This document shows, piece by piece, positions 1 to 64,000 of a stretch of 64,000 nucleotides of DNA. Each line of letters starts with the position of its first letter. Position 1 is the first letter of the stretch. This DNA comes from an uncultured Planctomycetota bacterium. GTDB lineage: Bacteria > Planctomycetota > PLA2 > JAEUHO01. Under the pieces are notes generated by a model. That model ran no database searches. It saw only the letters and a list, made by a program, of their open reading frames with translations, and had not been told where the DNA came from. The position numbers and the translations under genes were made by a program. The stretch covers positions 96,001 to 160,000 of the forward strand of contig CAVVXN010000002.1 of NCBI GenBank assembly GCA_963752285.1. Reading direction: 5' to 3'.

Positions 1-111
1 GCGGCCCGCGAAGCGTTCGACCGCGCCGAGACGCTCCGCGCCGCCGCGAAGGAGCCCGATCCCGACGACGACCGCCTCGCCGGCGAGGTGAAGGCCGCAC
101 TCGGTTTCTGA
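1..111 (+). CDS. 3' end of an upstream gene (helical/TPR-like C-terminus), partial
   Basis: Frame 1 reads AAREAFDRAETLRAAAKEPDPDDDRLAGEVKAALGF to TGA at 109-111 with GC3-rich codons. Confidence 0.55.
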   Translation, partial: AAREAFDRAETLRAAAKEPDPDDDRLAGEVKAALGF

Positions 112-237
112 CGGGGGCGACGTCTACGCGGACCGCGCCCGCCCGCCGCGGGGGCGCGCGCCCCGGACCCGCTCGGGTCCCCTCAGTCGTCCGTGCTCGG
201 TCTCGTGCCCCGCGCGGGGTCGGGGGCGATGGAGAAG

Positions 238-329
238 CGACTCCCGACCCGAATTTTCGGTTTACGTGCCGTGGCCGTTCCGGACCAGACCGAAGCACCG
301 CCATGGTCGAAAATTCGGGTCGGGAGTCG
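238..329. repeat. Perfect 22-bp inverted repeat (REPIN/MITE-like hairpin)
   Basis: cgactcccgacccgaattttcg (238-259) is the exact reverse complement of 308-329, with a 48-nt spacer, in intergenic DNA. Confidence 0.85.
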
Positions 330-427
330 ATATTCATTCTCGATAACGGTCGACCATCGGCCGGCGTCCTTCTCCCCGGCGCCGGGCTCCGCACGGTCGC
401 GGACCCGAGGCGCACGGAGGTGCGGAC

Positions 428-1795
428 ATGGGACAGTGGACGACGCGACGGCTCTCGGTATTCCTGGCGGCGGCGGCCCTCGCGGCGGCGCCGGCCCGCG
501 TGCTCGCCGGCGACGGAGCGAACGCGCCGCCGGCGAAGGCGGAGCAGGAGCCGGCCGGCGCCACGTCGGACCGGTTCGTCGTCCACGAGTGGGGCACGTT
601 CACGTCGATGCAGGGCGACGACGGCCTCGTCCTCGAGGGGCTCTCCCGCGAGGAGGCGTCGCTCCCCGACTTCGTCTACTCCCGCGCGAAGGTGCGCGCG
701 TGTCCGCTGCGGGCCGAGGGCTACAAGGGCCTGGAGGTGCCGGCCGAGCACGTGACGCAGAAGCTCGAGACCCCGGTCGTCTACTTCCACTCCTCCCGCC
801 GCCGCGACGTCCGCGTGCGGGTCGACTTCGTGGGCGGACTCCTGTCGCAGTGGTATCCGGTGAGCGACCTCCTCGGGCCCCCCGAGGGCGCGCGCGACGC
901 CGGCCCGCTGGACGTGTCGAAGGTCACCCGCAGCTTCCTGCAGTGGGACCTGACCGTGCTGCCGCAGGGAGCGGACGCGGACGCCGCGCAGCGTCCGGCC
1001 GACCTCCCCGACGTCGCCGGCGACGACCCCTGGGGCTACGCCCGCGAGGTGAACGCGTCGTGGGTTCGCACGAAGCCGCGCACCGACTCCGGCCGCGCCG
1101 GACCGGAGGAGGCCGAGCGCTACCTGTTCTACCGCGGCCTCGGACGCTTCGGACTGCCGCTCGACGCGCGGTCGTACGGAAACGGGATGGTCGTGCTGCT
1201 GAACCGCGGGGACGCGCCGCTCGGCCCCGCCATCGTGATGGAGATCCGCGGCGAGCGCGGGCGGATGACGATCTCGGACCCCGTTCCCGCGGGCGGCGGC
1301 GTCAAGGCGGTGCTCCGCGACGGGAAGTGGTGGGGCCCGCGGAGCGACATCGAGCGGAAGCTCGCCGCTCTGCTCGCCAAGCGCCTGCGCGAGGAGGGGC
1401 TGGACGCCGACGAGGCCCGCGCGATGGTGCGGACGTGGGCGAGGAGCTGGTTCGGGACGCAGGGGTTGCGCGTGCTCTGGATCGTGCCACGCGCGGTCGT
1501 GGACCGCGTGCTGCCGCTGTCGATCGACCCGGCGCCGGACGCCCTCGTGCGCGTGCTCGTCGGTCGCACCGAGCTGATCACGCCGGACGAGGCCGCGGCG
1601 GACACGAAGGCCGTGCGCGACTGGTCGTCCGCGGACGGCGACGTGCGCGCCGCGGCGCGCGCGCACCTGGCGGCCCTCGAGCGGTTCCTCGAGCCGCACG
1701 TCCGCAACGTGCTGGCGGCGACGGACGATACGGCGGTGCGCGCGAACGCCGTGGCGATCCTCGCGCGTATCGGGGCGGCGGAGGAGGCGCGGTGA
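428..1795 (+). CDS. Conserved hypothetical secreted protein (VHEWGTFTS-type)
   Basis: Signal peptide; motifs VHEWGTFTS, KLETPVVYF, YLFYRGLG, EARAMVRTW; good codon bias. Confidence 0.8.
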   Translation: MGQWTTRRLSVFLAAAALAAAPARVLAGDGANAPPAKAEQEPAGATSDRFVVHEWGTFTSMQGDDGLVLEGLSREEASLPDFVYSRAKVRACPLRAEGYKGLEVPAEHVTQKLETPVVYFHSSRRRDVRVRVDFVGGLLSQWYPVSDLLGPPEGARDAGPLDVSKVTRSFLQWDLTVLPQGADADAAQRPADLPDVAGDDPWGYAREVNASWVRTKPRTDSGRAGPEEAERYLFYRGLGRFGLPLDARSYGNGMVVLLNRGDAPLGPAIVMEIRGERGRMTISDPVPAGGGVKAVLRDGKWWGPRSDIERKLAALLAKRLREEGLDADEARAMVRTWARSWFGTQGLRVLWIVPRAVVDRVLPLSIDPAPDALVRVLVGRTELITPDEAAADTKAVRDWSSADGDVRAAARAHLAALERFLEPHVRNVLAATDDTAVRANAVAILARIGAAEEAR

Positions 1796-1826
1796 CGAGG
1801 TCGCGGAGCGCGGCGCCGAGGTAGCC

Positions 1827-2420
1827 GTGGTAGCGTCGGTCGCCGTGACCGCGCGCCCGGCCCCGTCGATGCCGCCTCCGCGCCGCGCCGCGCCGTCCGC
1901 ACTCGCCGCCGTCGTGCGCGCCGCGCGGGAGGGCCGGCCGGGCGCGTTCGCGGAGCTGCACCGGCGGTTCGCTCCCGTGGTGCACGGCATCGCCCTGGCC
2001 CACGTCGGGCCCGCCGACGCCGAGGACGTGACGCAGGACGTGTTCCTCCGCGTCCACGGGAAGCTCGGGACGCTGCGCGACGAGCAGGCGTTCCCGGCGT
2101 GGATCTGCCGGCTCGCGCGCAACGCCGCACGCGACCACGCACGGACGGTGGGGCGGCGCGTCGCGCGGGCGCCGCTGCCGGACGAGCCCGCCGCGCCGCC
2201 CGCGCCGACACCCGACGACGAGCTGCGCGAGCGCGTGCTCCGCCGGCTGGCGGAGCTCCCGGCCGCCTACCGCGAGACGCTGTTCCTGCGGCTGGCCGAG
2301 GGGCTCACGGGTCCCGAGATCGCCGAGCGCACGGGGCTGACTCCCGCGTCCGTGCGTGTCAACCTGTGCCGCGGCATGGCGCTGCTGCGACCGCTCCTCG
2401 AAGAGGACGGATGGCAATGA
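1827..2420 (+). CDS. ECF-type RNA polymerase sigma-70 factor
   Basis: Region 2 DAEDVTQDVF...FPAWICRLARN; region 4 LPAAYRETLFLR...EIAERTG...SVRVNLCRG. Confidence 0.9.
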   Translation: MVASVAVTARPAPSMPPPRRAAPSALAAVVRAAREGRPGAFAELHRRFAPVVHGIALAHVGPADAEDVTQDVFLRVHGKLGTLRDEQAFPAWICRLARNAARDHARTVGRRVARAPLPDEPAAPPAPTPDDELRERVLRRLAELPAAYRETLFLRLAEGLTGPEIAERTGLTPASVRVNLCRGMALLRPLLEEDGWQ

Positions 2421-3397
2421 GCACTCCCGACGACGACTACCTCTTCGACGGGTCCGGACGTCCCTCGACGGACGTGGAGCGGCTCGAGCGGCTCCTGCGC
2501 CCGTTGGGTCACCGCCGGGAGGCGTCGACGCGCGACCACGTGCGGTCGCCGCGCGTGACACCCCCGGCGCGGCGCCGGAGGGCGACGGTGCGGCGCGTCG
2601 TCGTGGCCGTCGCCGCGCTCGCTGCCACGGCCGCGTGCCTCCTCGTGTCGCTGCACGGGGCGGACGCGCCCGCGACCCCGGGGCCGGGGCGCGTCGCACC
2701 GCAGACCGCCGCCACGTCCGCCCCCGCCGACGGGACGTGGATCGAGACACACGACTCCGCGCGGGAGATCCGCCTGGGCGGCGTCTCGCTCGTACGCGTG
2801 GCACCGCGCACGCGCCTGCAGGTCCGGAGGATCACGCACGACGCGCAACGGCTGTACCTCCAGCGCGGCGGCATCGAGGCGACCGTCTCGTGGTCCGCAC
2901 GGCCGCGCTTCTTCCAGGTCGAGACGGATGCGGCGCGATGCGTCGACCTGGGATGCCGCTACACGCTGGACGTGGACGACGCGGGCGTCGCCACCGTGCG
3001 CGTGCTCACCGGACGGGTCTCCTTCGAGACGCCCGCACGCGAGGTGCTGGTCCCCGCCGGAGCGGCGGCGGTCGCCCGACCCGAACAGGGGCCGGGGACG
3101 CCGTGTTTCGACGACGCGCCGGCGGCCCTGCGCGACGCGTTCGCCGCGTTCGACGCGTTGCGGGCGGGGCCCGCCGCGGAGCGCCGCGCGCGCGCCCTCG
3201 CCGCGCTCGCGGACGTCCGCGGCCCGCGCGACACCCTGCCGGCGTGGCACCTCCTGCAGGAGGACGACGCGGCGATCGTCGCCGCCGCCGACGCGTGCCT
3301 GCGGCGCGTCGCCGGTCCGTGCGGCGTTCCCGCGACCGCCCCCCCGGCGGTCCGGCGGGACGCGTGGAAGCAGCGCCTCCTCTCCCGCTGCTGGTGA
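2417..3397 (+). CDS. FecR-like membrane-anchored anti-sigma factor
   Basis: ATGA overlap with the sigma stop; one TM segment, then FecR-like RLYLQRGGIEA / FQVETDAARCVDLGCRY / VRVLTGRV. Confidence 0.75.
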   Translation: MSTPDDDYLFDGSGRPSTDVERLERLLRPLGHRREASTRDHVRSPRVTPPARRRRATVRRVVVAVAALAATAACLLVSLHGADAPATPGPGRVAPQTAATSAPADGTWIETHDSAREIRLGGVSLVRVAPRTRLQVRRITHDAQRLYLQRGGIEATVSWSARPRFFQVETDAARCVDLGCRYTLDVDDAGVATVRVLTGRVSFETPAREVLVPAGAAAVARPEQGPGTPCFDDAPAALRDAFAAFDALRAGPAAERRARALAALADVRGPRDTLPAWHLLQEDDAAIVAAADACLRRVAGPCGVPATAPPAVRRDAWKQRLLSRCW

Positions 3398-3508
3398 CCC
3401 CCCGCGAAGACGCAACGCCGCTGCCTGTATCAGGCGCCCCGCTCGTGGACCGAATGGGTGACGCATGGGAGATCGCGCACCCGAGCCCGGACGGGCGGAG
3501 AGGATCGG

Positions 3509-4411
3509 ATGAGAGGCAGAACCCATCGTGGATGGACCACCGCCCTGGCGCTCACGGCGGCGCTGGCGTTCTCGGCGGGAGTGGGGCTCGCCGTCGGCAA
3601 CGCGACGACCGGGATCGGCAGCGGCGGCCGCGTGCTCGGCGACATCTCGCAGGAGCCGGGCGAGACCGACACGATCGGGCTCCACCTGATCGCCGGACAG
3701 GAGCTGACGCTCAAGCTCTCCGCCGCCTTCGACCCGACGGTCACCCTCCGCGGTCCCGACGGCACGCCGCTGCCGCTCGGCGTGACGCCGTCACGGAAGC
3801 TCGCCGTGAAGGGCCTGTCCGTGGCGCAGACCGGCGCGTACTCGTTGACCAGCGCCGCGACCTCCGGCACGCAGGGCCGCTACAAGCTGACGGCCCTCGC
3901 CGCCTGGCCGAAGAAGGTGGACCTGAGCGGCGACGGCCAGACCACGTTCGACGTCTGGATGCCCGCCGACGCCGCCTTCAAGGGCAAGTTCGTCTGCAGC
4001 GCCGGCGACGCATCGGTGGTCTCGGTCACCGACCCCTCCGGCGCGCAGATCGCGGGTCCGATCACGGGCCGCCGCGGGAAGGTCGCGTGGAAGTCGCTGC
4101 ACACGCCCGTGGCCGGCCTCTACCGGGTGACCATGGACGGGCCCGGCGCGTACCGCGGCACGGTCGTCCGGAAGGTCCGCAAGGCGCGCGGTGGCAACGT
4201 CGACGTGCGCAACGGGCTGTCGACGGTCAGCTTCGCCCGGGACGGCATCGCGCAGCTCTTCGCCTCGCGCTGCGCCGCGTGCCACACATGGGCCACCAGC
4301 TACTCCGGTGTGACGTCGTACGCCAAGCTGGCGTACGCCCGCATGCACAACGGCACCATGCCCCAGCAGGGACCTCCCGTGGTCGGCAGCGACCGGCGGG
4401 TGTCAAGGTAG
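3509..4411 (+). pseudogene. Secreted protein with C-terminal c-type heme domain, truncated by IS3
   Basis: Signal peptide, beta-rich domains, CAACH then MP (distal Met motif); the frame runs into the IS end at 4401. Confidence 0.65.
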
Positions 4412-5762
4412 TTGTCGCCTCGCGACATGTTCCTACGCAGCCTCTTCCGAGGCGGCCTCGATGCCCGTCTCGGGGTCGAGAGCAACCTCCTGCGGGCGAC
4501 TCCAGTCTCGGGTCTCCTTGGTCCAGCGGTTCGGATTCCGGGCCTTCGCGGCCTCGTGGAGCTCTCTGCGACGTGCCAGGATCTCGACGTCGTCGCCGTC
4601 GTGGCGTTGCCGCGGCGTCACGAACTTGATGGCGCTGTGTCGATGCTCGGTGTCGTACCAATCCACGAACCAGGCCGCCCAGCTGCGCGCCTGCTCGAGC
4701 GAGGCGAAGGGCTTGCGCGGGGACTCCGGGCGGTACTTCGTGGTCCGGAAGAGGGACTCCGAGTACGGGTTGTCGTTGCTCACGCTCGGCCTGCTGAAGG
4801 GCGGCACGACGCCGATGCTCTGCAGGAAGGCCAGCAGCGTGGCCGCCTTCATGGGCGCACCGTTGTCGGAGTGGATCACGAGTTGGTCGCGGCGCACGTC
4901 CTCACGCCGGCAGGCTGCTGCAATCATGGCCTGTGCGTGCTCGGCGGACTCCTCAGCCTGCAGCGTCCATCCCACGATCTTCCGGCTCCAGACGTCCATC
5001 ACGATGTAGTAGTAGAAGAACATCCCGCGCACGGGGCCGCGCAAGTAGGTGATGTCCCAGCTCCACACCTGGTTCGGGCCCGTGGCGACGTGTTCATCGG
5101 GCTTGTGGCGCTCGGTCGGCGGGCGCGAGGGCTCGCGGTGCTTCTGCATCTTCGCTTCGTGCAGGATCCGGTAGAACGTCGACTCACTGCCGAGGTAGAC
5201 ACCGTCGTCGGCGAGCTGCGGCACGATCTGCTTGGGGCTGAGATCACGGTACTCAGGCGCCGTAGCGAGGGCCTTGGTGCGCCACGCTTCCAGCTCGGCC
5301 TCATGCACGCCCTCCCGGCGCAGGAAGGCCCCCAACTCCTCTTCGGAGAGGGCCGAGGCCTCCAGCACGAGGCGGAGCTTGTCCTGGGCGGTGCGGCGGG
5401 CGGAGCCCTTGGACCGGGACTGGCGCTTCTTCTTCGTCATGGGCGAGACGGTAGGCTGCGCCTCGGACGCTCGGCGCAGCCACCGCGACAACGTGTTCTG
5501 CGATACCCCGACCTCCGTGGCAAGGGCCGTCGCGCTGATGGACTCCGGTCCCGCCATGCGCTGGACCATGCGAGCCTTGAAGCCTGCGGTGTACGTGGAC
5601 ATTCACGTCTCCACCGCCCCCTGAGAATCGTTCTGAAAAAAATCGCCCCCCATGGGGGGCCTGCCCTACGGGCAGGAAGAGGGGAGGCCGTGCCCTACCG
5701 AGGCTTCGCCTTGGCAGGGGCCCCACGGCCCCCCCCAGAGGCGGGCGACAACTACGCTGACA
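4401..5762 (-). mobile_element. IS3-family insertion sequence, internally deleted
   Basis: Terminal IRs tgtcaaggtagttgtcgcc (4401-4419) and revcomp of 5744-5762 tgtcagcgtagttgtcgcc match at 17/19; TG...CA ends; encloses a DDE transposase. Confidence 0.85.
4433..5602 (-). CDS. IS3-family transposase (OrfA HTH joined in frame to OrfB rve core)
   Basis: N-terminal HTH YTAGFKARMV...VGVSQNTLSRW; DDE motifs WSWDITYL, HSDNG, NPYSESLFRTTK. Confidence 0.9.
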   Translation of the reverse strand: MSTYTAGFKARMVQRMAGPESISATALATEVGVSQNTLSRWLRRASEAQPTVSPMTKKKRQSRSKGSARRTAQDKLRLVLEASALSEEELGAFLRREGVHEAELEAWRTKALATAPEYRDLSPKQIVPQLADDGVYLGSESTFYRILHEAKMQKHREPSRPPTERHKPDEHVATGPNQVWSWDITYLRGPVRGMFFYYYIVMDVWSRKIVGWTLQAEESAEHAQAMIAAACRREDVRRDQLVIHSDNGAPMKAATLLAFLQSIGVVPPFSRPSVSNDNPYSESLFRTTKYRPESPRKPFASLEQARSWAAWFVDWYDTEHRHSAIKFVTPRQRHDGDDVEILARRRELHEAAKARNPNRWTKETRDWSRPQEVALDPETGIEAASEEAA

Positions 5763-5794
5763 CAGGGGGGAGCCGATGGCGCTGCGGTTGGGGA

Positions 5795-5856
5795 TTGACG
5801 TATACGGTTCACGCCGCACCATTGCGGCAAGACGAACGCAGGCTTGGGTGGAGGAG
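5795..5856 (+). promoter_or_regulatory. Possible sigma-70 promoter and RBS for the 5861 ORF
   Basis: TTGACG (5795-5800), 16 nt, CACCAT; GAGGAG at 5851-5856 just before ATG 5861. Confidence 0.35.
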
Positions 5857-5860
5857 TCGC

Positions 5861-6220
5861 ATGCCGAAGACGACGAGCATCACCGAGGCGGTCATCAGCC
5901 TGATCCAGACGATGGAGGACGTGGTCCGACGGTTCGGCGACCGGATCGAGCGCGGCCCCGAGGTTCGATCAGTGCCCCACGAGGCCGCGAAGCCTCGTCG
6001 CGTCCGGGATCGGTCGCCACGAACCCCGGCTGCCGAGAGGGCCGCCTCGGCGCCGCGCGCTCCGGCCTCCGGCGCCCCGAAGGTCCGCGGGACGTCCGAG
6101 AAGCTCCGCTCGGCCCTCAAGAACCACTGGGCGAACATGACGCCGGAGGAGCGCGCCGCGCGCATCGCGAAGATGCGGGCCGGCCACCGGAAGGGACGGG
6201 CGCGGGGCACGACGAGCTGA
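5861..6220 (+). CDS. Small basic hypothetical protein (119 aa), possible nucleic-acid binder
   Basis: Strong RBS; MPKTTSITEAVISLI...SEKLRSALKNHWANMTPEERAARIAKMRAG; Arg/Lys/Ala/Pro rich. Confidence 0.7.
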   Translation: MPKTTSITEAVISLIQTMEDVVRRFGDRIERGPEVRSVPHEAAKPRRVRDRSPRTPAAERAASAPRAPASGAPKVRGTSEKLRSALKNHWANMTPEERAARIAKMRAGHRKGRARGTTS

Positions 6221-6792
6221 GAGGCCAGTCCCGGGCGTACGCGATCCGTCGCGTAGGGCGGACGAGGACCTCGGGAACGGCGGACGGGGCGTTTCCGGCG
6301 GCGGCGCGGCAGCCCCCGAAGGCGCCGCACCACGACGTGCGCCATCGCACTCGCGTGATCCGTCTCGAGCCGCGTCGGGCAGGCGACGGGGGCGCCCGGA
6401 GGGTGGGCCCGGCGGCTCGTCCTCGCTCGACGTTCGCGCTGGCCCGCGCCTCCGCCGGACTCGCGCGAGGACCGCTCGCCCCGGGTCGGCGACGCGCGGT
6501 CCACCCCGCGTCGTCCCCGCGGACCGGGTCACCTCGACGTGCGTTCGGGCCCCCGGTCTGTGGGAGGACGGGCCGCGGCTCCGGGGTGACCGACGGGGGG
6601 GACCCCGACTTCGTCGCGTGCGCCGTCCCATGGCCCTGCGAACCGGCGCGAGGGCGTTTCGAGCCCGCGCGCGCCGGGGAACCCGCGGTCGGACGTGGGG
6701 CTGGCCCGGGTCGATCTCCGTGCCGGCCCGGGCGTGTCGGACCCCTCGGGTAGGTTCACGTCCCAGACCGCGCTTCTTCGAAAGGTTTCGAC

Positions 6793-9330
6793 ATGTCCTT
6801 CGAGCCTTCGCCGACCGGGGCGTCCCGGGCGGTTGCGGGCGCGGTCTGTTCGGCCGGCTCCCCGAGCCTGGCCGCGGCGTCCCCTTCGGCGCCCGACGCC
6901 GCTTCGCCGACCCCGCTCCCTTGCCACACCTCCCCCTACTTCGAAGCCGGGCTCCTCGGGGGGCTCGCCGCGGCCGAGATCCGCGAGCGGCTGGCCGGGA
7001 ACCGCCGCACGACCGACCTCGGCCACCGCCGGGACGCCTGGTACCTCGCCGAGGTGCACACCCGCCGCCTCTACGAGGACACCGGCCACCGAAGCACCGT
7101 CGAGTTCGCGGGCGACGTGCTGCGGCTCGACCGCCGCCGCACGCGCGAGCTCGTTCGGGTGGGCAAGCGGCTGCTCGAGCTTCCCCTCGTGGACCTCGCG
7201 TTCCTCCGCCGGGAGATCTCCTGGTCGCACGTGCTGGCGCTCGTGCGCGTCGTCGTGCCCGAGACGCAGTCGGACTGGCTCCTCTACGCGATGACGGAGC
7301 CGGTGCGCGACCTGGACCTCCAGACGCGACTCGCGCGCCCGGGCGACCGTCCGCGGCGCCCCGGCCAGTCCAAGGGAACGCCGGAGGTGCGCTTCCCGTT
7401 TCGGGTCAGCGTATCGAGCCTGCTCCAGCGGAAGATCGAGGACGTGCAGCAGGTGCTCTCGAAGGAGCGGGGCGTTTCGCTCGGGCTCGCTCAGGTGCTC
7501 GAGATGCTCTGCGACGTGGCCCTCGCCACCCCGTCCGACCCCGCGGACCCCAAGGTCGAGACGCGCGTGGACCGCAGCCGCTACACGCTCGTCGTCCACG
7601 ATCGCGGCGGCGACGGCGGTCTGACGGTCAAGACCCGCCATGGCGAGGTGCCGATCGACGGAGCGGGCCGGGAGGACCCGCTCGTCGCGCGCGTCCGGAG
7701 CGAGATGATCCGCTGCGACGCTCGCTGCCTCAAGTGCGACGGCCATGGCGGCGTCGAGGAGCACGTGAAGACGCCGCCGCACCTGCGCGCGAGGGTGCTC
7801 CGGCGGGACGGACATCGCTGCGTCTGCTGCGGCCGCGCCCAGGGGCTGATGGTGCACCACATCCGGTGGCGGAGTCGCGGGGGCCTGACGAACGCCCGAG
7901 GCCTCGTGACGTTGTGTGAATGGTGCCACGCGCTCGTGCACGCGGCGCTCCTCGTGTGCGTGGGCGAGCACGCCAGCAGGATCGAGTTCCAGGACCGCTT
8001 CGGGAGGCGGCTCGGCGGAGGCAAACGACGAAAGCGGGTGGCGGCCTCGGTGATCGCCGAGCTCCTGGCGCAGGTGCCCGTGCTGGCCGGGAGCACGGGC
8101 GGAAGCGTCGAGGAGCCTTCCTTCTCGTTCGACGACTTCCCGGACGCCGTCGATGCCGGGACGTGGCGCCGCCACGCGCATCTCGTCGAATTCGAGGGCG
8201 GCGCGATGCGGCTTCGCCCCGGGCGGCCGCTCGACGTGGAGACTCCGTCGGCGCGTGCGCGGCCCGAGCCGCAGCCGGCGAAGGCCGCGTTCGAGAAGGT
8301 CCTCGGCCGCGAGGCGCTGGTGTACCGCTTCGACGTGACCGCGAGGGCTCGGCGCCTTCGGGGGGAGCCCTTCCCGCACGTGCTCCTCAGCGGCGCGCCC
8401 GGGATGGGCAAGACGTCGATCGCGCGCGGGCTCGCGGCGATGCTCGGCGGGCGGCTCCACGACATCGTCGGTCCGCTCCTCTTCGACAAGGTGACCCTGC
8501 TCCGCCAGCTCCTCGAGATGGAGGACGGGGACGTGCTCTTCCTCGACGAGGTGCACGGGGTTCCCCGACCGGTGCTCGAGGTGCTCTACCGGGCGATGGA
8601 GAGCGGGGAGATCAGCCTTCCGCTCCGGGCCGGGGCGCGCCAGAAGATGGTGCGGTTCGTGCTGCCTCGCGTGACGCTCCTGGCCGCCACGACCGAGCCG
8701 GGGACCCTACCGGGCGCGTTCACGAGCCGCTTCGGCTTCGTGGAGCACCTGGTCCCCTACGGGCGCGAGGATCTGGCGCGGATCGCGGCGGCGCGGGCGA
8801 AGAAGGCCGGGCGCCCGGTGGCGCCCGAGGCCGCGATGACGGTCGCGGAGGCGTCCACGGGGACGCCGCGCGACGCGCTCCGACGCATGGACCAGGTGCT
8901 CGACGAGGCGGCGCTTCACGACGTGCCCCGCGTCACGCGCGCGTTCACCCAGGCGACCTTCGAGCGGCTGGGCTGGTCGCCCGACGGGCTCTGGCCCCTC
9001 GAGCGCTCCTACCTCGACCTCGTGCCCGCGGGCGGGCAGGCGGTCTCGCTCGGACGGATCGCGGGGGCGCTGGGGCTCGACGTGAAGGCGGTCGCGTGGG
9101 ACGTGGAGCCGCGGCTCGTCCGGCGGGACTTCGTCCGTGTGACGCCGAGGGGGCGGGTGCGGGGCGCCGCGGGGCGGGCCCGACGACGCTCTTTGGCGAC
9201 GGCCGCCGGCGCGAGCCCCGCCGGACGGCTGACGACGCGCCGGACGTCCGGCGCCGGTGCGCCCGGCGTCCGGCGGGGCCTTCGGGCTCCACGGCGCCCT
9301 CCCCGAGCGGATTCTCGAGGCCTCGCGTGA
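6793..9330 (+). CDS. DUF222-like + HNH endonuclease + RuvB-type AAA+ ATPase fusion protein
   Basis: HNH: RVLRRDGHRCVCCG...VHHI..RSRGGLTNARGLVTLCEWCHALVH; RuvB: HVLLSGAPGMGKT, DVLFLDEVH, LYRAME, TLLAATT, SRFG, GTPR, EPRL..TPRGR. Confidence 0.85.
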   Translation: MSFEPSPTGASRAVAGAVCSAGSPSLAAASPSAPDAASPTPLPCHTSPYFEAGLLGGLAAAEIRERLAGNRRTTDLGHRRDAWYLAEVHTRRLYEDTGHRSTVEFAGDVLRLDRRRTRELVRVGKRLLELPLVDLAFLRREISWSHVLALVRVVVPETQSDWLLYAMTEPVRDLDLQTRLARPGDRPRRPGQSKGTPEVRFPFRVSVSSLLQRKIEDVQQVLSKERGVSLGLAQVLEMLCDVALATPSDPADPKVETRVDRSRYTLVVHDRGGDGGLTVKTRHGEVPIDGAGREDPLVARVRSEMIRCDARCLKCDGHGGVEEHVKTPPHLRARVLRRDGHRCVCCGRAQGLMVHHIRWRSRGGLTNARGLVTLCEWCHALVHAALLVCVGEHASRIEFQDRFGRRLGGGKRRKRVAASVIAELLAQVPVLAGSTGGSVEEPSFSFDDFPDAVDAGTWRRHAHLVEFEGGAMRLRPGRPLDVETPSARARPEPQPAKAAFEKVLGREALVYRFDVTARARRLRGEPFPHVLLSGAPGMGKTSIARGLAAMLGGRLHDIVGPLLFDKVTLLRQLLEMEDGDVLFLDEVHGVPRPVLEVLYRAMESGEISLPLRAGARQKMVRFVLPRVTLLAATTEPGTLPGAFTSRFGFVEHLVPYGREDLARIAAARAKKAGRPVAPEAAMTVAEASTGTPRDALRRMDQVLDEAALHDVPRVTRAFTQATFERLGWSPDGLWPLERSYLDLVPAGGQAVSLGRIAGALGLDVKAVAWDVEPRLVRRDFVRVTPRGRVRGAAGRARRRSLATAAGASPAGRLTTRRTSGAGAPGVRRGLRAPRRPPRADSRGLA

Positions 9331-9382
9331 GCGCCCGCGGGGGCGGTCCACGACCCGGGTTCCCGGGCATCGGCCTCGCGGG

Positions 9383-11950
9383 TCAACCCCGGAGCGTGGA
9401 CGGGCTTCGCGCCTCCGGTACGACGTGGTGCGGCACCGTCGCGACCGACTTCGGGTTCCCCGAGGTCGTCGCGTGCTCGGTCAGGACGCGGGTCAGCTCG
9501 TCGAGCGTGAAGGGCTTCTCGAGGACGTGGTTCCCGGTCTTCTTGACGGAGGTCATCACGTCCTCGTTCGCGTAGTCGCCCGTCATGAAGACCATCCGGC
9601 TCGCCTTCTCGGGGTCCTTCTCGGCGACGATCCGGTGCAGGTCGATGCCCGACGTGCCGGGCATCCGGATGTCCACGAGCAGCGCGTCGTAGTCGCCCTC
9701 CGAGAGCATCCGCATGGCCTCGGAGGCGTTCGACGTCGAGTCCACCCGGCAGCCGAGGCGGCCGAGCTGACCGACCAGCGCCTCGCGGACGTCCTTCTCG
9801 TCGTCCACGACGAGCACCCGGAGCGCCACGGACCCGCCCGTGGAGGGGAGGGGCGCCGCCGCGGCCGGCTCCTCGCCCGCCGGCAGGCGCGAGCGGGGGA
9901 GCTTCAGGACGAAGCGGGCGCCGCCGCGGACCGTGTCGTCGAGCAGGAGGTCGCCGCCGTGGTCCCTCGCGACCGAACGGGCGAGCGCGAGGCCGAGGCC
10001 GGTGCCCTGGTTCGCGCCCTTCGTGGTGAAGAACGGCTGGAAGATCTTCGCGCGGAGCCCCTCGGGGATGCCCGGGCCCGAGTCCTGGATCGTGGCGACC
10101 AGCGAGTCGGGGAGGGGGCGCATCTGGATCGTGATCTTGCGCTCGCCCTCGTGGTCCTTCAGCGCGTGGATCCCGTTCTGGACCAGGTTCACGAAGATCT
10201 GCTGGAGCGAGTGCTTGTCTCCGAGCACGGGCGGGAGGCCCTCGGGCGCGTCCATCTCGAGCTTCACGTTCGTGAGCCTCGCCTCGTAGGCGAAGAGCTC
10301 GAGGACGGTCTGGGCGACTTCCGGCAGCGCGAGGTGCGTGCGCTCGGGGTTTCTCTGCCGCGCGACCGAGAGGAGGTTCTTCACGATCCGGGTGGCGCGG
10401 ACGGCCTGCTCGCGGATCTTCCCGAGCGTCTGGCCGACCTTCGTCTCGTCCACGTGGTCCTTCAAGAGGTCCGCGTAGCCGATCAGGGCCGTCAACGGGT
10501 TGTTGAGCTCGTGGGCCACGCCCGCGAGCGTCTGGCCGACGAGCGTCATCTTCTCGGACTGGACGAGCCGGGCGCGGGCCATCTCCTCGTCGGTCACGTC
10601 GGAGAGGGTGACGAGCGTTCCGAGGCGCTGGGCGCCGTCGAGGATCCCGATCGCCGTGCAGGCGAGGTGGATCGGGCCCTCGTCCTCCGGGCCCGCGAGG
10701 AGCGCGCGGAACCGCCGCGACACGCCCGCGGGCGTCTCGGCGAGGTCGGCCAGGCGGTGCTCGCCGATCGCCTCGGGGAGCGGGACGTGCGTGCCCGGGC
10801 AACCGAGCGCGCGGCGCGCGGCGGGGTTCGCGAGGAGCACGCGACCGTCGGGGCCGAGGAGCAGCACGCCCTCGCGCATCTGGCGGAGCAGGAGCGAGGT
10901 CCGACGGTGCTCCTCGCTGCCCTGACGTTCGATCCGCTGCATCGCCTCGCCGACCCGGCGGGCGACGTCGGCCAGCACGCCGATCCGGCGCTCCTCGATG
11001 GCGCTCCGGCGGGGGTCCGCGATCACGAGCACGCCGCCCACGCGGCCGCCCGCGCGGATCGGCACCTCGACGAGCGTGCGGTACTCGAGCGCGTCGGGCA
11101 GGAGCCGGCTCCCGACGGAGCGCGCCTCGATCTTCGGGATCACCATGTGGTTCCCGTGCCGCGACATCGACTCCTGCAGGAACGAGCGGCGCCGCTCGGC
11201 GTGGTCGTCGGTGAGTCGGCCGTTCTCCTCCCAGAGCGCCACGCTCTCGGACTTCGTCTCGAGCGCGACCGCGCGCGCGCGGACCGCGAGGTGACAGCGG
11301 AGGTGTCGCACGATCGCCTCGGCGAGCTCGTGGAGCCCGCCGGAGGACGCGAGCGCCTGCGCGAAGGTGACGAGCTCGGCCGCCTCCGACTCCCGTTCGC
11401 GCATCTCCTTCTCGAGGCGGTCGTGGAAGAGCTTCCGGCTCTGCTCCTCGCGTACGAACCCCAGCACGCGGGCCGACTCGTAGCTCGCGGCGAGAAGGAG
11501 GATCACCTGGTAGACCAACAGCTCGAGGTCGGGGGCCTGATGCTGGAGCGTCGCGAACAGGGTCGTCGCGAGCCCCATCGACATCGCGCCCGCCATGGTG
11601 CCGAGCAGCGACGCGGTGACCGTCCCGCCGACCACGGCCACGAGCACCGCGACCGTGTATCCGGCGAGGAAGGCGGCTTGGGGCTGGAAGCCCTGATGGA
11701 GCCAGCATCCGGCCGCCCCGACCAGGAGCAGATCGCCGGCCAAGAGGAGGAGCGCCACGGGCGGGCTCGTGTGCCGTCGCCACGCGAGGAGCGTCCCGAG
11801 GAAGAAGAAGACGAGCTGCCCCGCGAGGATCGAGGAGAGGATCGTCTGATGCGTCATGCCGAGGCCCGCGCAACGCCAGGCGATCGCGAACGTCACGGCG
11901 AGGACGACGGCGCGGAGGAGGATCGCGCTGAGGAGTCGGGAGGGACGCAT
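9383..11950 (-). CDS. Membrane hybrid sensor histidine kinase (TM-GAF-PAS-HisKA-HATPase-REC)
   Basis: H-box AGVAHELNNPL, N-box NLVQNG, DSGPGI, FFTTK, GTGLGL; receiver VLVVDDE..DIRMPG..KPF; start taken at MRPSRLL. Confidence 0.9.
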   Translation of the reverse strand: MRPSRLLSAILLRAVVLAVTFAIAWRCAGLGMTHQTILSSILAGQLVFFFLGTLLAWRRHTSPPVALLLLAGDLLLVGAAGCWLHQGFQPQAAFLAGYTVAVLVAVVGGTVTASLLGTMAGAMSMGLATTLFATLQHQAPDLELLVYQVILLLAASYESARVLGFVREEQSRKLFHDRLEKEMRERESEAAELVTFAQALASSGGLHELAEAIVRHLRCHLAVRARAVALETKSESVALWEENGRLTDDHAERRRSFLQESMSRHGNHMVIPKIEARSVGSRLLPDALEYRTLVEVPIRAGGRVGGVLVIADPRRSAIEERRIGVLADVARRVGEAMQRIERQGSEEHRRTSLLLRQMREGVLLLGPDGRVLLANPAARRALGCPGTHVPLPEAIGEHRLADLAETPAGVSRRFRALLAGPEDEGPIHLACTAIGILDGAQRLGTLVTLSDVTDEEMARARLVQSEKMTLVGQTLAGVAHELNNPLTALIGYADLLKDHVDETKVGQTLGKIREQAVRATRIVKNLLSVARQRNPERTHLALPEVAQTVLELFAYEARLTNVKLEMDAPEGLPPVLGDKHSLQQIFVNLVQNGIHALKDHEGERKITIQMRPLPDSLVATIQDSGPGIPEGLRAKIFQPFFTTKGANQGTGLGLALARSVARDHGGDLLLDDTVRGGARFVLKLPRSRLPAGEEPAAAAPLPSTGGSVALRVLVVDDEKDVREALVGQLGRLGCRVDSTSNASEAMRMLSEGDYDALLVDIRMPGTSGIDLHRIVAEKDPEKASRMVFMTGDYANEDVMTSVKKTGNHVLEKPFTLDELTRVLTEHATTSGNPKSVATVPHHVVPEARSPSTLRG

Positions 11951-12136
11951 GGGCTCTCGAAGGGGCGGCCCCCGGGGCGTGCCCCCGGAGTTCCGACCGC
12001 TCGACCTATCGACGCCCGACCGCGGGCGACTTGAGACGAGGCGAGGGGCTCCGAGGCCCGGAAAATGGGCCTGAGAGCGCGGTTTCCACCCGGGCGGGCG
12101 GCGCGGGTGTTCGCCGGCCCCTGGTAGAACCTCGCC

Positions 12137-13219
12137 GTGGCCCAGCGAACCGCCCTCCCGGAGCCCTCGGGCCACAAGGACGCCGTGTTCGGGCTGGCCG
12201 AGGAGGAGGGCCGGGTGCTCCTCCTTCGAAACCCGAGGTTCGTGGGCGGCACGCGTCGCTCGACCTGGGACCTCCCCGGCGGCACCGTGGAGCCCGGCGA
12301 GCGTCTCCAGGACGCCCTCGTCCGCGAGTGGCGCGAGGAGACGGGCCTCTCCTGTCGCCCGGGGCCGCTCCGGCTCGTGGTGGACGGCGTGAAGCGCCGG
12401 GCCGAGGGAGCCCCCCCGATCCGGACCTGGCGGGCCTTCCTCTTCTCGGTCGAGACCGCGGGCGACCCCGCGCCGGGGGCGGGGATCGACGAGGTCCGGT
12501 GGGTCCTTAGAGACGACGCCCTCGTGTGCCTCGAGGCGCCCTACCACGCGGCGCTTCGGGCCCACCTCCGAGGCGACGAGCGTCTCTACGCCCACGTCGA
12601 GTGGATCGACCCGATCCCCGAGGGCGTCCTCGAGGCGTCCCTCCCCGGCGTGCTCCTCCTCGGCCGGGTCGCCGCGACGGCGGCCGTCGGCGAGGCCGCG
12701 GCCCTCCTGGCGGCCGTGGACCGCGCGCTCGACGCCGGCGAAGCCCCCGTGCGCGTCGCCGAAGCCCTCCTCCAGGTCGTCCCGTACGCGGGGTTCCCGC
12801 GCGCGATCGCGGCGTTTCGGGTGGCGGCGTCGAAGCTCGCGGATGTACCGCGCGGGGTCCCCGCCGGGCCGCGGCCGAGCGGCCGCGAGGTCTTCGAGCA
12901 GGTCTACGGCGAGACCGCGGCGCGCGTCCGCGAGGGCCTGGAGCGGCTCGACCCGGCGCTCGCACGCTGGACCGAGGCCTTCGCGTACGGCGAGGTCCTC
13001 GCGAGACCGGGCCTCACGCTCCTCGAGCGCGAGATCCTCGCCGTCCAGATCCTGACGGCGATGGGCCACCTCGACGACCCGCTCCTCGGCCACCTGCGCG
13101 CCGCGCTGCGCCTCGGCGCGACGCCGCCCCTCCTCGCCGACGCGATCCGGCTCGCCACCGGGGCGAACGTGCCGGCAGGTCGCACGTCGCGGGCCCTGGC
13201 CCTCCTCGCCCGCGCTTGA
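12137..13219 (+). CDS. NUDIX hydrolase fused to carboxymuconolactone-decarboxylase/AhpD-like domains
   Basis: Nudix box LPGGTVEPGERLQDALVREWREETGL; CMD-like EALLQVVPYAGFPRAI and EREILAV...HLRAALRLGAT. Confidence 0.8.
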   Translation: MAQRTALPEPSGHKDAVFGLAEEEGRVLLLRNPRFVGGTRRSTWDLPGGTVEPGERLQDALVREWREETGLSCRPGPLRLVVDGVKRRAEGAPPIRTWRAFLFSVETAGDPAPGAGIDEVRWVLRDDALVCLEAPYHAALRAHLRGDERLYAHVEWIDPIPEGVLEASLPGVLLLGRVAATAAVGEAAALLAAVDRALDAGEAPVRVAEALLQVVPYAGFPRAIAAFRVAASKLADVPRGVPAGPRPSGREVFEQVYGETAARVREGLERLDPALARWTEAFAYGEVLARPGLTLLEREILAVQILTAMGHLDDPLLGHLRAALRLGATPPLLADAIRLATGANVPAGRTSRALALLARA

Positions 13220-13515
13220 GCTCGAGGCCGCGGCGGCCGGGGAGCCTCGGTCCGGCCGTGCGAGGCCGTTCGCAGCCGCGCCGACGCGGGGCGAAGATCT
13301 CGCGGCCCCTCCAACGAGATGGGAATCCGTGCCTCGGCTGGGCGGGGCTGGCGAGGTACACCCGCCTGCGGGAGACGAGGACGAGGTCACTCGCCCTAGT
13401 GGGTCCTTCAGCGTTCTGCCCCAGCCGGTCCCCACGCCTGTTCGTTGCACCCACGCGATCGGTACATGGGGTGGGAGGTCCCGGGCGCGTCGTGTTCACC
13501 AGATTGGACGTCGGG

Positions 13516-13531
13516 TGGCACGCGGGCCGCT
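13516..13531 (+). promoter_or_regulatory. Possible sigma-54 (-24/-12) promoter upstream of a PEP-CTERM gene
   Basis: TGGCACGCGGGCCGCT has GG-N10-GC spacing with a consensus -24 half; the -12 half is imperfect. Confidence 0.35.
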
Positions 13532-13673
13532 TCTGCTGGGCCCTCCGTCCCGTCCCCGAGCCGAGTGTGGAATTTTGTCCCAAGCCCGTGGTCCTGGCGG
13601 CCACTAGAGCAGCGAGGGCCGCTGGTGCCATCGCACCGGCACGGGCCCAATCCTCCGGGAGGAATCGGCCGAG

Positions 13674-14375
13674 ATGAAGACGTTCCCGCTGCGCTTGTCG
13701 ATCGGACTGCTGGCCACGCTCGGTGCGATGACCGCCTGGGCGGGTCACGCCCGCGCGGACTCCATCGACTGGCGGTCCGGGGTTCTTCCTTCGGCCGCGA
13801 GCGGGGACACAGTCGACGACGACGGGTACAGCTTCGGCAACGTGAACTTCGCGAACTCGATCAACGACGACCTCAAGGGAACGTCCCTCACCTTCACGTT
13901 CACCGGGGGCACGCTGACCGTCACGGCGTTCACGGGCGACGGGAGCTCGCCGAGCCAGGCCTACTACGACCGGAACACCATCACCCGGGGCATGGGTGTG
14001 CAGGCGTCGGGTTTCGGTGGGGACAACGAGCAGATCGACGTCAACGGCGACGACCTGCTCCGGCTCAGCTTCAGCACCCAGGTCGAGGTGACCGAGGTCT
14101 ACTTCGTGAACCGCGATCACGGGACCGGGTTCACGGGGGGCTACTCGGGAGACTACGACATCAACGGGACGACCGGGGATCTCGCCGCGTCCGTGTCGTT
14201 CGCCCCTGGCACGCTGGTCGGGTCCGTGTTCGACTTCACGGCGCCGAACCAGGACTACTACGTGGGCAAGATCGTGTTCAGCGTCGTCCCGGTGCCGGAG
14301 CCCGGCACGCTCGCGCTGCTCGGCCTCGGCATCGTCGGTCTCGGCGTCCGTCGCCGCAGGGCGCGCCGGGCCTAG
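13674..14375 (+). CDS. PEP-CTERM sorting-domain surface protein
   Basis: Signal peptide ending ARA; C-terminal VPEPGTLALLGLGIVGLGVRRRR. Confidence 0.92.
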   Translation: MKTFPLRLSIGLLATLGAMTAWAGHARADSIDWRSGVLPSAASGDTVDDDGYSFGNVNFANSINDDLKGTSLTFTFTGGTLTVTAFTGDGSSPSQAYYDRNTITRGMGVQASGFGGDNEQIDVNGDDLLRLSFSTQVEVTEVYFVNRDHGTGFTGGYSGDYDINGTTGDLAASVSFAPGTLVGSVFDFTAPNQDYYVGKIVFSVVPVPEPGTLALLGLGIVGLGVRRRRARRA

Positions 14376-14456
14376 CGCGCCTCGGCCCCGGAGCACGGAG
14401 GGGCGCCGGACCGAGCGGTCCGTTCTCGCCTCCGCTGTCTTTCCGAGCCGGGATGC

Positions 14457-14719
14457 TCACCTCCAGGCGCGCGGGATGCCCGGGGGGTCGGGCGGCGCCA
14501 GGATCTCCGGGTCGCCGCGCTCCCACAGCCTCTCGATGTCCTCCACAGGGAAGGTGAGGAGCGCGAGACCCTCCCCGCGGTCCGGTGGTGCTTGCGGCGA
14601 TGCGCCGTCGGGGTCACCACGCGCCCCGTGCCGTCGATGGTGATGATCTCCGCCACATCGAAGATGGTGCATACCAGGCGAAGCGTGGCGATCACCGGCG
14701 GTCCAGGATCGGGACGCAC
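14457..14719 (-). pseudogene. Possible ~87-aa hypothetical protein with a one-base frameshift near 14582
   Basis: Two abutting GC3-rich frames (...DVAEIITIDGTGRVV... and DRGEGLALLTFPVEDIERLWERG...) join at a GGTCC site. Confidence 0.35.
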
Positions 14720-14867
14720 ACTCTGCGGACTGGGCGGACGAGATCCGACCTAGGAGTACGGCCGGTCCTCCGGTGACGCCGTCGCGGGCCGGGGTCGTCG
14801 GCAGGGCGGCCCGTCGGACGAACGAGCCGCGTGCCTCTCGGTCGGCCGGAGCCCGTGGGAGCGCAGG

Positions 14868-15620
14868 ATGAGGTGGAGCGGAGGGATTCTCGGGCGGCCG
14901 CCGCGGGTGGCGGTGATGGGGGCCCCGCGCTCGGGCACCAACTTCGTCCGGTACCTCCTCGAGCGGAACTACAGGTGTCGCGTCCTCTACCACAGCTACG
15001 GATGGAAGCACGCCCCCGTACCGATCTTCGACGCCCATGCTCCGGTTCGCTATCCGCGCCTGCCCATCGTCTACGTCTCCAAGAACCCGCTCTCCTTTGC
15101 GGCCTCCCTGCACGCCTACTTCGTCGCCTCCGGGTTGAACATCCGCGCGGCCCCGGAGTGGACACACTTCCTGCGAGAACCCATCACTCTCTTCGACGCC
15201 TCGCTCGATCGGTCGCCGCAGATGCGCTTCGCGAATCCCGTCCAGTATTGGAACTTCGTCTACTGGAACCTGTCCACCCTGCCCGCCGCGCGGTTCTCGT
15301 GCCACGGCCTGCGGTACGAGGACGCACTGATCGACCCCGAAAGCGCCACGGCGCGCGTGGCGTCGCTCCTCGGCCTCGCCCGACTGTCTCGCCCGTTCGA
15401 CGTTCCGGCCTTCACCATGAGCCGCATGGGGGAAGGCAGGGCCCGAGGCGGAAACCCCTACGAGACGGAACGACCCTTCGACCGGGAGGCCCACACGAAG
15501 GCGCGCGCTCTCGACCGCTTCACGCCGGAGGACGTCGAGTTCGTCTCGTCCCAGGCCGACGCGGCCGTCGTGGAGCGGCTCGGCTATCCCCCCGATCTGG
15601 TCGGCGGGGCCGCGAGATAG
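14868..15620 (+). CDS. Sulfotransferase-family (PAPS P-loop) protein
   Basis: GAPRSGTN 5'-PSB loop, KNPLSFAASL 3'-PB-like motif, LRYEDAL. Confidence 0.7.
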   Translation: MRWSGGILGRPPRVAVMGAPRSGTNFVRYLLERNYRCRVLYHSYGWKHAPVPIFDAHAPVRYPRLPIVYVSKNPLSFAASLHAYFVASGLNIRAAPEWTHFLREPITLFDASLDRSPQMRFANPVQYWNFVYWNLSTLPAARFSCHGLRYEDALIDPESATARVASLLGLARLSRPFDVPAFTMSRMGEGRARGGNPYETERPFDREAHTKARALDRFTPEDVEFVSSQADAAVVERLGYPPDLVGGAAR

Positions 15621-16637
15621 GGGCGGACCGCCAGCCACAGCGCGCGGGCGGGGCCGTCCACGATCAGGACGCACTCCTTGTAGAGGCTCCAGCCGAGGAG
15701 GCATTGGCCTTCGTTCGTTCCGACGCGGAGGTCCTGGAAGCGCGTGGTGCCGAGCGCGATCTCCTTCACGTGATGGAGCGAGCTCGTCGTACGCGCGGCC
15801 ACGTCGAGCGTGGTCGCCTCGCCGACCGGTTCGCCGCCCACCTCCGCGATCGCCTCGGGCGTGAGACGGGTCAGGTCGGCGCCCGTGTCGAGGAGCGCCG
15901 GGACCACGCGGCCGCTCGGAAGCTCGAGCTCGATCCGCGCGAGGGGGGGCTTCCCCACGAACGCGAGCTTCTCGAAGCGCGTGCCCTTCTCGTAGCGCCG
16001 GCCGAGCGCATCGAGGACGTCCTTCGACGCGAGGACCACGATCTCCCCCCGCGGACGGTCGAGGAGCAGGGCCTGCCGTGCGAAGACGTCCGCCGCGAGG
16101 ACGAGGTCGATCCCTTCGGCGACCTCCGGCGCCACGACGACCGACGAGAGGTCGGTCAGGTCGTGGGGGAGCGCCTGGACGCCCTCGACCGTCAGCCGGC
16201 CGGTCCCGGGCGCGGGGGCGCCGGTCGCTTCCCCCTTCGCCGCGTCGCCGAGGACGATCGGACCCAGCTCGACGACCTCGTCCGACCTCGTCACGGTCTT
16301 CCCGGCGCGCGTGAGCAGGACGGGCGCTCCAAGGCGGACCCGGGAAAGCCTCGCGCGGCGCACGAACGCGAGGTCCACGAGGGTCTGCTCCGCGCCGGTG
16401 TCGATCATCGCGAGCGCGGGAACGCCCCCGACCGTGACCCGCACGAGCGGCAAGGTCCCCGGGACGAGCGGCGCGCGGGCCTCGCCCTCGAGCGTCGCGG
16501 CGGTAGGCTCCGGGCGGAACCGGACCCCGTCCTTCCGCCCGCACGCGGCGAGGAGCGTCCCGAGGAGCGCGAGCGCCCACCCGGCCCGCGCGCGCGCGCT
16601 TTCGGGATCCCGCGATCGGTCGCGTGGGGTGTGCCAT
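15584..16637 (-). CDS. Two-domain retropepsin-like aspartyl protease lipoprotein; apparent frameshift in a (GC)6 tract near 16590
   Basis: AMIDTGA and ALLDTGA catalytic motifs, lipobox LLAAC; ATG 16637 is out of frame and one extra GC unit restores it. Confidence 0.75.
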
Positions 16638-16647
16638 CCGGGGGCGC

Positions 16648-17496
16648 TCAGCGGTCGGTCGTGGTCGTGGTCGTGGCCTCGAAGCTGAAGACGTTCCCGA
16701 GGCCCATGCTTCCGAAGAGGGCTTCGGGGTGGGCCTGGTCCCAGGTCTTCTGCTGGTCGGGCGTCAAAAGGTCTCGCGCGTCGTGGGTGCCGCGACTCCG
16801 GATCCGCTGCTCCGCCTGGGCGTACGTCTCGTTCGAGCCCGGAACCTTCGTCTCCTTGAACTTCTGGATGTCGGCGAAGCTCGACATGAAGACCGTGATC
16901 GCCTGCCCGACGTCGTCGTTCGACTTGCCGCTGGTCAACGGCTTCGGCTTCGAGACCTCGCGAAACGTCTGACCGTCGTCGTTCGGGGTGTCGTAGAGCG
17001 CGTCGAGGTCGCGCTTCGTGTCGTCCACGACGCGCTCGAGGTCGGTCTTCTGCCGGGGCGTCAGGCCGAGGGCGGAGCTCGCCTGGTCCACGTTTCGAAG
17101 GAACAGGAGCCGCTTCGGCGTGCGCGCGGCCACCTCGTCCGTCTTCTTCTCGAGGTCCTCGACCCTCGTCTCGTGCGCCGAGACGCGCTTCTCCAAGTCC
17201 TGGACCGCGCGGGCGAGGACCTCGGGCGAGGCGCCGAGCGGGACGAGCGTCGGGCCGTCCTCCTCGGGCGTGGGCCCCTCCGCGGCCGCGACGGCCGGTC
17301 CGGGAAGGAGCGGTCGGGCCTCGGCCTTCGAGCGGATCTCCGAGAGGTCCTGGCGCACCTGGATCAGGTCGCCGCGGACCGACGCGGTCTCGTTCTTCGC
17401 CTGGAGCAGGTCCTCGCGGAGCCCGTCGGCCTCGACGGTCTGCCAGACGGCCACCCCGAGCGCGAGAACGGAGAGGAGAACGGCGATCTTGCCCAT
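16648..17496 (-). CDS. Membrane-anchored coiled-coil hypothetical protein
   Basis: N-terminal hydrophobic segment, coiled coils, LGLTPRQK / LLTPDQQK helical motifs. Confidence 0.75.
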   Translation of the reverse strand: MGKIAVLLSVLALGVAVWQTVEADGLREDLLQAKNETASVRGDLIQVRQDLSEIRSKAEARPLLPGPAVAAAEGPTPEEDGPTLVPLGASPEVLARAVQDLEKRVSAHETRVEDLEKKTDEVAARTPKRLLFLRNVDQASSALGLTPRQKTDLERVVDDTKRDLDALYDTPNDDGQTFREVSKPKPLTSGKSNDDVGQAITVFMSSFADIQKFKETKVPGSNETYAQAEQRIRSRGTHDARDLLTPDQQKTWDQAHPEALFGSMGLGNVFSFEATTTTTTDR

Positions 17497-17868
17497 GGCG
17501 CGGCCTCGATGGAATTCGCTCCCAACGTAGCGGGTGCGCTCCCGGCACGCGACCCCTACGCGGCCGTCCGTGCCGCCGCGGCCCAGCCCCGGCGCCGTTC
17601 CAGCCGAGGACCTTCGTCCGCAGAGCACAAATGCCCGGCCCCCTTCGAGCCGATCTCGGCCATTGGGGCGGCTCTGTGCCGGGGAAGGCGCCTCGCTCGG
17701 CCCGACGCGGGCGCGAGGACTCCGGGGGAGAAAGCGGTGCGCAGAAGGATCGAGGGAGCGCAGGACGTCGGCCGGACCTCGGCAGCGCCGGGTCTCTTCC
17801 GAGCGGGCGCCCGGGAGGAAGACCCGGCCGCCGCCCTGCCCGTCCCGTTACCCGGAGCTCCCGAGCCC

Positions 17869-19365
17869 ATGGCGGGCGCGCCCCGAGCCCCGGGACTCCC
17901 CCTCGGAGTCCGCCATCTCCTCGCGTTGCTGCCGATGGCGCTGCTCGTGCTGCGGCTCGACGATGCGGGACGTGGGACCACGGCCGGGTTGGTCGCGAGT
18001 GCGTTCCTCTTCGTCTGGCTCTTGACCCCGCTCTTCGCACGCGCGCTCCGGAGGCGGGGCGCGGTCGTCCGTCCCGGGGGCCGGAGTCAGCACGAGGGAG
18101 ACGTACCGGGGCTCGGCGGTGTGGTGGTGTTCGCCGCGATCGCGGCGGTCCTGCTGACCCGGCTGTCGGAGCAGCCGCACCTGTGGGGGCTCCTCGCCGG
18201 CGCCTCGCTCCTCCTCGTCGTGGGGGTCGTCGATGACGTCGCCCGCGTGCGTCCGCGCACCAAGATCCTCGCCCAGCTCGCCGCGGGTGGCTGCCTGCTC
18301 GCCGCCGGGTTCAGCCTCGACTCGCTCAGCGTTCCCGGCCTCGCATCCCTTCACCTCGGCTGGTTCTCCGCTCCGATCGTCCTCGCCTGGATCGTCCTCG
18401 CGACGAACGCCTTCAACCTCGCGGACGGGATGGACGGTCAGGCCTCGGTCCTCGCGCTCGTGACGCTCTCCGGACTCGCCGTCCTGGACGTCCACCCCGT
18501 GCTCGCGCTCGGGACCGCCGCGGCCGTGCTCGGCTTCCTGCCGCACAACCTCCCCCGGGCGCGGATCTTCCTCGGTGACGCCGGAAGCCTCGTCCTGGGC
18601 TTCGTCCTGGCGGCCCTCCTGCTCGAGGTCCCCGCGCGCGGAAACCTCGTGCTGGCGGTCGGCCTCTTCGCCTACCCGCTCGGGGACGTGGCCTTCTCGG
18701 TCCTGCGCCGGTACGTACGCGCGAAGCCCCTCTTCGCCGCGGACCGGAGCCACGTCCACCACAAGCTGACGACGCACCTCGGGAACACGACGCGCGCGCT
18801 CGCTCTGGTCGCGGCCGCGGCGGCGGCCGCCGCCGGGCTCGTGCTCTGGCGACCCGACCGGCACGCCCTGGAGGCCCTCTTCCTCCTGTGGGTGCTCGGC
18901 ACGCTGATCCTCGTCCAGGTCGGGCGGGTTCGGCTCGCGCGGATGCTCGGCAGCCGCCGCCCGTTCCAGCACCTGCACCTCCTCCGCCAGTACGCCACGG
19001 GGCTGCTCCGCCTGGCGCGCACGCCGGCGGAGGTCGAGCGCTGCCTGGGCCTCCTGGCGCGCGACCTGCCCCTGGCCGAGGTGGAGGTGGGAGGCGTCCA
19101 CCTCCAGACCGACGCGTGCCTCGACCCGGCGTGCCGCATCGAGACGCTGGGACTTCCGACCGGCCCGGCTCGGTACGCGTACGTGGTGGACGAGACCGAG
19201 GAGCCGGCGCTGTCGGTGGAGCGTCGGACGATCGTCGCCGATCTCCTCCGAGAGGCGGACCACCAGCTCGCGGTCCTCCGGCCTCGTGAGCGGGGTCCGG
19301 GCATCGTGCCGGTCCGGGTTGGGCGCCCCTCCCAGGGGGCCGCCCGAGCGGTACGGGGCGGCTGA
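17869..19365 (+). CDS. WecA/MraY-family undecaprenyl-phosphate GlcNAc-1-phosphate transferase
   Basis: GVVDD, NAFNLADGMDG, IFLGDAGS, ADRSHVHH; polytopic membrane protein. Confidence 0.9.
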   Translation: MAGAPRAPGLPLGVRHLLALLPMALLVLRLDDAGRGTTAGLVASAFLFVWLLTPLFARALRRRGAVVRPGGRSQHEGDVPGLGGVVVFAAIAAVLLTRLSEQPHLWGLLAGASLLLVVGVVDDVARVRPRTKILAQLAAGGCLLAAGFSLDSLSVPGLASLHLGWFSAPIVLAWIVLATNAFNLADGMDGQASVLALVTLSGLAVLDVHPVLALGTAAAVLGFLPHNLPRARIFLGDAGSLVLGFVLAALLLEVPARGNLVLAVGLFAYPLGDVAFSVLRRYVRAKPLFAADRSHVHHKLTTHLGNTTRALALVAAAAAAAAGLVLWRPDRHALEALFLLWVLGTLILVQVGRVRLARMLGSRRPFQHLHLLRQYATGLLRLARTPAEVERCLGLLARDLPLAEVEVGGVHLQTDACLDPACRIETLGLPTGPARYAYVVDETEEPALSVERRTIVADLLREADHQLAVLRPRERGPGIVPVRVGRPSQGAARAVRGG

Positions 19366-19378
19366 GTCGGAGGTCGGC

Positions 19379-20416
19379 GTGACGAAGACGGCGCTGGTTT
19401 GCGGGGCGGGCGGGTTCATCGGCGGACACCTCGTCGAGCGCCTGGTCCGCGAGGGATACCGGGTACGGGGCGTGGACCTGAAACGCCCCGAGTTCCGCGC
19501 GTCGGCCGCCCACGAGTTCCTGCAGGCCGACCTTCGCGACCCCGGGGTGTGCCGGCGCGCGGTAGCGGACACCGCCGAGGTCTACCAGCTCGCCGCCGAC
19601 ATGGGGGGGGCCGGGTACATCTTCACCGGCGACCACGACGCCGACGTGATGAGGAACTCCGCGACCGTGAACCTGAACATGGTCGAGGCGTGCCGCGCGG
19701 AGGGCGTCGAGAAGGTCTTCTTCTCGTCTTCCGCCTGCATCTACCCGGCCCACAACCAGGAAGACCCCGAGCGTCCGGACTGCTCGGAGGCCTCGGCCTA
19801 CCCCGCCCGGCCCGACAGCGAGTACGGCTGGGAGAAGCTCTTCAGCGAGCGCCTCTACCTGGCCTACGCCCGGAACCACGGCCTCGCGGTCCGGATCGCC
19901 CGCTTCCACAACATCTTCGGACCGTACGGCGCGTGGAACGACGGCCGCGAGAAGGCGCCGGCCGCCGTCTGCCGGAAGGTCGCGGCCGCCCCCGAAGGCG
20001 GCGAGATCGAGATCTGGGGCGACGGGAAGCAGACGCGCTCGTTCCTCTACGTGGACGAGTGCGTCGAGGGCGTACGCCGACTCATGGAGAGCGACTTCGA
20101 GGGCCCGGTGAACATCGGATCCGACGAGATGGTCTCGATCGACCGCCTCGTCGAGATCGTGTCGGGGGTGGCCGAGAAACACGTCCGCGTGCGCCACGTG
20201 CCGGGACCCCTCGGCGTTCGCGGTCGGACCTCCGACAATCGGCTCTGTCGGGAGAGGCTCTCCTGGGCGCCGTCGGCCGAGCTCCAAGCGGGCCTCGAAC
20301 GGACCTACCCCTGGATCCGGGAGCAGGTCGAGATGGCGGGGGTCGGGACGGCATCCACCACCGCGTCGGTCCCGGCTTCGACCCACGGTCCCCGCCCCGC
20401 GAAGGCACGAGGGTGA
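19379..20416 (+). CDS. NAD-dependent epimerase, GDP-mannose 3,5-epimerase-like
   Basis: GAGGFIG, LAADMGG, SSACIYP, YGWEK, RFHNIFGP, GREKAPAA, GDGKQTRSF. Confidence 0.88.
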   Translation: MTKTALVCGAGGFIGGHLVERLVREGYRVRGVDLKRPEFRASAAHEFLQADLRDPGVCRRAVADTAEVYQLAADMGGAGYIFTGDHDADVMRNSATVNLNMVEACRAEGVEKVFFSSSACIYPAHNQEDPERPDCSEASAYPARPDSEYGWEKLFSERLYLAYARNHGLAVRIARFHNIFGPYGAWNDGREKAPAAVCRKVAAAPEGGEIEIWGDGKQTRSFLYVDECVEGVRRLMESDFEGPVNIGSDEMVSIDRLVEIVSGVAEKHVRVRHVPGPLGVRGRTSDNRLCRERLSWAPSAELQAGLERTYPWIREQVEMAGVGTASTTASVPASTHGPRPAKARG

Positions 20417-21504
20417 CCGCTCCCTGTCGCCATCCCACCTGCCTCGTCGGCCTCCTGAGCCTCGGCCTCGTCCTGGCCGGGTGCGCCGCCGACCAGGTCG
20501 AGCATCCCGTGGACGTGCATCGGCTCCTCGCTCCGGCTTCACCGTGCGACGACGGGTTCCGCGCCGTGCCCGAGTCCGAGCTCGTCCGCGTCGTCTTGCC
20601 TCCGCCCGCGCCCTACCGGCTCGGCGTCGGCGACGTCGTCTACGTCGCGGTGCCCGGCCAGGAGAAGTTCGCCGGGTTCGGAGAGACCGCGACGGGGGAG
20701 GTGGTGGGAACGCGGGTGAAGGAGGACGGCAACCTCTACCTGCCCCTGATCCGTACGGTCCCCGCCGCGGGGCGGACTGCGATCGAGCTCCAGGAAGACA
20801 TCCGAAAGCGCCTCTCGGAGTTCGTCCAGGAGCCGTACGTCAGCGTGGACGTCCTGGAACACCACTCCCAGCGCTTCTACGTGTTCGGGGAGGTCAAGGA
20901 CCCCGGCGCCTTCCCGGTGGACGGCCACACGACGCTGCTCGACGGTCTCTCGGCGGCCGGAGGTCCGGAGAGCGGGACGGCGGATCTCGACGAGGCCTAC
21001 GTCGTCAGGGACGGGAACGTGCTCCCGTTGAGCCTCGCGGACGTCCTCGAGCACGGAGACAAGAGCGGCAACCTGGTGATGCGCGACCGCGATCTCGTGT
21101 TCGTCCCGCACGTACGGGACCGGAGCGAGTTCGTCTACGTGCTCGGAGAGGTGAAGCGCGCCGGCGCCGTGCCCATGCACGTCGATCCCGCTCGCCCCGG
21201 TGCGCCGGCGCGGATGACGCTCGCCGAGGCGCTGGCCCAGGCGGGCGGGCTCGACCTCGACACGGCCGCCCAGGACCAGATCCGCGTGTTCCGGGGCGAC
21301 TGGCGCTGTCCGCGCGCCTACACCCTGAGCGCGCACGAGGTGTACGCGTACGGCGAGGGCATGCGCCTCGAGCCCGGAGACCGCGTCCTCGTCGCGCCCA
21401 CGGGACTGGCCACCTGGGGCCGGGCGCTCAAGCAGGCCACCCCGTTCCTCAGCGGGGCGACGACCGCGGTGGCCGCCAGCGCGACGGTCGGGGCGCTCAA
21501 GTGA
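20413..21504 (+). CDS. wza: Polysaccharide export lipoprotein (Wza/OPX)
   Basis: Lipobox LAGC; YRLGVGD, DGNLYLPLI, GEVKDPG and further SLBB repeats. Confidence 0.88.
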   Translation: MTAPCRHPTCLVGLLSLGLVLAGCAADQVEHPVDVHRLLAPASPCDDGFRAVPESELVRVVLPPPAPYRLGVGDVVYVAVPGQEKFAGFGETATGEVVGTRVKEDGNLYLPLIRTVPAAGRTAIELQEDIRKRLSEFVQEPYVSVDVLEHHSQRFYVFGEVKDPGAFPVDGHTTLLDGLSAAGGPESGTADLDEAYVVRDGNVLPLSLADVLEHGDKSGNLVMRDRDLVFVPHVRDRSEFVYVLGEVKRAGAVPMHVDPARPGAPARMTLAEALAQAGGLDLDTAAQDQIRVFRGDWRCPRAYTLSAHEVYAYGEGMRLEPGDRVLVAPTGLATWGRALKQATPFLSGATTAVAASATVGALK

Positions 21505-21547
21505 GGACGCGCGCCGCCCTGGTCCGCCCCCAGCCCGGGAGACCCCC

Positions 21548-24110
21548 ATGAACCGCGTTCGCGAGAGCTCCCGCGCCGCCAGCGGGACCGAGGCACGACC
21601 GGCGACGGCGCGCACGGAGTCACGCCGCGCCCGGCCGCGCGCGGTCCACTTCTCCGACTACCTGGCGATCGTACGAGACCACCTCCTCGCGGCGGGGACC
21701 GTCGGGCTCGGGATCCTGGCGTGGGTGGTCCTCGCGGCGCTCTTCTCGACGCCCGTGTACGAGGCGAGGTCGAGGCTCCAGATCGACGTCGGAGGACAAC
21801 AGCGGGACGACCTCGTGTCCGACCTCATGCTCTTCGGCACCTCGACCGTCCAGAGCACCGAGGTCGAGGTGATCCGCTCGTACGCCGTCGCGAAGCGGGT
21901 GGCGGACGATCCCGTGGCGCGGGCCACCGCCCTGCTGGAGGAGAAGAGCGTCTACCGTCCGCTCGAGACGCTCGTCCGACCCTACCTGCACGCGAGCTGG
22001 CGACCCTGCCATCTCGAGTTCGACCCGGCGCATCTCCCGTCGGTCCGGCGGACGGCGAGCTGGAAGCTCTCGTTCGACGCGCAGGGGCGCCTCACGATCT
22101 CGGGCGCGGGCGCCGAGGCGGTCACCGTGGAACGGGTCGGCCTCGGCGAGCCGTTCGAGGATCGGAACGAGAACGGCGTGTGGGACGCGGCGGAGCCCTA
22201 CGAGGACCAAAACGGGAACGCTGTCTACGACGCGCCGGTGCCCTTCGACGTCGGCGGACAGCACGTGGCTCTCGTGCTCGAGGAAGGGGACGTCCGCGGG
22301 CGCACCTTCCTCGCACGGCTCCGATCTCCCGAGGAGGCGGCCACCTGGGTGCACGAGGCGACCTCGGTCGAGCCGGTCGGCGACTGGAGCGGCATCGTGG
22401 ACGTGACGGTGCGCGCCGAGAGCCCCGTGGTCGCGACGAGGATCGCAGACGCCGTGGGACGTGCGTACCTCGGCCTGCGTCAGGAGCGGCGACGAGAGCG
22501 AACGGACCGGACCCTCGACTGGCTGAAGGCGGAGACGAAGCGGGTGGAGGACGATCTCCTCCATGCGGTGGACGCGCGGGACGCGTACGTGAAGCAGACC
22601 GGCGCCACGATGCTCACGGAGCAGGCGACGGGGATCTACGAGCGACAGGGCGAGCTCGTTCGGCAGCGGTTCGAGCTCGAACAGAGGAAGCTCGGCCTCG
22701 ACGCCGAGCTCGCGCTCCTCGCGGGCACCCACAGCACCGACGAGCTCCTGACCGCCATCGGGGCGACGAGCCTCGACGCCCGCACGACGACGCTCGTCCA
22801 GCAGGAGGCCGATCTCGAGATGCAGCGGGCCCTGCTGCTCCGCAGCCTCACCGATCGGGATCCCAAGGTGGAGGAGGTGGACGCGAAGATCGCCTTCGTG
22901 CGCGACCAGCTCACCGCCTCGATTGGAGGCCTCGTGACCGAGCGGAGGAACGCGCTCGACGTGGAGCGCTCGCAGGTGGCGGCGAGCCTGGCGCAGATCG
23001 ACCGGGAGGAGGCGCGGCAGCAGAGGCTCCTGTCCCAGCTCCCCGACGCCGAGCGGAAGCTGGTGGAGCTCGGACGGCCCATCGAGTCGAACGAGACCTT
23101 CCTGGTCTCGCTCAAGAAGTCGCAGAAGGAGGTGGAGATGGCACGGGCCGGGGCCGTGGCCACGGCGAGCGTCATCGACCCGGCCGTCGCGAATCCGGGG
23201 CGGAAGAGCCCCGTTCTCCTCAAGACGCTCATCGTCGGCGTGCTCCTCGGGCTGCTCGGGGGGGTCGGCACCGCGTTCGGACTCGAGTACATGAACCGCA
23301 CGGTTCGGAGCTCGCAGGAGATCGAGGACGGCCTCGGCGTGCCGGTCCTCGGCACCATCCCCCTCTTCCGATCCGTCGATCGACGACTGGGGCGCCGGGG
23401 CCAGGGAGCCCTCGTCGCAGAGGACGCGCCGAGGTCCGCGGCGGCCGAGCCCTACCGGACGCTCTTCGCGAGCATCCGGTACCCCTCCACGGAGGCGGCG
23501 GTACGTACGGTCGTCGTCACTTCGTCCCTCGCCCAGGAGGGGAAGACGGTCACCACGTTGAACCTCGCGATCACGATGGCGCGCGCGGGGCGCAAGGTGC
23601 TCGTCGTCGATGCGGACACGCGTCGTCCCACCACGCACGTCCATCTCGGAGGTACGCGCGACCACGGTCTCGTGGACGTCCTCGAGGGCCAGGCGAGGTG
23701 GCAGGACGTCGTCCGCGCGACCCAGACGCCGGGCATGTCCCTGGTGGCCGCGGGGCACCCGGCCGAGAATCCCACGGCGCTTCTCGACTCGGACGCCTTC
23801 CGCTCCTTCCTCGCGGAGGTGCGGGACGCGTTCGACTACGTGCTCTTCGACGCCCCGCCCGTGCTCGCGGTGGCGGACGCCGCCGCGTTCGTGAGAGAGC
23901 TCGACGCCGTCGTCTTGCTCGTCCGACAGGGGCGCTATCCCCTCGACACGGCCCGCGCGGCCCTCGAACAGATCGAGAGGCTGGGGGGGAAGGTCCAGGG
24001 CGCGGTCTTGAACGCGTTCGACCTTCGACGCGCCGCGCGGACACGCGTACGGGTACTACGGCTACTACGGCAAGTACCAGGACTACGGGAACGGCGGGGC
24101 GACGACGTGA
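21548..24110 (+). CDS. wzc: Polysaccharide co-polymerase / BY-kinase (Wzc); C-terminal Tyr cluster shifted out of frame near 24037
   Basis: Two TMs flanking coiled coils; Walker SSLAQEGKT, LVVDAD, VLFDAPP; GHAYGYYGYYGKYQDY-TGA(24108-24110) in the +1 frame. Confidence 0.88.
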
Positions 24111-25345
24111 CCGTCCCGGTCGTCCAGGGACGGCTGGCCCCGCGCCCCGCGCGCGTCCCGGGAGCCCCGCGCGTCGCGGTCTGCCACCCGCGACTGGGGC
24201 ATGGGGGGTCCGAAGCGAGGGCCCTCTGGTTGCTGCAGGCGCTCCGCGCGCAGTACGACGTGACGTTGGTGACCCTGGGGCCGGTCGACCTGCCGCGGCT
24301 CAACGCCTACTACGGCACCCGGCTCGAGCCGTCCGACCTTTGCGTCTCGCGACCCCGTGTCGGGCGATGGCTCGCGCGACGGGCGTCGGGGGACGCCCTG
24401 CGCACCGCCGTGCTCGAGCGGCACGTCCGGAGCCGGGCCGCCGAGTACGACCTGTTGATCAGCGCGCACAACCTCCTCGACTTCGGGCGGCCGGGCATCC
24501 AGTTCATCGCGGACTGGAGCTTCCTGCCGCACGTCCGTCGATCTCTCCACGGCTCCACGTCCGTGCTGGACGGCCGGGGCCCGGGGCGTACCTGTGCGCG
24601 CTGCGCCTACCGGTCGATCGTCCGGGCCGTTCGAGCCGGCCGAGCGTCGCCGGGACCCCGGAGTGACGACTACGTGATCGCGAACTCCGCGTTCACGGCG
24701 CGCATGATGGTCCAGCACCTGGGGCGCGCGCCGGACGCGGTCCTGTACCCGCCGGTCGGCGGGCCTCCCGACGGGGACACGCACGAGGAGCGCCGCCCGG
24801 ACTTCGTCTCGTTGGGACGCATCCGTCCCGAGAAGCGCATTCCCGATCAGATCGAGATCCTCCGCAACGTCCGCGCCCGGGGGCACGACGTGTCGTTGCG
24901 CCTCTGCGGGGGTCCGGTCACGGGCGACTACGCCGCGCACATTCGACGGCTCGTTCACGCCGAGGCCGGCTGGGTGTCGTGGGACGGTCCCGTCGAGGGC
25001 GCCGCGAAATGGGCCGTGCTCTCTGCGCATCGATTCGGCATCCACGCGACACGCGGCGAGGGCTTCGGGATCGCCACCGCCGAGATGATTCGCGCCGGCT
25101 GCATCGTCTTCGCGCCGGACCACGGCGGGCCCGCCGAGCTCTTGGACGAGCCCGGCCTGACGTACGGATCACTCGGAGAGGCCACGGAGAAGATCGCCCT
25201 TCTCCTCGGGGACCCGGCCCGGCAGGCGCGGCTCGCCGCCCGGCTGCGGGACCGAGGGGCCCGCTTCACGGAAGAAGCGTTCACGAGCCGTTCCCTGGAC
25301 GTGGTCCGGGAGGTCCTCGAGCGCGGCGTGCGGAGGAGAGCGTGA
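24107..25345 (+). CDS. Glycosyltransferase family 4
   Basis: GTGA overlap; GGSE, ANSAFT, LYPPV, GRIRPEK, EGFGIATAE. Confidence 0.85.
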   Translation: MTVPVVQGRLAPRPARVPGAPRVAVCHPRLGHGGSEARALWLLQALRAQYDVTLVTLGPVDLPRLNAYYGTRLEPSDLCVSRPRVGRWLARRASGDALRTAVLERHVRSRAAEYDLLISAHNLLDFGRPGIQFIADWSFLPHVRRSLHGSTSVLDGRGPGRTCARCAYRSIVRAVRAGRASPGPRSDDYVIANSAFTARMMVQHLGRAPDAVLYPPVGGPPDGDTHEERRPDFVSLGRIRPEKRIPDQIEILRNVRARGHDVSLRLCGGPVTGDYAAHIRRLVHAEAGWVSWDGPVEGAAKWAVLSAHRFGIHATRGEGFGIATAEMIRAGCIVFAPDHGGPAELLDEPGLTYGSLGEATEKIALLLGDPARQARLAARLRDRGARFTEEAFTSRSLDVVREVLERGVRRRA

Positions 25346-26268
25346 CGCGACCCGTCCCTTCCCCGACGGAATCGATGGCGGGCGCCGGCTCCGACCCGGG
25401 GGAGGCGACCGACCGCGCGCGGACGTGCGGCGCGACCTACGCGCTCGTGACCGCGGCTCGTAACGAGGCGACGGACATCGAGCGCACGCTCGCGTCGGTC
25501 CTCGCACAGTCCCACCGCCCCGTGCGCTGGGCGATCGTCAGCGACGGTTCCACCGACGGCACGGACGAGATCGTTCGGCGCTATGCGTCGAGGCACGAGT
25601 GGATCACGTTCCTCCGTCGCGAGAAGCCCCCGGCCGACTTCGATCGAGTGGAGGAGGTGTCACCCGGGAAGGCGCCCGCGACCGCCATGGGGTGGGACGC
25701 CGTCTCCGGGTTCTCGTTCGACTGCTTCGTGAACCTGGATGCCGACGTCTCGTTCCCGCCGGACCTCTTCGAGCGGCTCATGCGCGAGTGCGAGGCCGAT
25801 CCCGCGATCGGCTTGAGCGGCGTGATGCTCCGGAACCGTTTGCCGGACGGATCGCCGGCGCCGGGAGGGTTCCTGAGGGCCGACGTGGTGGGCGGGCCGA
25901 TCCAGGTCTTCCGCCGGGAGTGCTGGGAGGCGATCGGCGGCTACCGCCCGTATGGCCACGAGGACGGCATCGCGAACGACATGGTGAAGCGGCTCGGCTG
26001 GAAGGTCCGGTCGCACCCGCACCTGACGGCGTACCACCACGTGCCGTACGCGGGGTACGCGCCCACGATCCGCTCCAAGGTCCCCACGTGCTTCAAGATG
26101 GGCGTACTCCACTACGTGGGACGCGAGCCGCTCTGGAAGGAGGCGCTGCGGGCTCTGCGACGTGCGTGGGCCCGGCCCTGGTTCCTGGCCGGCGCCGCGA
26201 TGTTCCTCGGCTACGTCTGGGGACTCCTCTCCCGCAAGAGCCGAATCCCCCGCGAGGCGTGTCGGTGA
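25342..26268 (+). CDS. Glycosyltransferase family 2
   Basis: VTAARNE, VSDGSTDGT, NLDAD, IGGY. Confidence 0.88.
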   Translation: MTRPVPSPTESMAGAGSDPGEATDRARTCGATYALVTAARNEATDIERTLASVLAQSHRPVRWAIVSDGSTDGTDEIVRRYASRHEWITFLRREKPPADFDRVEEVSPGKAPATAMGWDAVSGFSFDCFVNLDADVSFPPDLFERLMRECEADPAIGLSGVMLRNRLPDGSPAPGGFLRADVVGGPIQVFRRECWEAIGGYRPYGHEDGIANDMVKRLGWKVRSHPHLTAYHHVPYAGYAPTIRSKVPTCFKMGVLHYVGREPLWKEALRALRRAWARPWFLAGAAMFLGYVWGLLSRKSRIPREACR

Positions 26269-27335
26269 TGGGACGACCGGGAGCCGCAGCCGATCCTCCG
26301 GCCGGATCCGCCCTCCGGGGCGCCCCCGCGCGCCGCGAGCGCCCGGAGACCGCGGTTTCGCGCGCGACGAGCCGGCCCCCGTTCCGCCTCGGGATCGTGG
26401 TGGCCACGAAGGACCGTCCGGACGACCTGAGGGTCATGCTGGCGAGCCTGGCCGCGCAGTCGGTCCCGCCCGACCAGGTCGTGGTCGTGGACGCCAGCGC
26501 GACACCCGTCGAGTCCATCACGCGTCGGTTCCCCACGCTCGACGTCCTCTACCTGCGGCACCTCCCTCCCTCCGCCGCCGCGCAGCGAAACGCGGGCCTG
26601 GCCGCCGTACGCCCGGACATCGACCTGATCGGGTTCATGGACGACGACGCGGTCCTGGAGCCTGGCGCGATGGAGCACATGTTCGCCTTCTGGGCCTGCT
26701 CCTCGTCTCGGGTCGGGGGCGCGAGCTTCAACCTCCTGAACCCGCCGGGTCGGGTGTTGACGGGTCTCAAGGGCACGCGCCTCGTGTCGTGGCTGGGCAT
26801 CTACGACCGGCAGCGTGGGGGCGTCGCCCGGAGCGGTTGGCAGTCCGTGGTCGGTACGGCGGCACGCGACGTCCGGGTGGAGTGGCTGCCGACGACCGCG
26901 TCGGTCTGGCGCCGGGGTGTGTTCTGCGGGGGCGGGTTCGACGCCCACTACGACGGCTACAGCTACCTGGAAGACCTGGACTTCAGCTACGGCGTCTCCC
27001 GCGAGCACGAGCTCTGGGTCGTCGCCGCGGCGGGGTTCCGACACCATCCCTCCTCCGGCGGACGCATCGACCGGTACCAGTTCGGCAAGATCGAGGTGGT
27101 GAACCGTCTCCACGTGGTCCGAAAGCACCGGCTCTGCGTGTGGCGCTGCTACCTCGGCCTCCTCGTGCGGATGGGCCTGACGCTCGCGAGCGCGGTCGTG
27201 AGCAGCAGCCGCGCAGAGCTCGATCGGTTGCGGGGCAACCTGGCGGGGCTCGGCCTCCGGGGGGCGTCGGTGGGATCGCGCACCGCGCGCCGCGCGGCTC
27301 GCGCGGCGATGGGGTCGAAAGGGGAGCCCGCATGA
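26268..27335 (+). CDS. Glycosyltransferase family 2
   Basis: IVVATKDR, VVVDAS, QRNAG, FMDDD, EDLDFS. Confidence 0.88.
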   Translation: MGRPGAAADPPAGSALRGAPARRERPETAVSRATSRPPFRLGIVVATKDRPDDLRVMLASLAAQSVPPDQVVVVDASATPVESITRRFPTLDVLYLRHLPPSAAAQRNAGLAAVRPDIDLIGFMDDDAVLEPGAMEHMFAFWACSSSRVGGASFNLLNPPGRVLTGLKGTRLVSWLGIYDRQRGGVARSGWQSVVGTAARDVRVEWLPTTASVWRRGVFCGGGFDAHYDGYSYLEDLDFSYGVSREHELWVVAAAGFRHHPSSGGRIDRYQFGKIEVVNRLHVVRKHRLCVWRCYLGLLVRMGLTLASAVVSSSRAELDRLRGNLAGLGLRGASVGSRTARRAARAAMGSKGEPA

Positions 27336-28663
27336 TCCGGGCGCTCGAGATCGAGGCGCCCCCGTTCGCGCTCCGGATGCCGGGCCGTGCGCCGCTCCTC
27401 GTCGCGATGGCCTGCGCCCTCTGGGCGGGCGTCGATACGGGGCCTTGGGCGCTCGAAGGGTCGCCCGCGACGGGGATCGAGTGGGTCCACTACGCGCGCA
27501 CCCTGCTCCCGCTGGTCGTCCTGGCGGCATCGGCCCTCTACCTGCTCGGGCGGAGCGCGCTCGGAGGTGCGGTCGAGTCGGGCTCTTCCTCCCTCCCCGC
27601 GTCGGTGAGCTGCTTGATCGTGTACGGGGTCCTCGCGGCCGTCGGGGGCGCCATGTCCGCGCGGCCCGCCTGGGCGGCCTACTGGGCGGCGGCGTACTTC
27701 GGGGTCTTCCTCGCGCTGATCGCGGCGCTCCGGGCTCTCCGCGACGAGCCGCACGAGCGCGCCGCCCGGATCTGCAACCAGGTCACGTGGCTCATCGCCG
27801 CGGCGGTGCTCGCCGTCCTGGTCCTCGTCTCGGGGCGCGGACTGTTGGTCCACACGCGGGAGGGCCTCAGCGGGTACGGCGTCGTCAATCGGGTGGGGGC
27901 GGTGGGCGGGGTTCTCGTGTCGCGTGCCTCGGGATTCTCCCGGTTCGCCGCGATCCCCTGCGTCGTCGGGTTCGCCTGGTTCCTGAGGACGCGCGGGGCG
28001 CTCCGCTGGACCCTGGGGGTGGTCGTGGTCGCGTCGGCCGCCCTCGTCTACTGGATGCAGTCGCGCGGCGCGACGGTGGGTACGGCGGGCGCGCTCCTCT
28101 TCGTCGCGCTCCTCGCCGGTCGCCGGATCCGCCTGGGTCTCGCCGTGATGGCGCTCGCCCTGGTCATCGCCGTGCTCGGAGAGTGGGTCTCGGCCCAGGC
28201 CGTGCAGCGTGTCGAGGAGCAGCTCAGCCGCGGTCAGCACGCGCGGGAGCTCGGCTCCCTCACGGGCCGGACCCAGACGTGGGAAGCGGCCTGGGGGAGC
28301 CTCCAGGAAGACCCCTTGATCGGGCGCGGCTTCCAGGCGGACCGATCGATCCTCCACGCGCACGTGCACAACGCGCTCCTGTACGCGTGGCTGGCGGCGG
28401 GGCTCCCCGGCCTGTTGGCCTTCGCGGCGGGCTTCGTCGTGGCCTGGCGCGACCTCCTGCGTGTGGTCCGCGCCCGTGCGCCGAACGCGAGCGTGCTGGA
28501 CGCCACGACGTTGGCGTGCGGCGGGCTGCTCGTCTTCTTCAGCGCCCGGCTGATCCCGGAAGCCTCGGGCGCGGTCTTCGGCGTGGACCTGCTCGTGCTG
28601 GTGCCGGCGATGACCTATCTGGGCGTCCGCGCGCGCTCCGCACGGGCGGACCCCCATGCCTGA
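27332..28663 (+). CDS. O-antigen ligase / Wzy-like polymerase
   Basis: Multi-TM protein with SRG, SLTGR..W, PLIGRG, HVHN motifs. Confidence 0.82.
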   Translation: MIRALEIEAPPFALRMPGRAPLLVAMACALWAGVDTGPWALEGSPATGIEWVHYARTLLPLVVLAASALYLLGRSALGGAVESGSSSLPASVSCLIVYGVLAAVGGAMSARPAWAAYWAAAYFGVFLALIAALRALRDEPHERAARICNQVTWLIAAAVLAVLVLVSGRGLLVHTREGLSGYGVVNRVGAVGGVLVSRASGFSRFAAIPCVVGFAWFLRTRGALRWTLGVVVVASAALVYWMQSRGATVGTAGALLFVALLAGRRIRLGLAVMALALVIAVLGEWVSAQAVQRVEEQLSRGQHARELGSLTGRTQTWEAAWGSLQEDPLIGRGFQADRSILHAHVHNALLYAWLAAGLPGLLAFAAGFVVAWRDLLRVVRARAPNASVLDATTLACGGLLVFFSARLIPEASGAVFGVDLLVLVPAMTYLGVRARSARADPHA

Positions 28664-29936
28664 AGGACGCCTACGACCCCGGGTCCTCCTCGTCGCGTAC
28701 GCCTGCGATCCCCACCGCGGCTCGGAGGAGGGCGTCGGCTGGGGGTGGGTACGAGCGATCGCACAGCATGCGGACGTCGAGGTGCTGACCGCCCACCATC
28801 ACCGCGCATCCGTTCTGCGCTGCCTTCCGGGGTCCGGTCTTTGCCGCGTCGGGTTCCGATTCGTTCCCCCCCGTCCCTGGCACTACCGACCCTCGCCCGG
28901 ATGGCGACGGATCGAGGGCTCGATCCTGAAACCGCTGATGAACTGGGCCTACGCACGATGGCTGGACGACGCGCTTCGCGTGGCCCGGAGGCTCCACCGT
29001 GCGCGCCCCTTCGACCTCGTCCACCTCGTGACGTACGTGGGCTACCGGTTTCCGGGGCGATTCTGGCAACTGGGGATTCCCTTCGTCTGGGGACCCATCG
29101 GAGGTCTCGAGAACACGCCCTGGCGCTTCCTGCCGGCGCTCGGATGGAGCGGGGCCCTCTACTACACCGGGCGCAACCTGGTGAACGACCTGCAACGTCG
29201 CGTCCTCCCGGGGCCGCGCAGAGCCTTCCGCCGGGCGAGCGCCGTGATCGCCGCCACGGGGGCCATCGAGCGTGAGATCCGGCGTTGGTATGGCGTGCCC
29301 GCTCGGGTGATCTCCGAGGTCGGGCTCCCCGACGCCCGCCCGGGGGAGGTGCGACATCGAGGGACCGACGAGCCGCTACGTCTCGTCTGGAGCGGCGAAC
29401 ACCTGCCGGGAAAGGCGCTGCCGCTCCTGTTCCGTGCGCTCGTGTCGAGCGAGGCGCCGGCGTCGTGGCGGCTCACCGTCCTCGGGGAGGGCCCTTGCAC
29501 CGCGGCCTGGCGGAAGCTGTCGGACCGCCTCGGCCTCGCCGATCGCTGCGAGTGGACGGGATGGATCCCGCGTGAAGCGGCGCTCGCGACGATGCGAGCG
29601 TCTCACCTGCTGGTCGTGACGAGCATGAAGGACCTCACCTCGACCGTGGTCCTGGAGGGCATGTCGCTGGGCCTCGCGGTGGTGTGCCCGGACCACTGTG
29701 GGTTCCCCGACGCGGTCACGTCCGGATGCGGACTGCGCGTCCCGGTGACCCGGCCGGCCGCGTTCGTGTCGGGGCTGGCCCGCGCGCTGCGCAGCCTTCA
29801 CGACGACGAGGCCCTGCGTCGGCGGCTGGCTGCCGGCGCGCTTCGACGCGCCGAAGCGTACTCCTGGAACGTCAAGGCCTTGAAGATCCGCGATGAGTAC
29901 AGCCGTGTTCTCGGACTCGCTCGCGCATCCGCCTAG
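28656..29936 (+). CDS. Glycosyltransferase family 4
   Basis: AYACDPHRGSEEGVGW, WGPIGG, KALPLL, VVLEGM. Confidence 0.88.
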   Translation: MPEGRLRPRVLLVAYACDPHRGSEEGVGWGWVRAIAQHADVEVLTAHHHRASVLRCLPGSGLCRVGFRFVPPRPWHYRPSPGWRRIEGSILKPLMNWAYARWLDDALRVARRLHRARPFDLVHLVTYVGYRFPGRFWQLGIPFVWGPIGGLENTPWRFLPALGWSGALYYTGRNLVNDLQRRVLPGPRRAFRRASAVIAATGAIEREIRRWYGVPARVISEVGLPDARPGEVRHRGTDEPLRLVWSGEHLPGKALPLLFRALVSSEAPASWRLTVLGEGPCTAAWRKLSDRLGLADRCEWTGWIPREAALATMRASHLLVVTSMKDLTSTVVLEGMSLGLAVVCPDHCGFPDAVTSGCGLRVPVTRPAAFVSGLARALRSLHDDEALRRRLAAGALRRAEAYSWNVKALKIRDEYSRVLGLARASA

Positions 29937-30870
29937 CGTGCCCGCGGGGGACGACGCGCGTCCTCCGGGCCTGCGGGCGCGGGCGCTCCGGCGTCTCGTT
30001 CGGTGCTTGCCCCTGGCCGGCGGGCAGTACCGACTCGTCAACCACGCCGCCCTCCGCTCGTGGGGACGGGAGGGCGGCATCCAGGTCGCCGACCTCCGGC
30101 ACGGCGGTCGCGTCCTCTGCGATCTCCGGGACAACGACGGGCGCGCGTTGTGGTTCGCGGGGACCAACGATCCGCGGCTCTCCCTCCTCCTCTCGCGGTT
30201 GATCCGCGAGGGGGACACGGTCGTGGACGTCGGGGCGAACCATGGCGAGTACTCCCTGCTCGCCGCGAGCCTCGTCGGCCCGCACGGGCGCGTCGTCGCG
30301 GTCGAGCCGAACCCGCTCCTCGCCGATCGACTCTCCGAGGCCGTTCGCCAAACCGGGGCCACGAACGTCACGGTGGTGCCGCTCGCCCTCTCCGACCGGG
30401 ACGGTCGCTCGACGCTCTGCTGGTATCGCGGTTGGACCGGGGGCGGGCACCTGGCGCGAGGCTCCGCGCGACGCGGGCCGTCCGCGGAGGTGGTGGTGGC
30501 GCGCGGAGACGAGATCCTGCCCCGTCTCGCGCCGACGTGCGCGAGGCTCCTCAAGATCGACACCGAGGGGCACGAGGCCTCCGTACTGGCCGGGGCCACG
30601 CGCTGGATCGAGACCGTTCGCCCGGACCTGATCGTGGTCGAGTCGGATCCGCGCCCGCGCGCCGACGGCTCGTGTCCCGCCCTCGCCCGTCTCGAGGCGC
30701 TCGGCTCGTACGCGCTCTTCGAGATCCCGCGATCGCTGGGTCGGCCGAGGCCCCGCGTCCTCCGACGCGGCGCTGCGACCCGCCGGACGGGACGGGACGT
30801 CCTCGCCGTGCGGGCGGACCTCCTTCCCGAGGTCCGGTCGGCGCTCGGACCGTGCGCCTGGTCGGGGAGC
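29893..30870 (+). CDS. FkbM-family methyltransferase (3' end uncertain)
   Basis: VVDVGANHG, VVAVEP, LLKIDTEGHE; as sequenced it reads straight into the WecB-type gene. Confidence 0.75.
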
Positions 30871-30930
30871 CGCCGCCCCCGGGACGGGCTCCGGGCTGCC
30901 CGCCGCCCGCAAGGGCGTGCGGGCGGTCGC

Positions 30931-31756
30931 GCCGTCACGGTGCTCGGGTCCCTGGTGGACCTCATCGACGTGCACGCCGCGGTGGAGGTGATCCAGGGCT
31001 GGATCCGAGCGCGGGGCGCCCGGACGCGGCGGCTCACCGTCACGGGCTTCCACGGGATCTGGGAGGCCGCCCGTTCCGATTCCCTCCGTCGGGTCCTCAA
31101 CTCGAGCGACCTCTGGGTCCCGGACGGCATCGCGCCCGTCTGGCTGGCGCGGCTGGCGGGATCACGGCGAGCACAGCGGGTCCCCGGAGCGGAGCTGATG
31201 ACCGCGTTCTTCGACGCGGCAAACGCCCACGGCTGGCGGAGCTACTTCTACGGCGATTCCCAAGAGACCCTCGACGCCTTGGTCTCCGCGGTCGAGCGGC
31301 GGTGGCCGGGGCACGTCGTGGCGGGCGCGGCGTCGCCGCCGTTCCGGGCCCTGACCCCGCAGGAGGACCAGGAGCACGTTCAGCGCATCAACGCGGCCCG
31401 GTCCGGACGTGCTCTGGGTCGGTTTGGGCCTCCCCAAGCAGGAGCGCTGGATCCACGACCACCGGGAGCACCTGCGCGTGCCGGTGGCCGTCGGCGTCGG
31501 CGCCGCGTTCGGCTTCGTGAGCGGTCGTCAGAGACGTGCGCCGGCTTGGATGGGCCGGGCCGGGCTCGAGTGGCTCCACCGCCTCTCGTCCACGCCGAGG
31601 CGCACCTGGCGGCGCGTGTTCGTCCAGGCCCCGGCGTTCGGCGCGGCCGTCCTCCTGGAGCGCATCGGCGCGCTCCGGTACGAGCCCTGTCGGCGTCGCA
31701 CGGGGTACGGGAGGGGAGAGGGTCAGAACCGAACGATGAAGTGCCAGGCGAGCTGA
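30931..31756 (+). CDS. WecB/TagA/CpsF (GT26) glycosyltransferase, frameshift near 31400 (start uncertain)
   Basis: VPDGI, RVPGAEL, SPPF in one frame; PDVLWVGLGLPKQE, GVGAAF, RAP, GLEW in the next frame. Confidence 0.8.
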
Positions 31757-32361
31757 GGGATCGCCACGAGCTCGAACGTGTTCTGCCGCGTGGCCACCAG
31801 CGCGCTGACCTCGGGTCCCGTGGTGAAGGCGTCCGTGATGTCCCACTCCCAGCCCAGGCCGACGTACCCGCCGTAGAAGTCCCCGGCGTGCCCGAAGAGA
31901 TGGGTCGGTCCGCCGACGCGCGTCCAGGAGGCGCCGGCGCGGACCACGGGGTGCGCGCGCGAGAGCGGCCGAAACGACGCCTTGAGGCCGCCCTGGACCT
32001 CGCTGAACGTCTCCTGGGAGGACGATCCTCGGAGCTCGTTGCCCAGGCCCTGGACCGCGAACCGCCCCTCGAACGACCAGGTCGCGAGCCGGCTCCGCCG
32101 GAACACCTGGCCGAACTCGAGCCCGCCGCCCACGGCGGGGTTCAGGGAAGCGAGCGCGCCCGCGTAGACCTCGCCCCGCGGGTACGAACGGGTCAACCCG
32201 GCGGTCGGGGCCGCCCCGGGGACCGTGCGCGCCTCCGGGTTCGAACGGACGGAGGGCGGCGGCTCCCCGGTGGCGTACCCCGGTACGGCCGCGCCGGGGG
32301 CGCTCGCGCACGCGGCGCACGCCAGGGCGACCGTCGCCGCGAACCACCTCGCGTGTCTCAT
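31723..32361 (-). CDS. Probable outer-membrane beta-barrel (lipo)protein
   Basis: Signal with Cys (LACAAC); alternating strands; terminal WHFIVRF. Confidence 0.65.
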   Translation of the reverse strand: MRHARWFAATVALACAACASAPGAAVPGYATGEPPPSVRSNPEARTVPGAAPTAGLTRSYPRGEVYAGALASLNPAVGGGLEFGQVFRRSRLATWSFEGRFAVQGLGNELRGSSSQETFSEVQGGLKASFRPLSRAHPVVRAGASWTRVGGPTHLFGHAGDFYGGYVGLGWEWDITDAFTTGPEVSALVATRQNTFELVAIPQLAWHFIVRF

Positions 32362-32366
32362 GCGCC

Positions 32367-33040
32367 CTAGAAGTTCCATATGAAGTGCCACGTGAGCTGG
32401 GGGACGACGTACAGGCGGTGGCCGCCCCAGACGAGCATGCCGCTGAGCTCCGGGCCCATCGTGAAGTGCTCGGAGAGGTCCGACTCGAAGCCTCCGCCGA
32501 GATAGACGCCCCCGTAGGACCGAGCTCCTGGACGAAGTTGGCCTGCCCCGCCACGTGGAACCACACGAGCCCCGCCCGCCCGGTCCAGTGGCGCCTCGCC
32601 TCCGGGGTGGACGCGACCTTCACGCCCGCCTCTACCTGGAACCATCGGGCCGTGAACGGGTCGCCCTTCGTGAGGAAGTCGCGGTAGTCGAGGAACTGCC
32701 ACGTGCCCCGCACCTCGCCCGACCAGAGGGCCGCGGGGGTGCGGCGGAACACCGCGCCGGCCTCGAGCGCGACGCCGCCGTGGGGCATGAGGCTGCCGTC
32801 CACGCCCCAGTAGGCGTTTCGATAGGGGCGGAGGGGGTCCGGACGCGCAAGGGGATCGGTGAGCTCGGGAGTCCCCCGCGTCAGCGGCTGGGGTGCGTAC
32901 ACCCGTCCGGCGTCCTGGAGCCCCCCTGCCTCTGCCCGAGACGGGGGTCCGGCGACCGATGACGCCAGGGGCGCGCCCCGGCACGCGCAGAGCACGAGCG
33001 GGGTCCAGGCCAGCGTGAAGAGCCCGGTGGCGAGCCTCAT
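32367..33040 (-). CDS. Paralogous outer-membrane beta-barrel (lipo)protein, frameshift near 32519
   Basis: Lipobox LCAC; shares WSxE.R, VxGGxK, YGGxYxG, GPE, PQLxWHF with the adjacent gene; ends WHFIWNF. Confidence 0.62.
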
Positions 33041-33200
33041 CCGCGTTGCCGCTCCATCCGATCCTCGAGCGCGTCAGGCTAGATGTGCCCTCCGACACGG
33101 TGGGAGCGCCACGGGCGGACCTCGCGCGGGCGAACCGACGGCCCCCGTCCGAGCATGCTGTCAGGATGTGCAGGACGACGGTCTCGGGGAGGCGCCCAAC

Positions 33201-34808
33201 ATGTCCTTCGACTCCGGCCCGCGACACGAGCGGGCCGACGACGCGGAGGAGCCCTGCGCCGGGCCCGCGGCGTCGCCGCAGGATCGGGAGGCCGACCGGA
33301 CGACGTCCGCCTCGAGAGACGGCCTCGCGCTCGACGCGCGTACACCGCCGACCGACCTGCGCGGCCGGAGCGTTCGAGGCGGCGTCGCGATCGCCGTCGC
33401 GGAGGGTGCGGCCACCGTCGTGAACCTCGCGGCGACGGCCGTCCTCGCCCGGCTCCTGCTTCCCGCCGACTTCGGCGTGGTGGCGCGCGTCGCTCCCATC
33501 GTGGCCTTCATCTCGCTGTTCGGAGACCTGGGCCTCAGCGCGGCCACGATTCAACGCGAGCGATTGACCGCCGCCCAGCTGAGCACGCTGTTCTGGATCA
33601 ACGCCGCGGTCGGGGCCCTGCTCTTCGTGGCCTCCGCCGGGGTGGCGCCTCTCATCGCCGGGTTCTACCGGGACCCGCGCGCAGGCTGGATCACCATCGC
33701 GCTGGCGACCGGCTTCCTTCCCGGTGGTCTGTCCGCACAACACGGCGCGCTCTTGAGCCGTCAGCTCCGCTTCTCCGCGCTGGCCCGCATCAGCCTCGTC
33801 TCCACGCTCGTCGGGGCTCTGTGCGGCTGCGCGGCCGCCTACGCGGGGCTGGGGTACTGGGCGCTGGCCGTCATGTCGGTGGCTTCCGGCTTCGCCCGCG
33901 CCGGTCAGCGCTGGTTCGCGGTGCGCTGGATCCCGGGTCGTCCCCGGCGCGGGACGGGCGTCCGCGGCATGCTGGCGTTCGGAGGGAACCTGACCGGATT
34001 CGAGCTCCTGAACTTCTTCTCGCGCAACGCCGACAACGTCCTGATCGGTAAGTTCGTCGGAGAGGGCCCCCTCGGTCTGTACTCGATGGCGTATCGCCTG
34101 CTGACGTTTCCCCTCTCGCGCGCGGTCTGGCCGCTCGGCCAGGTCGTCGTCCCCGCCCTCAGTCGCCTGCGCGGGGACCGCGAACGGTACGTTCGCTACT
34201 ACCTCGAGGCGATCGACCTCGTGCTGGTCGTGGTCGCGCCCGTCGTGGTGGGCGTCTTCGTCCTCGCCGACCCCCTCGTGCGACTCGTCCTCGGCGACCG
34301 CTGGCTTCCCAGCGTGCCCGTCTTCCGTCTCCTCGCGGCGAGCGGGGTCGTCGCCCCGATGTTCACCTCGGTGGGATGGCTCTACCTGAGCTCGGGCGCG
34401 ACGCGCACCATGATGCGGTGGGGGATGGTCGCCACGCCCCTGGTCGTCGGCTCCTTCGCGGTCGGGCTCCCGTTCGGGATCGCGGGGGTGGCGGGCGCGC
34501 GCTCGGCCATGATCCTGATCCTGTTCCTCCCCGGGATGGCCGTCGCGTGTCGTGCGGCCGACGTCCCGTTGACGGCGGTCCTGGCGAAGCTGGTCCCGCC
34601 CGTCGCCTCCGCTGGTCTCGCCGGAGCCGTCGCTTGGGGTCTACTGGAGCTCTGCCGGCTTGACGCGTCCGTCGGTCGGCTGGCCCTGGGCGCCGGCGCG
34701 GGCGCTTTCGTCTACGGAGTCGTCCTGACCTACGCCTTCCGCCATCCCGCGTTTCGCCGATTCGCGACCTGGGCCGGGGGCCGTCTCCGGAGGGCCCATC
34801 GGCCTTGA
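33201..34808 (+). CDS. wzx: Polysaccharide flippase (Wzx, PST family)
   Basis: LARLLLPADFG, DLGL, FGG, DNVLIG, LGLYSMAY; many TM segments. Confidence 0.88.
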   Translation: MSFDSGPRHERADDAEEPCAGPAASPQDREADRTTSASRDGLALDARTPPTDLRGRSVRGGVAIAVAEGAATVVNLAATAVLARLLLPADFGVVARVAPIVAFISLFGDLGLSAATIQRERLTAAQLSTLFWINAAVGALLFVASAGVAPLIAGFYRDPRAGWITIALATGFLPGGLSAQHGALLSRQLRFSALARISLVSTLVGALCGCAAAYAGLGYWALAVMSVASGFARAGQRWFAVRWIPGRPRRGTGVRGMLAFGGNLTGFELLNFFSRNADNVLIGKFVGEGPLGLYSMAYRLLTFPLSRAVWPLGQVVVPALSRLRGDRERYVRYYLEAIDLVLVVVAPVVVGVFVLADPLVRLVLGDRWLPSVPVFRLLAASGVVAPMFTSVGWLYLSSGATRTMMRWGMVATPLVVGSFAVGLPFGIAGVAGARSAMILILFLPGMAVACRAADVPLTAVLAKLVPPVASAGLAGAVAWGLLELCRLDASVGRLALGAGAGAFVYGVVLTYAFRHPAFRRFATWAGGRLRRAHRP

Positions 34809-35747
34809 GGGGGGCCCTCCGCTGCGTCCAGGCGCGCTCGCCCCGAGGATCCGGTAGATCCCGTAGCGCGTGAACACGGCATGGATCTGCGCGTCGTTCG
34901 CGCCGTCCGGCCCGTAGTTGACCGAAGCGAGGGCGCGGACCTGGGACCCGAGGATGACGGGGTAGTCGGTGGAGCGTGGCGCGACCTTCTGGACCTGCCA
35001 CCCGTTGAGCGCGGTCATCGCCTTCAGCCACACGTCGTCGGCCGTTGGGCAGAGGGACCGGAACACGTCTGCGCACAGGGTCTCGGGGGGGAGCGAGCCT
35101 GGAGGGTAGAGCGTGCCGGCGCCGCCCGTCGCGAAGAGCGACAGGGAAGGCCCGGCGAAACCCGGAGACATGTACTCCCAGCGGGCGTACGGCTCGAGCT
35201 CGTGACCGGGACCGTAGGTCATCCGGTGTGCGCGATGCGAGTGGACGTGGCGCGGCGCCCGCCGATAGGACTCGTAGAGCTCGCGAAGCCATGCCCGGGG
35301 GTAGATCATGTCGTCGTCACACGTGACGATGATCGCTTCCGGGTGTTCGGCCAGCGTGGGCACGATCTTCTTGTAGGGCCCGATGTCCGTGCAGCGTCCG
35401 ATGGACACGCCCCGCGCCGCTTGACGCCGGAGGGCGCGCGGGAGCTCGTCGTCCAGGACGTCGTCCGCGAGCCAGAGCAGGATCCGGTCGGGCCGGAGCG
35501 ACTGACGCAGCAAGGACTCCACGCAGAGCGGGAGCGTCCGCAGCCGGGGGCCGTAGCTCGTGAGAGACACGATCAGCGGCGGCGACCGCCCGCCAGCAGA
35601 AGGCCCGGGCCCGCCGTCCCTTTCGGAGAGCCTCCGATATCGGCCCTCGACGGCGCGCTGCGCCGCGAGGGCGGCCCACGACCGCAGGGCACAGAGGGCC
35701 GGGCCCACGAAGGGAAGCCGCAGGGCTCGGCTCGCCAGGGCTCTCAC
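34641..35747 (-). CDS. GT-A fold glycosyltransferase
   Basis: IVSLTSY..R, SLLRQS, DIGPYKK, TCDDD, GAGTLYPP, ADDVW; the 3' end overlaps wzx convergently. Confidence 0.8.
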   Translation of the reverse strand: MRALASRALRLPFVGPALCALRSWAALAAQRAVEGRYRRLSERDGGPGPSAGGRSPPLIVSLTSYGPRLRTLPLCVESLLRQSLRPDRILLWLADDVLDDELPRALRRQAARGVSIGRCTDIGPYKKIVPTLAEHPEAIIVTCDDDMIYPRAWLRELYESYRRAPRHVHSHRAHRMTYGPGHELEPYARWEYMSPGFAGPSLSLFATGGAGTLYPPGSLPPETLCADVFRSLCPTADDVWLKAMTALNGWQVQKVAPRSTDYPVILGSQVRALASVNYGPDGANDAQIHAVFTRYGIYRILGASAPGRSGGPPSRPMGPPETAPGPGRESAKRGMAEGVGQDDSVDESARAGAQGQPTDGRVKPAELQ

Positions 35748-35787
35748 CGGGCGCGGCCGAGCGTGCCGATCACGCGCTTCGACCCGT

Positions 35788-36474
35788 TCAGTTGGGCAGC
35801 GCGAGGACCATCCCCTCCGACACGTCCGGGGTGGGGAGCTTCTCGCGGTTCGCGATCCAGATGTCCGGCCAGCGGGTGACGTCCTTGTAGACCTGCTTCG
35901 CGATCTTCATCAGGTCGTCGCCGTGCCTCACCGTGTAGGTGGCGCCGGGCTTCGGCGCGTCCGCGGACGGGGTCTTCGCGACCTCGGTCGGCGCGACCTT
36001 GGTCTGGTCGTTCTCGATCCCCAGGTCGTGAAGGCTCGGGATCTTGATCTTCTGCCCCGTGTGGATCGACTCGCTCTCGAGCCCGTTGAACGTCATGAGC
36101 TGACGCCAGAACTTGGACGACGGGTAGTACTTCTGCGAGATCTCGCTGAGCGTCTCGCCGGCCGCGACCACGTGGACCTTCGCCGCCGCGGGGGCGGGGG
36201 CCGGCGTCTCGGTCTTCTCGATCGGGGCGGGCTTCGGGGGATCCACCGGCGGAAGGGGGTCCACCTTCGGGAGCGGGTCGGGCGCCTGCGGCTCGTCGCG
36301 GGGAGGCAGCGGGTCCTGGCCCACGTCGGCCCCGGGCGCGTTCGGCAGCTCCGCCACCGTGCCCGGAGCGCAGCCCGGCTGCGGCTCCTCGGTCCACGTG
36401 ACGACTGCGACCACGAGGATCATCACGAGGATGACCCCGATCACCACCACCGACAGCCGTTCGAAGGTGCCCAT
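35788..36474 (-). CDS. Membrane-anchored protein with two LysM domains
   Basis: TM, Pro-rich linker, HVVAAGETLSEIS..YY and YTVRHGDDLMKIA..W..I..AN. Confidence 0.88.
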   Translation of the reverse strand: MGTFERLSVVVIGVILVMILVVAVVTWTEEPQPGCAPGTVAELPNAPGADVGQDPLPPRDEPQAPDPLPKVDPLPPVDPPKPAPIEKTETPAPAPAAAKVHVVAAGETLSEISQKYYPSSKFWRQLMTFNGLESESIHTGQKIKIPSLHDLGIENDQTKVAPTEVAKTPSADAPKPGATYTVRHGDDLMKIAKQVYKDVTRWPDIWIANREKLPTPDVSEGMVLALPN

Positions 36475-36651
36475 CGATCGTCCTCCCGGGGCCCTCGTCC
36501 GGCACGCCCGGGGCCCGGGAAGCCGGGCTCGTCGAGGCCCTCCAGACCTCCCAAAGTAGGGCAGGACGCGAAGAGTGCAACCTCGAAGTCCCCAAGGGCT
36601 TGAAGGAGATCCCCGGTTCGGCCCCCACATGCTGGGGGCGCCCCCCTCGGG

Positions 36652-37176
36652 CTACGTCGCGGGGGCGTCGGGCTCGAGGCGCACCAACGCCGCCCCCTTC
36701 TCGACGGCCTGCCCGGGCCCGACGTGGAGGCGCCGGACGGTCCCGGCCCTCGGCGCCCGGATCTCGTTCTCCATCTTCATCGCCTCGAGGATCAGGAGCG
36801 GCTCGCCGGCCTCGACCCGCGCCCCCTCGGCCACCCGGACCTCCTTCACGACGCCGGGCATGACGCTTCGGACCTCGGCGGGGCCCTGGCCGCCGCGCTT
36901 CGTGCCGGTCGCGAGGCGCGCGAGGCGGGTCCGCTCGTCCTCGATCCGGAGCGCCACGTCGTGGTCGTGGAACGAGAGGACCGCCTCGCCGTCCTCGAAC
37001 CGGAGCGCGTACGCGTGGCTGTTCCCGTCCACGATCAAGCTGTAGAGGCCCGTCCCCTCGACCGAGGCCACGTCGGCCGGGTGGGGGACCCCGTCCACGA
37101 GCACCTCGAGGCCGGCCTTCGTCTGCCGGACCTCGACCGCCCGCTCCCGCCCGGCGACCGTCACGTAGTACCTCAA
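36652..37176 (-). CDS. Biotin carboxyl carrier subunit of an acyl-CoA carboxylase
   Basis: EAMKMENE biotinylation motif; TTG start overlaps the upstream TGA. Confidence 0.85.
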   Translation of the reverse strand: MRYYVTVAGRERAVEVRQTKAGLEVLVDGVPHPADVASVEGTGLYSLIVDGNSHAYALRFEDGEAVLSFHDHDVALRIEDERTRLARLATGTKRGGQGPAEVRSVMPGVVKEVRVAEGARVEAGEPLLILEAMKMENEIRAPRAGTVRRLHVGPGQAVEKGAALVRLEPDAPAT

Positions 37177-38691
37177 CGGCCCGGCCCCCCGGTCCACCCG
37201 CGGTCGGCCAGGACCCACGGGGAGAGGCCCGTCGTGGGCCGCGGCGCGGGGATCGCGGTCTTCGGCACGCGCTGGTGGAGGGCCAGCGCCGCGGCCACGG
37301 CGGGCACCACGTCGTCGCCGTCGAGGGGCGGCTTGGGGAGCGACTCGCCGATCGAGGTGTCGTAGGTGCCCGACGTGAAGCGCGGGTCGTCGAGCACGCG
37401 CAGCACGAAGGGGATGTTCGTCGTGAGGCCGGAGAGGCGCGTCTCGTGAAGGGCGCGGCGGAGCCGCTGGATCGCGGCTGCGCGGTCGTCGGCGTGCGCG
37501 ACGATCTTGGCGAGCAGGTTGTCGTAGTGGAGCGTCACGCGCTGGCCCGCGTACACGTGCGCGTCCACGCGCACGCCCGGGACCGCCGGGAAGCTGGACC
37601 GCGCCCAGCGTGCCGGTGCTCGGGAGGAAGCCCGCGTCGGCGTCCTCCGCGCAGATCCGTGCCTCGATGGCGTGGCCGCGGGAGCGCAGGTCCTCCTTTC
37701 GGAACGTGATCGCGTGTCCCTCGGCGATGCGGATCTGCTCCTTCACGAGGTCCACGCCGTAGCGAAGCTCCGTGATCGGGTGCTCGACCTGGATCCGGGT
37801 GTTCATCTCGAGGAAGTGGAACTGGCGGTCCGCGCCGACGAGGAACTCGACCGTGCCGGCGCTCACGTACCCGCAGGCCTTCGCGGCGTCCACGGCCGCG
37901 GTCTCCATCGCGTGGCGCATCTCCTCGGTCACGACCGGCGAGGGCGACTCCTCGACGACCTTCTGGTGGCGGCGCTGGACCGAGCACTCGCGCTCGCCGA
38001 CGGCCAACGTCGTGCCGTGCCGGTCGGCGAGGACCTGGATCTCGACGTGCCGCGGCTCCTCGACGAAGCGTTCGAGGTAGACCAGGCCGTCCCCGAAGGC
38101 GGTCTCGGCCTCCGACGACGCGCGCCGCACGGCTTCGACCACCTCCGAGACCTCCCGCACGAGCCGCATGCCCTTCCCGCCGCCGCCGAAGGCCGCCTTG
38201 ACGAGGAGGGGGAAGCCGACCGAGCGCGCCGCGGCCTCGATCCGCTCCGGCTCGCTCGCGTCCTCGAGGGTCGTCCCGGGGACCACCGGGACGCCGTGGC
38301 TCGTGACGGTCTTCCGCGCCGAGACCTTGTCGCCCATCTGTTCCATGGCCGAGGCGGGGGGACCGACGAAGACGAGCCCCGCCTCCTCGACCGCGCGCGC
38401 GAACCGGGCGTTCTCCGAGAGGAACCCGTAGCCCGGGTGGACCGCGTCCGCGCCGCTCTTCCTCGCGGCCGCGAGGATCGCCTCCACGTTCAGGTACGAG
38501 GCCCGGGGCTCGGGCGGGCCCAGTCGGTACGCCTCGTACGCCCCGCGCACGTGGAGGCTCGTCCGGTCGGCGTCCGAGTAGACGGCCACGGTCCGGATGC
38601 CGAGGTCGTGGGCCGCGCGGATGACCCGGATCGCGATCTCGCCGCGGTTCGCGACCAGGAGCTTTCGAATCGGGCGGGGCGCGGCGTTCAC
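37173..38691 (-). CDS. accC: Biotin carboxylase subunit (AccC/PccA-type), one-base frameshift near 37578
   Basis: ANRGEIA, HPGYGFLSEN, GGGGKGM, RECSVQRRHQK, EMNTRIQVEH; continues GVRVD...YDNLLAK in another frame. Confidence 0.88.
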
Positions 38692-38762
38692 GGGCGTCGG
38701 GGCACGACTCTACCCGGTCCCCCCGGCGCGCCGCGGTCCTCCCGGGACGGGTCGGCCGGGGG

Positions 38763-40298
38763 CTAGCGCCAGGGCGTCGGGCGCGGCTTCGCGTCGGAGA
38801 CGTGCTCGTGGGGCGGGTCCGGCTCGGTGCGGGACCCGTGCTCGTGCTCGTTCTCGTGCCCGGACGCGGCCTGCTTCTCGAGGAGGTCCTTCGCGGGACG
38901 CTCGGGCGTGCGGAGCGAGCGAAGGAACGAGAGCAGGTCCACTCGCTCCGTGTCGGAGAGATCCTGGAACGCGTCGCGCGCCCCCTCGGCCTCGCCGCCG
39001 TGGAGGAGGATCGCGTCCGTGAGCGTCATGGCGCGCCCGTCGTGGAGGTAGGGCGCGGTGTCGGCGACGCCCCACAGGCGGGCGGTGGTGAACTCGCGGT
39101 TCTGCTTCGCGTTGGCCCGCGCGAAGCCCTCGGCGAGTCCCGGCCCCATGTCGTGGCGCTTCAGGTCGGCGAAAAGGGGGACGTCCACGCCGCCGTCGTG
39201 GTTCTTCTGGAAGCCGGGCGGCGAGCGGGTCAGGTCGATGGAGAGGTACGCGTGGTCGAAGGGACGGACGCGGTCCTCGGGGAACCGGAGGGGCAGACGC
39301 TCGTGACGCGTCGCGAGCGTGGGGCGGTGGCAGTCCGCGCACCCGACGTCCAGGAAGAGCCGTTCTCCGCGCCGCGCCGACGCGCCCAGCCGCTCCATGA
39401 ACGGCCGCTCCAAGGTCGAGACGAACGAGCCCAGCGCGGAGAGCTCGCCCACCGACACCTCGTTCACGACGCCGTCCTGGTCGGCGTCCACGTCGGGGCC
39501 GACGTTCTCCACCGCCTGCATGCCCAGATGGAACTGGAGGGCGCCGACGTCGAACTCGCGCGACGTCGCGAACTCGCCCTTCCGCCCGAAGGGCTTGACC
39601 ACGAGGTCGTCGTCCACGCCCTCGACGCCCGACGTGTCGAGGCTCCCGTCCTCGTGCGCGACGAGCGTCCCGAAGGAGACGCCCTTCGTCACGAGGGCCA
39701 CGGGCGTCCCCGGCGCGTCGAGGGCCGCCTGCCGGAGGGCCTGCAGGTCGGCCGTCATCTCGAGCCCCAGGAGCTCGACCCCGCCCAGCCCGAACACGAA
39801 GGGCGGGTTCGCGAAGCGTCCGTCGAAGCCCGCGTGACCGACGTCGTTGTGGTCCGCGACATCGATCGCGGTCGGCTGGACGATCGCGTTGTTGTTGGCG
39901 GTCCCGACGCCGCCGATCCCGAGTCGAGCGGGCACGCTCGCGGCGCTGACGATGCTGTGGCAGTCGAGGCACGACTGCGCGTCGAGCCCGTTCACGCGGA
40001 GGAACGTGCCGTTGCCCTGGAGCGTGGGCCGACCGCCGGGCGAGGTCGTGTCGGTGCGGTTCTCGGGACCGTCGCCGTAGCCGTCGAGCCGGTTGAACGG
40101 CGTCGAGAACACGCGCATGCCGGCCATGCGGAGCGCCGCGAGGTCGAGCTCACCGCTCGTGATCTGGTCCTGCGAGATCCGGGGATGGAGCGCCGGCGCC
40201 TCCCCGGGCGCGGCGAGGGCGAGCGCGGCGAGCGCGAGGGGCACGGCGAGACCCAAGAGCATCGGACCGAGCGACGTGCGGACGACGGGGGACGCCAT
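38763..40298 (-). CDS. Di-heme oxidoreductase (DHOR)-family protein
   Basis: Signal peptide; CLDCH and CADCH; FGLG, FGRKG, DLKRHDMG, LWGV...PYLHDGRA.TL..AI..HGGE. Confidence 0.85.
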   Translation of the reverse strand: MASPVVRTSLGPMLLGLAVPLALAALALAAPGEAPALHPRISQDQITSGELDLAALRMAGMRVFSTPFNRLDGYGDGPENRTDTTSPGGRPTLQGNGTFLRVNGLDAQSCLDCHSIVSAASVPARLGIGGVGTANNNAIVQPTAIDVADHNDVGHAGFDGRFANPPFVFGLGGVELLGLEMTADLQALRQAALDAPGTPVALVTKGVSFGTLVAHEDGSLDTSGVEGVDDDLVVKPFGRKGEFATSREFDVGALQFHLGMQAVENVGPDVDADQDGVVNEVSVGELSALGSFVSTLERPFMERLGASARRGERLFLDVGCADCHRPTLATRHERLPLRFPEDRVRPFDHAYLSIDLTRSPPGFQKNHDGGVDVPLFADLKRHDMGPGLAEGFARANAKQNREFTTARLWGVADTAPYLHDGRAMTLTDAILLHGGEAEGARDAFQDLSDTERVDLLSFLRSLRTPERPAKDLLEKQAASGHENEHEHGSRTEPDPPHEHVSDAKPRPTPWR

Positions 40299-40564
40299 GC
40301 GGTTGCTCCGACGCGCGGCGGAGGCGGACGCGCGGCCTCTGCGGGACCGGGCGGTCCCGTCCACGATCTCCTCCTCGGGGCGCCCGAGAGTGTACCGTTC
40401 CCTCCCTCTCGGAAGGGAGCCCCCGGCGAGGCCGCCATCGCGCCGCACGCCCGGTCCAGGCGGGCGCCCTCGGCTCGCGAGGCCGAGTCGCCGAGCCCCG
40501 GACGACGGTCGTTGACCGGCGTGGACGCGGGCCGCCTCGGTACGTGGACATGTCCGCGCGGCGG

Positions 40565-40744
40565 GCCCGGCGCGGTCAGAGCGGGATGTTCCCGTGCTTC
40601 TTCGGGGGGTTTCGGTCGCGCTTCGTCTCGAGGATCGAGAGGGCCGAGATCAGGCGCGGGCGCGTGCGGCGCGGCTCGATCACGTCGTCGAGGTAGCCGC
40701 GCTCGGCCGCGGAGTAGGGGTTCGCGAAGCGCTCGCGGTAGGCC
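40565..40744 (-). repeat. Orphan copy of the pccB 3' end (direct repeat of 48447-48626)
   Basis: 180 bp identical except at 40638/48520 and 40672/48554; encodes [10 protein letters not shown]...KKHGNIPL*. Confidence 0.95.
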
Positions 40745-41492
40745 ACCCTTCCTGGCGCCCGTCGTACGCGGTGAGGGGCCAACGGCGGCGGAGGGCGAGA
40801 GCTCCAAGGCCTAAGCCGAGCAGGGCCAAGGTGCCAGGCTCAGGCACGGGCTGGGCGCTGGTGACGGTGATGCTGGCCGCGTTCTCCGCCGTGAGAAATC
40901 CGACGCCAGAGATCGAAGCCCGGATCCCGTAGGTCCCCGGCGAGGCGAGCGAGGTGAAGAACGACGGGGCGATCGAGACTTCCTGCGTCAGCCCGTGAAA
41001 TGCGTACAGGGCATAGTAGCCGTCGTCGAACCCTCCCCCGTAGAGGTCAAAGCGGATGAGGCCGTAGCCGGCCGGGATACTCGAGACGCTGACCTCGAGC
41101 ACGAGTGTCCCACCAGTCGTGATCGAGTAGGAGTCTCCGATGCTGAACGAGATCGAGGAGGGATTGTCGCCAGCGAACGGATTGGGGTCGGAGGCGTCAC
41201 CCCAACCATCGCCGTCCGAGTCAATCTGGTCGGGATCCGAAACCGTGGGGGCATCGTCGTTGACGTCGGTGACGCCGTCGCCATCGACATCCTGCCTGCT
41301 GACGGTGGACCACGTGGTGATCGAATCCGCCCGCGCGACGGTCGGGAGCAAGGCGGATGAGAAGAGGAGGACCAACAGAAGGCCCACGGCCCGGCGCGCG
41401 CGCGACCACCCGAGACCCCACCGATCCGAGGGCACACGGACCCGGCAAGCCTTGGCCCGGGACCGGGGAAGTGACACAGGGTGGAACGACAT
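40680..41492 (-). CDS. PEP-CTERM protein with thrombospondin type-3-like Ca-binding repeat
   Basis: DVDGDGVTDVNDDAP...DQIDSDGDGWGDASD; VPEPGTLALLGLGLGALALRRR; stop lies inside the pccB repeat. Confidence 0.85.
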   Translation of the reverse strand: MSFHPVSLPRSRAKACRVRVPSDRWGLGWSRARRAVGLLLVLLFSSALLPTVARADSITTWSTVSRQDVDGDGVTDVNDDAPTVSDPDQIDSDGDGWGDASDPNPFAGDNPSSISFSIGDSYSITTGGTLVLEVSVSSIPAGYGLIRFDLYGGGFDDGYYALYAFHGLTQEVSIAPSFFTSLASPGTYGIRASISGVGFLTAENAASITVTSAQPVPEPGTLALLGLGLGALALRRRWPLTAYDGRQEGWPTASASRTPTPRPSAATSTT

Positions 41493-41542
41493 CTGCGGCG
41501 CCCTCCGGCTTGGGGGGCATGACCCCCACCTCGCGACCTCGC

Positions 41543-42343
41543 CTACCCACCCGATTGCGTGTTTGTGGTCGCGGACCGGCGGCCGCGGCGACGACGAAGC
41601 CCCACGAATCCCACGGTTCCCAGTCCCAGCAAGGTCAGCGTCGCCGGCTCGGGGACCGGCGTCGGGGCGAAGGCATCGAGCTCGGCGACGCGCGCACCCT
41701 GGTTGGTGGGATTCTGAAACCAGGCCTGGAAGGTCTGCGCGGTGAAGTCGGGGACGTCCACGTTCCACTGGATGAAATTGGCCAGGGTGGACTCCTGGGT
41801 CCCCGTGCCGCCGTATTGCGAGACCGGCTGGGAATACCCGAGTGGACGCTGGAATTGGGCGGAGTAGACGAGGACCATCCCTGAGCCGAGGTCCGCGTAG
41901 AGCGAGAAGTACTGAACGCCGCGATGCCAGTCGTAGTCGCTGTCCGAGGCGGCCGTCAACGTGAAGCGATCGACGGTGACGGGCGCGGCGGTCTGGAACG
42001 TGACCGACGTCCAGTAGGGGGTCGAGGCGGAGTCATAGAAGATCGTGTTCCCCGGTTCGACGGAACCGTAGGTCCCTCCGAGCATGTTCCGCAGGTCCGA
42101 GCCGGTAACCGTGGAGCTCCCGGTGACCACGGTCGTGCCCTGGGACACGTCCCAGAGGTCGTCCGAGGTGATGGCGTCGGCCCGGGCGACGGCGGGAAGC
42201 AGGGCCATGGCGAGGAAGGGGGCCAGGAGGAAGGTTGCGGGACGGCCGGCTCGGCCGATCGGAAGAACCACCCGATGGGCGGTCGATCCGACACGGCGGA
42301 TGGGCTTCCGGCGAGGCGAGGGACCAGAGGTGATCGACGGCAT
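41543..42343 (-). CDS. PEP-CTERM surface protein
   Basis: Signal ending VARA; VPEPATLTLLGLGTVGFVGLRRRR. Confidence 0.88.
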   Translation of the reverse strand: MPSITSGPSPRRKPIRRVGSTAHRVVLPIGRAGRPATFLLAPFLAMALLPAVARADAITSDDLWDVSQGTTVVTGSSTVTGSDLRNMLGGTYGSVEPGNTIFYDSASTPYWTSVTFQTAAPVTVDRFTLTAASDSDYDWHRGVQYFSLYADLGSGMVLVYSAQFQRPLGYSQPVSQYGGTGTQESTLANFIQWNVDVPDFTAQTFQAWFQNPTNQGARVAELDAFAPTPVPEPATLTLLGLGTVGFVGLRRRRGRRSATTNTQSGG

Positions 42344-42468
42344 GGGGGGCTCCACAGCTCGGGGGGGTGAGCCTCCCGCACTCCCAATGGCGGGCTCGCC
42401 TCGGAACCGGACATGGGAAGCCAGGCGCCGACGATTTGACGCCTCGCACGGCAGCCCGACGCATCGAC

Positions 42469-42721
42469 GTACGCGAAGGACTCGGGCCAGCCGGCGAACG
42501 CAGGGTGGAGGCCGTCCAGCACCTGGCGCACGCGCTTGGCGCTCCCGCCGTAGACCTGGCTCGAAGACCTCGCGTCCGGTCGGCGCGGAGCGCCCGGGAT
42601 CGGCGGGCGGCGTGTGGGCCGAGGAGAGGGACGAGGGACGGGCTCTCCCTGGCGACGCCCGGGGGCGGGGCGCCTCGAGACGGCCGAGGGCCTCCACCCG
42701 GGGCACCCAGGCCACCTCGTC
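42469..42721 (-). pseudogene. Decayed, internally deleted remnant of a NUDIX-CMD gene homologous to 12137-13219
   Basis: DEVAWVPRVEALGRLEAP vs DEVRWVLRDDALVCLEAP; GREVFE/QVYGGSAKRVRQVLDGLHPAFAGWPESFAY vs GREVFEQVYGETAARVREGLERLDPALARWTEAFAY. Confidence 0.75.
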
Positions 42722-42739
42722 GGTCGCGGCCTCGGGATC

Positions 42740-45700
42740 TCAACCGGCCGCCGCTCCCGCCTCGACGATCGCTTGGTGGAGGAAGACCTTGGTAAGCATG
42801 GATGCACGACACTCCGGCGGCGCGCGTTCGACGAGCAGGTCGAGCCGCCGGCGGGCGTCCGCGAGGTGTGCGGGGTCGCCGGTCGCCTGCCAGAGCGCGA
42901 AGCGCGCTTCCATGGCCCACGTGGCCGGGAGCCGGCGCCCGTATCGCTCCAGCCTTTCGATCGCCAGGGCCGCGGTGCCCCCCGGCAGCGAGGCCGCGTG
43001 GGCGGTGGCGAGGACCGAGAGCTCCGCGTGCGCACCGCCCTGCGGCGCCCGTAGCACGGCGGCGAAATCGGCTCGCGCCTCCTCGACGCGGCCGAGCCGT
43101 TCGAGGAGGACGCCGCGGGACAGTCGCGTCTCCGCCGCGGCGACGGCGTCTCCGAGGCCCTCGCGAATGGCGAGCGCTCTCTCGAACGCCGAGAACGCGC
43201 GCTGGGGATCGCCCGACTCCCGCTCCAGCTCGCCGAGGTGGTGCCACGCGAGGCTCTCCGACAGACGAGCTCCGAGACGATCGAGGGCCTCGATGCCCCG
43301 CTCGAGACACTCGTGGGCCTCGGCGGCGAGGCCCAGCGCGGTCAGGACGCCACCCAGCCACACCTGGTTCGTGGCGAGCGCGCGGTGCGCCTGGATCTCG
43401 CGCGCCAGCGCGAGCCCCCGCTCGTAGCCGGTCCGGGCGGCTCCGAGGTGCCCCACGCGGTGGGACTCGATCGCGAGGCTCAGGATGGCGTACATCTCAC
43501 CGCGTCGGCTGCCGAGCTGGCGGCAGAGCGCGGCGCTGCGCTCCTGCCACTCCGTGGTCGGGCCCGGTGTGATTCCTCCTCCGCCCGAACCGTCCGCGTC
43601 CTCGACCCGGGCGCCGCAGAGGCGCGCGAACTCGAGCGCCTTCTCCGCCGTCTCGAGTCGCGCACGCTCCCGGGACGTCGCGCCGAGCACCTCCGCGAGC
43701 GAGCCGGCGGCCCGGAACCGCGTCTCGATGTCCCCGGACTCGCCCGTGAGATGGACCGCCTCCGCCGCCGTCGCGCAGGCGTCTTGGGTGCGGCCGAGCC
43801 TCCACAGGGCCGCCGCACGGCTGCACAGGGCGTCCGCGCGGGCGCCGGGGGCGAGGGGCCGTGCAAGCCCGAGCGCGAGGTCGCAGAGCCGCACGCCCGC
43901 CTCCAGCCGGTCCTGCGCCTCCAGATGAGCGAAGGCCGCGGCGAGATACCGCTCCGCGCGCGCGCCCAGACCTCCGAGGAGGAAGTGCTCGGCGAGCGCG
44001 ACGCAGAGGTTTCCCTCGAGGTCCTGCGCAACCATGGACGCGGCGCCGGCGCGCGCCTCGAGCGCGTCTCCGATCGCGGCGTGGTATGCGGCCCGCAAGG
44101 GCTCGGAGAGACGCGCGACGATCGTCTCCTGCACGACGTGGTGGTCGAAGGTGCAGAGCGCGCCGACGGACCGGACGAGGCGGTGTGAACGTTCGATTCT
44201 CGCGAGCCGCTGCAGGAGAACGAGGGGCGGGACACCGGCGGCGTGACTCACGAGGAGCGGGTCGAACTCGAACCCGCAACACGCCGCGACGTCCAGGGCC
44301 TCGCGCTCCTCGGGATCGAGCCCCGAGAGGCGGGCCTCCACGACCCCGACGAGCGACGGGGGCACCCGCGCCTCGCGGAGCCCGTCCGTCGTGATCCACG
44401 TTCCGTCGGGCCGTCGCGTGAGGAACCGACCCTCCTTGAGACCTCGCAGGATCTCGAACACGAAGAACGGGTTCCCGTCCGACTTCGCGGCGATCTGGAA
44501 GGTCAGGTCCTCGGCGAGATGCTCCGAGCCGAGGGCGTCCACGAGCAGTCGTGTGAGGTCCTTGGGGCCGAGCCGGGCCGGCACGAGGCGCGTGAGGGCG
44601 AGCTCGCCCTCGAGGCTCGACCGCCACGCGGGCGGGAGTCCCGGCCTGGAGGTGCCGATCAGGAGGAGGCGGTGGCCGCGTCCCCCGAACGCCAGCGCGG
44701 CGAAGAGGCCACGGGCTTCCTCCGTTGCGAAGTGCAGGTCTTCGATCCAGACGATCGTCGGACGTTCCGCCGCGAGGGAGCGAGCGACGTGCACGAACGC
44801 CGCCTGGAGCGCGTCCCGGCCGAGCGGCTCCTCGTGGGCCGGTCTCGGCTCGCCGCGAAGGTGGGCGGCGAACGCCTGGACGAGACCCGGCGCCTGGGCC
44901 AGACGAGGCCGCAGGGCGTCCTCGAGGCCGAGCTCGCCGAAGTGCTCCAGGAAGGCGGAGGCGAGGGCGCCCGTTGCGGTCGCCGCCCCCCCGGGGGGGT
45001 GGGTGCCGATGAGGAGGGTCATGGGCTCCCCCTCGCGCTCGAGACGCCCCACGAACTCGTCCACGACGCGGCTCTTCCCGATCCCCGCCTCCCCTTCGAC
45101 GAGGACCACCTGCCCCTCGCCGGCTTTGGCGCGCGCGTAGAGGCCGCCGAGCCTCCGGAGCTCCTCGTCCCTGCCATAGAGCGCCGTGTCCCGCGGCGCT
45201 CGCATGCGCCGCGGCGCGCGCTGGCCGGCGCGTCGGACCGCTTGGGATCGCTGGCGCCACCACGCCGACCCCTCGCCGTCCTCGAGGACGGTCAGGACAT
45301 CGTCGGCGGAGACCGGACGGCCGTGGGGGTCCTTGGCGAGCAGCTCGTGGACCAGCGCTTCGAAGAAGGGGCTCAGCTGCGGCTCGATTTCCGAGCACGG
45401 GCGGGGCGTTTCTTCTGCGATCTTCCGGAGGACGACGCGCACGTCGTCGTGCCGGAATGGATGAACTCCCGTCGCCATCTCGTAGAGCAGGAGGCCCAGG
45501 GCGAAGAGGTCCACGCGGACCGTGACGGCGCCGCCCGCGCACAGCTGCTCGGGCGCCGCGTAGAGGAGCGAGCCGACGAACGCTCCCGTCTGCGAGATGG
45601 CCGCCGCGTCGTCCGTCAGGCGTGCGACGCCGAGGTCCATGAGCTTGACGAGATGGTCCTTCGTGATGAGCACGTTCTCGGGCTTCAGATCCCGGTGCAC

Positions 45701-46309
45701 GGCACCGACGGCGTGGACCGCGGAAAGGGCACGCGCCACCTCGCGTCCGACGTGACGGCAAAGTTCCTCGGGAACGCGACCGAGCTCTTCGATGAAGCTT
45801 CGGAGCGTCTGCCCCTCGACGTGCTCCAGGACGAGAAAGTGCTCCGAGACGCCGCCCGCGACCGCGGTGCCGCACGTATGGGTGCGAACGACGTTTCGGT
45901 GGACCGCGCGCTGCCCGATCTCGACCTCCCGTCGGAAGCGCTCGAGGAACCCGTGGCGCCGCAGCAGGTGGCGGTGGACCACCTTCACCGCGACGAGGGT
46001 GCCCCGCGCGAGGCCGGCGACCTCGCCGACGACCTCCGCCCGGTAGACCGTCCCCATGCCGCCGGAGCCGATCTCGGCGACGAGGCGGTAGGGCCCCAGA
46101 CGTCCCTCCCGGGCGGGTCGCGCCCTGGCGGGCAGCTCGTCCTCGAGAACCTCGTCGAGGAGCGCGAGCGCGTGAATACGGGCGCGCAGCTCGTCGGCGA
46201 CGTCGGGGTTCGCCAGGAGGATGCGGTCGGCCTCGGCCATCGCGCCCTGCTCGCGGTGCGCGAACCACGCCTCGAAGAGGGCTTCGACGCGCTCGCCCGC
46301 CCTGGTCAC
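42740..46309 (-). CDS. Hanks-type Ser/Thr kinase + STAND-like AAA ATPase + TPR protein
   Basis: GSGGMGTVY, VAVK, HRDLKPEN, DLG, APE; GEAGIGKS, IEDLH, GNPFF; C-terminal TPRs; GTGA coupled to the sigma gene. Confidence 0.9.
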   Translation of the reverse strand: MTRAGERVEALFEAWFAHREQGAMAEADRILLANPDVADELRARIHALALLDEVLEDELPARARPAREGRLGPYRLVAEIGSGGMGTVYRAEVVGEVAGLARGTLVAVKVVHRHLLRRHGFLERFRREVEIGQRAVHRNVVRTHTCGTAVAGGVSEHFLVLEHVEGQTLRSFIEELGRVPEELCRHVGREVARALSAVHAVGAVHRDLKPENVLITKDHLVKLMDLGVARLTDDAAAISQTGAFVGSLLYAAPEQLCAGGAVTVRVDLFALGLLLYEMATGVHPFRHDDVRVVLRKIAEETPRPCSEIEPQLSPFFEALVHELLAKDPHGRPVSADDVLTVLEDGEGSAWWRQRSQAVRRAGQRAPRRMRAPRDTALYGRDEELRRLGGLYARAKAGEGQVVLVEGEAGIGKSRVVDEFVGRLEREGEPMTLLIGTHPPGGAATATGALASAFLEHFGELGLEDALRPRLAQAPGLVQAFAAHLRGEPRPAHEEPLGRDALQAAFVHVARSLAAERPTIVWIEDLHFATEEARGLFAALAFGGRGHRLLLIGTSRPGLPPAWRSSLEGELALTRLVPARLGPKDLTRLLVDALGSEHLAEDLTFQIAAKSDGNPFFVFEILRGLKEGRFLTRRPDGTWITTDGLREARVPPSLVGVVEARLSGLDPEEREALDVAACCGFEFDPLLVSHAAGVPPLVLLQRLARIERSHRLVRSVGALCTFDHHVVQETIVARLSEPLRAAYHAAIGDALEARAGAASMVAQDLEGNLCVALAEHFLLGGLGARAERYLAAAFAHLEAQDRLEAGVRLCDLALGLARPLAPGARADALCSRAAALWRLGRTQDACATAAEAVHLTGESGDIETRFRAAGSLAEVLGATSRERARLETAEKALEFARLCGARVEDADGSGGGGITPGPTTEWQERSAALCRQLGSRRGEMYAILSLAIESHRVGHLGAARTGYERGLALAREIQAHRALATNQVWLGGVLTALGLAAEAHECLERGIEALDRLGARLSESLAWHHLGELERESGDPQRAFSAFERALAIREGLGDAVAAAETRLSRGVLLERLGRVEEARADFAAVLRAPQGGAHAELSVLATAHAASLPGGTAALAIERLERYGRRLPATWAMEARFALWQATGDPAHLADARRRLDLLVERAPPECRASMLTKVFLHQAIVEAGAAAG

Positions 46310-46935
46310 GCGCCGCCTCCCTCGCGGGTCATCTGCCGGGTGAACGCCGACACCGCGCGCGCGTAGGCCTTGCGCACGGCGTCGTCCGAGCGTCCCAGAC
46401 GGCGGGCCGCCTCGCTCAGGCGGAGCCCTTCGCCGTGAACGAGCCGGAGGATCTGCCGGTGGGCGGGCGAGAGCACGTCGATCGTCCTGTGGACGCTCCG
46501 CCGCGTCTCCTCCGCCATCGCGATCGAGCTGGGGGTCGGAGTCGCTCTCGACGGGAGCCCTTGGACCCCGCTCTCGGAGGGCTGCCTCACCTCGCGCCGC
46601 GCCGAGCGCTTGCCCGTGCCGAGGTGTCGGCGGACCTGCTCGCGCACCTTGTTCTCGAGGATCTTCGCGATCCACCGTCCGAACGACCCTTCGCCGCGGT
46701 CCGTGAAGTCCGCCAGGCGCAGGAACGCGGTCAGGTAGGCCTCCTGGAGGACGTCGGAGGCCGAGACCTTGCCGCGCAGGAGCGAGGGCAGCCGTGCGCG
46801 GACGCGCGCGCGGAGCCGCGCGACGTGGCGGTCGAAGAGCACCGCCGCCGCCCTCTCGTCGCCGCTCCGGGCCCGCCGGACGAGCTCCTCGTCCGTGGCC
46901 CCCGCCTCCGGTTCCGGAACGACCTCCGATCCCAC
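46306..46935 (-). CDS. ECF sigma factor, kinase-associated type
   Basis: DEELVRRARSGD, LRGKVSASDVLQE, FGRWI, TPS, region 4 EAARRLGRS..AVRK. Confidence 0.9.
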   Translation of the reverse strand: MGSEVVPEPEAGATDEELVRRARSGDERAAAVLFDRHVARLRARVRARLPSLLRGKVSASDVLQEAYLTAFLRLADFTDRGEGSFGRWIAKILENKVREQVRRHLGTGKRSARREVRQPSESGVQGLPSRATPTPSSIAMAEETRRSVHRTIDVLSPAHRQILRLVHGEGLRLSEAARRLGRSDDAVRKAYARAVSAFTRQMTREGGGA

Positions 46936-47020
46936 GGGGGCGGGATCCTAGGGCCTCGGACCGGGAACCGCAAGTCGCCCCGACGCACGCGACGGCCCGG
47001 CCCCCTGCGCGGGCCGGCAC

Positions 47021-47476
47021 CTACGCCCGGGCGCGGGTGGCCGCCCGGCTCTGGCGCCAGGCGGGCCGCGGGTCGTCCGTGGTGAAGCAGGGGACGAGCC
47101 CGGCGGGGTCCAGGTACTCCCGAAATCGCGCGATCCGGCCGCCCTCGAGGTCGAAGACCTGGACCCACTCGTAGTGGAACGGCTTCTGGGTCTTGATCGC
47201 TCGCCCCCGCGTCTCCCCGATGACCACCACGCGGCCCGGGCGGGCGAACCGGTCGTGGAGGCGGTAGCCGTCGTACGCCACGAAGGGGTCTCGGAGGGCC
47301 ATGAACTGCCGGACGCCGTCGTAGCCCGAGTACACCGGCTCGAACGGGATGTACGGCACCTCCGGGACCTCGAAGGTAACGTCGGGGGTCATCGTGGCGA
47401 GGAGCCCGTCCAGGTCGCCGCGTCCGAACGCGGCGTAGAACTCGGCGACGACGTCCAGCTCGGTCGGGTCGGCCAC
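47021..47476 (-). CDS. SnoaL-like / NTF2-family protein
   Basis: FYAAFGRGD, YSGYDGV..F, GRIARFREYLD. Confidence 0.85.
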   Translation of the reverse strand: MADPTELDVVAEFYAAFGRGDLDGLLATMTPDVTFEVPEVPYIPFEPVYSGYDGVRQFMALRDPFVAYDGYRLHDRFARPGRVVVIGETRGRAIKTQKPFHYEWVQVFDLEGGRIARFREYLDPAGLVPCFTTDDPRPAWRQSRAATRARA

Positions 47477-47537
47477 ACGCGGATCGTACCGACCCGCGTC
47501 TCCGCCTGCAAAGCCCCCCGGGCGGGGGCCGGGGACC

Positions 47538-48323
47538 GCAGGCGCGCGCCGCGGGACGCCGACGGGAGCGGCGGCGGAGCCCGCCGAGAGCGAGGAGGCC
47601 GAGGCCCGCGATGGCGAGGGTACCCGGCTCGGGGACGGGGTCCGCGCCGAGCGCGAGGCTGACGCCTCCGGACACCTCGAAGCTGCCGGGGAAGGTCGTG
47701 TACGAGCCGGGCAGCAGAGCCGAGTACAGCCTGTACGTGCCGGGGGCGAGGGTTCCGGCCAGGCTGCCGGTGCTCGAGATGTGGGCCGACGTCCCGGTGT
47801 ACGTGACGGAGGTGAGCGTGGTCACTCCGTTGTCCACGTAGTAGTGGTACGCGTACACGTTCGACAGCTGTGAGCTGTTCGTCACGTCGTACAGCGAGAT
47901 GTACCAGTTGAAGGACGCCGCCGCGGTGTGCGTCGGGTCCGCGTCGCCGTACGCGAGCTGACCCTCGAGGGTATACGGCGTGCTCTCCGCCACGATGAAG
48001 GCCACGTAGGCGTAGGCGTCTCCTCCGGCGCTGGTCGGGCCCGGCCACGACGCACCAAGGCCGATGTCGATCGACGTGTCGCCGACGGCCCAGTCCACGT
48101 GAAGCGAGACCGACCCGTCCACCGCGTCCTCGGACCCCGTGGCCGTCATCGCGGGCGTCGTGGTCCCGCTCAGGTAGTGGCTCACGCTCGACCCGCTGGA
48201 ATCGCTCGCATAGGCGGACCCGTAGGACCCCGCGGGCTGGAAGGTGATCGAGTCGGCTCGCGCTGCGCGGCCGACCAGCCCGATCGAGGCCAACACCAGG
48301 ACCGCTTGCATCGCCCTCGGCAT
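47538..48323 (-). CDS. PEP-CTERM surface protein; expected stop missing as sequenced
   Basis: Signal ending AARA; VPEPGTLAIAGLGLLALGGLRRR; TGC at 47540-47538 where a TGA would fit, followed by a GC hairpin. Confidence 0.8.
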
Positions 48324-48457
48324 GGGACCGCTTCCCCGCGGCTCCGCGAGCCGCCGCACCGGGAGGCGACGGTGTCCGCCCCCCGACCTCCCGTGGCGGT
48401 TCGCCGCCGAAACCGGACGCCCCCTCCGGGTCCTTGGTCCCGGGGCGCCCGGCGCGG

Positions 48458-50008
48458 TCAGAGCGGGATGTTCCCGTGCTTCTTCGGGGGGTTTCGGTCG
48501 CGCTTCGTCTCGAGGATCGCGAGGGCCGAGATCAGGCGCGGGCGCGTGCGGCGTGGCTCGATCACGTCGTCGAGGTAGCCGCGCTCGGCCGCGGAGTAGG
48601 GGTTCGCGAAGCGCTCGCGGTAGGCCTCGGTCTTCTCGGCCTCCGTCGCCTCGGGGTCGTTCGCCGCCTCGATCTCCTTCTTGAAGATGATCTCGACGGC
48701 GCCCTTCGAGCCCATCACCGCGACCTCCGCGGTCGGCCAGGCGAGGTTCAGGTCCCCGCGGATGTGCTTCGAGCTCATGACGTCGTACGCGCCCCCGTAG
48801 GCCTTGCGCGTGATCACCGTGAGCTTCGGGACGGTCGCCTCGCAGTACGCGAAGAGCAGCTTCGCGCCGTGCTTGATGATCCCGTTCCACTCCTGGTCGG
48901 TTCCGGGGAGGAATCCGGGCACGTCCTCGAACGTGACGAGCGGGATGTTGAAGCAGTCGCAGAACCGGATGAAGCGCGCGCCCTTCATCGAGGCGTGGAT
49001 GTCGAGGCAGCCGGCGAGCACCTGCGGCTGGTTCGCGATCACGCCCACGACGCGCCCGCCCAGGTGCGCGAACCCCACGACGATGTTCTCGCCGTAGTGC
49101 TCGTGGACCTCGAGGAAGTCCTGGTCGTCCACGACCAGGTGGATCACCTCGCGCATGTCGTAGGGCTTGTTCGGGTCGGAGGGGACGACCGTGTCCAGGC
49201 GCTCGTCCATCCGGTTGGGGTCGTCGGTCGTGGGGCCCGGCGGGGGCATCTCCTGGTTGTTCTGCGGGAGGAACGACAGGAGCCGGCGCAGCAGCGCGAG
49301 GCACGACGCGTCGTCGGCCGCGCGGAAGTGGGCGACCCCCGACTTCTCGGTGTGCGCCGAGGCGCCGCCGAGCTCCTCGTGCGTCACGACCTCGTGCGTG
49401 ACCGTCTTCGTGACGCTCGGTCCCGTCACGTACATGTACGAGGTGCCCTCGACCATCAGGATGAAGTCCGTGATCGCGGGCGAGTAGACCGCGCCGCCCG
49501 CGCACGGCCCCATGACCGCCGAGATCTGCGGGACCACGCCCGAGGCCAAGGTGTTCCGGAGGAAGATGTCGGCGTAGCCCCCGAGCGAGACCACGCCCTC
49601 CTGGATGCGGGCCCCGCCCGAGTCGTTGAGCCCCACGACCGGGCACCCGATCTTCATCGCGAGGTCCATCAGCTTGCAGATCTTCTCGGCGTTCGCGCCC
49701 GAGAGGCTCCCGCCGAAGACCGTGAAGTCCTGCGCGAACACCACGAGCGGCCGGCCGTTCACGCGGCCCCAGCCCCCGACCACGCCGTCGCCGGGGACCG
49801 TCTTCTTCTCCATGCCGAAGTCGCGGCACTGGTGCAGCTTGAAGGGGTCGAACTCCTCGAAGGTCCCCGGGTCGAGGAGCAGGTCGATCCGTTCGCGCGC
49901 CGTGAGCTTTCCGCGTCCGTGCTGGCGCTCGATCGCGCCGGCCCCGCCGCCGAGCATCGCCTGCTCGCGCCGCTGGCGGAGCTCCTCCAGTCGTCCGTCC
50001 TCGTTCAT
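48458..50008 (-). CDS. pccB: Acyl-CoA (propionyl-/methylmalonyl-CoA) carboxyltransferase beta subunit
   Basis: [64 protein letters not shown]. Confidence 0.93.
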
Positions 50009-50487
50009 CGAGAGCTTTCCTCGTCGGGCGGCGAACCGGGCGGGGTCCCCGCGGGGGCGGGCTGGCTCAGCTCCGTCAGGATCCCGCCCGCGTCCTTCGG
50101 GTGGAGGAACGCGACGAGCGCGCCGCCGGCGCCCTTCCGCGGCGCCTCGCCGATCGGCTCGATTCCGCGCGCCCGGAGCGCCCGGACCGCCCCGTGGATG
50201 TCCCCGACCCGGTAGCAGACGTGGTGGAGGCCCGGGCCCTTGCGGGCCACGAACCGCCCGACCGGCCCGTCGGGATCCGTCGAGGCCAAGAGCTCGATCC
50301 GGATGCCCCCACCGTCGAACGCCGCGACCTTGACCTTCTCGGAGGGGACCTCCTCCTCGAAGAGGAGCCGGAGGCCGTAGACCTCCTGGAAGAGGGCCTT
50401 TCCCTCCTCGATCGACCTCACGGCCACGCCCAGATGATCCACGGAGCCGACCCCGGCCCCGCCCGAGAGTTCCTGTTCCGGCGTCAT
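50005..50487 (-). CDS. mce: Methylmalonyl-CoA epimerase
   Basis: [41 protein letters not shown] coupled to pccB. Confidence 0.92.
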
Positions 50488-50591
50488 GGGCCGAAGGGTA
50501 CGCGCTCGGCCGCCGACCCGCCATCCGAGCGGAGGGGGCGCGACAGGTCGCCGCACGGGACGACCCGTTCGGGGCGTCCTAAGTTCTCCTC

Positions 50592-50993
50592 GTGGAAAGA
50601 ACGCTCCTCCTCCTCCTGGCCGCCCTGGTCGCGGGCGGGCTCGCCTACCTGCTCCTCTCGGGCCAGGGCGGTCGCGTGGCGCCGGCCGGGTCCGGGGCCC
50701 GGGCGCCCGCGGAGGTCCCCGAGGACGGCCCGCGTACCGGCACGCTCACCGTCTACGCGACGACCCCGGACGGGAAGGTCGCGAAGGGCACCGAGGTCGG
50801 CTACGTCGAGGGGGACCACGTGCGCCTGCTCTACGCCGGCGAGGACGGCCGCCGCACCTTCGCGGACGCGCCGCTCGGCGACGTCACGGTCGTCGCCAAG
50901 GCCCCCGGCTGTCCCGAGGTCAGGACGCGCCGCTTCCTGACGCCGGGGGTTCCCGAGGAGGTCCGGATGATCCTCCATCCCCAGAAGGACTGA
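50592..50993 (+). CDS. Small membrane-anchored protein with carboxypeptidase-regulatory-like domain
   Basis: TM segment, then GTLTV...DG...G.VTVVAKAPG. Confidence 0.65.
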   Translation: MERTLLLLLAALVAGGLAYLLLSGQGGRVAPAGSGARAPAEVPEDGPRTGTLTVYATTPDGKVAKGTEVGYVEGDHVRLLYAGEDGRRTFADAPLGDVTVVAKAPGCPEVRTRRFLTPGVPEEVRMILHPQKD

Positions 50994-51071
50994 GGGCCTG
51001 CGGGTAACTCGCGCGCTCCCCGCGCCACTCCCTGTTCGACGGCCTCGGGTCCGCGGGCGGTGGAGAGCGAC

Positions 51072-53543
51072 ATGCGGTGTCGAAAGACGTGCGTCGGTAT
51101 GGCGGTCTTCCTCCTCGCGGGGGCGCTCGGCGGGTGCGGGGGAGGCGGCGGAGGCGGTGGCCGCGCCCGGAACATCGACGTCCACGCGACAGGCCGCGTC
51201 GTCCTCGCCTCGATCGGCGGGGGCACGCTCGACGTGTACCGGGTCGGCGACTACGCGTCGCCGCTCCTGACCGTTCCGACCTCGACCGGCGCCACGCTCC
51301 CCGAGATCGGGCGCTTCGCCTTCGACCTCGCGGCGGTGCCCGAGGACGCCCTCTTCCTCCTGGTGGCCCGCGGCGGCCAGGCCTTCGACACGAACGAGAA
51401 CGGGATCCTCGACTCGGCCTCGACGCCGAACCGGGGCGCGGTCCACGCGCTCGCGAGCGCCGCGGAGCTCCAGACGGGCGAGGTCCACCTCTCCGCGGTG
51501 ACCGAGGCCGTGTACCAGCGCGCGCGCTTCTTCCTCTCCGCGCGCTACGCCGACGCCTACGTGCTGAAGACGGCCTCGTCGTGGGCGTCGTTCGTCGTGC
51601 AGGTGAACCTCGCGGGATCCCCGCTCGTGGACAACGACGACGCGCTCGCGTTCGACCCCCGCGTCCACCGAGACGACCTCTTCCGACGGTACGACGAGTA
51701 CGGGCCCATGGTGCTCGCGCTCCTCGCGGGGGCGCCCGTCACGGAGACCGCCTTCGACCTGAGCCAGGAGGCGCTCGCGACGATTCCCCGGCCCCTGCAG
51801 TTGAGCGCCGTCGAGGTGGTCGGCGACCTGGCGTACCTCTGTACGGGCCAGGAGCTCGACGTCTTCGACGTGAGTGAGCCGACGGCGCCCATCCTCCGGG
51901 GCCGCTTCACCACCGCGGGTGTTCCCCGTCGCGCCCGGGTGCTGGGGGCGCTCGCCTACGTCGCCGAACAGACCCAGGGGCTGGAGATCGTCGACGTCTC
52001 GACCCCGGCGTCGCCTACGCTCGTGGGCGCCCTCGCCGTCTCGAACGACGCGGAGGACCTGCAGGTCGTCGGAAGGCTCGCCTACGTAGCGGGCGGGGGG
52101 GACCGCAAGCTTCACGTGGTGGACGTCTCGAACCCGGCGGCACCCGCCGTCGTGTCGGACTTCGCTGCAGCCAGCGTGGTGAATTGCGTGGCCGTGGAGG
52201 GAACCCACGCCTACCTGGGCGAGAACCTCCAGGTCGAGACCGTGGACGTCACGGATCCGGCGTCGCCGAACTCGAACGGCGTGGTCTCCACCGCGTTTGG
52301 GCCGCGGGTCGCCGTTCGGTCGAGCCGCCTCTTCGTGGCGGCATCGCGGGAGCTCGACGTGTTCGACCTCTCCGCGCCTGCGGCGCCCCGAGCCGTGGCG
52401 ACGATCCCGATGCCCGCGCAGAACGTCGCGGACCTCGTCGTCGCTGGATCGCGGGCGCTCGTGGCGGGCGGGTTCACCGGAGTGTGCGTGGTCGACCTCG
52501 CCGACCCGGCAGCCCCTTCGCTCGTCGGCACGATCCCGACCCAGGCGGGCGCGGCCTCCATCGCGCTCCACGGGAAGGTCCTCGTGGTCCCGCAGACCAA
52601 CCTGGGGCTGACGCTCCTCGCCGCGGGGACCCCCCCGCCCTCGGGCGTGATCGCGTCCCTTCCGGTCGCGGAGGAGTGCCTCACGGTGGACGCGCGAGGA
52701 CCGCGCGTCTACGTCACCACGAGCCAGCCGGACCGCTTCCTGGTGATCGACAGCACAGACCCGCTCGCGCCGACCGTCCTCGGGAGCATCCCGCTCGGCG
52801 GGTCGTTGGCGCGCGACATGGTCGTCCAGGGCGACCTCGCCTTCGTCGCCGAGGACAGCCTCCACGTCTACGACGTGTCGGACGCCACGGCCCCCGTGTT
52901 CCTGGGCCACGACAGCGCGACGCGCCTCCTCGAGTGCATCGCGCCGGACGGGAACCTCGTCTTCGGGGGCGCATTCGACGGGCTCTCCGTCCTCGACGTC
53001 ACGACGCCCGCCCTTCCCGCCGTCGTCACGAGCGTCCCGGTGCCCGGGTTCCCGTCCGACGTCGCCTTCGACGGGAGCGCGATCGTCCTCTGCCGCGGCA
53101 CGCCGGGCATCGAGACCTTCGACGCGACGACGCCCACGAACTTGGTCCCGCGGGGCTCGCTCGACATGAACGACGCGGGCGGCGTGGCGCTCCGGCCACC
53201 GTTCGCGTTCGTCGCGGACAGCAGCTCGTCCGGCACCGACGATGCGCTTCGCGTCGTCGACTACAGCGACCTCGCCGCGCCGGTGGTGGTGCGGAGCGTT
53301 CCGGTTCTGAGCGGCGCCGCCCGCCTGAAGCTGGACTCCGACCTCGTGTATGCCGGGACCGGGTCGGACAGCGTGGATCTCTTCGACGTCACCGTCCCCA
53401 CGGCGGCCTTGTACGTCGGCACCATCCCGGTCGCGACCGCCGTCCGGGACCTGGACGTCGAGGGCGGTTTCCTCTTCGTCGCGGGCGGCCTACCGACCGG
53501 CGGACTGCTCGTCCTCCGCGCGGCCCAGGTCGCGGTTCCGTAG
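51072..53543 (+). CDS. LVIVD-repeat beta-propeller lipoprotein (paralog 1)
   Basis: Lipobox LGGC + poly-Gly; many AYV...GLEIVDVSxPxxP repeats. Confidence 0.88.
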   Translation: MRCRKTCVGMAVFLLAGALGGCGGGGGGGGRARNIDVHATGRVVLASIGGGTLDVYRVGDYASPLLTVPTSTGATLPEIGRFAFDLAAVPEDALFLLVARGGQAFDTNENGILDSASTPNRGAVHALASAAELQTGEVHLSAVTEAVYQRARFFLSARYADAYVLKTASSWASFVVQVNLAGSPLVDNDDALAFDPRVHRDDLFRRYDEYGPMVLALLAGAPVTETAFDLSQEALATIPRPLQLSAVEVVGDLAYLCTGQELDVFDVSEPTAPILRGRFTTAGVPRRARVLGALAYVAEQTQGLEIVDVSTPASPTLVGALAVSNDAEDLQVVGRLAYVAGGGDRKLHVVDVSNPAAPAVVSDFAAASVVNCVAVEGTHAYLGENLQVETVDVTDPASPNSNGVVSTAFGPRVAVRSSRLFVAASRELDVFDLSAPAAPRAVATIPMPAQNVADLVVAGSRALVAGGFTGVCVVDLADPAAPSLVGTIPTQAGAASIALHGKVLVVPQTNLGLTLLAAGTPPPSGVIASLPVAEECLTVDARGPRVYVTTSQPDRFLVIDSTDPLAPTVLGSIPLGGSLARDMVVQGDLAFVAEDSLHVYDVSDATAPVFLGHDSATRLLECIAPDGNLVFGGAFDGLSVLDVTTPALPAVVTSVPVPGFPSDVAFDGSAIVLCRGTPGIETFDATTPTNLVPRGSLDMNDAGGVALRPPFAFVADSSSSGTDDALRVVDYSDLAAPVVVRSVPVLSGAARLKLDSDLVYAGTGSDSVDLFDVTVPTAALYVGTIPVATAVRDLDVEGGFLFVAGGLPTGGLLVLRAAQVAVP

Positions 53544-54122
53544 GCGCAGCCGGCCCCGCGAACGCGCGGCGCGCGGTCCACGGGCGCGGCGGGGCCTTTG
53601 ACCCAGCCCAAGCGCGATCGCGTGCCCGCTGCGTAATTCGCGGTGGTCGGACGCCACGCCCTACCGGGCTCGAACTCGTTGCGAGGAGATTCGTCATGTG
53701 GAAGATCGGTCGGCTGCGAGCGCCCGCGCTCGCCCTCCTGTTGGGCGGAGTCCTCGGCGGGTGCGGCGGCGGGGGCGGCGGCGGCGGCGCGCAGAAGATC
53801 GACGTCCACGCGTCGGGCCGCGTCGTCCTCGCCTCGATCGGCGGGGGCACGCTCGACGTGTACCGGGTCGGCGACTACGCGTCGCCGCTCCTGACCGTTC
53901 CGACCTCGACCGGCGCCACGCTCCCCGAGATCGGGCGCTTCGCCTTCGACCTCGCGGCGGTGCCCGAGGACGCCCTCTTCCTCCTGGTGGCCCGCGGCGG
54001 CCAGGCCTTCGACACGAACGAGAACGGGATCCTCGACTCGGCCTCGACGCCGAACCGGGGCGCGGTCCACGCGCTCGCGAGCGCCGCGGAGCTGCAGACG
54101 GGCGAGGTCCACCTCTCCGCGG
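51192..54122 (+). repeat. 307-bp near-identical direct repeat (51192-51498 and 53816-54122)
   Basis: Only one synonymous difference seen (CTC vs CTG). Confidence 0.92.
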
Positions 54123-56182
54123 CGTCGGAGCTCGTCTACCAGCGGCTCCGGTACTCGCTCTCCGCCCTCTACGACGACGGGTTCGTGCTCCGTACCGCCT
54201 CCTCGTGGGCGGGCTCGCTCCTCCGGGCGAGCATCTCGGGCGTCCCCGACGTGGACAACGACGACGTCCTGGCCTTCGACCCCCTCCTCCACCAAAGCGC
54301 CCTCTTTCGGCCGTACGCGCAGATCACCCCGTTCGTGACGACGCTCCTCGCGAACGGGCCGCTCACCGAGACGGCGCTCGATCTCCTCGACGTGGACCTC
54401 GGCTCGCTCGAGTTCGCGTCGGCGGTCGGGGGCCTCGACGTCGTGGGGGACCTCGCGTACGTGACCACGAACGACGCGGGCCTCGCGATCGTGGACATCA
54501 GCGACCCGACCGCCCCGACGCCCCTCGGGAGCATCGACACGCCGGACAGCGCCACCGGCGTCCAGGTCGTCGGATCGCTGGCGTACGTGAACGACGGCTC
54601 GAGCCTCCAGATCGTGAACGTCGCGAACCCGGCGGCCCCGACGCCGCGGGGGTCGCTGGCGCTCGGCGGCGAGATCAACGAAGTCGAGGTCGCGGGCCAC
54701 GTCGCGTACGTGGCCGCGACCACGCTCGGGGCCCCGCTGCTGCACATCGTGGACGTCTCGAACCCGGGGAGCCCCTCCGTCCTGAAGGAGCAGGTCACGG
54801 CCGGGACCTCGCTCGCCGTTCGCGTCCTCGGCACCCACGCGTACGTGCTCGAGCCGTCCCAGATCGAGACGTTCGACGTGAGCAATCCCGCCGCACCGGT
54901 CTCGCTCGGGACGCGCGCGACCCAGGAAGCGCAGAGGATCGAGATCGCCGACGGCCACCTCTTCGTCGCGGGGCGCTTCCTCGAGGTCTTCGACCTCGGC
55001 ACGCCGTCCTCCCCGGTTCGCGTCGGGTCGATCGGCCTCCCCACCCCGGCCGCCTTCGGCCTCGTGGTCGAGGGAGGGCAGGCGCTCGTGGGGGCGTCCG
55101 GGGAGGGCATCGTGGTCGTGGACGTCTCGACGCCCGCCGCGCCCGCGCTCGTCGCGCTCGTCCCGGTCGAGGGCTTCGCGCACGGCCTGGCGCGCGCGGG
55201 CGGGCTCGTGGCGACGACGAGTCCGACCGCGACCGGCGTCCTCTCGCTCCTCGCGTTCCGCGCGCCGGAGCCGTCGGGTGCGGTCGCCCGGGTACCGCTA
55301 TCGACGCCGATCGCCGTCGAGGCCGCAGGGGGTCGCGTGTACGTGACGCACGGCTTCCCCACGGAGCGCCTCTCCGTGTTCGACGCCTCGGACCCGCTCT
55401 CCTTGAGCGCGGTCGGAAACGTCGATCTCGCGATGCCCGGCGCGAACGACCTGGTGGTAGCGGGCACCCGCGCGTTCGTCTCCGCGGTGAGCCTCCAGGT
55501 CTACGACGTCGGAAACCCCTTCTCGCCGTCGCTCCTCGGCCAGACGCCGCCCGACACGTCCGGGAGGATCGCCGTCGGCTCGAACGTGGTCTACGAGTCG
55601 CACGACCCGGGGATCTTCGTCGTGGACGTCAGCGACCCGACCTCGCCCACGCCGCTCGGGTCGATCGTCCGTCCGGGCTTCGCGTCCGGCATCGCCTTCG
55701 ACGGCAGCGTGCTCGCCCACGCCGAGTCCCAGGGGGGGGTCTCCTTCTTCACGACGGCGACGCCGACGGCGCCGAGCCTCGCCGGCGTGTTCCCGCCGGT
55801 TGCGGGCCGCCTCAACATCAACGTCGCGCTTCGCGCGCCGACCGCGTTCGTGACGGAGCAGCCCGCGCTCGGAGGCCCCGGCGGCGGGCTGCGCCTGCTC
55901 GACTACGCGAATCCCTCGGCCCCGGCCTCGGTCCGCTTCGTGCCCCTGCCCGGCACCGCGGGATCCGTCGTGCTCTCCGGGACCACCGCCTACGTGAGGA
56001 CCGACGCCGGGCTCCACGCCGTGAACGTCGCCCTCCCGAGCCTGGCGACGCGCATCGGGACGATTCCGGTCGCGGCCTTCGTCGAGGACGTCGCCGTGGA
56101 CGGAGCCTTCCTCTACCTGACGGCGGGCGGCGTGAACGGGGGCTTGCTGGTCGTCCGGGGCGTACAGGTGAAGGTGCCGTAG
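53696..56182 (+). CDS. LVIVD-repeat beta-propeller lipoprotein (paralog 2)
   Basis: RBS GAGGAG, lipobox LGGC + poly-Gly, LVIVD-type repeats. Confidence 0.88.
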   Translation: MWKIGRLRAPALALLLGGVLGGCGGGGGGGGAQKIDVHASGRVVLASIGGGTLDVYRVGDYASPLLTVPTSTGATLPEIGRFAFDLAAVPEDALFLLVARGGQAFDTNENGILDSASTPNRGAVHALASAAELQTGEVHLSAASELVYQRLRYSLSALYDDGFVLRTASSWAGSLLRASISGVPDVDNDDVLAFDPLLHQSALFRPYAQITPFVTTLLANGPLTETALDLLDVDLGSLEFASAVGGLDVVGDLAYVTTNDAGLAIVDISDPTAPTPLGSIDTPDSATGVQVVGSLAYVNDGSSLQIVNVANPAAPTPRGSLALGGEINEVEVAGHVAYVAATTLGAPLLHIVDVSNPGSPSVLKEQVTAGTSLAVRVLGTHAYVLEPSQIETFDVSNPAAPVSLGTRATQEAQRIEIADGHLFVAGRFLEVFDLGTPSSPVRVGSIGLPTPAAFGLVVEGGQALVGASGEGIVVVDVSTPAAPALVALVPVEGFAHGLARAGGLVATTSPTATGVLSLLAFRAPEPSGAVARVPLSTPIAVEAAGGRVYVTHGFPTERLSVFDASDPLSLSAVGNVDLAMPGANDLVVAGTRAFVSAVSLQVYDVGNPFSPSLLGQTPPDTSGRIAVGSNVVYESHDPGIFVVDVSDPTSPTPLGSIVRPGFASGIAFDGSVLAHAESQGGVSFFTTATPTAPSLAGVFPPVAGRLNINVALRAPTAFVTEQPALGGPGGGLRLLDYANPSAPASVRFVPLPGTAGSVVLSGTTAYVRTDAGLHAVNVALPSLATRIGTIPVAAFVEDVAVDGAFLYLTAGGVNGGLLVVRGVQVKVP

Positions 56183-56288
56183 CCGCGACCGTGGATCCGG
56201 CCCTCGACGGATCTTTGGCCGGGCAGGTAACCCGCCGCCGTGGGAAGCCACCCCCTACCAGGCTCGGAATCCCGGGGAGGAGAACGCC

Positions 56289-58763
56289 ATGCGGACGTCC
56301 GATCGGCTGGAGAAGTCCGCGCTCGCCCTGCTGGCGAGCGCCGTCCTCTGCGCGTGCGGGGGCGGGGGGGGCGGGGCGGCCAAGACCGCCGTCTCGGCGA
56401 ACGGTCGCGTGGCCCTCGCGGCGCTGGGCGGCGCGACCCTCGACGTGTTCCGGGTGGGGGACTACGGGTCCCCGCTCGCTTCGACCACGACGTCCGCGGG
56501 CGCCTCGCTCTTGGAGACGGGGCGATTCTCGTTCACCCTGCCCCCCGTGCCGTCCGACGCCGTGTTCCTCCTGGTCGCGCGCGGCGGCCAGGCCTTCGAC
56601 GCGAACGAGGACGGCGTCCTCGACGCGGCCCCGACGCCGAACCAGGGCGCGGTCCACGCGATCGTGAGCGCGGCCGAGCTCGAGGCGGGCGAGGTCCACC
56701 TCTCCTCGGCCACGGAGCTCGTGTACCAGCGCGTCCGGTACTTCCTCTCCGCGCGCTACGACGAGGGCTACGTCCTCCGCGCCGCTTCAGCGTGGGCGAG
56801 CTCGCTCCTCGCGTCGAGCCTCGACGGCGACGCCGTCGTGGACAACGACGACGCGGTGGTCTTCGATCCGCTCGTCCACGCGGGCGCGCTCTTCCGCCCC
56901 TACGCGCAGATCGGCCCGTTCGTGACGGCGCTCCTCGCGGGCGCGCGGCCGACCGAGACGGCGCTCCAGCTCCTCCAGGAGCGCCTCGGCGACGTCGCGT
57001 TCCCGTCGCCCGCGCGGAGCGTGGACATCGTCGGCAACCTCGCGTTCGTGACGATCTTCCAGGACGGCCTCGCCATCGTGGACGTCGCCGACCCGACGAC
57101 GCCGGTCGTGGTGGGGGGCTTCGACACGCCCGACGCCGCGACCGACGTCCAGGTCGTCGGTCCGCTCGCCTTCGTCTCGGACACGTCGAGTCTCCAGATC
57201 GTGGACGTCTCCGCGCCCGCGTCGCCCGCACGGCGCGGTTCGCTGCCGCTCCCGGGCGTCCTCGCCGACGTCGAGGTGGCGGGGACCGTCGCCTTCGTGT
57301 GCACGAGCGGTGCGGCGCTGGTCCACGTCGTGGACGTCTCCGACCCCGCCGCGCCCGTGGCGCTCCCCGATCTCGTTCCCGCGGGCCCGCCGCTCGAGGT
57401 GAAGGTCGCGGGGACGCACGCGTACGTGCTCGAGCCGTCGCAGATCGAGACGTTCGACGTGACCGATCCCGCGGCGCCGGTCTCCCTGGGCACGCGCCCG
57501 ACGCGGGAGGCCCTACGGATCGACCTCGTCGGCGGACGGCTCTACGCGGCGGGTCGGGCGCTCGAGGTGTTCGACCTGAGCGTGCCCGCGTCGCCCGAGC
57601 TGGCGGGGACCGCGTTCTTCTCCAGCGGCAGCCAGACGATCGACCTCGTGGTCCGGGGCACCGAGGCCTTCGCATCGACCTCGCCCGACGGGGTGTACGT
57701 GATCGACGTCGCCTCGCCGACGGCCCCGACGCTCGCGGCCGTCCTCCCCGTGGGGAGGAACGCGGCCGGGCTCGCCCGGCGGGGCGGTCTCCTTGCCGTG
57801 ACCGACCCCGGCCTGCCCGGTGGCCTCGGGCTCTTCGGCGTGGGATCGCCCGCGCCCTCGGGCGCCGTCGGCTCCGTGCCGGTGCCCGGCGTCCCGTTCG
57901 CGGTCGCCGCCGCCGCGGGGCGTGTCTACGTATCGACCGGCTTCGCGCCCTCGAGGCTCGAGGTGTTCGACGCCAGCGATCCGCTGGCCCCGAGCCACGT
58001 CGGGAGCGCGGACCTCGTCGCGTCGGCCTCGCGGGACCTCGTGGTGGACGGGACGCACGCGTTCCTGGCGGGGTCCGGCGGGCTCGAGATCTGCGACGTG
58101 TCGATCCCCACGGCGCCCGTTTCCGTGTCGCGAATCGCTTCGCAACCGGTGCGGGGGCTGGCGGTCGGAGGGGACGTCGCGTACGAGGCGTTCGACAGCG
58201 CGCTCGGCGTCGTGAGCGTGCTCGACCCCTCGACTCCCGTGCCCTTCCCGACCGTTCCGGTGGGCGGCCTCTCCGACGGCGTCGCGTTCGACGGCAGCGA
58301 GGTCGTGCGATGCTCGACCGGGGTGCTCACGATCTTCAACGCGGCCATACCGACCCTGCCCGCCTTCGAGGGCGACCTCGTCCTTCCCTCCGGTGGCGTG
58401 ACCACGCGCGTCGTGCTCCGCCCGCCCTTCGCCTACCTCATCGGGCAGGAGAGCGGCTCGGCCGTCGTGTACGTGATGGACTACGCCGACCCGACCGCGC
58501 CGTCCCTCGCTCGGACCGTGCCTCTGGCCGGGCTGCCCGCACACGTGGCGCTCGCGGGCGACTTCGTGTACGCGACCGGCGGGTTCTCCGGCGTAGAGAC
58601 GGTGGACGTCGCCGATCCGGCCACCGCGACGTTCGCCGGGACGATCCCGGTGCCGGGCGATACGGAGGACCTCGCGGTGGACGGCGGGTTCGTGTACGTG
58701 CTGTCCGCGCTCCCGGCGCCCGAGGTCCTGGTCCTCCGCGCCGGCGTCGTCTCCGTCCCGTAG
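56289..58763 (+). CDS. LVIVD-repeat beta-propeller lipoprotein (paralog 3)
   Basis: Lipobox LCAC + poly-Gly, LVIVD-type repeats. Confidence 0.88.
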   Translation: MRTSDRLEKSALALLASAVLCACGGGGGGAAKTAVSANGRVALAALGGATLDVFRVGDYGSPLASTTTSAGASLLETGRFSFTLPPVPSDAVFLLVARGGQAFDANEDGVLDAAPTPNQGAVHAIVSAAELEAGEVHLSSATELVYQRVRYFLSARYDEGYVLRAASAWASSLLASSLDGDAVVDNDDAVVFDPLVHAGALFRPYAQIGPFVTALLAGARPTETALQLLQERLGDVAFPSPARSVDIVGNLAFVTIFQDGLAIVDVADPTTPVVVGGFDTPDAATDVQVVGPLAFVSDTSSLQIVDVSAPASPARRGSLPLPGVLADVEVAGTVAFVCTSGAALVHVVDVSDPAAPVALPDLVPAGPPLEVKVAGTHAYVLEPSQIETFDVTDPAAPVSLGTRPTREALRIDLVGGRLYAAGRALEVFDLSVPASPELAGTAFFSSGSQTIDLVVRGTEAFASTSPDGVYVIDVASPTAPTLAAVLPVGRNAAGLARRGGLLAVTDPGLPGGLGLFGVGSPAPSGAVGSVPVPGVPFAVAAAAGRVYVSTGFAPSRLEVFDASDPLAPSHVGSADLVASASRDLVVDGTHAFLAGSGGLEICDVSIPTAPVSVSRIASQPVRGLAVGGDVAYEAFDSALGVVSVLDPSTPVPFPTVPVGGLSDGVAFDGSEVVRCSTGVLTIFNAAIPTLPAFEGDLVLPSGGVTTRVVLRPPFAYLIGQESGSAVVYVMDYADPTAPSLARTVPLAGLPAHVALAGDFVYATGGFSGVETVDVADPATATFAGTIPVPGDTEDLAVDGGFVYVLSALPAPEVLVLRAGVVSVP

Positions 58764-58765
58764 GG

Positions 58766-60208
58766 TCACCCCCCGTGGTGGCCGTGGCCGTGGCCGTGGC
58801 CGCTCGACCCGCCGCTCGACCCGCCGCTCGACCCGCCGCTGGACCCGCCGCTGGACCCGCCGCTCGACCCGCCGCTCGACCCGCCGCTCGAACCGCCGCC
58901 GGGCGAGGGCGGCGGGGTTTCCTCCACGGCGCTGCCGTCGGGGAGGTACCTCGGCGTCGGGTAGACGGCCTTGCTGTATCGGTACTGGCCGATGCGGGCG
59001 AGGATGTCCTTCACGAGGTCGGGATCGTGCTCGACCGTCGTCGTGTCGCTGCCCACGCCGCCGACCCGGACGTATCCGGTCGCGAGGATCGTGCCCCGGA
59101 CGATCGAGGGCGCCTCGAGCTCAACGTCTCCGTCCACGTACAGCACGCCTCGGAAGTAGGAGTTGGAGCCGGAGGTGATCGTCACGTTGCCGCGGACGAT
59201 CAGGAGGCCGAGGCCGAGGAGCGGCCGGCTCGAGTCGAACGTGAGGTCCCCGTCCACGGTCACGACGGAGTAGGGGGGGATCGTCCCGTCGAAGCCTTCC
59301 TCGGACGTGAGGCTCAAGTCCGACATCGACTTCAAGTCGTCCCACGTGGACCCGAACACGTCGTACAGCTCGTCCTTGTAGTGCGGCACGTTCACGCTCT
59401 TGACGGGCGCCTGGACGTCCGCGTACGGGCTCACGGCGATGCGCACCGCGGCCGTTCCGACCGCCACGCCGGTGGTCGGCGACGTGACCCGGCTGCCGCT
59501 CTTCAGTTGCACGAGGCCGCCCGTCCGCGCGTTGATGGCGGCGTCGGCCGGCAGGGAGACGGCCAGCCGGCGGATCTCGGTCGAGAGCTCGCGGCGGGCG
59601 ATGCGGGGGTTGGCCGCCGACCCGAGGGGCTGGCTCTCGTCGCTGACGCGATAGACCGTGCCGACCGCCTGGAGGTGCCAGGCCCAGCCCTGGCCCGTGA
59701 GGCCGCGCTCGTCCGAGACGTCGCACGTGCCCGAGGTGGGCGACCACTTGCCGTTGCCGTCGATGTCGGTGAACGGGTCGCCGGCGCCGTAGCGGCCGTC
59801 CCCGTCCGAGTCCACGTAGGGCTCGGCGGGCGTCGCGATGCGCACCTCGTACCGACCCCAGAAGCCGGGCGACACCTCGTAGGCCCGCACGATGCCGATC
59901 GAAGGGTCGTCGGTCTCGTTCACGGGCGTTCGCGCGTCGAGCTCGAGCGCCGGGGCGAACTCCGTCACGGGCTGGCTCGGCTGGCGGCGGAACCACGCTA
60001 GGGCGTCCACGAGCCCCGCGCGCGCCACCGCGTCGGCCTGGATGTTCTTCGCGTACTCGACCCGCGTGAGCTGGTCGAGGGCGCGGTCCGAGTAGAGGGC
60101 GGTCGTGATGACCCCCGCCACCAGGACCGTCGTGAAGCTGGCCCAGATGAGGATGATCCCGCGTTCGCTCCGGCGGCCTTCCGCCCGCCGGCCGTGGTCC
60201 CGGTCCAT
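58766..60208 (-). CDS. PilX/GspK-like minor (pseudo)pilin with beta-helical region and Gly/Ser-His tail
   Basis: Class III signal-like RRSERG/IILI, A..VARAGL, DxDGDG motifs, GLLIVRGNV / GVLYVDGDV repeats. Confidence 0.65.
   Translation of the reverse strand: MDRDHGRRAEGRRSERGIILIWASFTTVLVAGVITTALYSDRALDQLTRVEYAKNIQADAVARAGLVDALAWFRRQPSQPVTEFAPALELDARTPVNETDDPSIGIVRAYEVSPGFWGRYEVRIATPAEPYVDSDGDGRYGAGDPFTDIDGNGKWSPTSGTCDVSDERGLTGQGWAWHLQAVGTVYRVSDESQPLGSAANPRIARRELSTEIRRLAVSLPADAAINARTGGLVQLKSGSRVTSPTTGVAVGTAAVRIAVSPYADVQAPVKSVNVPHYKDELYDVFGSTWDDLKSMSDLSLTSEEGFDGTIPPYSVVTVDGDLTFDSSRPLLGLGLLIVRGNVTITSGSNSYFRGVLYVDGDVELEAPSIVRGTILATGYVRVGGVGSDTTTVEHDPDLVKDILARIGQYRYSKAVYPTPRYLPDGSAVEETPPPSPGGGSSGGSSGGSSGGSSGGSSGGSSGGSSGGSSGHGHGHGHHGG
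58802..58897 (-). repeat. 12-bp coding tandem repeat x8, encoding (GGSS)8
   Basis: ccgccgctcgac / ccgccgctggac units. Confidence 0.92.
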
Positions 60209-60362
60209 GGCTCGACCCTTCTCCCTGCCCGGGACCTTCGCCACGGCCCCCCATCGGACGTGACCGTGGTCACCATGAACAGATTCGGAATCTTGTATTG
60301 GGGCGAAAGACCCAAAAACAACACGGCGACGAGCCGAGGCGCCGGGACCCAGACGACCGACG

Positions 60363-62033
60363 TCAGCGCGGGGAGCGGAAGGTCCCCCACCGCTCCTCGA
60401 GCACGGCCATCACCTCGCCGACGGTCGCCATCGCCTCGACCGCGCGGACCACGTGGGGGACGAGGTTCTCCTCGGTGGCCGTGGCGGCGCGGAGCGCCTG
60501 GATCGCCTCGGCGTGCGCCCAGGCGTTCCGGCCCTTGCGGATCGCCTCCACGCGCGCGACCGCGTCCTCCTCCACCGCGGGGTCGAGCTGGAACGCCGGC
60601 GGGCCCGCCGCCTCGTCGGACTGAAAGCGGTTCACGCCCACCACGACGTCCTCGCCCGTCTCCACGCGCTTCTGCGCGGCGTAGGCGCTCCGCTCGATCA
60701 TCTGCTGGGGCCCGTTCGCCTCGATGGCCTCGATCATCCCGCCGGTCCGGTCGATGCGCTCGACGATCGCCTGCGCGCGGGCCTCGATCTCGCTCGTGAG
60801 CGCCTCGACGTACGGCGAGCCGCCGAGGGGGTCCACGACGTCCGCCACCCCGCTCTCGTACGCGATCGTCTGCTGGGTGCGCAGCGCGAGGACCGCGGCC
60901 TCCTCGCTCGGGAGCGACAGGGCCTCGTCCCGCGCGTTCGTGTGCAGCGACTGGGTGCCTCCGAGCACCGCGGCGAGGGCCTGGATCGTCACCCGGACGA
61001 CGTTCACGTCGGTCTGCTGCGCCTGCAGCGCCGACCCGGCGGTCTGCGTGTGGAAGCGCAGCATCCGCGCACGGGCGGTCTCGGCGCCGAAGCGCTCGCG
61101 CATGATGCGCTCCCACATGCGCCGCGCCGCGCGGAACTTGGCGACCTCCTCGAAGAGGTGGTTGTGGGCGTTGAAGAAGAACGAGAGGCGTCCCCCGAAC
61201 TCGTCCACGTCGAGACCGCGCGCCTTCACGGCCTTCACGTAGGCGATCGCGTTCGAGATCGTGAGCGCGAGTTCCTCGACCGCCGTCGCGCCCGCTTCGC
61301 GGATGTGGTATCCGCTGATCGAGATGGGGTTCCACTGCGGCATGTGGCGCGTGGCGTGCTCGATCACGTCCACCACGAGTCGCATCGAGGGGCGCACGGG
61401 AAGGCGTTGCGTGCCCCGCGCCACGTACTCCTTCAGCATGTCGTTCTGGAGCGTGCCGCGGAGCGCCGAGGGGTCCACGCGCCGTCGCTTCGCCGCCGCG
61501 AGGAGCAGGCCGAGGAGGACGATCGCCGTCGAGTTGATCGTCATCGAGATCGAGACCTTGTCGAGGGGGATCCCGTCGAGGAGCGTCTCCATGTCCTTCA
61601 GGTGCGCGATCGAGACGCCGACGCGGCCCACCTCCCCGGCGGCGAGCTCGTGGTCCGGGTCGTAGCCGATCTGCGTGGGCAGGTCGAACGCGATCGAGAG
61701 GCCCGTCTGTCCCTGCTGGAGCAGCGCGCGGTACCGCGCGTTCGACGCCTCCGCCGTCGCGAAGCCCGCGTACTGGCGCATCGTCCAGAGCCGGCCGCGG
61801 TACATCGTCGCCTGGACGCCCCTCGTGAAGGGCGGCTCGCCGGCGCCGCCCACGATCTCCGAGAAGTTCTCCGCCTCGGGCGCGGGACCGTACGCGGGCT
61901 CGAGCGGGATCCCGGACGGCGTGCGGAAGTGCCGCTTGCGCTCCCCCCTCGCGAGCGTCGCCTCCGTCCATGTCGTCTCCTTCCAGCGGCGGGTCGTGGG
62001 ACCGAGGGGGTCGGGGATGGACGGGGTCAACAT
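60363..62033 (-). CDS. Methylmalonyl-CoA mutase, substrate-binding subunit of the split type
   Basis: PFTRG, WTMRQYAGF, AFDLPTQ.GYD, QNDMLKEYVARG, GYHIREAG, QSLHTN; no B12-binding DxHxxG domain. Confidence 0.92.
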   Translation of the reverse strand: MLTPSIPDPLGPTTRRWKETTWTEATLARGERKRHFRTPSGIPLEPAYGPAPEAENFSEIVGGAGEPPFTRGVQATMYRGRLWTMRQYAGFATAEASNARYRALLQQGQTGLSIAFDLPTQIGYDPDHELAAGEVGRVGVSIAHLKDMETLLDGIPLDKVSISMTINSTAIVLLGLLLAAAKRRRVDPSALRGTLQNDMLKEYVARGTQRLPVRPSMRLVVDVIEHATRHMPQWNPISISGYHIREAGATAVEELALTISNAIAYVKAVKARGLDVDEFGGRLSFFFNAHNHLFEEVAKFRAARRMWERIMRERFGAETARARMLRFHTQTAGSALQAQQTDVNVVRVTIQALAAVLGGTQSLHTNARDEALSLPSEEAAVLALRTQQTIAYESGVADVVDPLGGSPYVEALTSEIEARAQAIVERIDRTGGMIEAIEANGPQQMIERSAYAAQKRVETGEDVVVGVNRFQSDEAAGPPAFQLDPAVEEDAVARVEAIRKGRNAWAHAEAIQALRAATATEENLVPHVVRAVEAMATVGEVMAVLEERWGTFRSPR

Positions 62034-62108
62034 GGTGGGCGCTCTCCGGTTGCGTAGTGAACCGGCCCGGAGCCGCCGAGGCTAGAATCCCCCGCGCGGA
62101 GGTCGGCG

Positions 62109-63614
62109 ATGGGGCGTCTCGCGCTCGTTCTGGCAGTGCTCGCGGCCCTGCTCGGCGCTCCGCCGGCGCGGGGAGGCGAAGGTCCCGCGTCCGACCGCGC
62201 GAAGCGGCGGGAGAAGCTCCGCGAGGCGTACGGCGAGAAGGCGGAGCCCCTCTGGTGGCTCGTCCGCGCCGAGCGGAAGGCCGCCGAGGTCACGGCCCCC
62301 GACGACCAGGCCGCCGCCTTCGTCGTGGTCGCGCGGGCGTGGGCCGAGGCGCAGGAGCCCGACCGCGCGAAGACCGCGCTCGGGCGCGCGGAGCAGGCCG
62401 CCGTCTCGCTCGAGGCGTCCACCGGCAAGGTCCGGCGTCTCCTCGACGCGGCCCGCGCGGCGCGTGACGCGGGCGACGCGGAGCGCGCGTCGAAGGACCT
62501 CGACCTCGCCGCCGACGCGGCCCGTGCCCTCGCGGGCCTCGCGCGGTCGGGCGCGCTGGCCGACGTCGGCGCGGCGCACGGCGCGGCGGGCGAGGCCGAG
62601 GCCGCCGCCCCGCTCTTCACCGAGGCGGGCGAGGTCGCGGCGTCGCTCGACTCGTACGAGAAGATGGACGCGTACTCCGCGCTCGCGACGGCGCAGGCAA
62701 AGGGCAGGGACCTACCCGGCGCGGGGCGCTCCGTGCTGGCGATCCTCGCGGCCGCGCCCGCCGACGACCCCGACGCGAAGGGCGAGGCGAGGGACATCGC
62801 CGACGAGGTGAGGATCGCGGTGGTGGGCCGCGTGGCCGAGCAGGGCGACGCGAAGGGGGCGCTCGACCTGGCGCGCGCGCTCGACCGGCCGCTCTACAAG
62901 TCGCGCGCGCTCCTCGCCGTCGGCGCGCGGCTCGGCGACGGCGCCGAGACGAAGAAGGCCCTCCAGGAGGCGGGCCAGGTGGCGGTCCGCATCCAGGACC
63001 CCTCCGCGAGCGCGCTCGTGCTCGCGAGCGTGGCGCGCGAGGCCGCGCGACGCGGGGCGGCCGACGTGGCGAAGCAGGCGATCCCCGCCGCGGGGCGTGC
63101 GCTCGGCGACATCCTGGAGCCCGAGAGCCAGGTCGAGGCGATGCTCTCGCTCGCGGCGGCGTTCGCCGCGGCCGGCGACCTCCCGAAGGCCGCGCAGAAC
63201 CTCGAGTCGGCGCGGAAGACCGTCGATCAGCACGTGCCCGCCCGCCAGAGGGACCTCGCCCTCGAGACCGTCGCGCGCGGCGCGGCCGAAGCCGGGGTCC
63301 TCGGGGTGGCCCGCGCGGTGGCGGACGAGATCGCCGATCCCGAGGTCCGGGCGCGCGTCACGATCGTCGTGGGCGACGCCGCGGAGCGCGCGGGCGACGA
63401 CCTCGCCGCCCTCGAGACCGCGCGCCAGCTCGGTCGCACGCTCGAGACGTGGCCCGACGACCTCGCGCGCGCCCGCGACCAGGCGCTCGGGGGGATGGCG
63501 CTGCTGCAGACGAGCGCGGGCCGTCCCGACCTCGCCGCCGCGAGCGCGGACCGGATCCAGAGCCCGTCGTTCGGGGCCGAGACGTACGCGAAGATCGCCC
63601 GCCTCCTCCTCTGA
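62109..63614 (+). CDS. Secreted helical-repeat (TPR-like) hypothetical protein
   Basis: Signal peptide; Ala-rich helical repeats (A..AGD...A). Confidence 0.7.
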   Translation: MGRLALVLAVLAALLGAPPARGGEGPASDRAKRREKLREAYGEKAEPLWWLVRAERKAAEVTAPDDQAAAFVVVARAWAEAQEPDRAKTALGRAEQAAVSLEASTGKVRRLLDAARAARDAGDAERASKDLDLAADAARALAGLARSGALADVGAAHGAAGEAEAAAPLFTEAGEVAASLDSYEKMDAYSALATAQAKGRDLPGAGRSVLAILAAAPADDPDAKGEARDIADEVRIAVVGRVAEQGDAKGALDLARALDRPLYKSRALLAVGARLGDGAETKKALQEAGQVAVRIQDPSASALVLASVAREAARRGAADVAKQAIPAAGRALGDILEPESQVEAMLSLAAAFAAAGDLPKAAQNLESARKTVDQHVPARQRDLALETVARGAAEAGVLGVARAVADEIADPEVRARVTIVVGDAAERAGDDLAALETARQLGRTLETWPDDLARARDQALGGMALLQTSAGRPDLAAASADRIQSPSFGAETYAKIARLLL

Positions 63615-63630
63615 CCGCTCGGCCCCGCCG

Positions 63631-64000
63631 TCATCGCCGCGGGCGGCGGGGCGGCGCGAGGGCGGCCAGCGCGCGGATCGCCTGCGCAATATCGGGGGGA
63701 ACCGGCGCCTCCGCGCCCACGCGCTCGCCCGTCACGGGGTGCTCGAAGGAGATCCGCCACGCGTGGAGCAGGAGCCGCGGGGCGAGGTCCTCGCCCGGCA
63801 GGCCGGGGTTCCCGTAGATCGGGTCGCCGACGATGGGGTGTCGGATCGAGAGCAGGTGCACGCGGATCTGGTGCGTGCGGCCCGTCACCGGCATCGCACG
63901 GACGACCGCGTGGCGGGGGAGCCGCTGCTCGACCCTCCAGCGCGTCACGGCGCGACGCCCGCCGTCGTGTCGGGTGGCCATCTTCGTCCGCCGCGTCCTC
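63631..64000 (-). CDS. RluA-family pseudouridine synthase, C-terminal part
   Basis: TGRTHQIRVHL..I.HPIVGD..YG, RLLLHA..I.F.HP.TGE; runs off the window edge. Confidence 0.9.
   Translation of the reverse strand, partial: RTRRTKMATRHDGGRRAVTRWRVEQRLPRHAVVRAMPVTGRTHQIRVHLLSIRHPIVGDPIYGNPGLPGEDLAPRLLLHAWRISFEHPVTGERVGAEAPVPPDIAQAIRALAALAPPRRPRR

Follow-up and report, generated by a model that had tools for sequence, protein, structure and literature searches.

The locus considered here raises the question of what is done by a protein that carries a DNA-binding-like head, an HNH nuclease and a RuvB-type motor on one chain. In the textbook system these tasks are divided: the RuvB motor depends on RuvA as its loader and on RuvC for nuclease activity, each a protein of its own. 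The gene, designated P0001, starts with ATG at position 6793 and ends at 9330 of the forward strand of a 64-kb stretch of DNA (the window), itself part of a contig of 609,728 bases, and encodes 845 aa in the order head, HNH domain, 'WW' module and RuvB-like motor. The window is 73% GC and long ORFs are present in all frames, so that an open frame by itself is no proof of coding; an ORF of 675 aa on the reverse strand (6529..8556) overlaps P0001. The P0001 frame is taken as the coding one because of its homology and its third-position GC, which lies at 0.86-0.98 from ~6800 to ~9125 and is lower in the other two phases. AAAGG and a stretch of lower GC lie upstream of the ATG, and promoter and terminator scans at the locus found nothing. 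The uninterrupted, three-part frame of 845 aa described in the initial annotation is borne out by ORF, translation and third-position GC alike: 6793..9330 (+) is a single coding frame. Its GC of 0.747-0.748, against 0.68-0.78 across the window, is native to the region. Pfam places the HNH first, followed by RuvB_N, the lid and RuvB_C, with the arrangement of the domains in the full structure model being uncertain (pTM 0.50).

The motor comprises a RuvB-type large ATPase domain (residues 498-653; 8284..8751, +) with Walker A K540, Walker B D585/E586, sensor 1 T633 and Arg finger R646, an AAA lid (residues 656-726; 8758..8970, +) with sensor 2 R693, and a C-terminal winged helix (residues 732-792; 8986..9168, +) with the motifs EP.L... 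and TPRGR. Pfam matches RuvB_N at 500-653 (E 1.4e-31) and RuvB_C at 732-789 (E 4.3e-8), the latter also in 39/39 members of alignment A1, and AAA_lid_4 at 656-726 scores 25.3 bits, just below its cut-off of 27, with matches in 37/39 A1 members at E<=0.01. The large ATPase domain is matched by the PDB RuvB 1ixr_C (E 3.5e-41), and in Foldseek the motor aligns with the RuvB hexamer structures 8efv/7pbl at a target-normalised TM of 0.84-0.87. Each of the RuvB landmarks named beforehand was located in the translation, namely GAPGMGKT (534-541), DVLFLDEVH (580-588), LYRAME (598-603), AATT (631-634), SRFG (645-648), GTPR (690-693) and EPRL..TPRGR (772-788). Among 99 family members K540 is kept in 96, D585 in 93, E586 in 94, R646 in 91 and R693 in 88 (with ten gaps), and all six ATPase key sites are intact in 88.

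Nevertheless, the description of a complete RuvB motor holds for the three domains and the catalytic motifs and not for identity with the canonical protein. P0001 falls below the cut-offs of both NCBIfam RuvB equivalogs (NF000868, 206.6 bits vs 282; TIGR00635, 177.5 bits vs 299.05), and one branch with UFBoot/SH-aLRT of 100/100 splits 32 fused modules from 22 canonical RuvBs, a limited sample that shares words with the query and whose named members are from Actinomycetota or Burkholderiaceae and none from Planctomycetota. The same split is seen, at an SH-aLRT of 99, in a larger tree built quickly from 129 rows. Identity between the motor and canonical RuvBs is 32-39%. The canonical hairpin consensus EDfqlDi.iGkGP.ARsirLDLp, which we take to be the contact with RuvA domain III, is unconserved in the fusion family, with a hairpin modelled in P0001 at strands E606-613 and E616-623; the canonical blocks GATTR and PLRDRFG are also lost, ATTe and sRF standing in their place. 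Since the NCBIfam scores are sub-cut-off and the separating branch is supported at 100/100, the module is classed by sequence as a complete but divergent paralogue and not as a canonical RuvB orthologue.

It could still be argued that P0001 is the sole RuvB of its organism, with the HNH domain taking the place of RuvC and the head that of RuvA. No part of the module and none of its catalytic motifs is missing, and no other ruvB was found in the 64-kb window, nor any ruvA or ruvC among the ORFs scanned there. The absence of RuvA and RuvC, already remarked upon in the initial annotation, extends to the surroundings of five relatives (L003, L004, L006, L008 and L009). However, a housekeeping role is highly improbable given the scores and the tree, the presence of two to three diverged copies in single metagenome-assembled genomes (MAGs) and the NCBI label on family fragments, which is 'AAA family ATPase' and not RuvB. 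Moreover, planctomycetes possess an ordinary ruvB. P0001 is most probably a paralogue that resides in the chromosome and does not serve as the housekeeping enzyme.

The nuclease is a Cys4-zinc HNH domain at residues 325-395 (7765..7977, +), recognised by Pfam, NCBIfam, a PDB profile search and a site census. Pfam HNH (PF01844) matches residues 343-383 with 22.6 bits against a cut-off of 21.4, and 38/39 A1 members match at E<=0.01. The NCBIfam IscB HNH region also matches (E 5e-10), and the closest solved HNH sequences to the family profile are HfmIscB (2.9e-8), CasD-HNH (7e-5) and ScoMcrA (6e-4); the viral structure library returned generic phage HNH proteins only. The motifs CVCC, VHHI, SRGG and TLCEWCH were confirmed in the translation at 343-379, and P0001 has C343, C346, H355, H356, C375, C378, H379 and H383. 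Across the 99 members C343, C346 and H356 are present in 99 and H379 in 97, the catalytic His and the zinc Cys/His sites are kept in 92-99, and all nine HNH key sites are intact in 81. With the ATPase sites included, all 15 key sites of both enzymes are intact in 72/99 members, and the catalytic residues of both HNH and ATPase are, to judge from the alignment, conserved in the family.

P0001 keeps 14/15 of these sites. The exception is the HNH Asn, which had been assigned to N367; that residue lies three positions upstream of the family Asn position, which is Gly370 in P0001 and Asn in 88/99 relatives. The nuclease of P0001 may thus be weakened through Gly370, and in a stronger form of the argument the nuclease of this copy would be dead, leaving a motor or DNA remodeller only, or a decaying gene. 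The long terminal branch of P0001 (0.95 vs a median of 0.71) points in the same direction, as does its C-terminal end. The Arg-rich tail of residues 796-845 plus stop (9178..9330, +) is unconserved, tails differing among relatives; third-position GC drops to 0.78 and 0.70 at 9200-9275, the coding signal fades past ~9170, pLDDT is 35-39, and the tail is possibly a run-on into the intergenic region. A dead nuclease is nevertheless distinctly unlikely, as the remaining 14 key residues are intact, the frame shows strong coding periodicity throughout and a relative with 75% identity exists (P0009). In addition, ten further members are without the HNH Asn; three of the ten differ at one further HNH site, and nine have the consensus at all six ATPase sites, the tenth (P0096) being gapped at three of them. 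The middle Asn of HNH motifs is, besides, structural rather than catalytic.

The head opens with an Ala/Pro/Ser-rich leader (residues 1-50; 6793..6942, +) of pLDDT 31-39, and in the alignment the sequences of relatives begin ~40 residues after the P0001 start. Like the residues from about 796 to 845, the leader is unconserved and modelled as disordered. The helical N-domain that follows (residues 55-250; 6955..7542, +) has invariant L130 and W162 and a nearly invariant W144 in alignment A1, and is modelled with pLDDT >90 at about residues 80-170. The initial annotation had called it DUF222-type. Pfam DUF222 is absent from P0001 itself at E<=0.1 and also at E<=5, whereas 3/10 relatives scanned have it at E<=5 (best 1.1e-8). 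In one relative, P0052, the equivalent region scores 33.2 bits against a cut-off of 24.4, over profile positions 23-117 of 306, the first third of the profile, and 1/12 proteins lay above the DUF222 cut-off in single-protein Pfam scans. What stands, therefore, is a remote likeness to DUF222, a homology that appears to come through a minority of relatives. Among Atlas look-alikes of the N-half there is one cluster with DUF222 in 13% of its members.

Foldseek comparison of the N-domain with the PDB gave no match at E<=0.001; its best folds are those of ParB/Spo0J/Noc (E 0.05-0.2, with 0.05 for the best ParB match; prob 0.92-0.99; TM up to 0.63) and include the isolated DNA-binding domains 6s6h and 6y93. 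The CTPase N-domain of these proteins is absent from P0001, and the PDB profile search returned neither a ParB nor a RuvA-like sequence match for the N-half. The model thus weakly suggests a resemblance to the ParB DNA-binding fold, which is a lead to DNA binding and not to family membership. Between N-domain and nuclease lies a variable linker with a small beta unit (residues 251-324; 7543..7764, +), of mean pairwise identity 0.27 and low or mixed pLDDT, with strands at 268-287. A second linker (residues 396-444; 7978..8124, +) is variable and probably disordered (mean pairwise identity 0.22, pLDDT ~42). It leads to the small, conserved 'WW' module directly before the motor (residues 445-492; 8125..8268, +), with the family motif P..VD..WW.RHAHL ... 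G.L.L.PG.P. The module is modelled as a helix and beta-hairpin (H455-464, E465-468, E471-474; pLDDT 80-93), has no Pfam family at E<=0.1 and was detected in 72/99 full-architecture proteins.

The fusion recurs well beyond this contig and is therefore no artefact of assembly and no isolated case. HMMER found 443 proteins at E<=1e-30 among 1.84 billion representatives, N-domain, HNH and RuvB occur together in 99/153 proteins examined, and relatives were found at loci in nine MAGs, so that the architecture, on whose occurrence in other genomes the initial annotation had staked its reading, is not confined to one genome. The genome scan used a 4-row alignment (A3) and two peptide patterns, and the copy numbers and taxonomic range derived from it are lower bounds. 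Twelve of the 14 retrieved loci have a named source, and all twelve are Planctomycetota MAGs. Mean pairwise identity is 0.30-0.48 across the domains; all are thus conserved to a similar degree, which has been argued here to mean that the parts work together. Some single MAGs carry two to three diverged copies, paralogues within a MAG being 65% (L008/L009) or 50% (L006/L013) identical, while L003 and L004 share 91% identity as well as their downstream genes and are syntenic orthologues. A split system, with N-half and motor encoded by neighbouring genes, was considered: L012 is an N-domain and HNH gene of 517 aa with no RuvB gene after it, and those of the proteins examined that consist of the N-half only end in what resembles frameshifted or cut sequence, so there is no case for such a system. 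No description of the head-HNH-RuvB architecture was found in the literature searched, in agreement with the earlier statement that no characterised protein is built in this way. The fusion is an uncharacterised family, from Planctomycetota wherever the source organism can be named.

The surroundings of P0001 are an ordinary chromosomal region with polysaccharide and carboxylase genes. An IS3-family element lies ~1 kb upstream, no convincing flanking repeats were seen around the gene, P0001 is single copy in the window, and neither Rfam families nor tRNAs were found there. No conserved neighbour or partner gene was found beside relatives. The PADLOC-DB v2 search gave no full-length match to any system protein model and no McrB or McrC model among its matches; the short matches were to DpdF (2.7e-6, 54 residues, 335-388), to IetA (3.4e-5, P-loop) and to TRIP13 (P-loop). 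In the plasmid collection 0/61 matching records cover 80% of P0001, and in the phage collection 0/36 are full-length, the matches in both being of canonical-type RuvB only.

The initial annotation had proposed a junction resolvase, a homing factor or an anti-phage effector, and two of these roles can be set against this context. In the first, P0001 would by itself defend its host against phages or plasmids, much like McrBC-type or other ATPase-nuclease defence proteins: its head would recognise foreign DNA, the motor translocate it and the HNH domain degrade it. This would suit a stand-alone gene for sensor, motor and nuclease with unconserved neighbours and several diverged paralogues per MAG, as well as an HNH whose nearest solved counterparts (IscB, Cas-HNH and McrA) are restriction or RNA-guided nucleases. 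Defence is, however, unlikely in view of PADLOC matches that are short and at domain level only, surroundings that are not a defence island, the native composition, the syntenic orthologues L003/L004 and the lack of any full-length plasmid or phage match. In the second, P0001 would be a selfish, homing-type element: a free-standing, DUF222-like HNH endonuclease gene that spreads or maintains itself and brings along a branch-migration motor by which gene conversion is favoured. A precedent is found in mycobacteria, where DUF222-HNH genes are described as repeated elements (REP13E12/HNH/DUF222; PMC10589994). The multicopy habit of the fusion family, its unconserved neighbours and the nearby IS3-family element fit with such an origin. 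On the other side, copies within a MAG share no more than 50-65% identity, which argues against recent spread, the locus is stable between the two MAGs of L003/L004, and flanking repeats, further copies in the window and foreign composition are all wanting, making homing quite improbable.

P0001 was compared with several known systems. It shares with canonical RuvB the domain order of RuvB_N, AAA lid and winged helix, together with Walker A and B, sensor 1, Arg finger and sensor 2; canonical RuvB is without the ~500 extra N-terminal residues that form the DNA-binding-like head and nuclease, and the fusion family is without ruvA/ruvC nearby and has several copies per genome. DUF222-HNH proteins (PF02720 + PF01844) likewise have a helical N-domain followed by a CxxC...CxxC HNH, and a multicopy habit, but P0001 itself is unmatched by DUF222, has a RuvB-type motor and WW module added C-terminally and belongs to a family of Planctomycetota rather than Actinobacteria. 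With IscB/Cas9-type proteins, Cas5/CasD-HNH and McrA the likeness is limited to the ~55-residue HNH core, and the RuvC, PLMP and guide-RNA parts of the IscB/Cas9 type are absent. McrBC follows the same logic as that proposed for P0001, with a recognition domain, an AAA+ ring translocase and a nuclease acting on reeled-in DNA, although no sequence relationship was found. The McrBC nuclease is a separate PD-(D/E)xK subunit, whereas P0001 has a RuvB-type ATP-binding motor and an HNH domain in the same chain.

The most likely reading, which we hold at about even odds, is that the P0001 family consists of single-chain motor-nucleases, in which a DNA pump that runs on ATP and loads itself has a nuclease tethered to it. 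In such a protein the helical N-domain, DUF222-like and with a ParB-like fold, would bind DNA and raise the local protein concentration. The RuvB-type module, assumed from homology to form a ring, would then encircle duplex DNA without RuvA, and ATP hydrolysis would pump the duplex or, at a junction or fork, drive branch migration. Each motor subunit would carry an HNH domain tethered to its N-terminal face, and these domains would nick or cut the incoming DNA. Both the coupling of motor to nuclease and the independence from RuvA are presumed in this scheme, by which one chain would take on what the canonical resolvasome divides among three proteins: recognition and loading (RuvA), the motor (RuvB) and the nuclease (RuvC). 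P0001 most likely processes either DNA that is damaged or recombining or else foreign DNA, two roles that are indistinguishable here.

A more speculative and, on balance, doubtful extension is a one-chain resolvasome independent of RuvA and RuvC, in which a RuvB-type ring, loaded by its own DNA-binding head, drives branch migration or pumps duplex DNA past six tethered HNH domains and diverged paralogues recognise different DNA targets, while Myxococcota HNH proteins with RuvA domain III recruit the host RuvB in trans. An Atlas cluster of HNH look-alikes from Myxococcota has RuvA_C in 24% of its 51 members, a lead only. Were this extension true, the pairing of an HNH nuclease with a RuvB motor would be a recurrent, unrecognised type of machine for DNA processing or genome conflict.

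The significance of the family lies in the covalent joining of loader-like, nuclease and motor parts in a conserved protein, which offers a one-protein system for studying the loading of RuvB rings and the coupling of translocation to cutting. It would also open a first functional approach to the DUF222-HNH proteins, which form a large and enigmatic group. If its role is defence or self-propagation, it would bring a new motor type to those systems. For Planctomycetota, a phylum in which DNA transactions have hardly been studied, it may bring to light a new ATP-driven nuclease.

The fusion gene occupies an ORF at 6793..9330 (+) which begins with ATG and encodes a protein of 845 aa (P0001, to which the residue numbers below refer). 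The GC content of the window is 68-78%, so that long ORFs can arise by chance in all frames, and an ORF of 675 aa overlaps the fusion gene on the opposite strand; an open frame alone is therefore little evidence of coding. However, third-codon-position GC is 0.86-0.98 in the fusion-gene frame from ~6800 to ~9125, with lower values in the two other phases, and homology is strong over the full length of this frame, which together show that 6793..9330 is the true coding frame. The ATG is preceded by AAAGG, within a short lower-GC stretch directly after an in-frame stop (6751-6753). The coding signal weakens past ~9170, and the last ~50 residues of the protein are Arg-rich, unconserved in an alignment of 39 full-length relatives (A1) and disordered in the structural model; the first 50 residues also lack conservation. 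Every one of the RuvB and HNH motifs quoted in the initial annotation, which had described a DUF222-like/HNH nuclease fused to a complete RuvB, is present in the translation at the place assigned to it.

The relatives in A1 are 28-42% identical to P0001 and share four conserved blocks with variable linkers between them. These blocks are a helical N-domain (residues ~55-250, mean pairwise identity 0.38), the HNH block (residues 325-395, 0.48), a small block just before the motor, termed the WW module (residues 445-492, 0.30), and a RuvB-like module (residues 498-792; ATPase 0.43, lid 0.34, winged helix 0.41). The linkers have a mean pairwise identity of 0.22-0.27, the conserved blocks being similar to one another. 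The WW module carries the family motif P..VD..WW.RHAHL...G.L.L.PG.P and is modelled as a helix and a beta-hairpin (pLDDT 80-93). Pfam profiles recognise HNH at residues 343-383 (22.6 bits, cut-off 21.4), RuvB_N at 500-653 (E 1.4e-31) and RuvB_C at 732-789 (E 4.3e-8), with AAA_lid_4 at 656-726 falling below its cut-off (25.3 bits against 27). The closest solved structure is Thermus RuvB (1ixr_C), which aligns with residues 500-793 at E 3.5e-41 with short gaps totalling three residues. An AlphaFold2 model, built from the 39-sequence family alignment, has a mean pLDDT of 79.7, mostly >90 in the motor, and Foldseek matches it to the RuvB hexamer structures 8efv and 7pbl with target-normalised TM scores of 0.84-0.87.

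When 1.84 billion representative proteins were scanned with HMMER, 11,325 matched at E<=0.001, and the stricter thresholds of E<=1e-10 and E<=1e-30 left 4,244 and 443, respectively; many of the 150 top matches have lengths of 700-850 aa and align from ~residue 54 to ~790. Architecture classes were assigned to 153 proteins with domain HMMs cut from A1, and 99 combine the N-domain, HNH and RuvB, the WW module also being detected in 72 of these. The remaining 54 are partial forms, comprising HNH-WW-RuvB (13), RuvB only (11), WW-RuvB (9), N-HNH (9), N-HNH-WW (8), HNH-RuvB (3) and N only (1). The N-only proteins inspected have abrupt ends or frameshift-like tails, and most partial forms are read as fragments. 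A scan of a genome collection with two peptide patterns, both from the N-terminal half, gave 62 candidate stretches, of which 14 were confirmed, as 14 loci. Twelve of the loci lie in MAGs named Planctomycetota, Planctomycetia or Planctomycetales, and the remaining two share one 'uncultured bacterium' MAG; the ESM Atlas cluster that contains P0001 holds 123 'hypothetical proteins', with Planctomycetota as the commonest source. Absence of the fusion from every other genome, which would have refuted it, is thus contradicted, with 99/153 proteins sharing the architecture, and its recurrence across proteins and MAG loci shows a conserved family rather than an assembly artefact. Single MAGs carry two or three copies, merely 50-65% identical to one another. 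In two MAGs (loci L003 and L004) the proteins are 91% identical and have downstream genes in common, and are therefore orthologues at a stable site. One Planctomycetota MAG (L012, 9863-11416) encodes a relative of 517 aa in which the N-domain and HNH are joined to part of the WW module; this relative lacks both a RuvB module of its own and a RuvB gene behind it, and a motor-less head-nuclease form therefore exists.

The motor is related to RuvB, but is not an ordinary one. It falls short of the cut-offs of both NCBIfam equivalog models for RuvB, scoring 206.6 bits where 282 are required and 177.5 where 299 are, and family fragments are named 'AAA family ATPase' by NCBI, where they are named. 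The canonical RuvBs used for phylogeny have lengths of 330-380 aa and 32-39% identity to the P0001 module, and were picked by words shared with the query; those with a source organism name are from Actinomycetota or Burkholderiaceae, with none named Planctomycetota. In a quick IQ-TREE analysis (129 rows, unrooted), a branch of length 0.35 (SH-aLRT 99) has 45 canonical RuvBs and 6 odd-length sequences on one side, and every HNH-fused module and family fragment on the other, the relatives P0052 and P0064 being nearest to the canonical group. The phylogeny proposed in the initial annotation also separates the fused modules from the sampled canonical RuvBs in a careful tree (54 rows, unrooted), in which 32 fused and 22 canonical sequences are split by a branch with UFBoot/SH-aLRT support of 100/100. 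Group consensus sequences retain the catalytic motifs in the family. In contrast, the canonical blocks TSGPAlER.GDLAAiLTnL and EDfqlDi.iGkGP.ARsirLDLp are gone from the family consensus, and canonical GATTR and PLRDRFG have become ATTe and sRF, respectively. The second of the lost blocks is presumably the RuvB hairpin that binds RuvA domain III. The description of a complete RuvB therefore stands for the domains and catalytic motifs, but by its sequence the module is a divergent paralogue, below both equivalog cut-offs and set apart from the sampled canonical RuvBs.

Fifteen key sites, nine in HNH and six in the ATPase, were surveyed in the 99 full-architecture members. C343, C346 and H356 have the consensus residue in all 99, H355 and C375 in 98 each, H379 in 97, H383 in 96 and C378 in 92, with His in 6 more at the last. 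In the motor, the consensus is found at K540 in 96 members, E586 in 94, D585 in 93, T633 and R646 in 91 each and R693 in 88, and the misses at these ATPase sites are mostly alignment gaps. The full set of 15 is consensus in 72/99, the nine HNH sites in 81/99 and the six ATPase sites in 88/99, and the census shows, as judged from these residues, an intact HNH and RuvB-type ATPase in a conserved chain. P0001 itself keeps 14 of the 15 sites. Its HNH has the zinc Cys and catalytic His residues reported initially, but Gly370 (window 7900-7902) occupies the family position of the HNH Asn, which is present in 88/99 members; an Asn lies three residues upstream. Loss of this Asn is tolerated in the family, since ten further members lack it, nine with all six ATPase sites consensus and one (P0096) gapped at three. 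A second HNH site is also altered in three of the ten; His stands at 378 in P0091, P0116 and P0136 and Gln at 379 in P0144. On these residues, the nuclease of P0001 may be weaker than those of its relatives.

The N-domain had been called DUF222-type, a kinship that is remote. P0001 has no Pfam DUF222 match at E<=0.1 or E<=5, but 3 of 10 N-terminal halves scanned match at E<=5 (best E 1.1e-8). Among 12 proteins scanned singly (nine full-length members, the N-domain and HNH proteins P0152 and P0153, and the similar gene at L012), P0052 is the one that passes the Pfam cut-off and the clearest match (33.2 bits with a cut-off of 24.4; its residues 39-132 align with positions 23-117 of the 306 in the profile), and the head is therefore considered to be remotely related to DUF222, through the first third of that profile. 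A model of the N-terminal half, built on sequences translated from the fetched loci, shows a well-folded head, with pLDDT >90 in the helical core. Foldseek against the PDB found nothing at E<=0.001. The best matches were to the HNH of McrA (8.5e-3) and, at E 0.05-0.2 with prob 0.92-0.99, to ParB, Spo0J and Noc, in each case in the DNA-binding domain; TM reached 0.63, with 6s6h and 6y93. The weak likeness of the head to the ParB fold is a lead to DNA binding, short of proof. The nearest relatives of the HNH in sequence-profile searches are IscB (2.9e-8), CasD-HNH, McrA and a group II intron maturase, and these searches found no RuvA-like sequence in the N-terminal half.

The gene lies in ordinary chromosome, with a GC content of 0.747-0.748 that matches its surroundings. 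Upstream is an IS3-family insertion sequence (4400-5764) with inverted ends of 20 nt (4400-4419 and 5744-5763, 90% complementary), a GC content of 0.68, below its surroundings, and a transposase in a single 389-aa ORF (4433-5602, (-); HTH_Tnp_1, rve and rve_3). GGG flanks the element on both sides and may be a target duplication, and an ORF at 3398-4411 (+) extends into the left end of the element, whose insertion may have cut it short. The stretch between the element and the fusion gene is short and ambiguous in coding; its best coding periodicity is in an ORF of ~120 aa at 5858-6220 (+), which has no counterpart in related loci. On its downstream side the fusion gene converges with the gene of a hybrid histidine kinase (9383-13450, (-); 1355 aa; GAF, HisKA, HATPase_c and receiver domains). 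The kinase ORF overlaps one at 12128-13219 (+) with clear NUDIX and CMD domains, and its first ~440 residues are probably untranslated, the true start being farther downstream.

The rest of the window contains a PEP-CTERM/exopolysaccharide cluster, acyl-CoA carboxylase subunits, methylmalonyl-CoA mutase and LVIVD-repeat proteins. The exopolysaccharide locus (~13600-35000 and 40700-42700) includes PEP-CTERM proteins (13608-14375, 40683-42032 and 41546-42739), a Wzz/GNVR tyrosine-kinase-like protein of 1338 aa fused to a glycosyltransferase (21329-25345), a Poly_export/SLBB protein, several glycosyltransferases, a Wzy_C ligase-like protein and a flippase (32826-34808). A WecG/TagA-family glycosyltransferase (~31100-31620) is split between ORFs 29884-32367 (+) and 31355-31756 (+), holding profile positions 1-96 and 95-167, respectively; the break is a frameshift near 31,400, either genuine or introduced by sequencing. 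In the region 42743-47020 (-), a large Ser/Thr kinase (AAA_16, TPR) is immediately preceded on the same strand by an ECF sigma factor (46309-46947), and the two may form a signalling pair.

As first described, the gene stands without RuvA or RuvC: neither these nor a second RuvB are among the ORFs scanned in the window, which is part of a contig of 609,728 bases. The neighbours of relatives vary by locus (helicase, PAP2 and tRNA synthetase; sulfatase and phytase-like; Ser/Thr kinases; FG-GAP proteins), and the ORFs upstream of the gene in the window have no counterpart beside them. In tblastn searches, 61 of 72,556 plasmids and 36 of 50,697 phage records match, in the RuvB part only and none over 80% of the query, in collections where planctomycete mobile elements are surely under-represented; PADLOC gave just short domain-level matches.

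These features would fit a self-loading machine. The head would bind DNA, the motor would ring duplex DNA without RuvA, ATP hydrolysis would drive DNA pumping or branch migration, and HNH domains tethered on the N-terminal side of the motor would cut the DNA reeled in, a picture to which we give an even chance. In RuvAB-junction structures the N-terminal side of RuvB faces the junction, the site of RuvA and RuvC, and the geometry would therefore suit a 'resolvasome in one chain'. The proposed logic also matches that of McrBC-type enzymes.

PMC8151990 reports that mitomycin C induces five putative HNH endonucleases in Mycobacterium tuberculosis and that this induction depends on RecA. Together with a cluster from Myxococcota, it provides leads that connect the lineage of this HNH with damage and with RuvB. 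The five M. tuberculosis genes are presumably DUF222 genes. The Myxococcota proteins are Atlas look-alikes of P0001 residues 51-400, in a 51-member cluster commonest in that phylum, with HNH in 57% and RuvA_C, the domain through which RuvA binds RuvB, in 24%. Should this cluster be genuine, RuvB would be recruited in trans by HNH relatives there, instead of being fused as in the P0001 family.

As the initial annotation supposed, no characterised protein with an HNH-RuvB or DUF222-HNH-RuvB architecture was found described in the full-text literature, subscription journals lying outside its scope; passages of PMC7736814, PMC7824862, PMC10589994 and PMC8151990 are not about the family, and database labels for it are 'hypothetical protein' or 'AAA family ATPase' only. 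Stable orthologues and native composition point towards a cellular role in repair or recombination; diverged paralogues, the lack of partners and the HNH kinship point towards genome conflict. Each of the parts is of a known kind; what would be new is how they are combined, along with the WW module and a motor of RuvB type that works free of RuvA.
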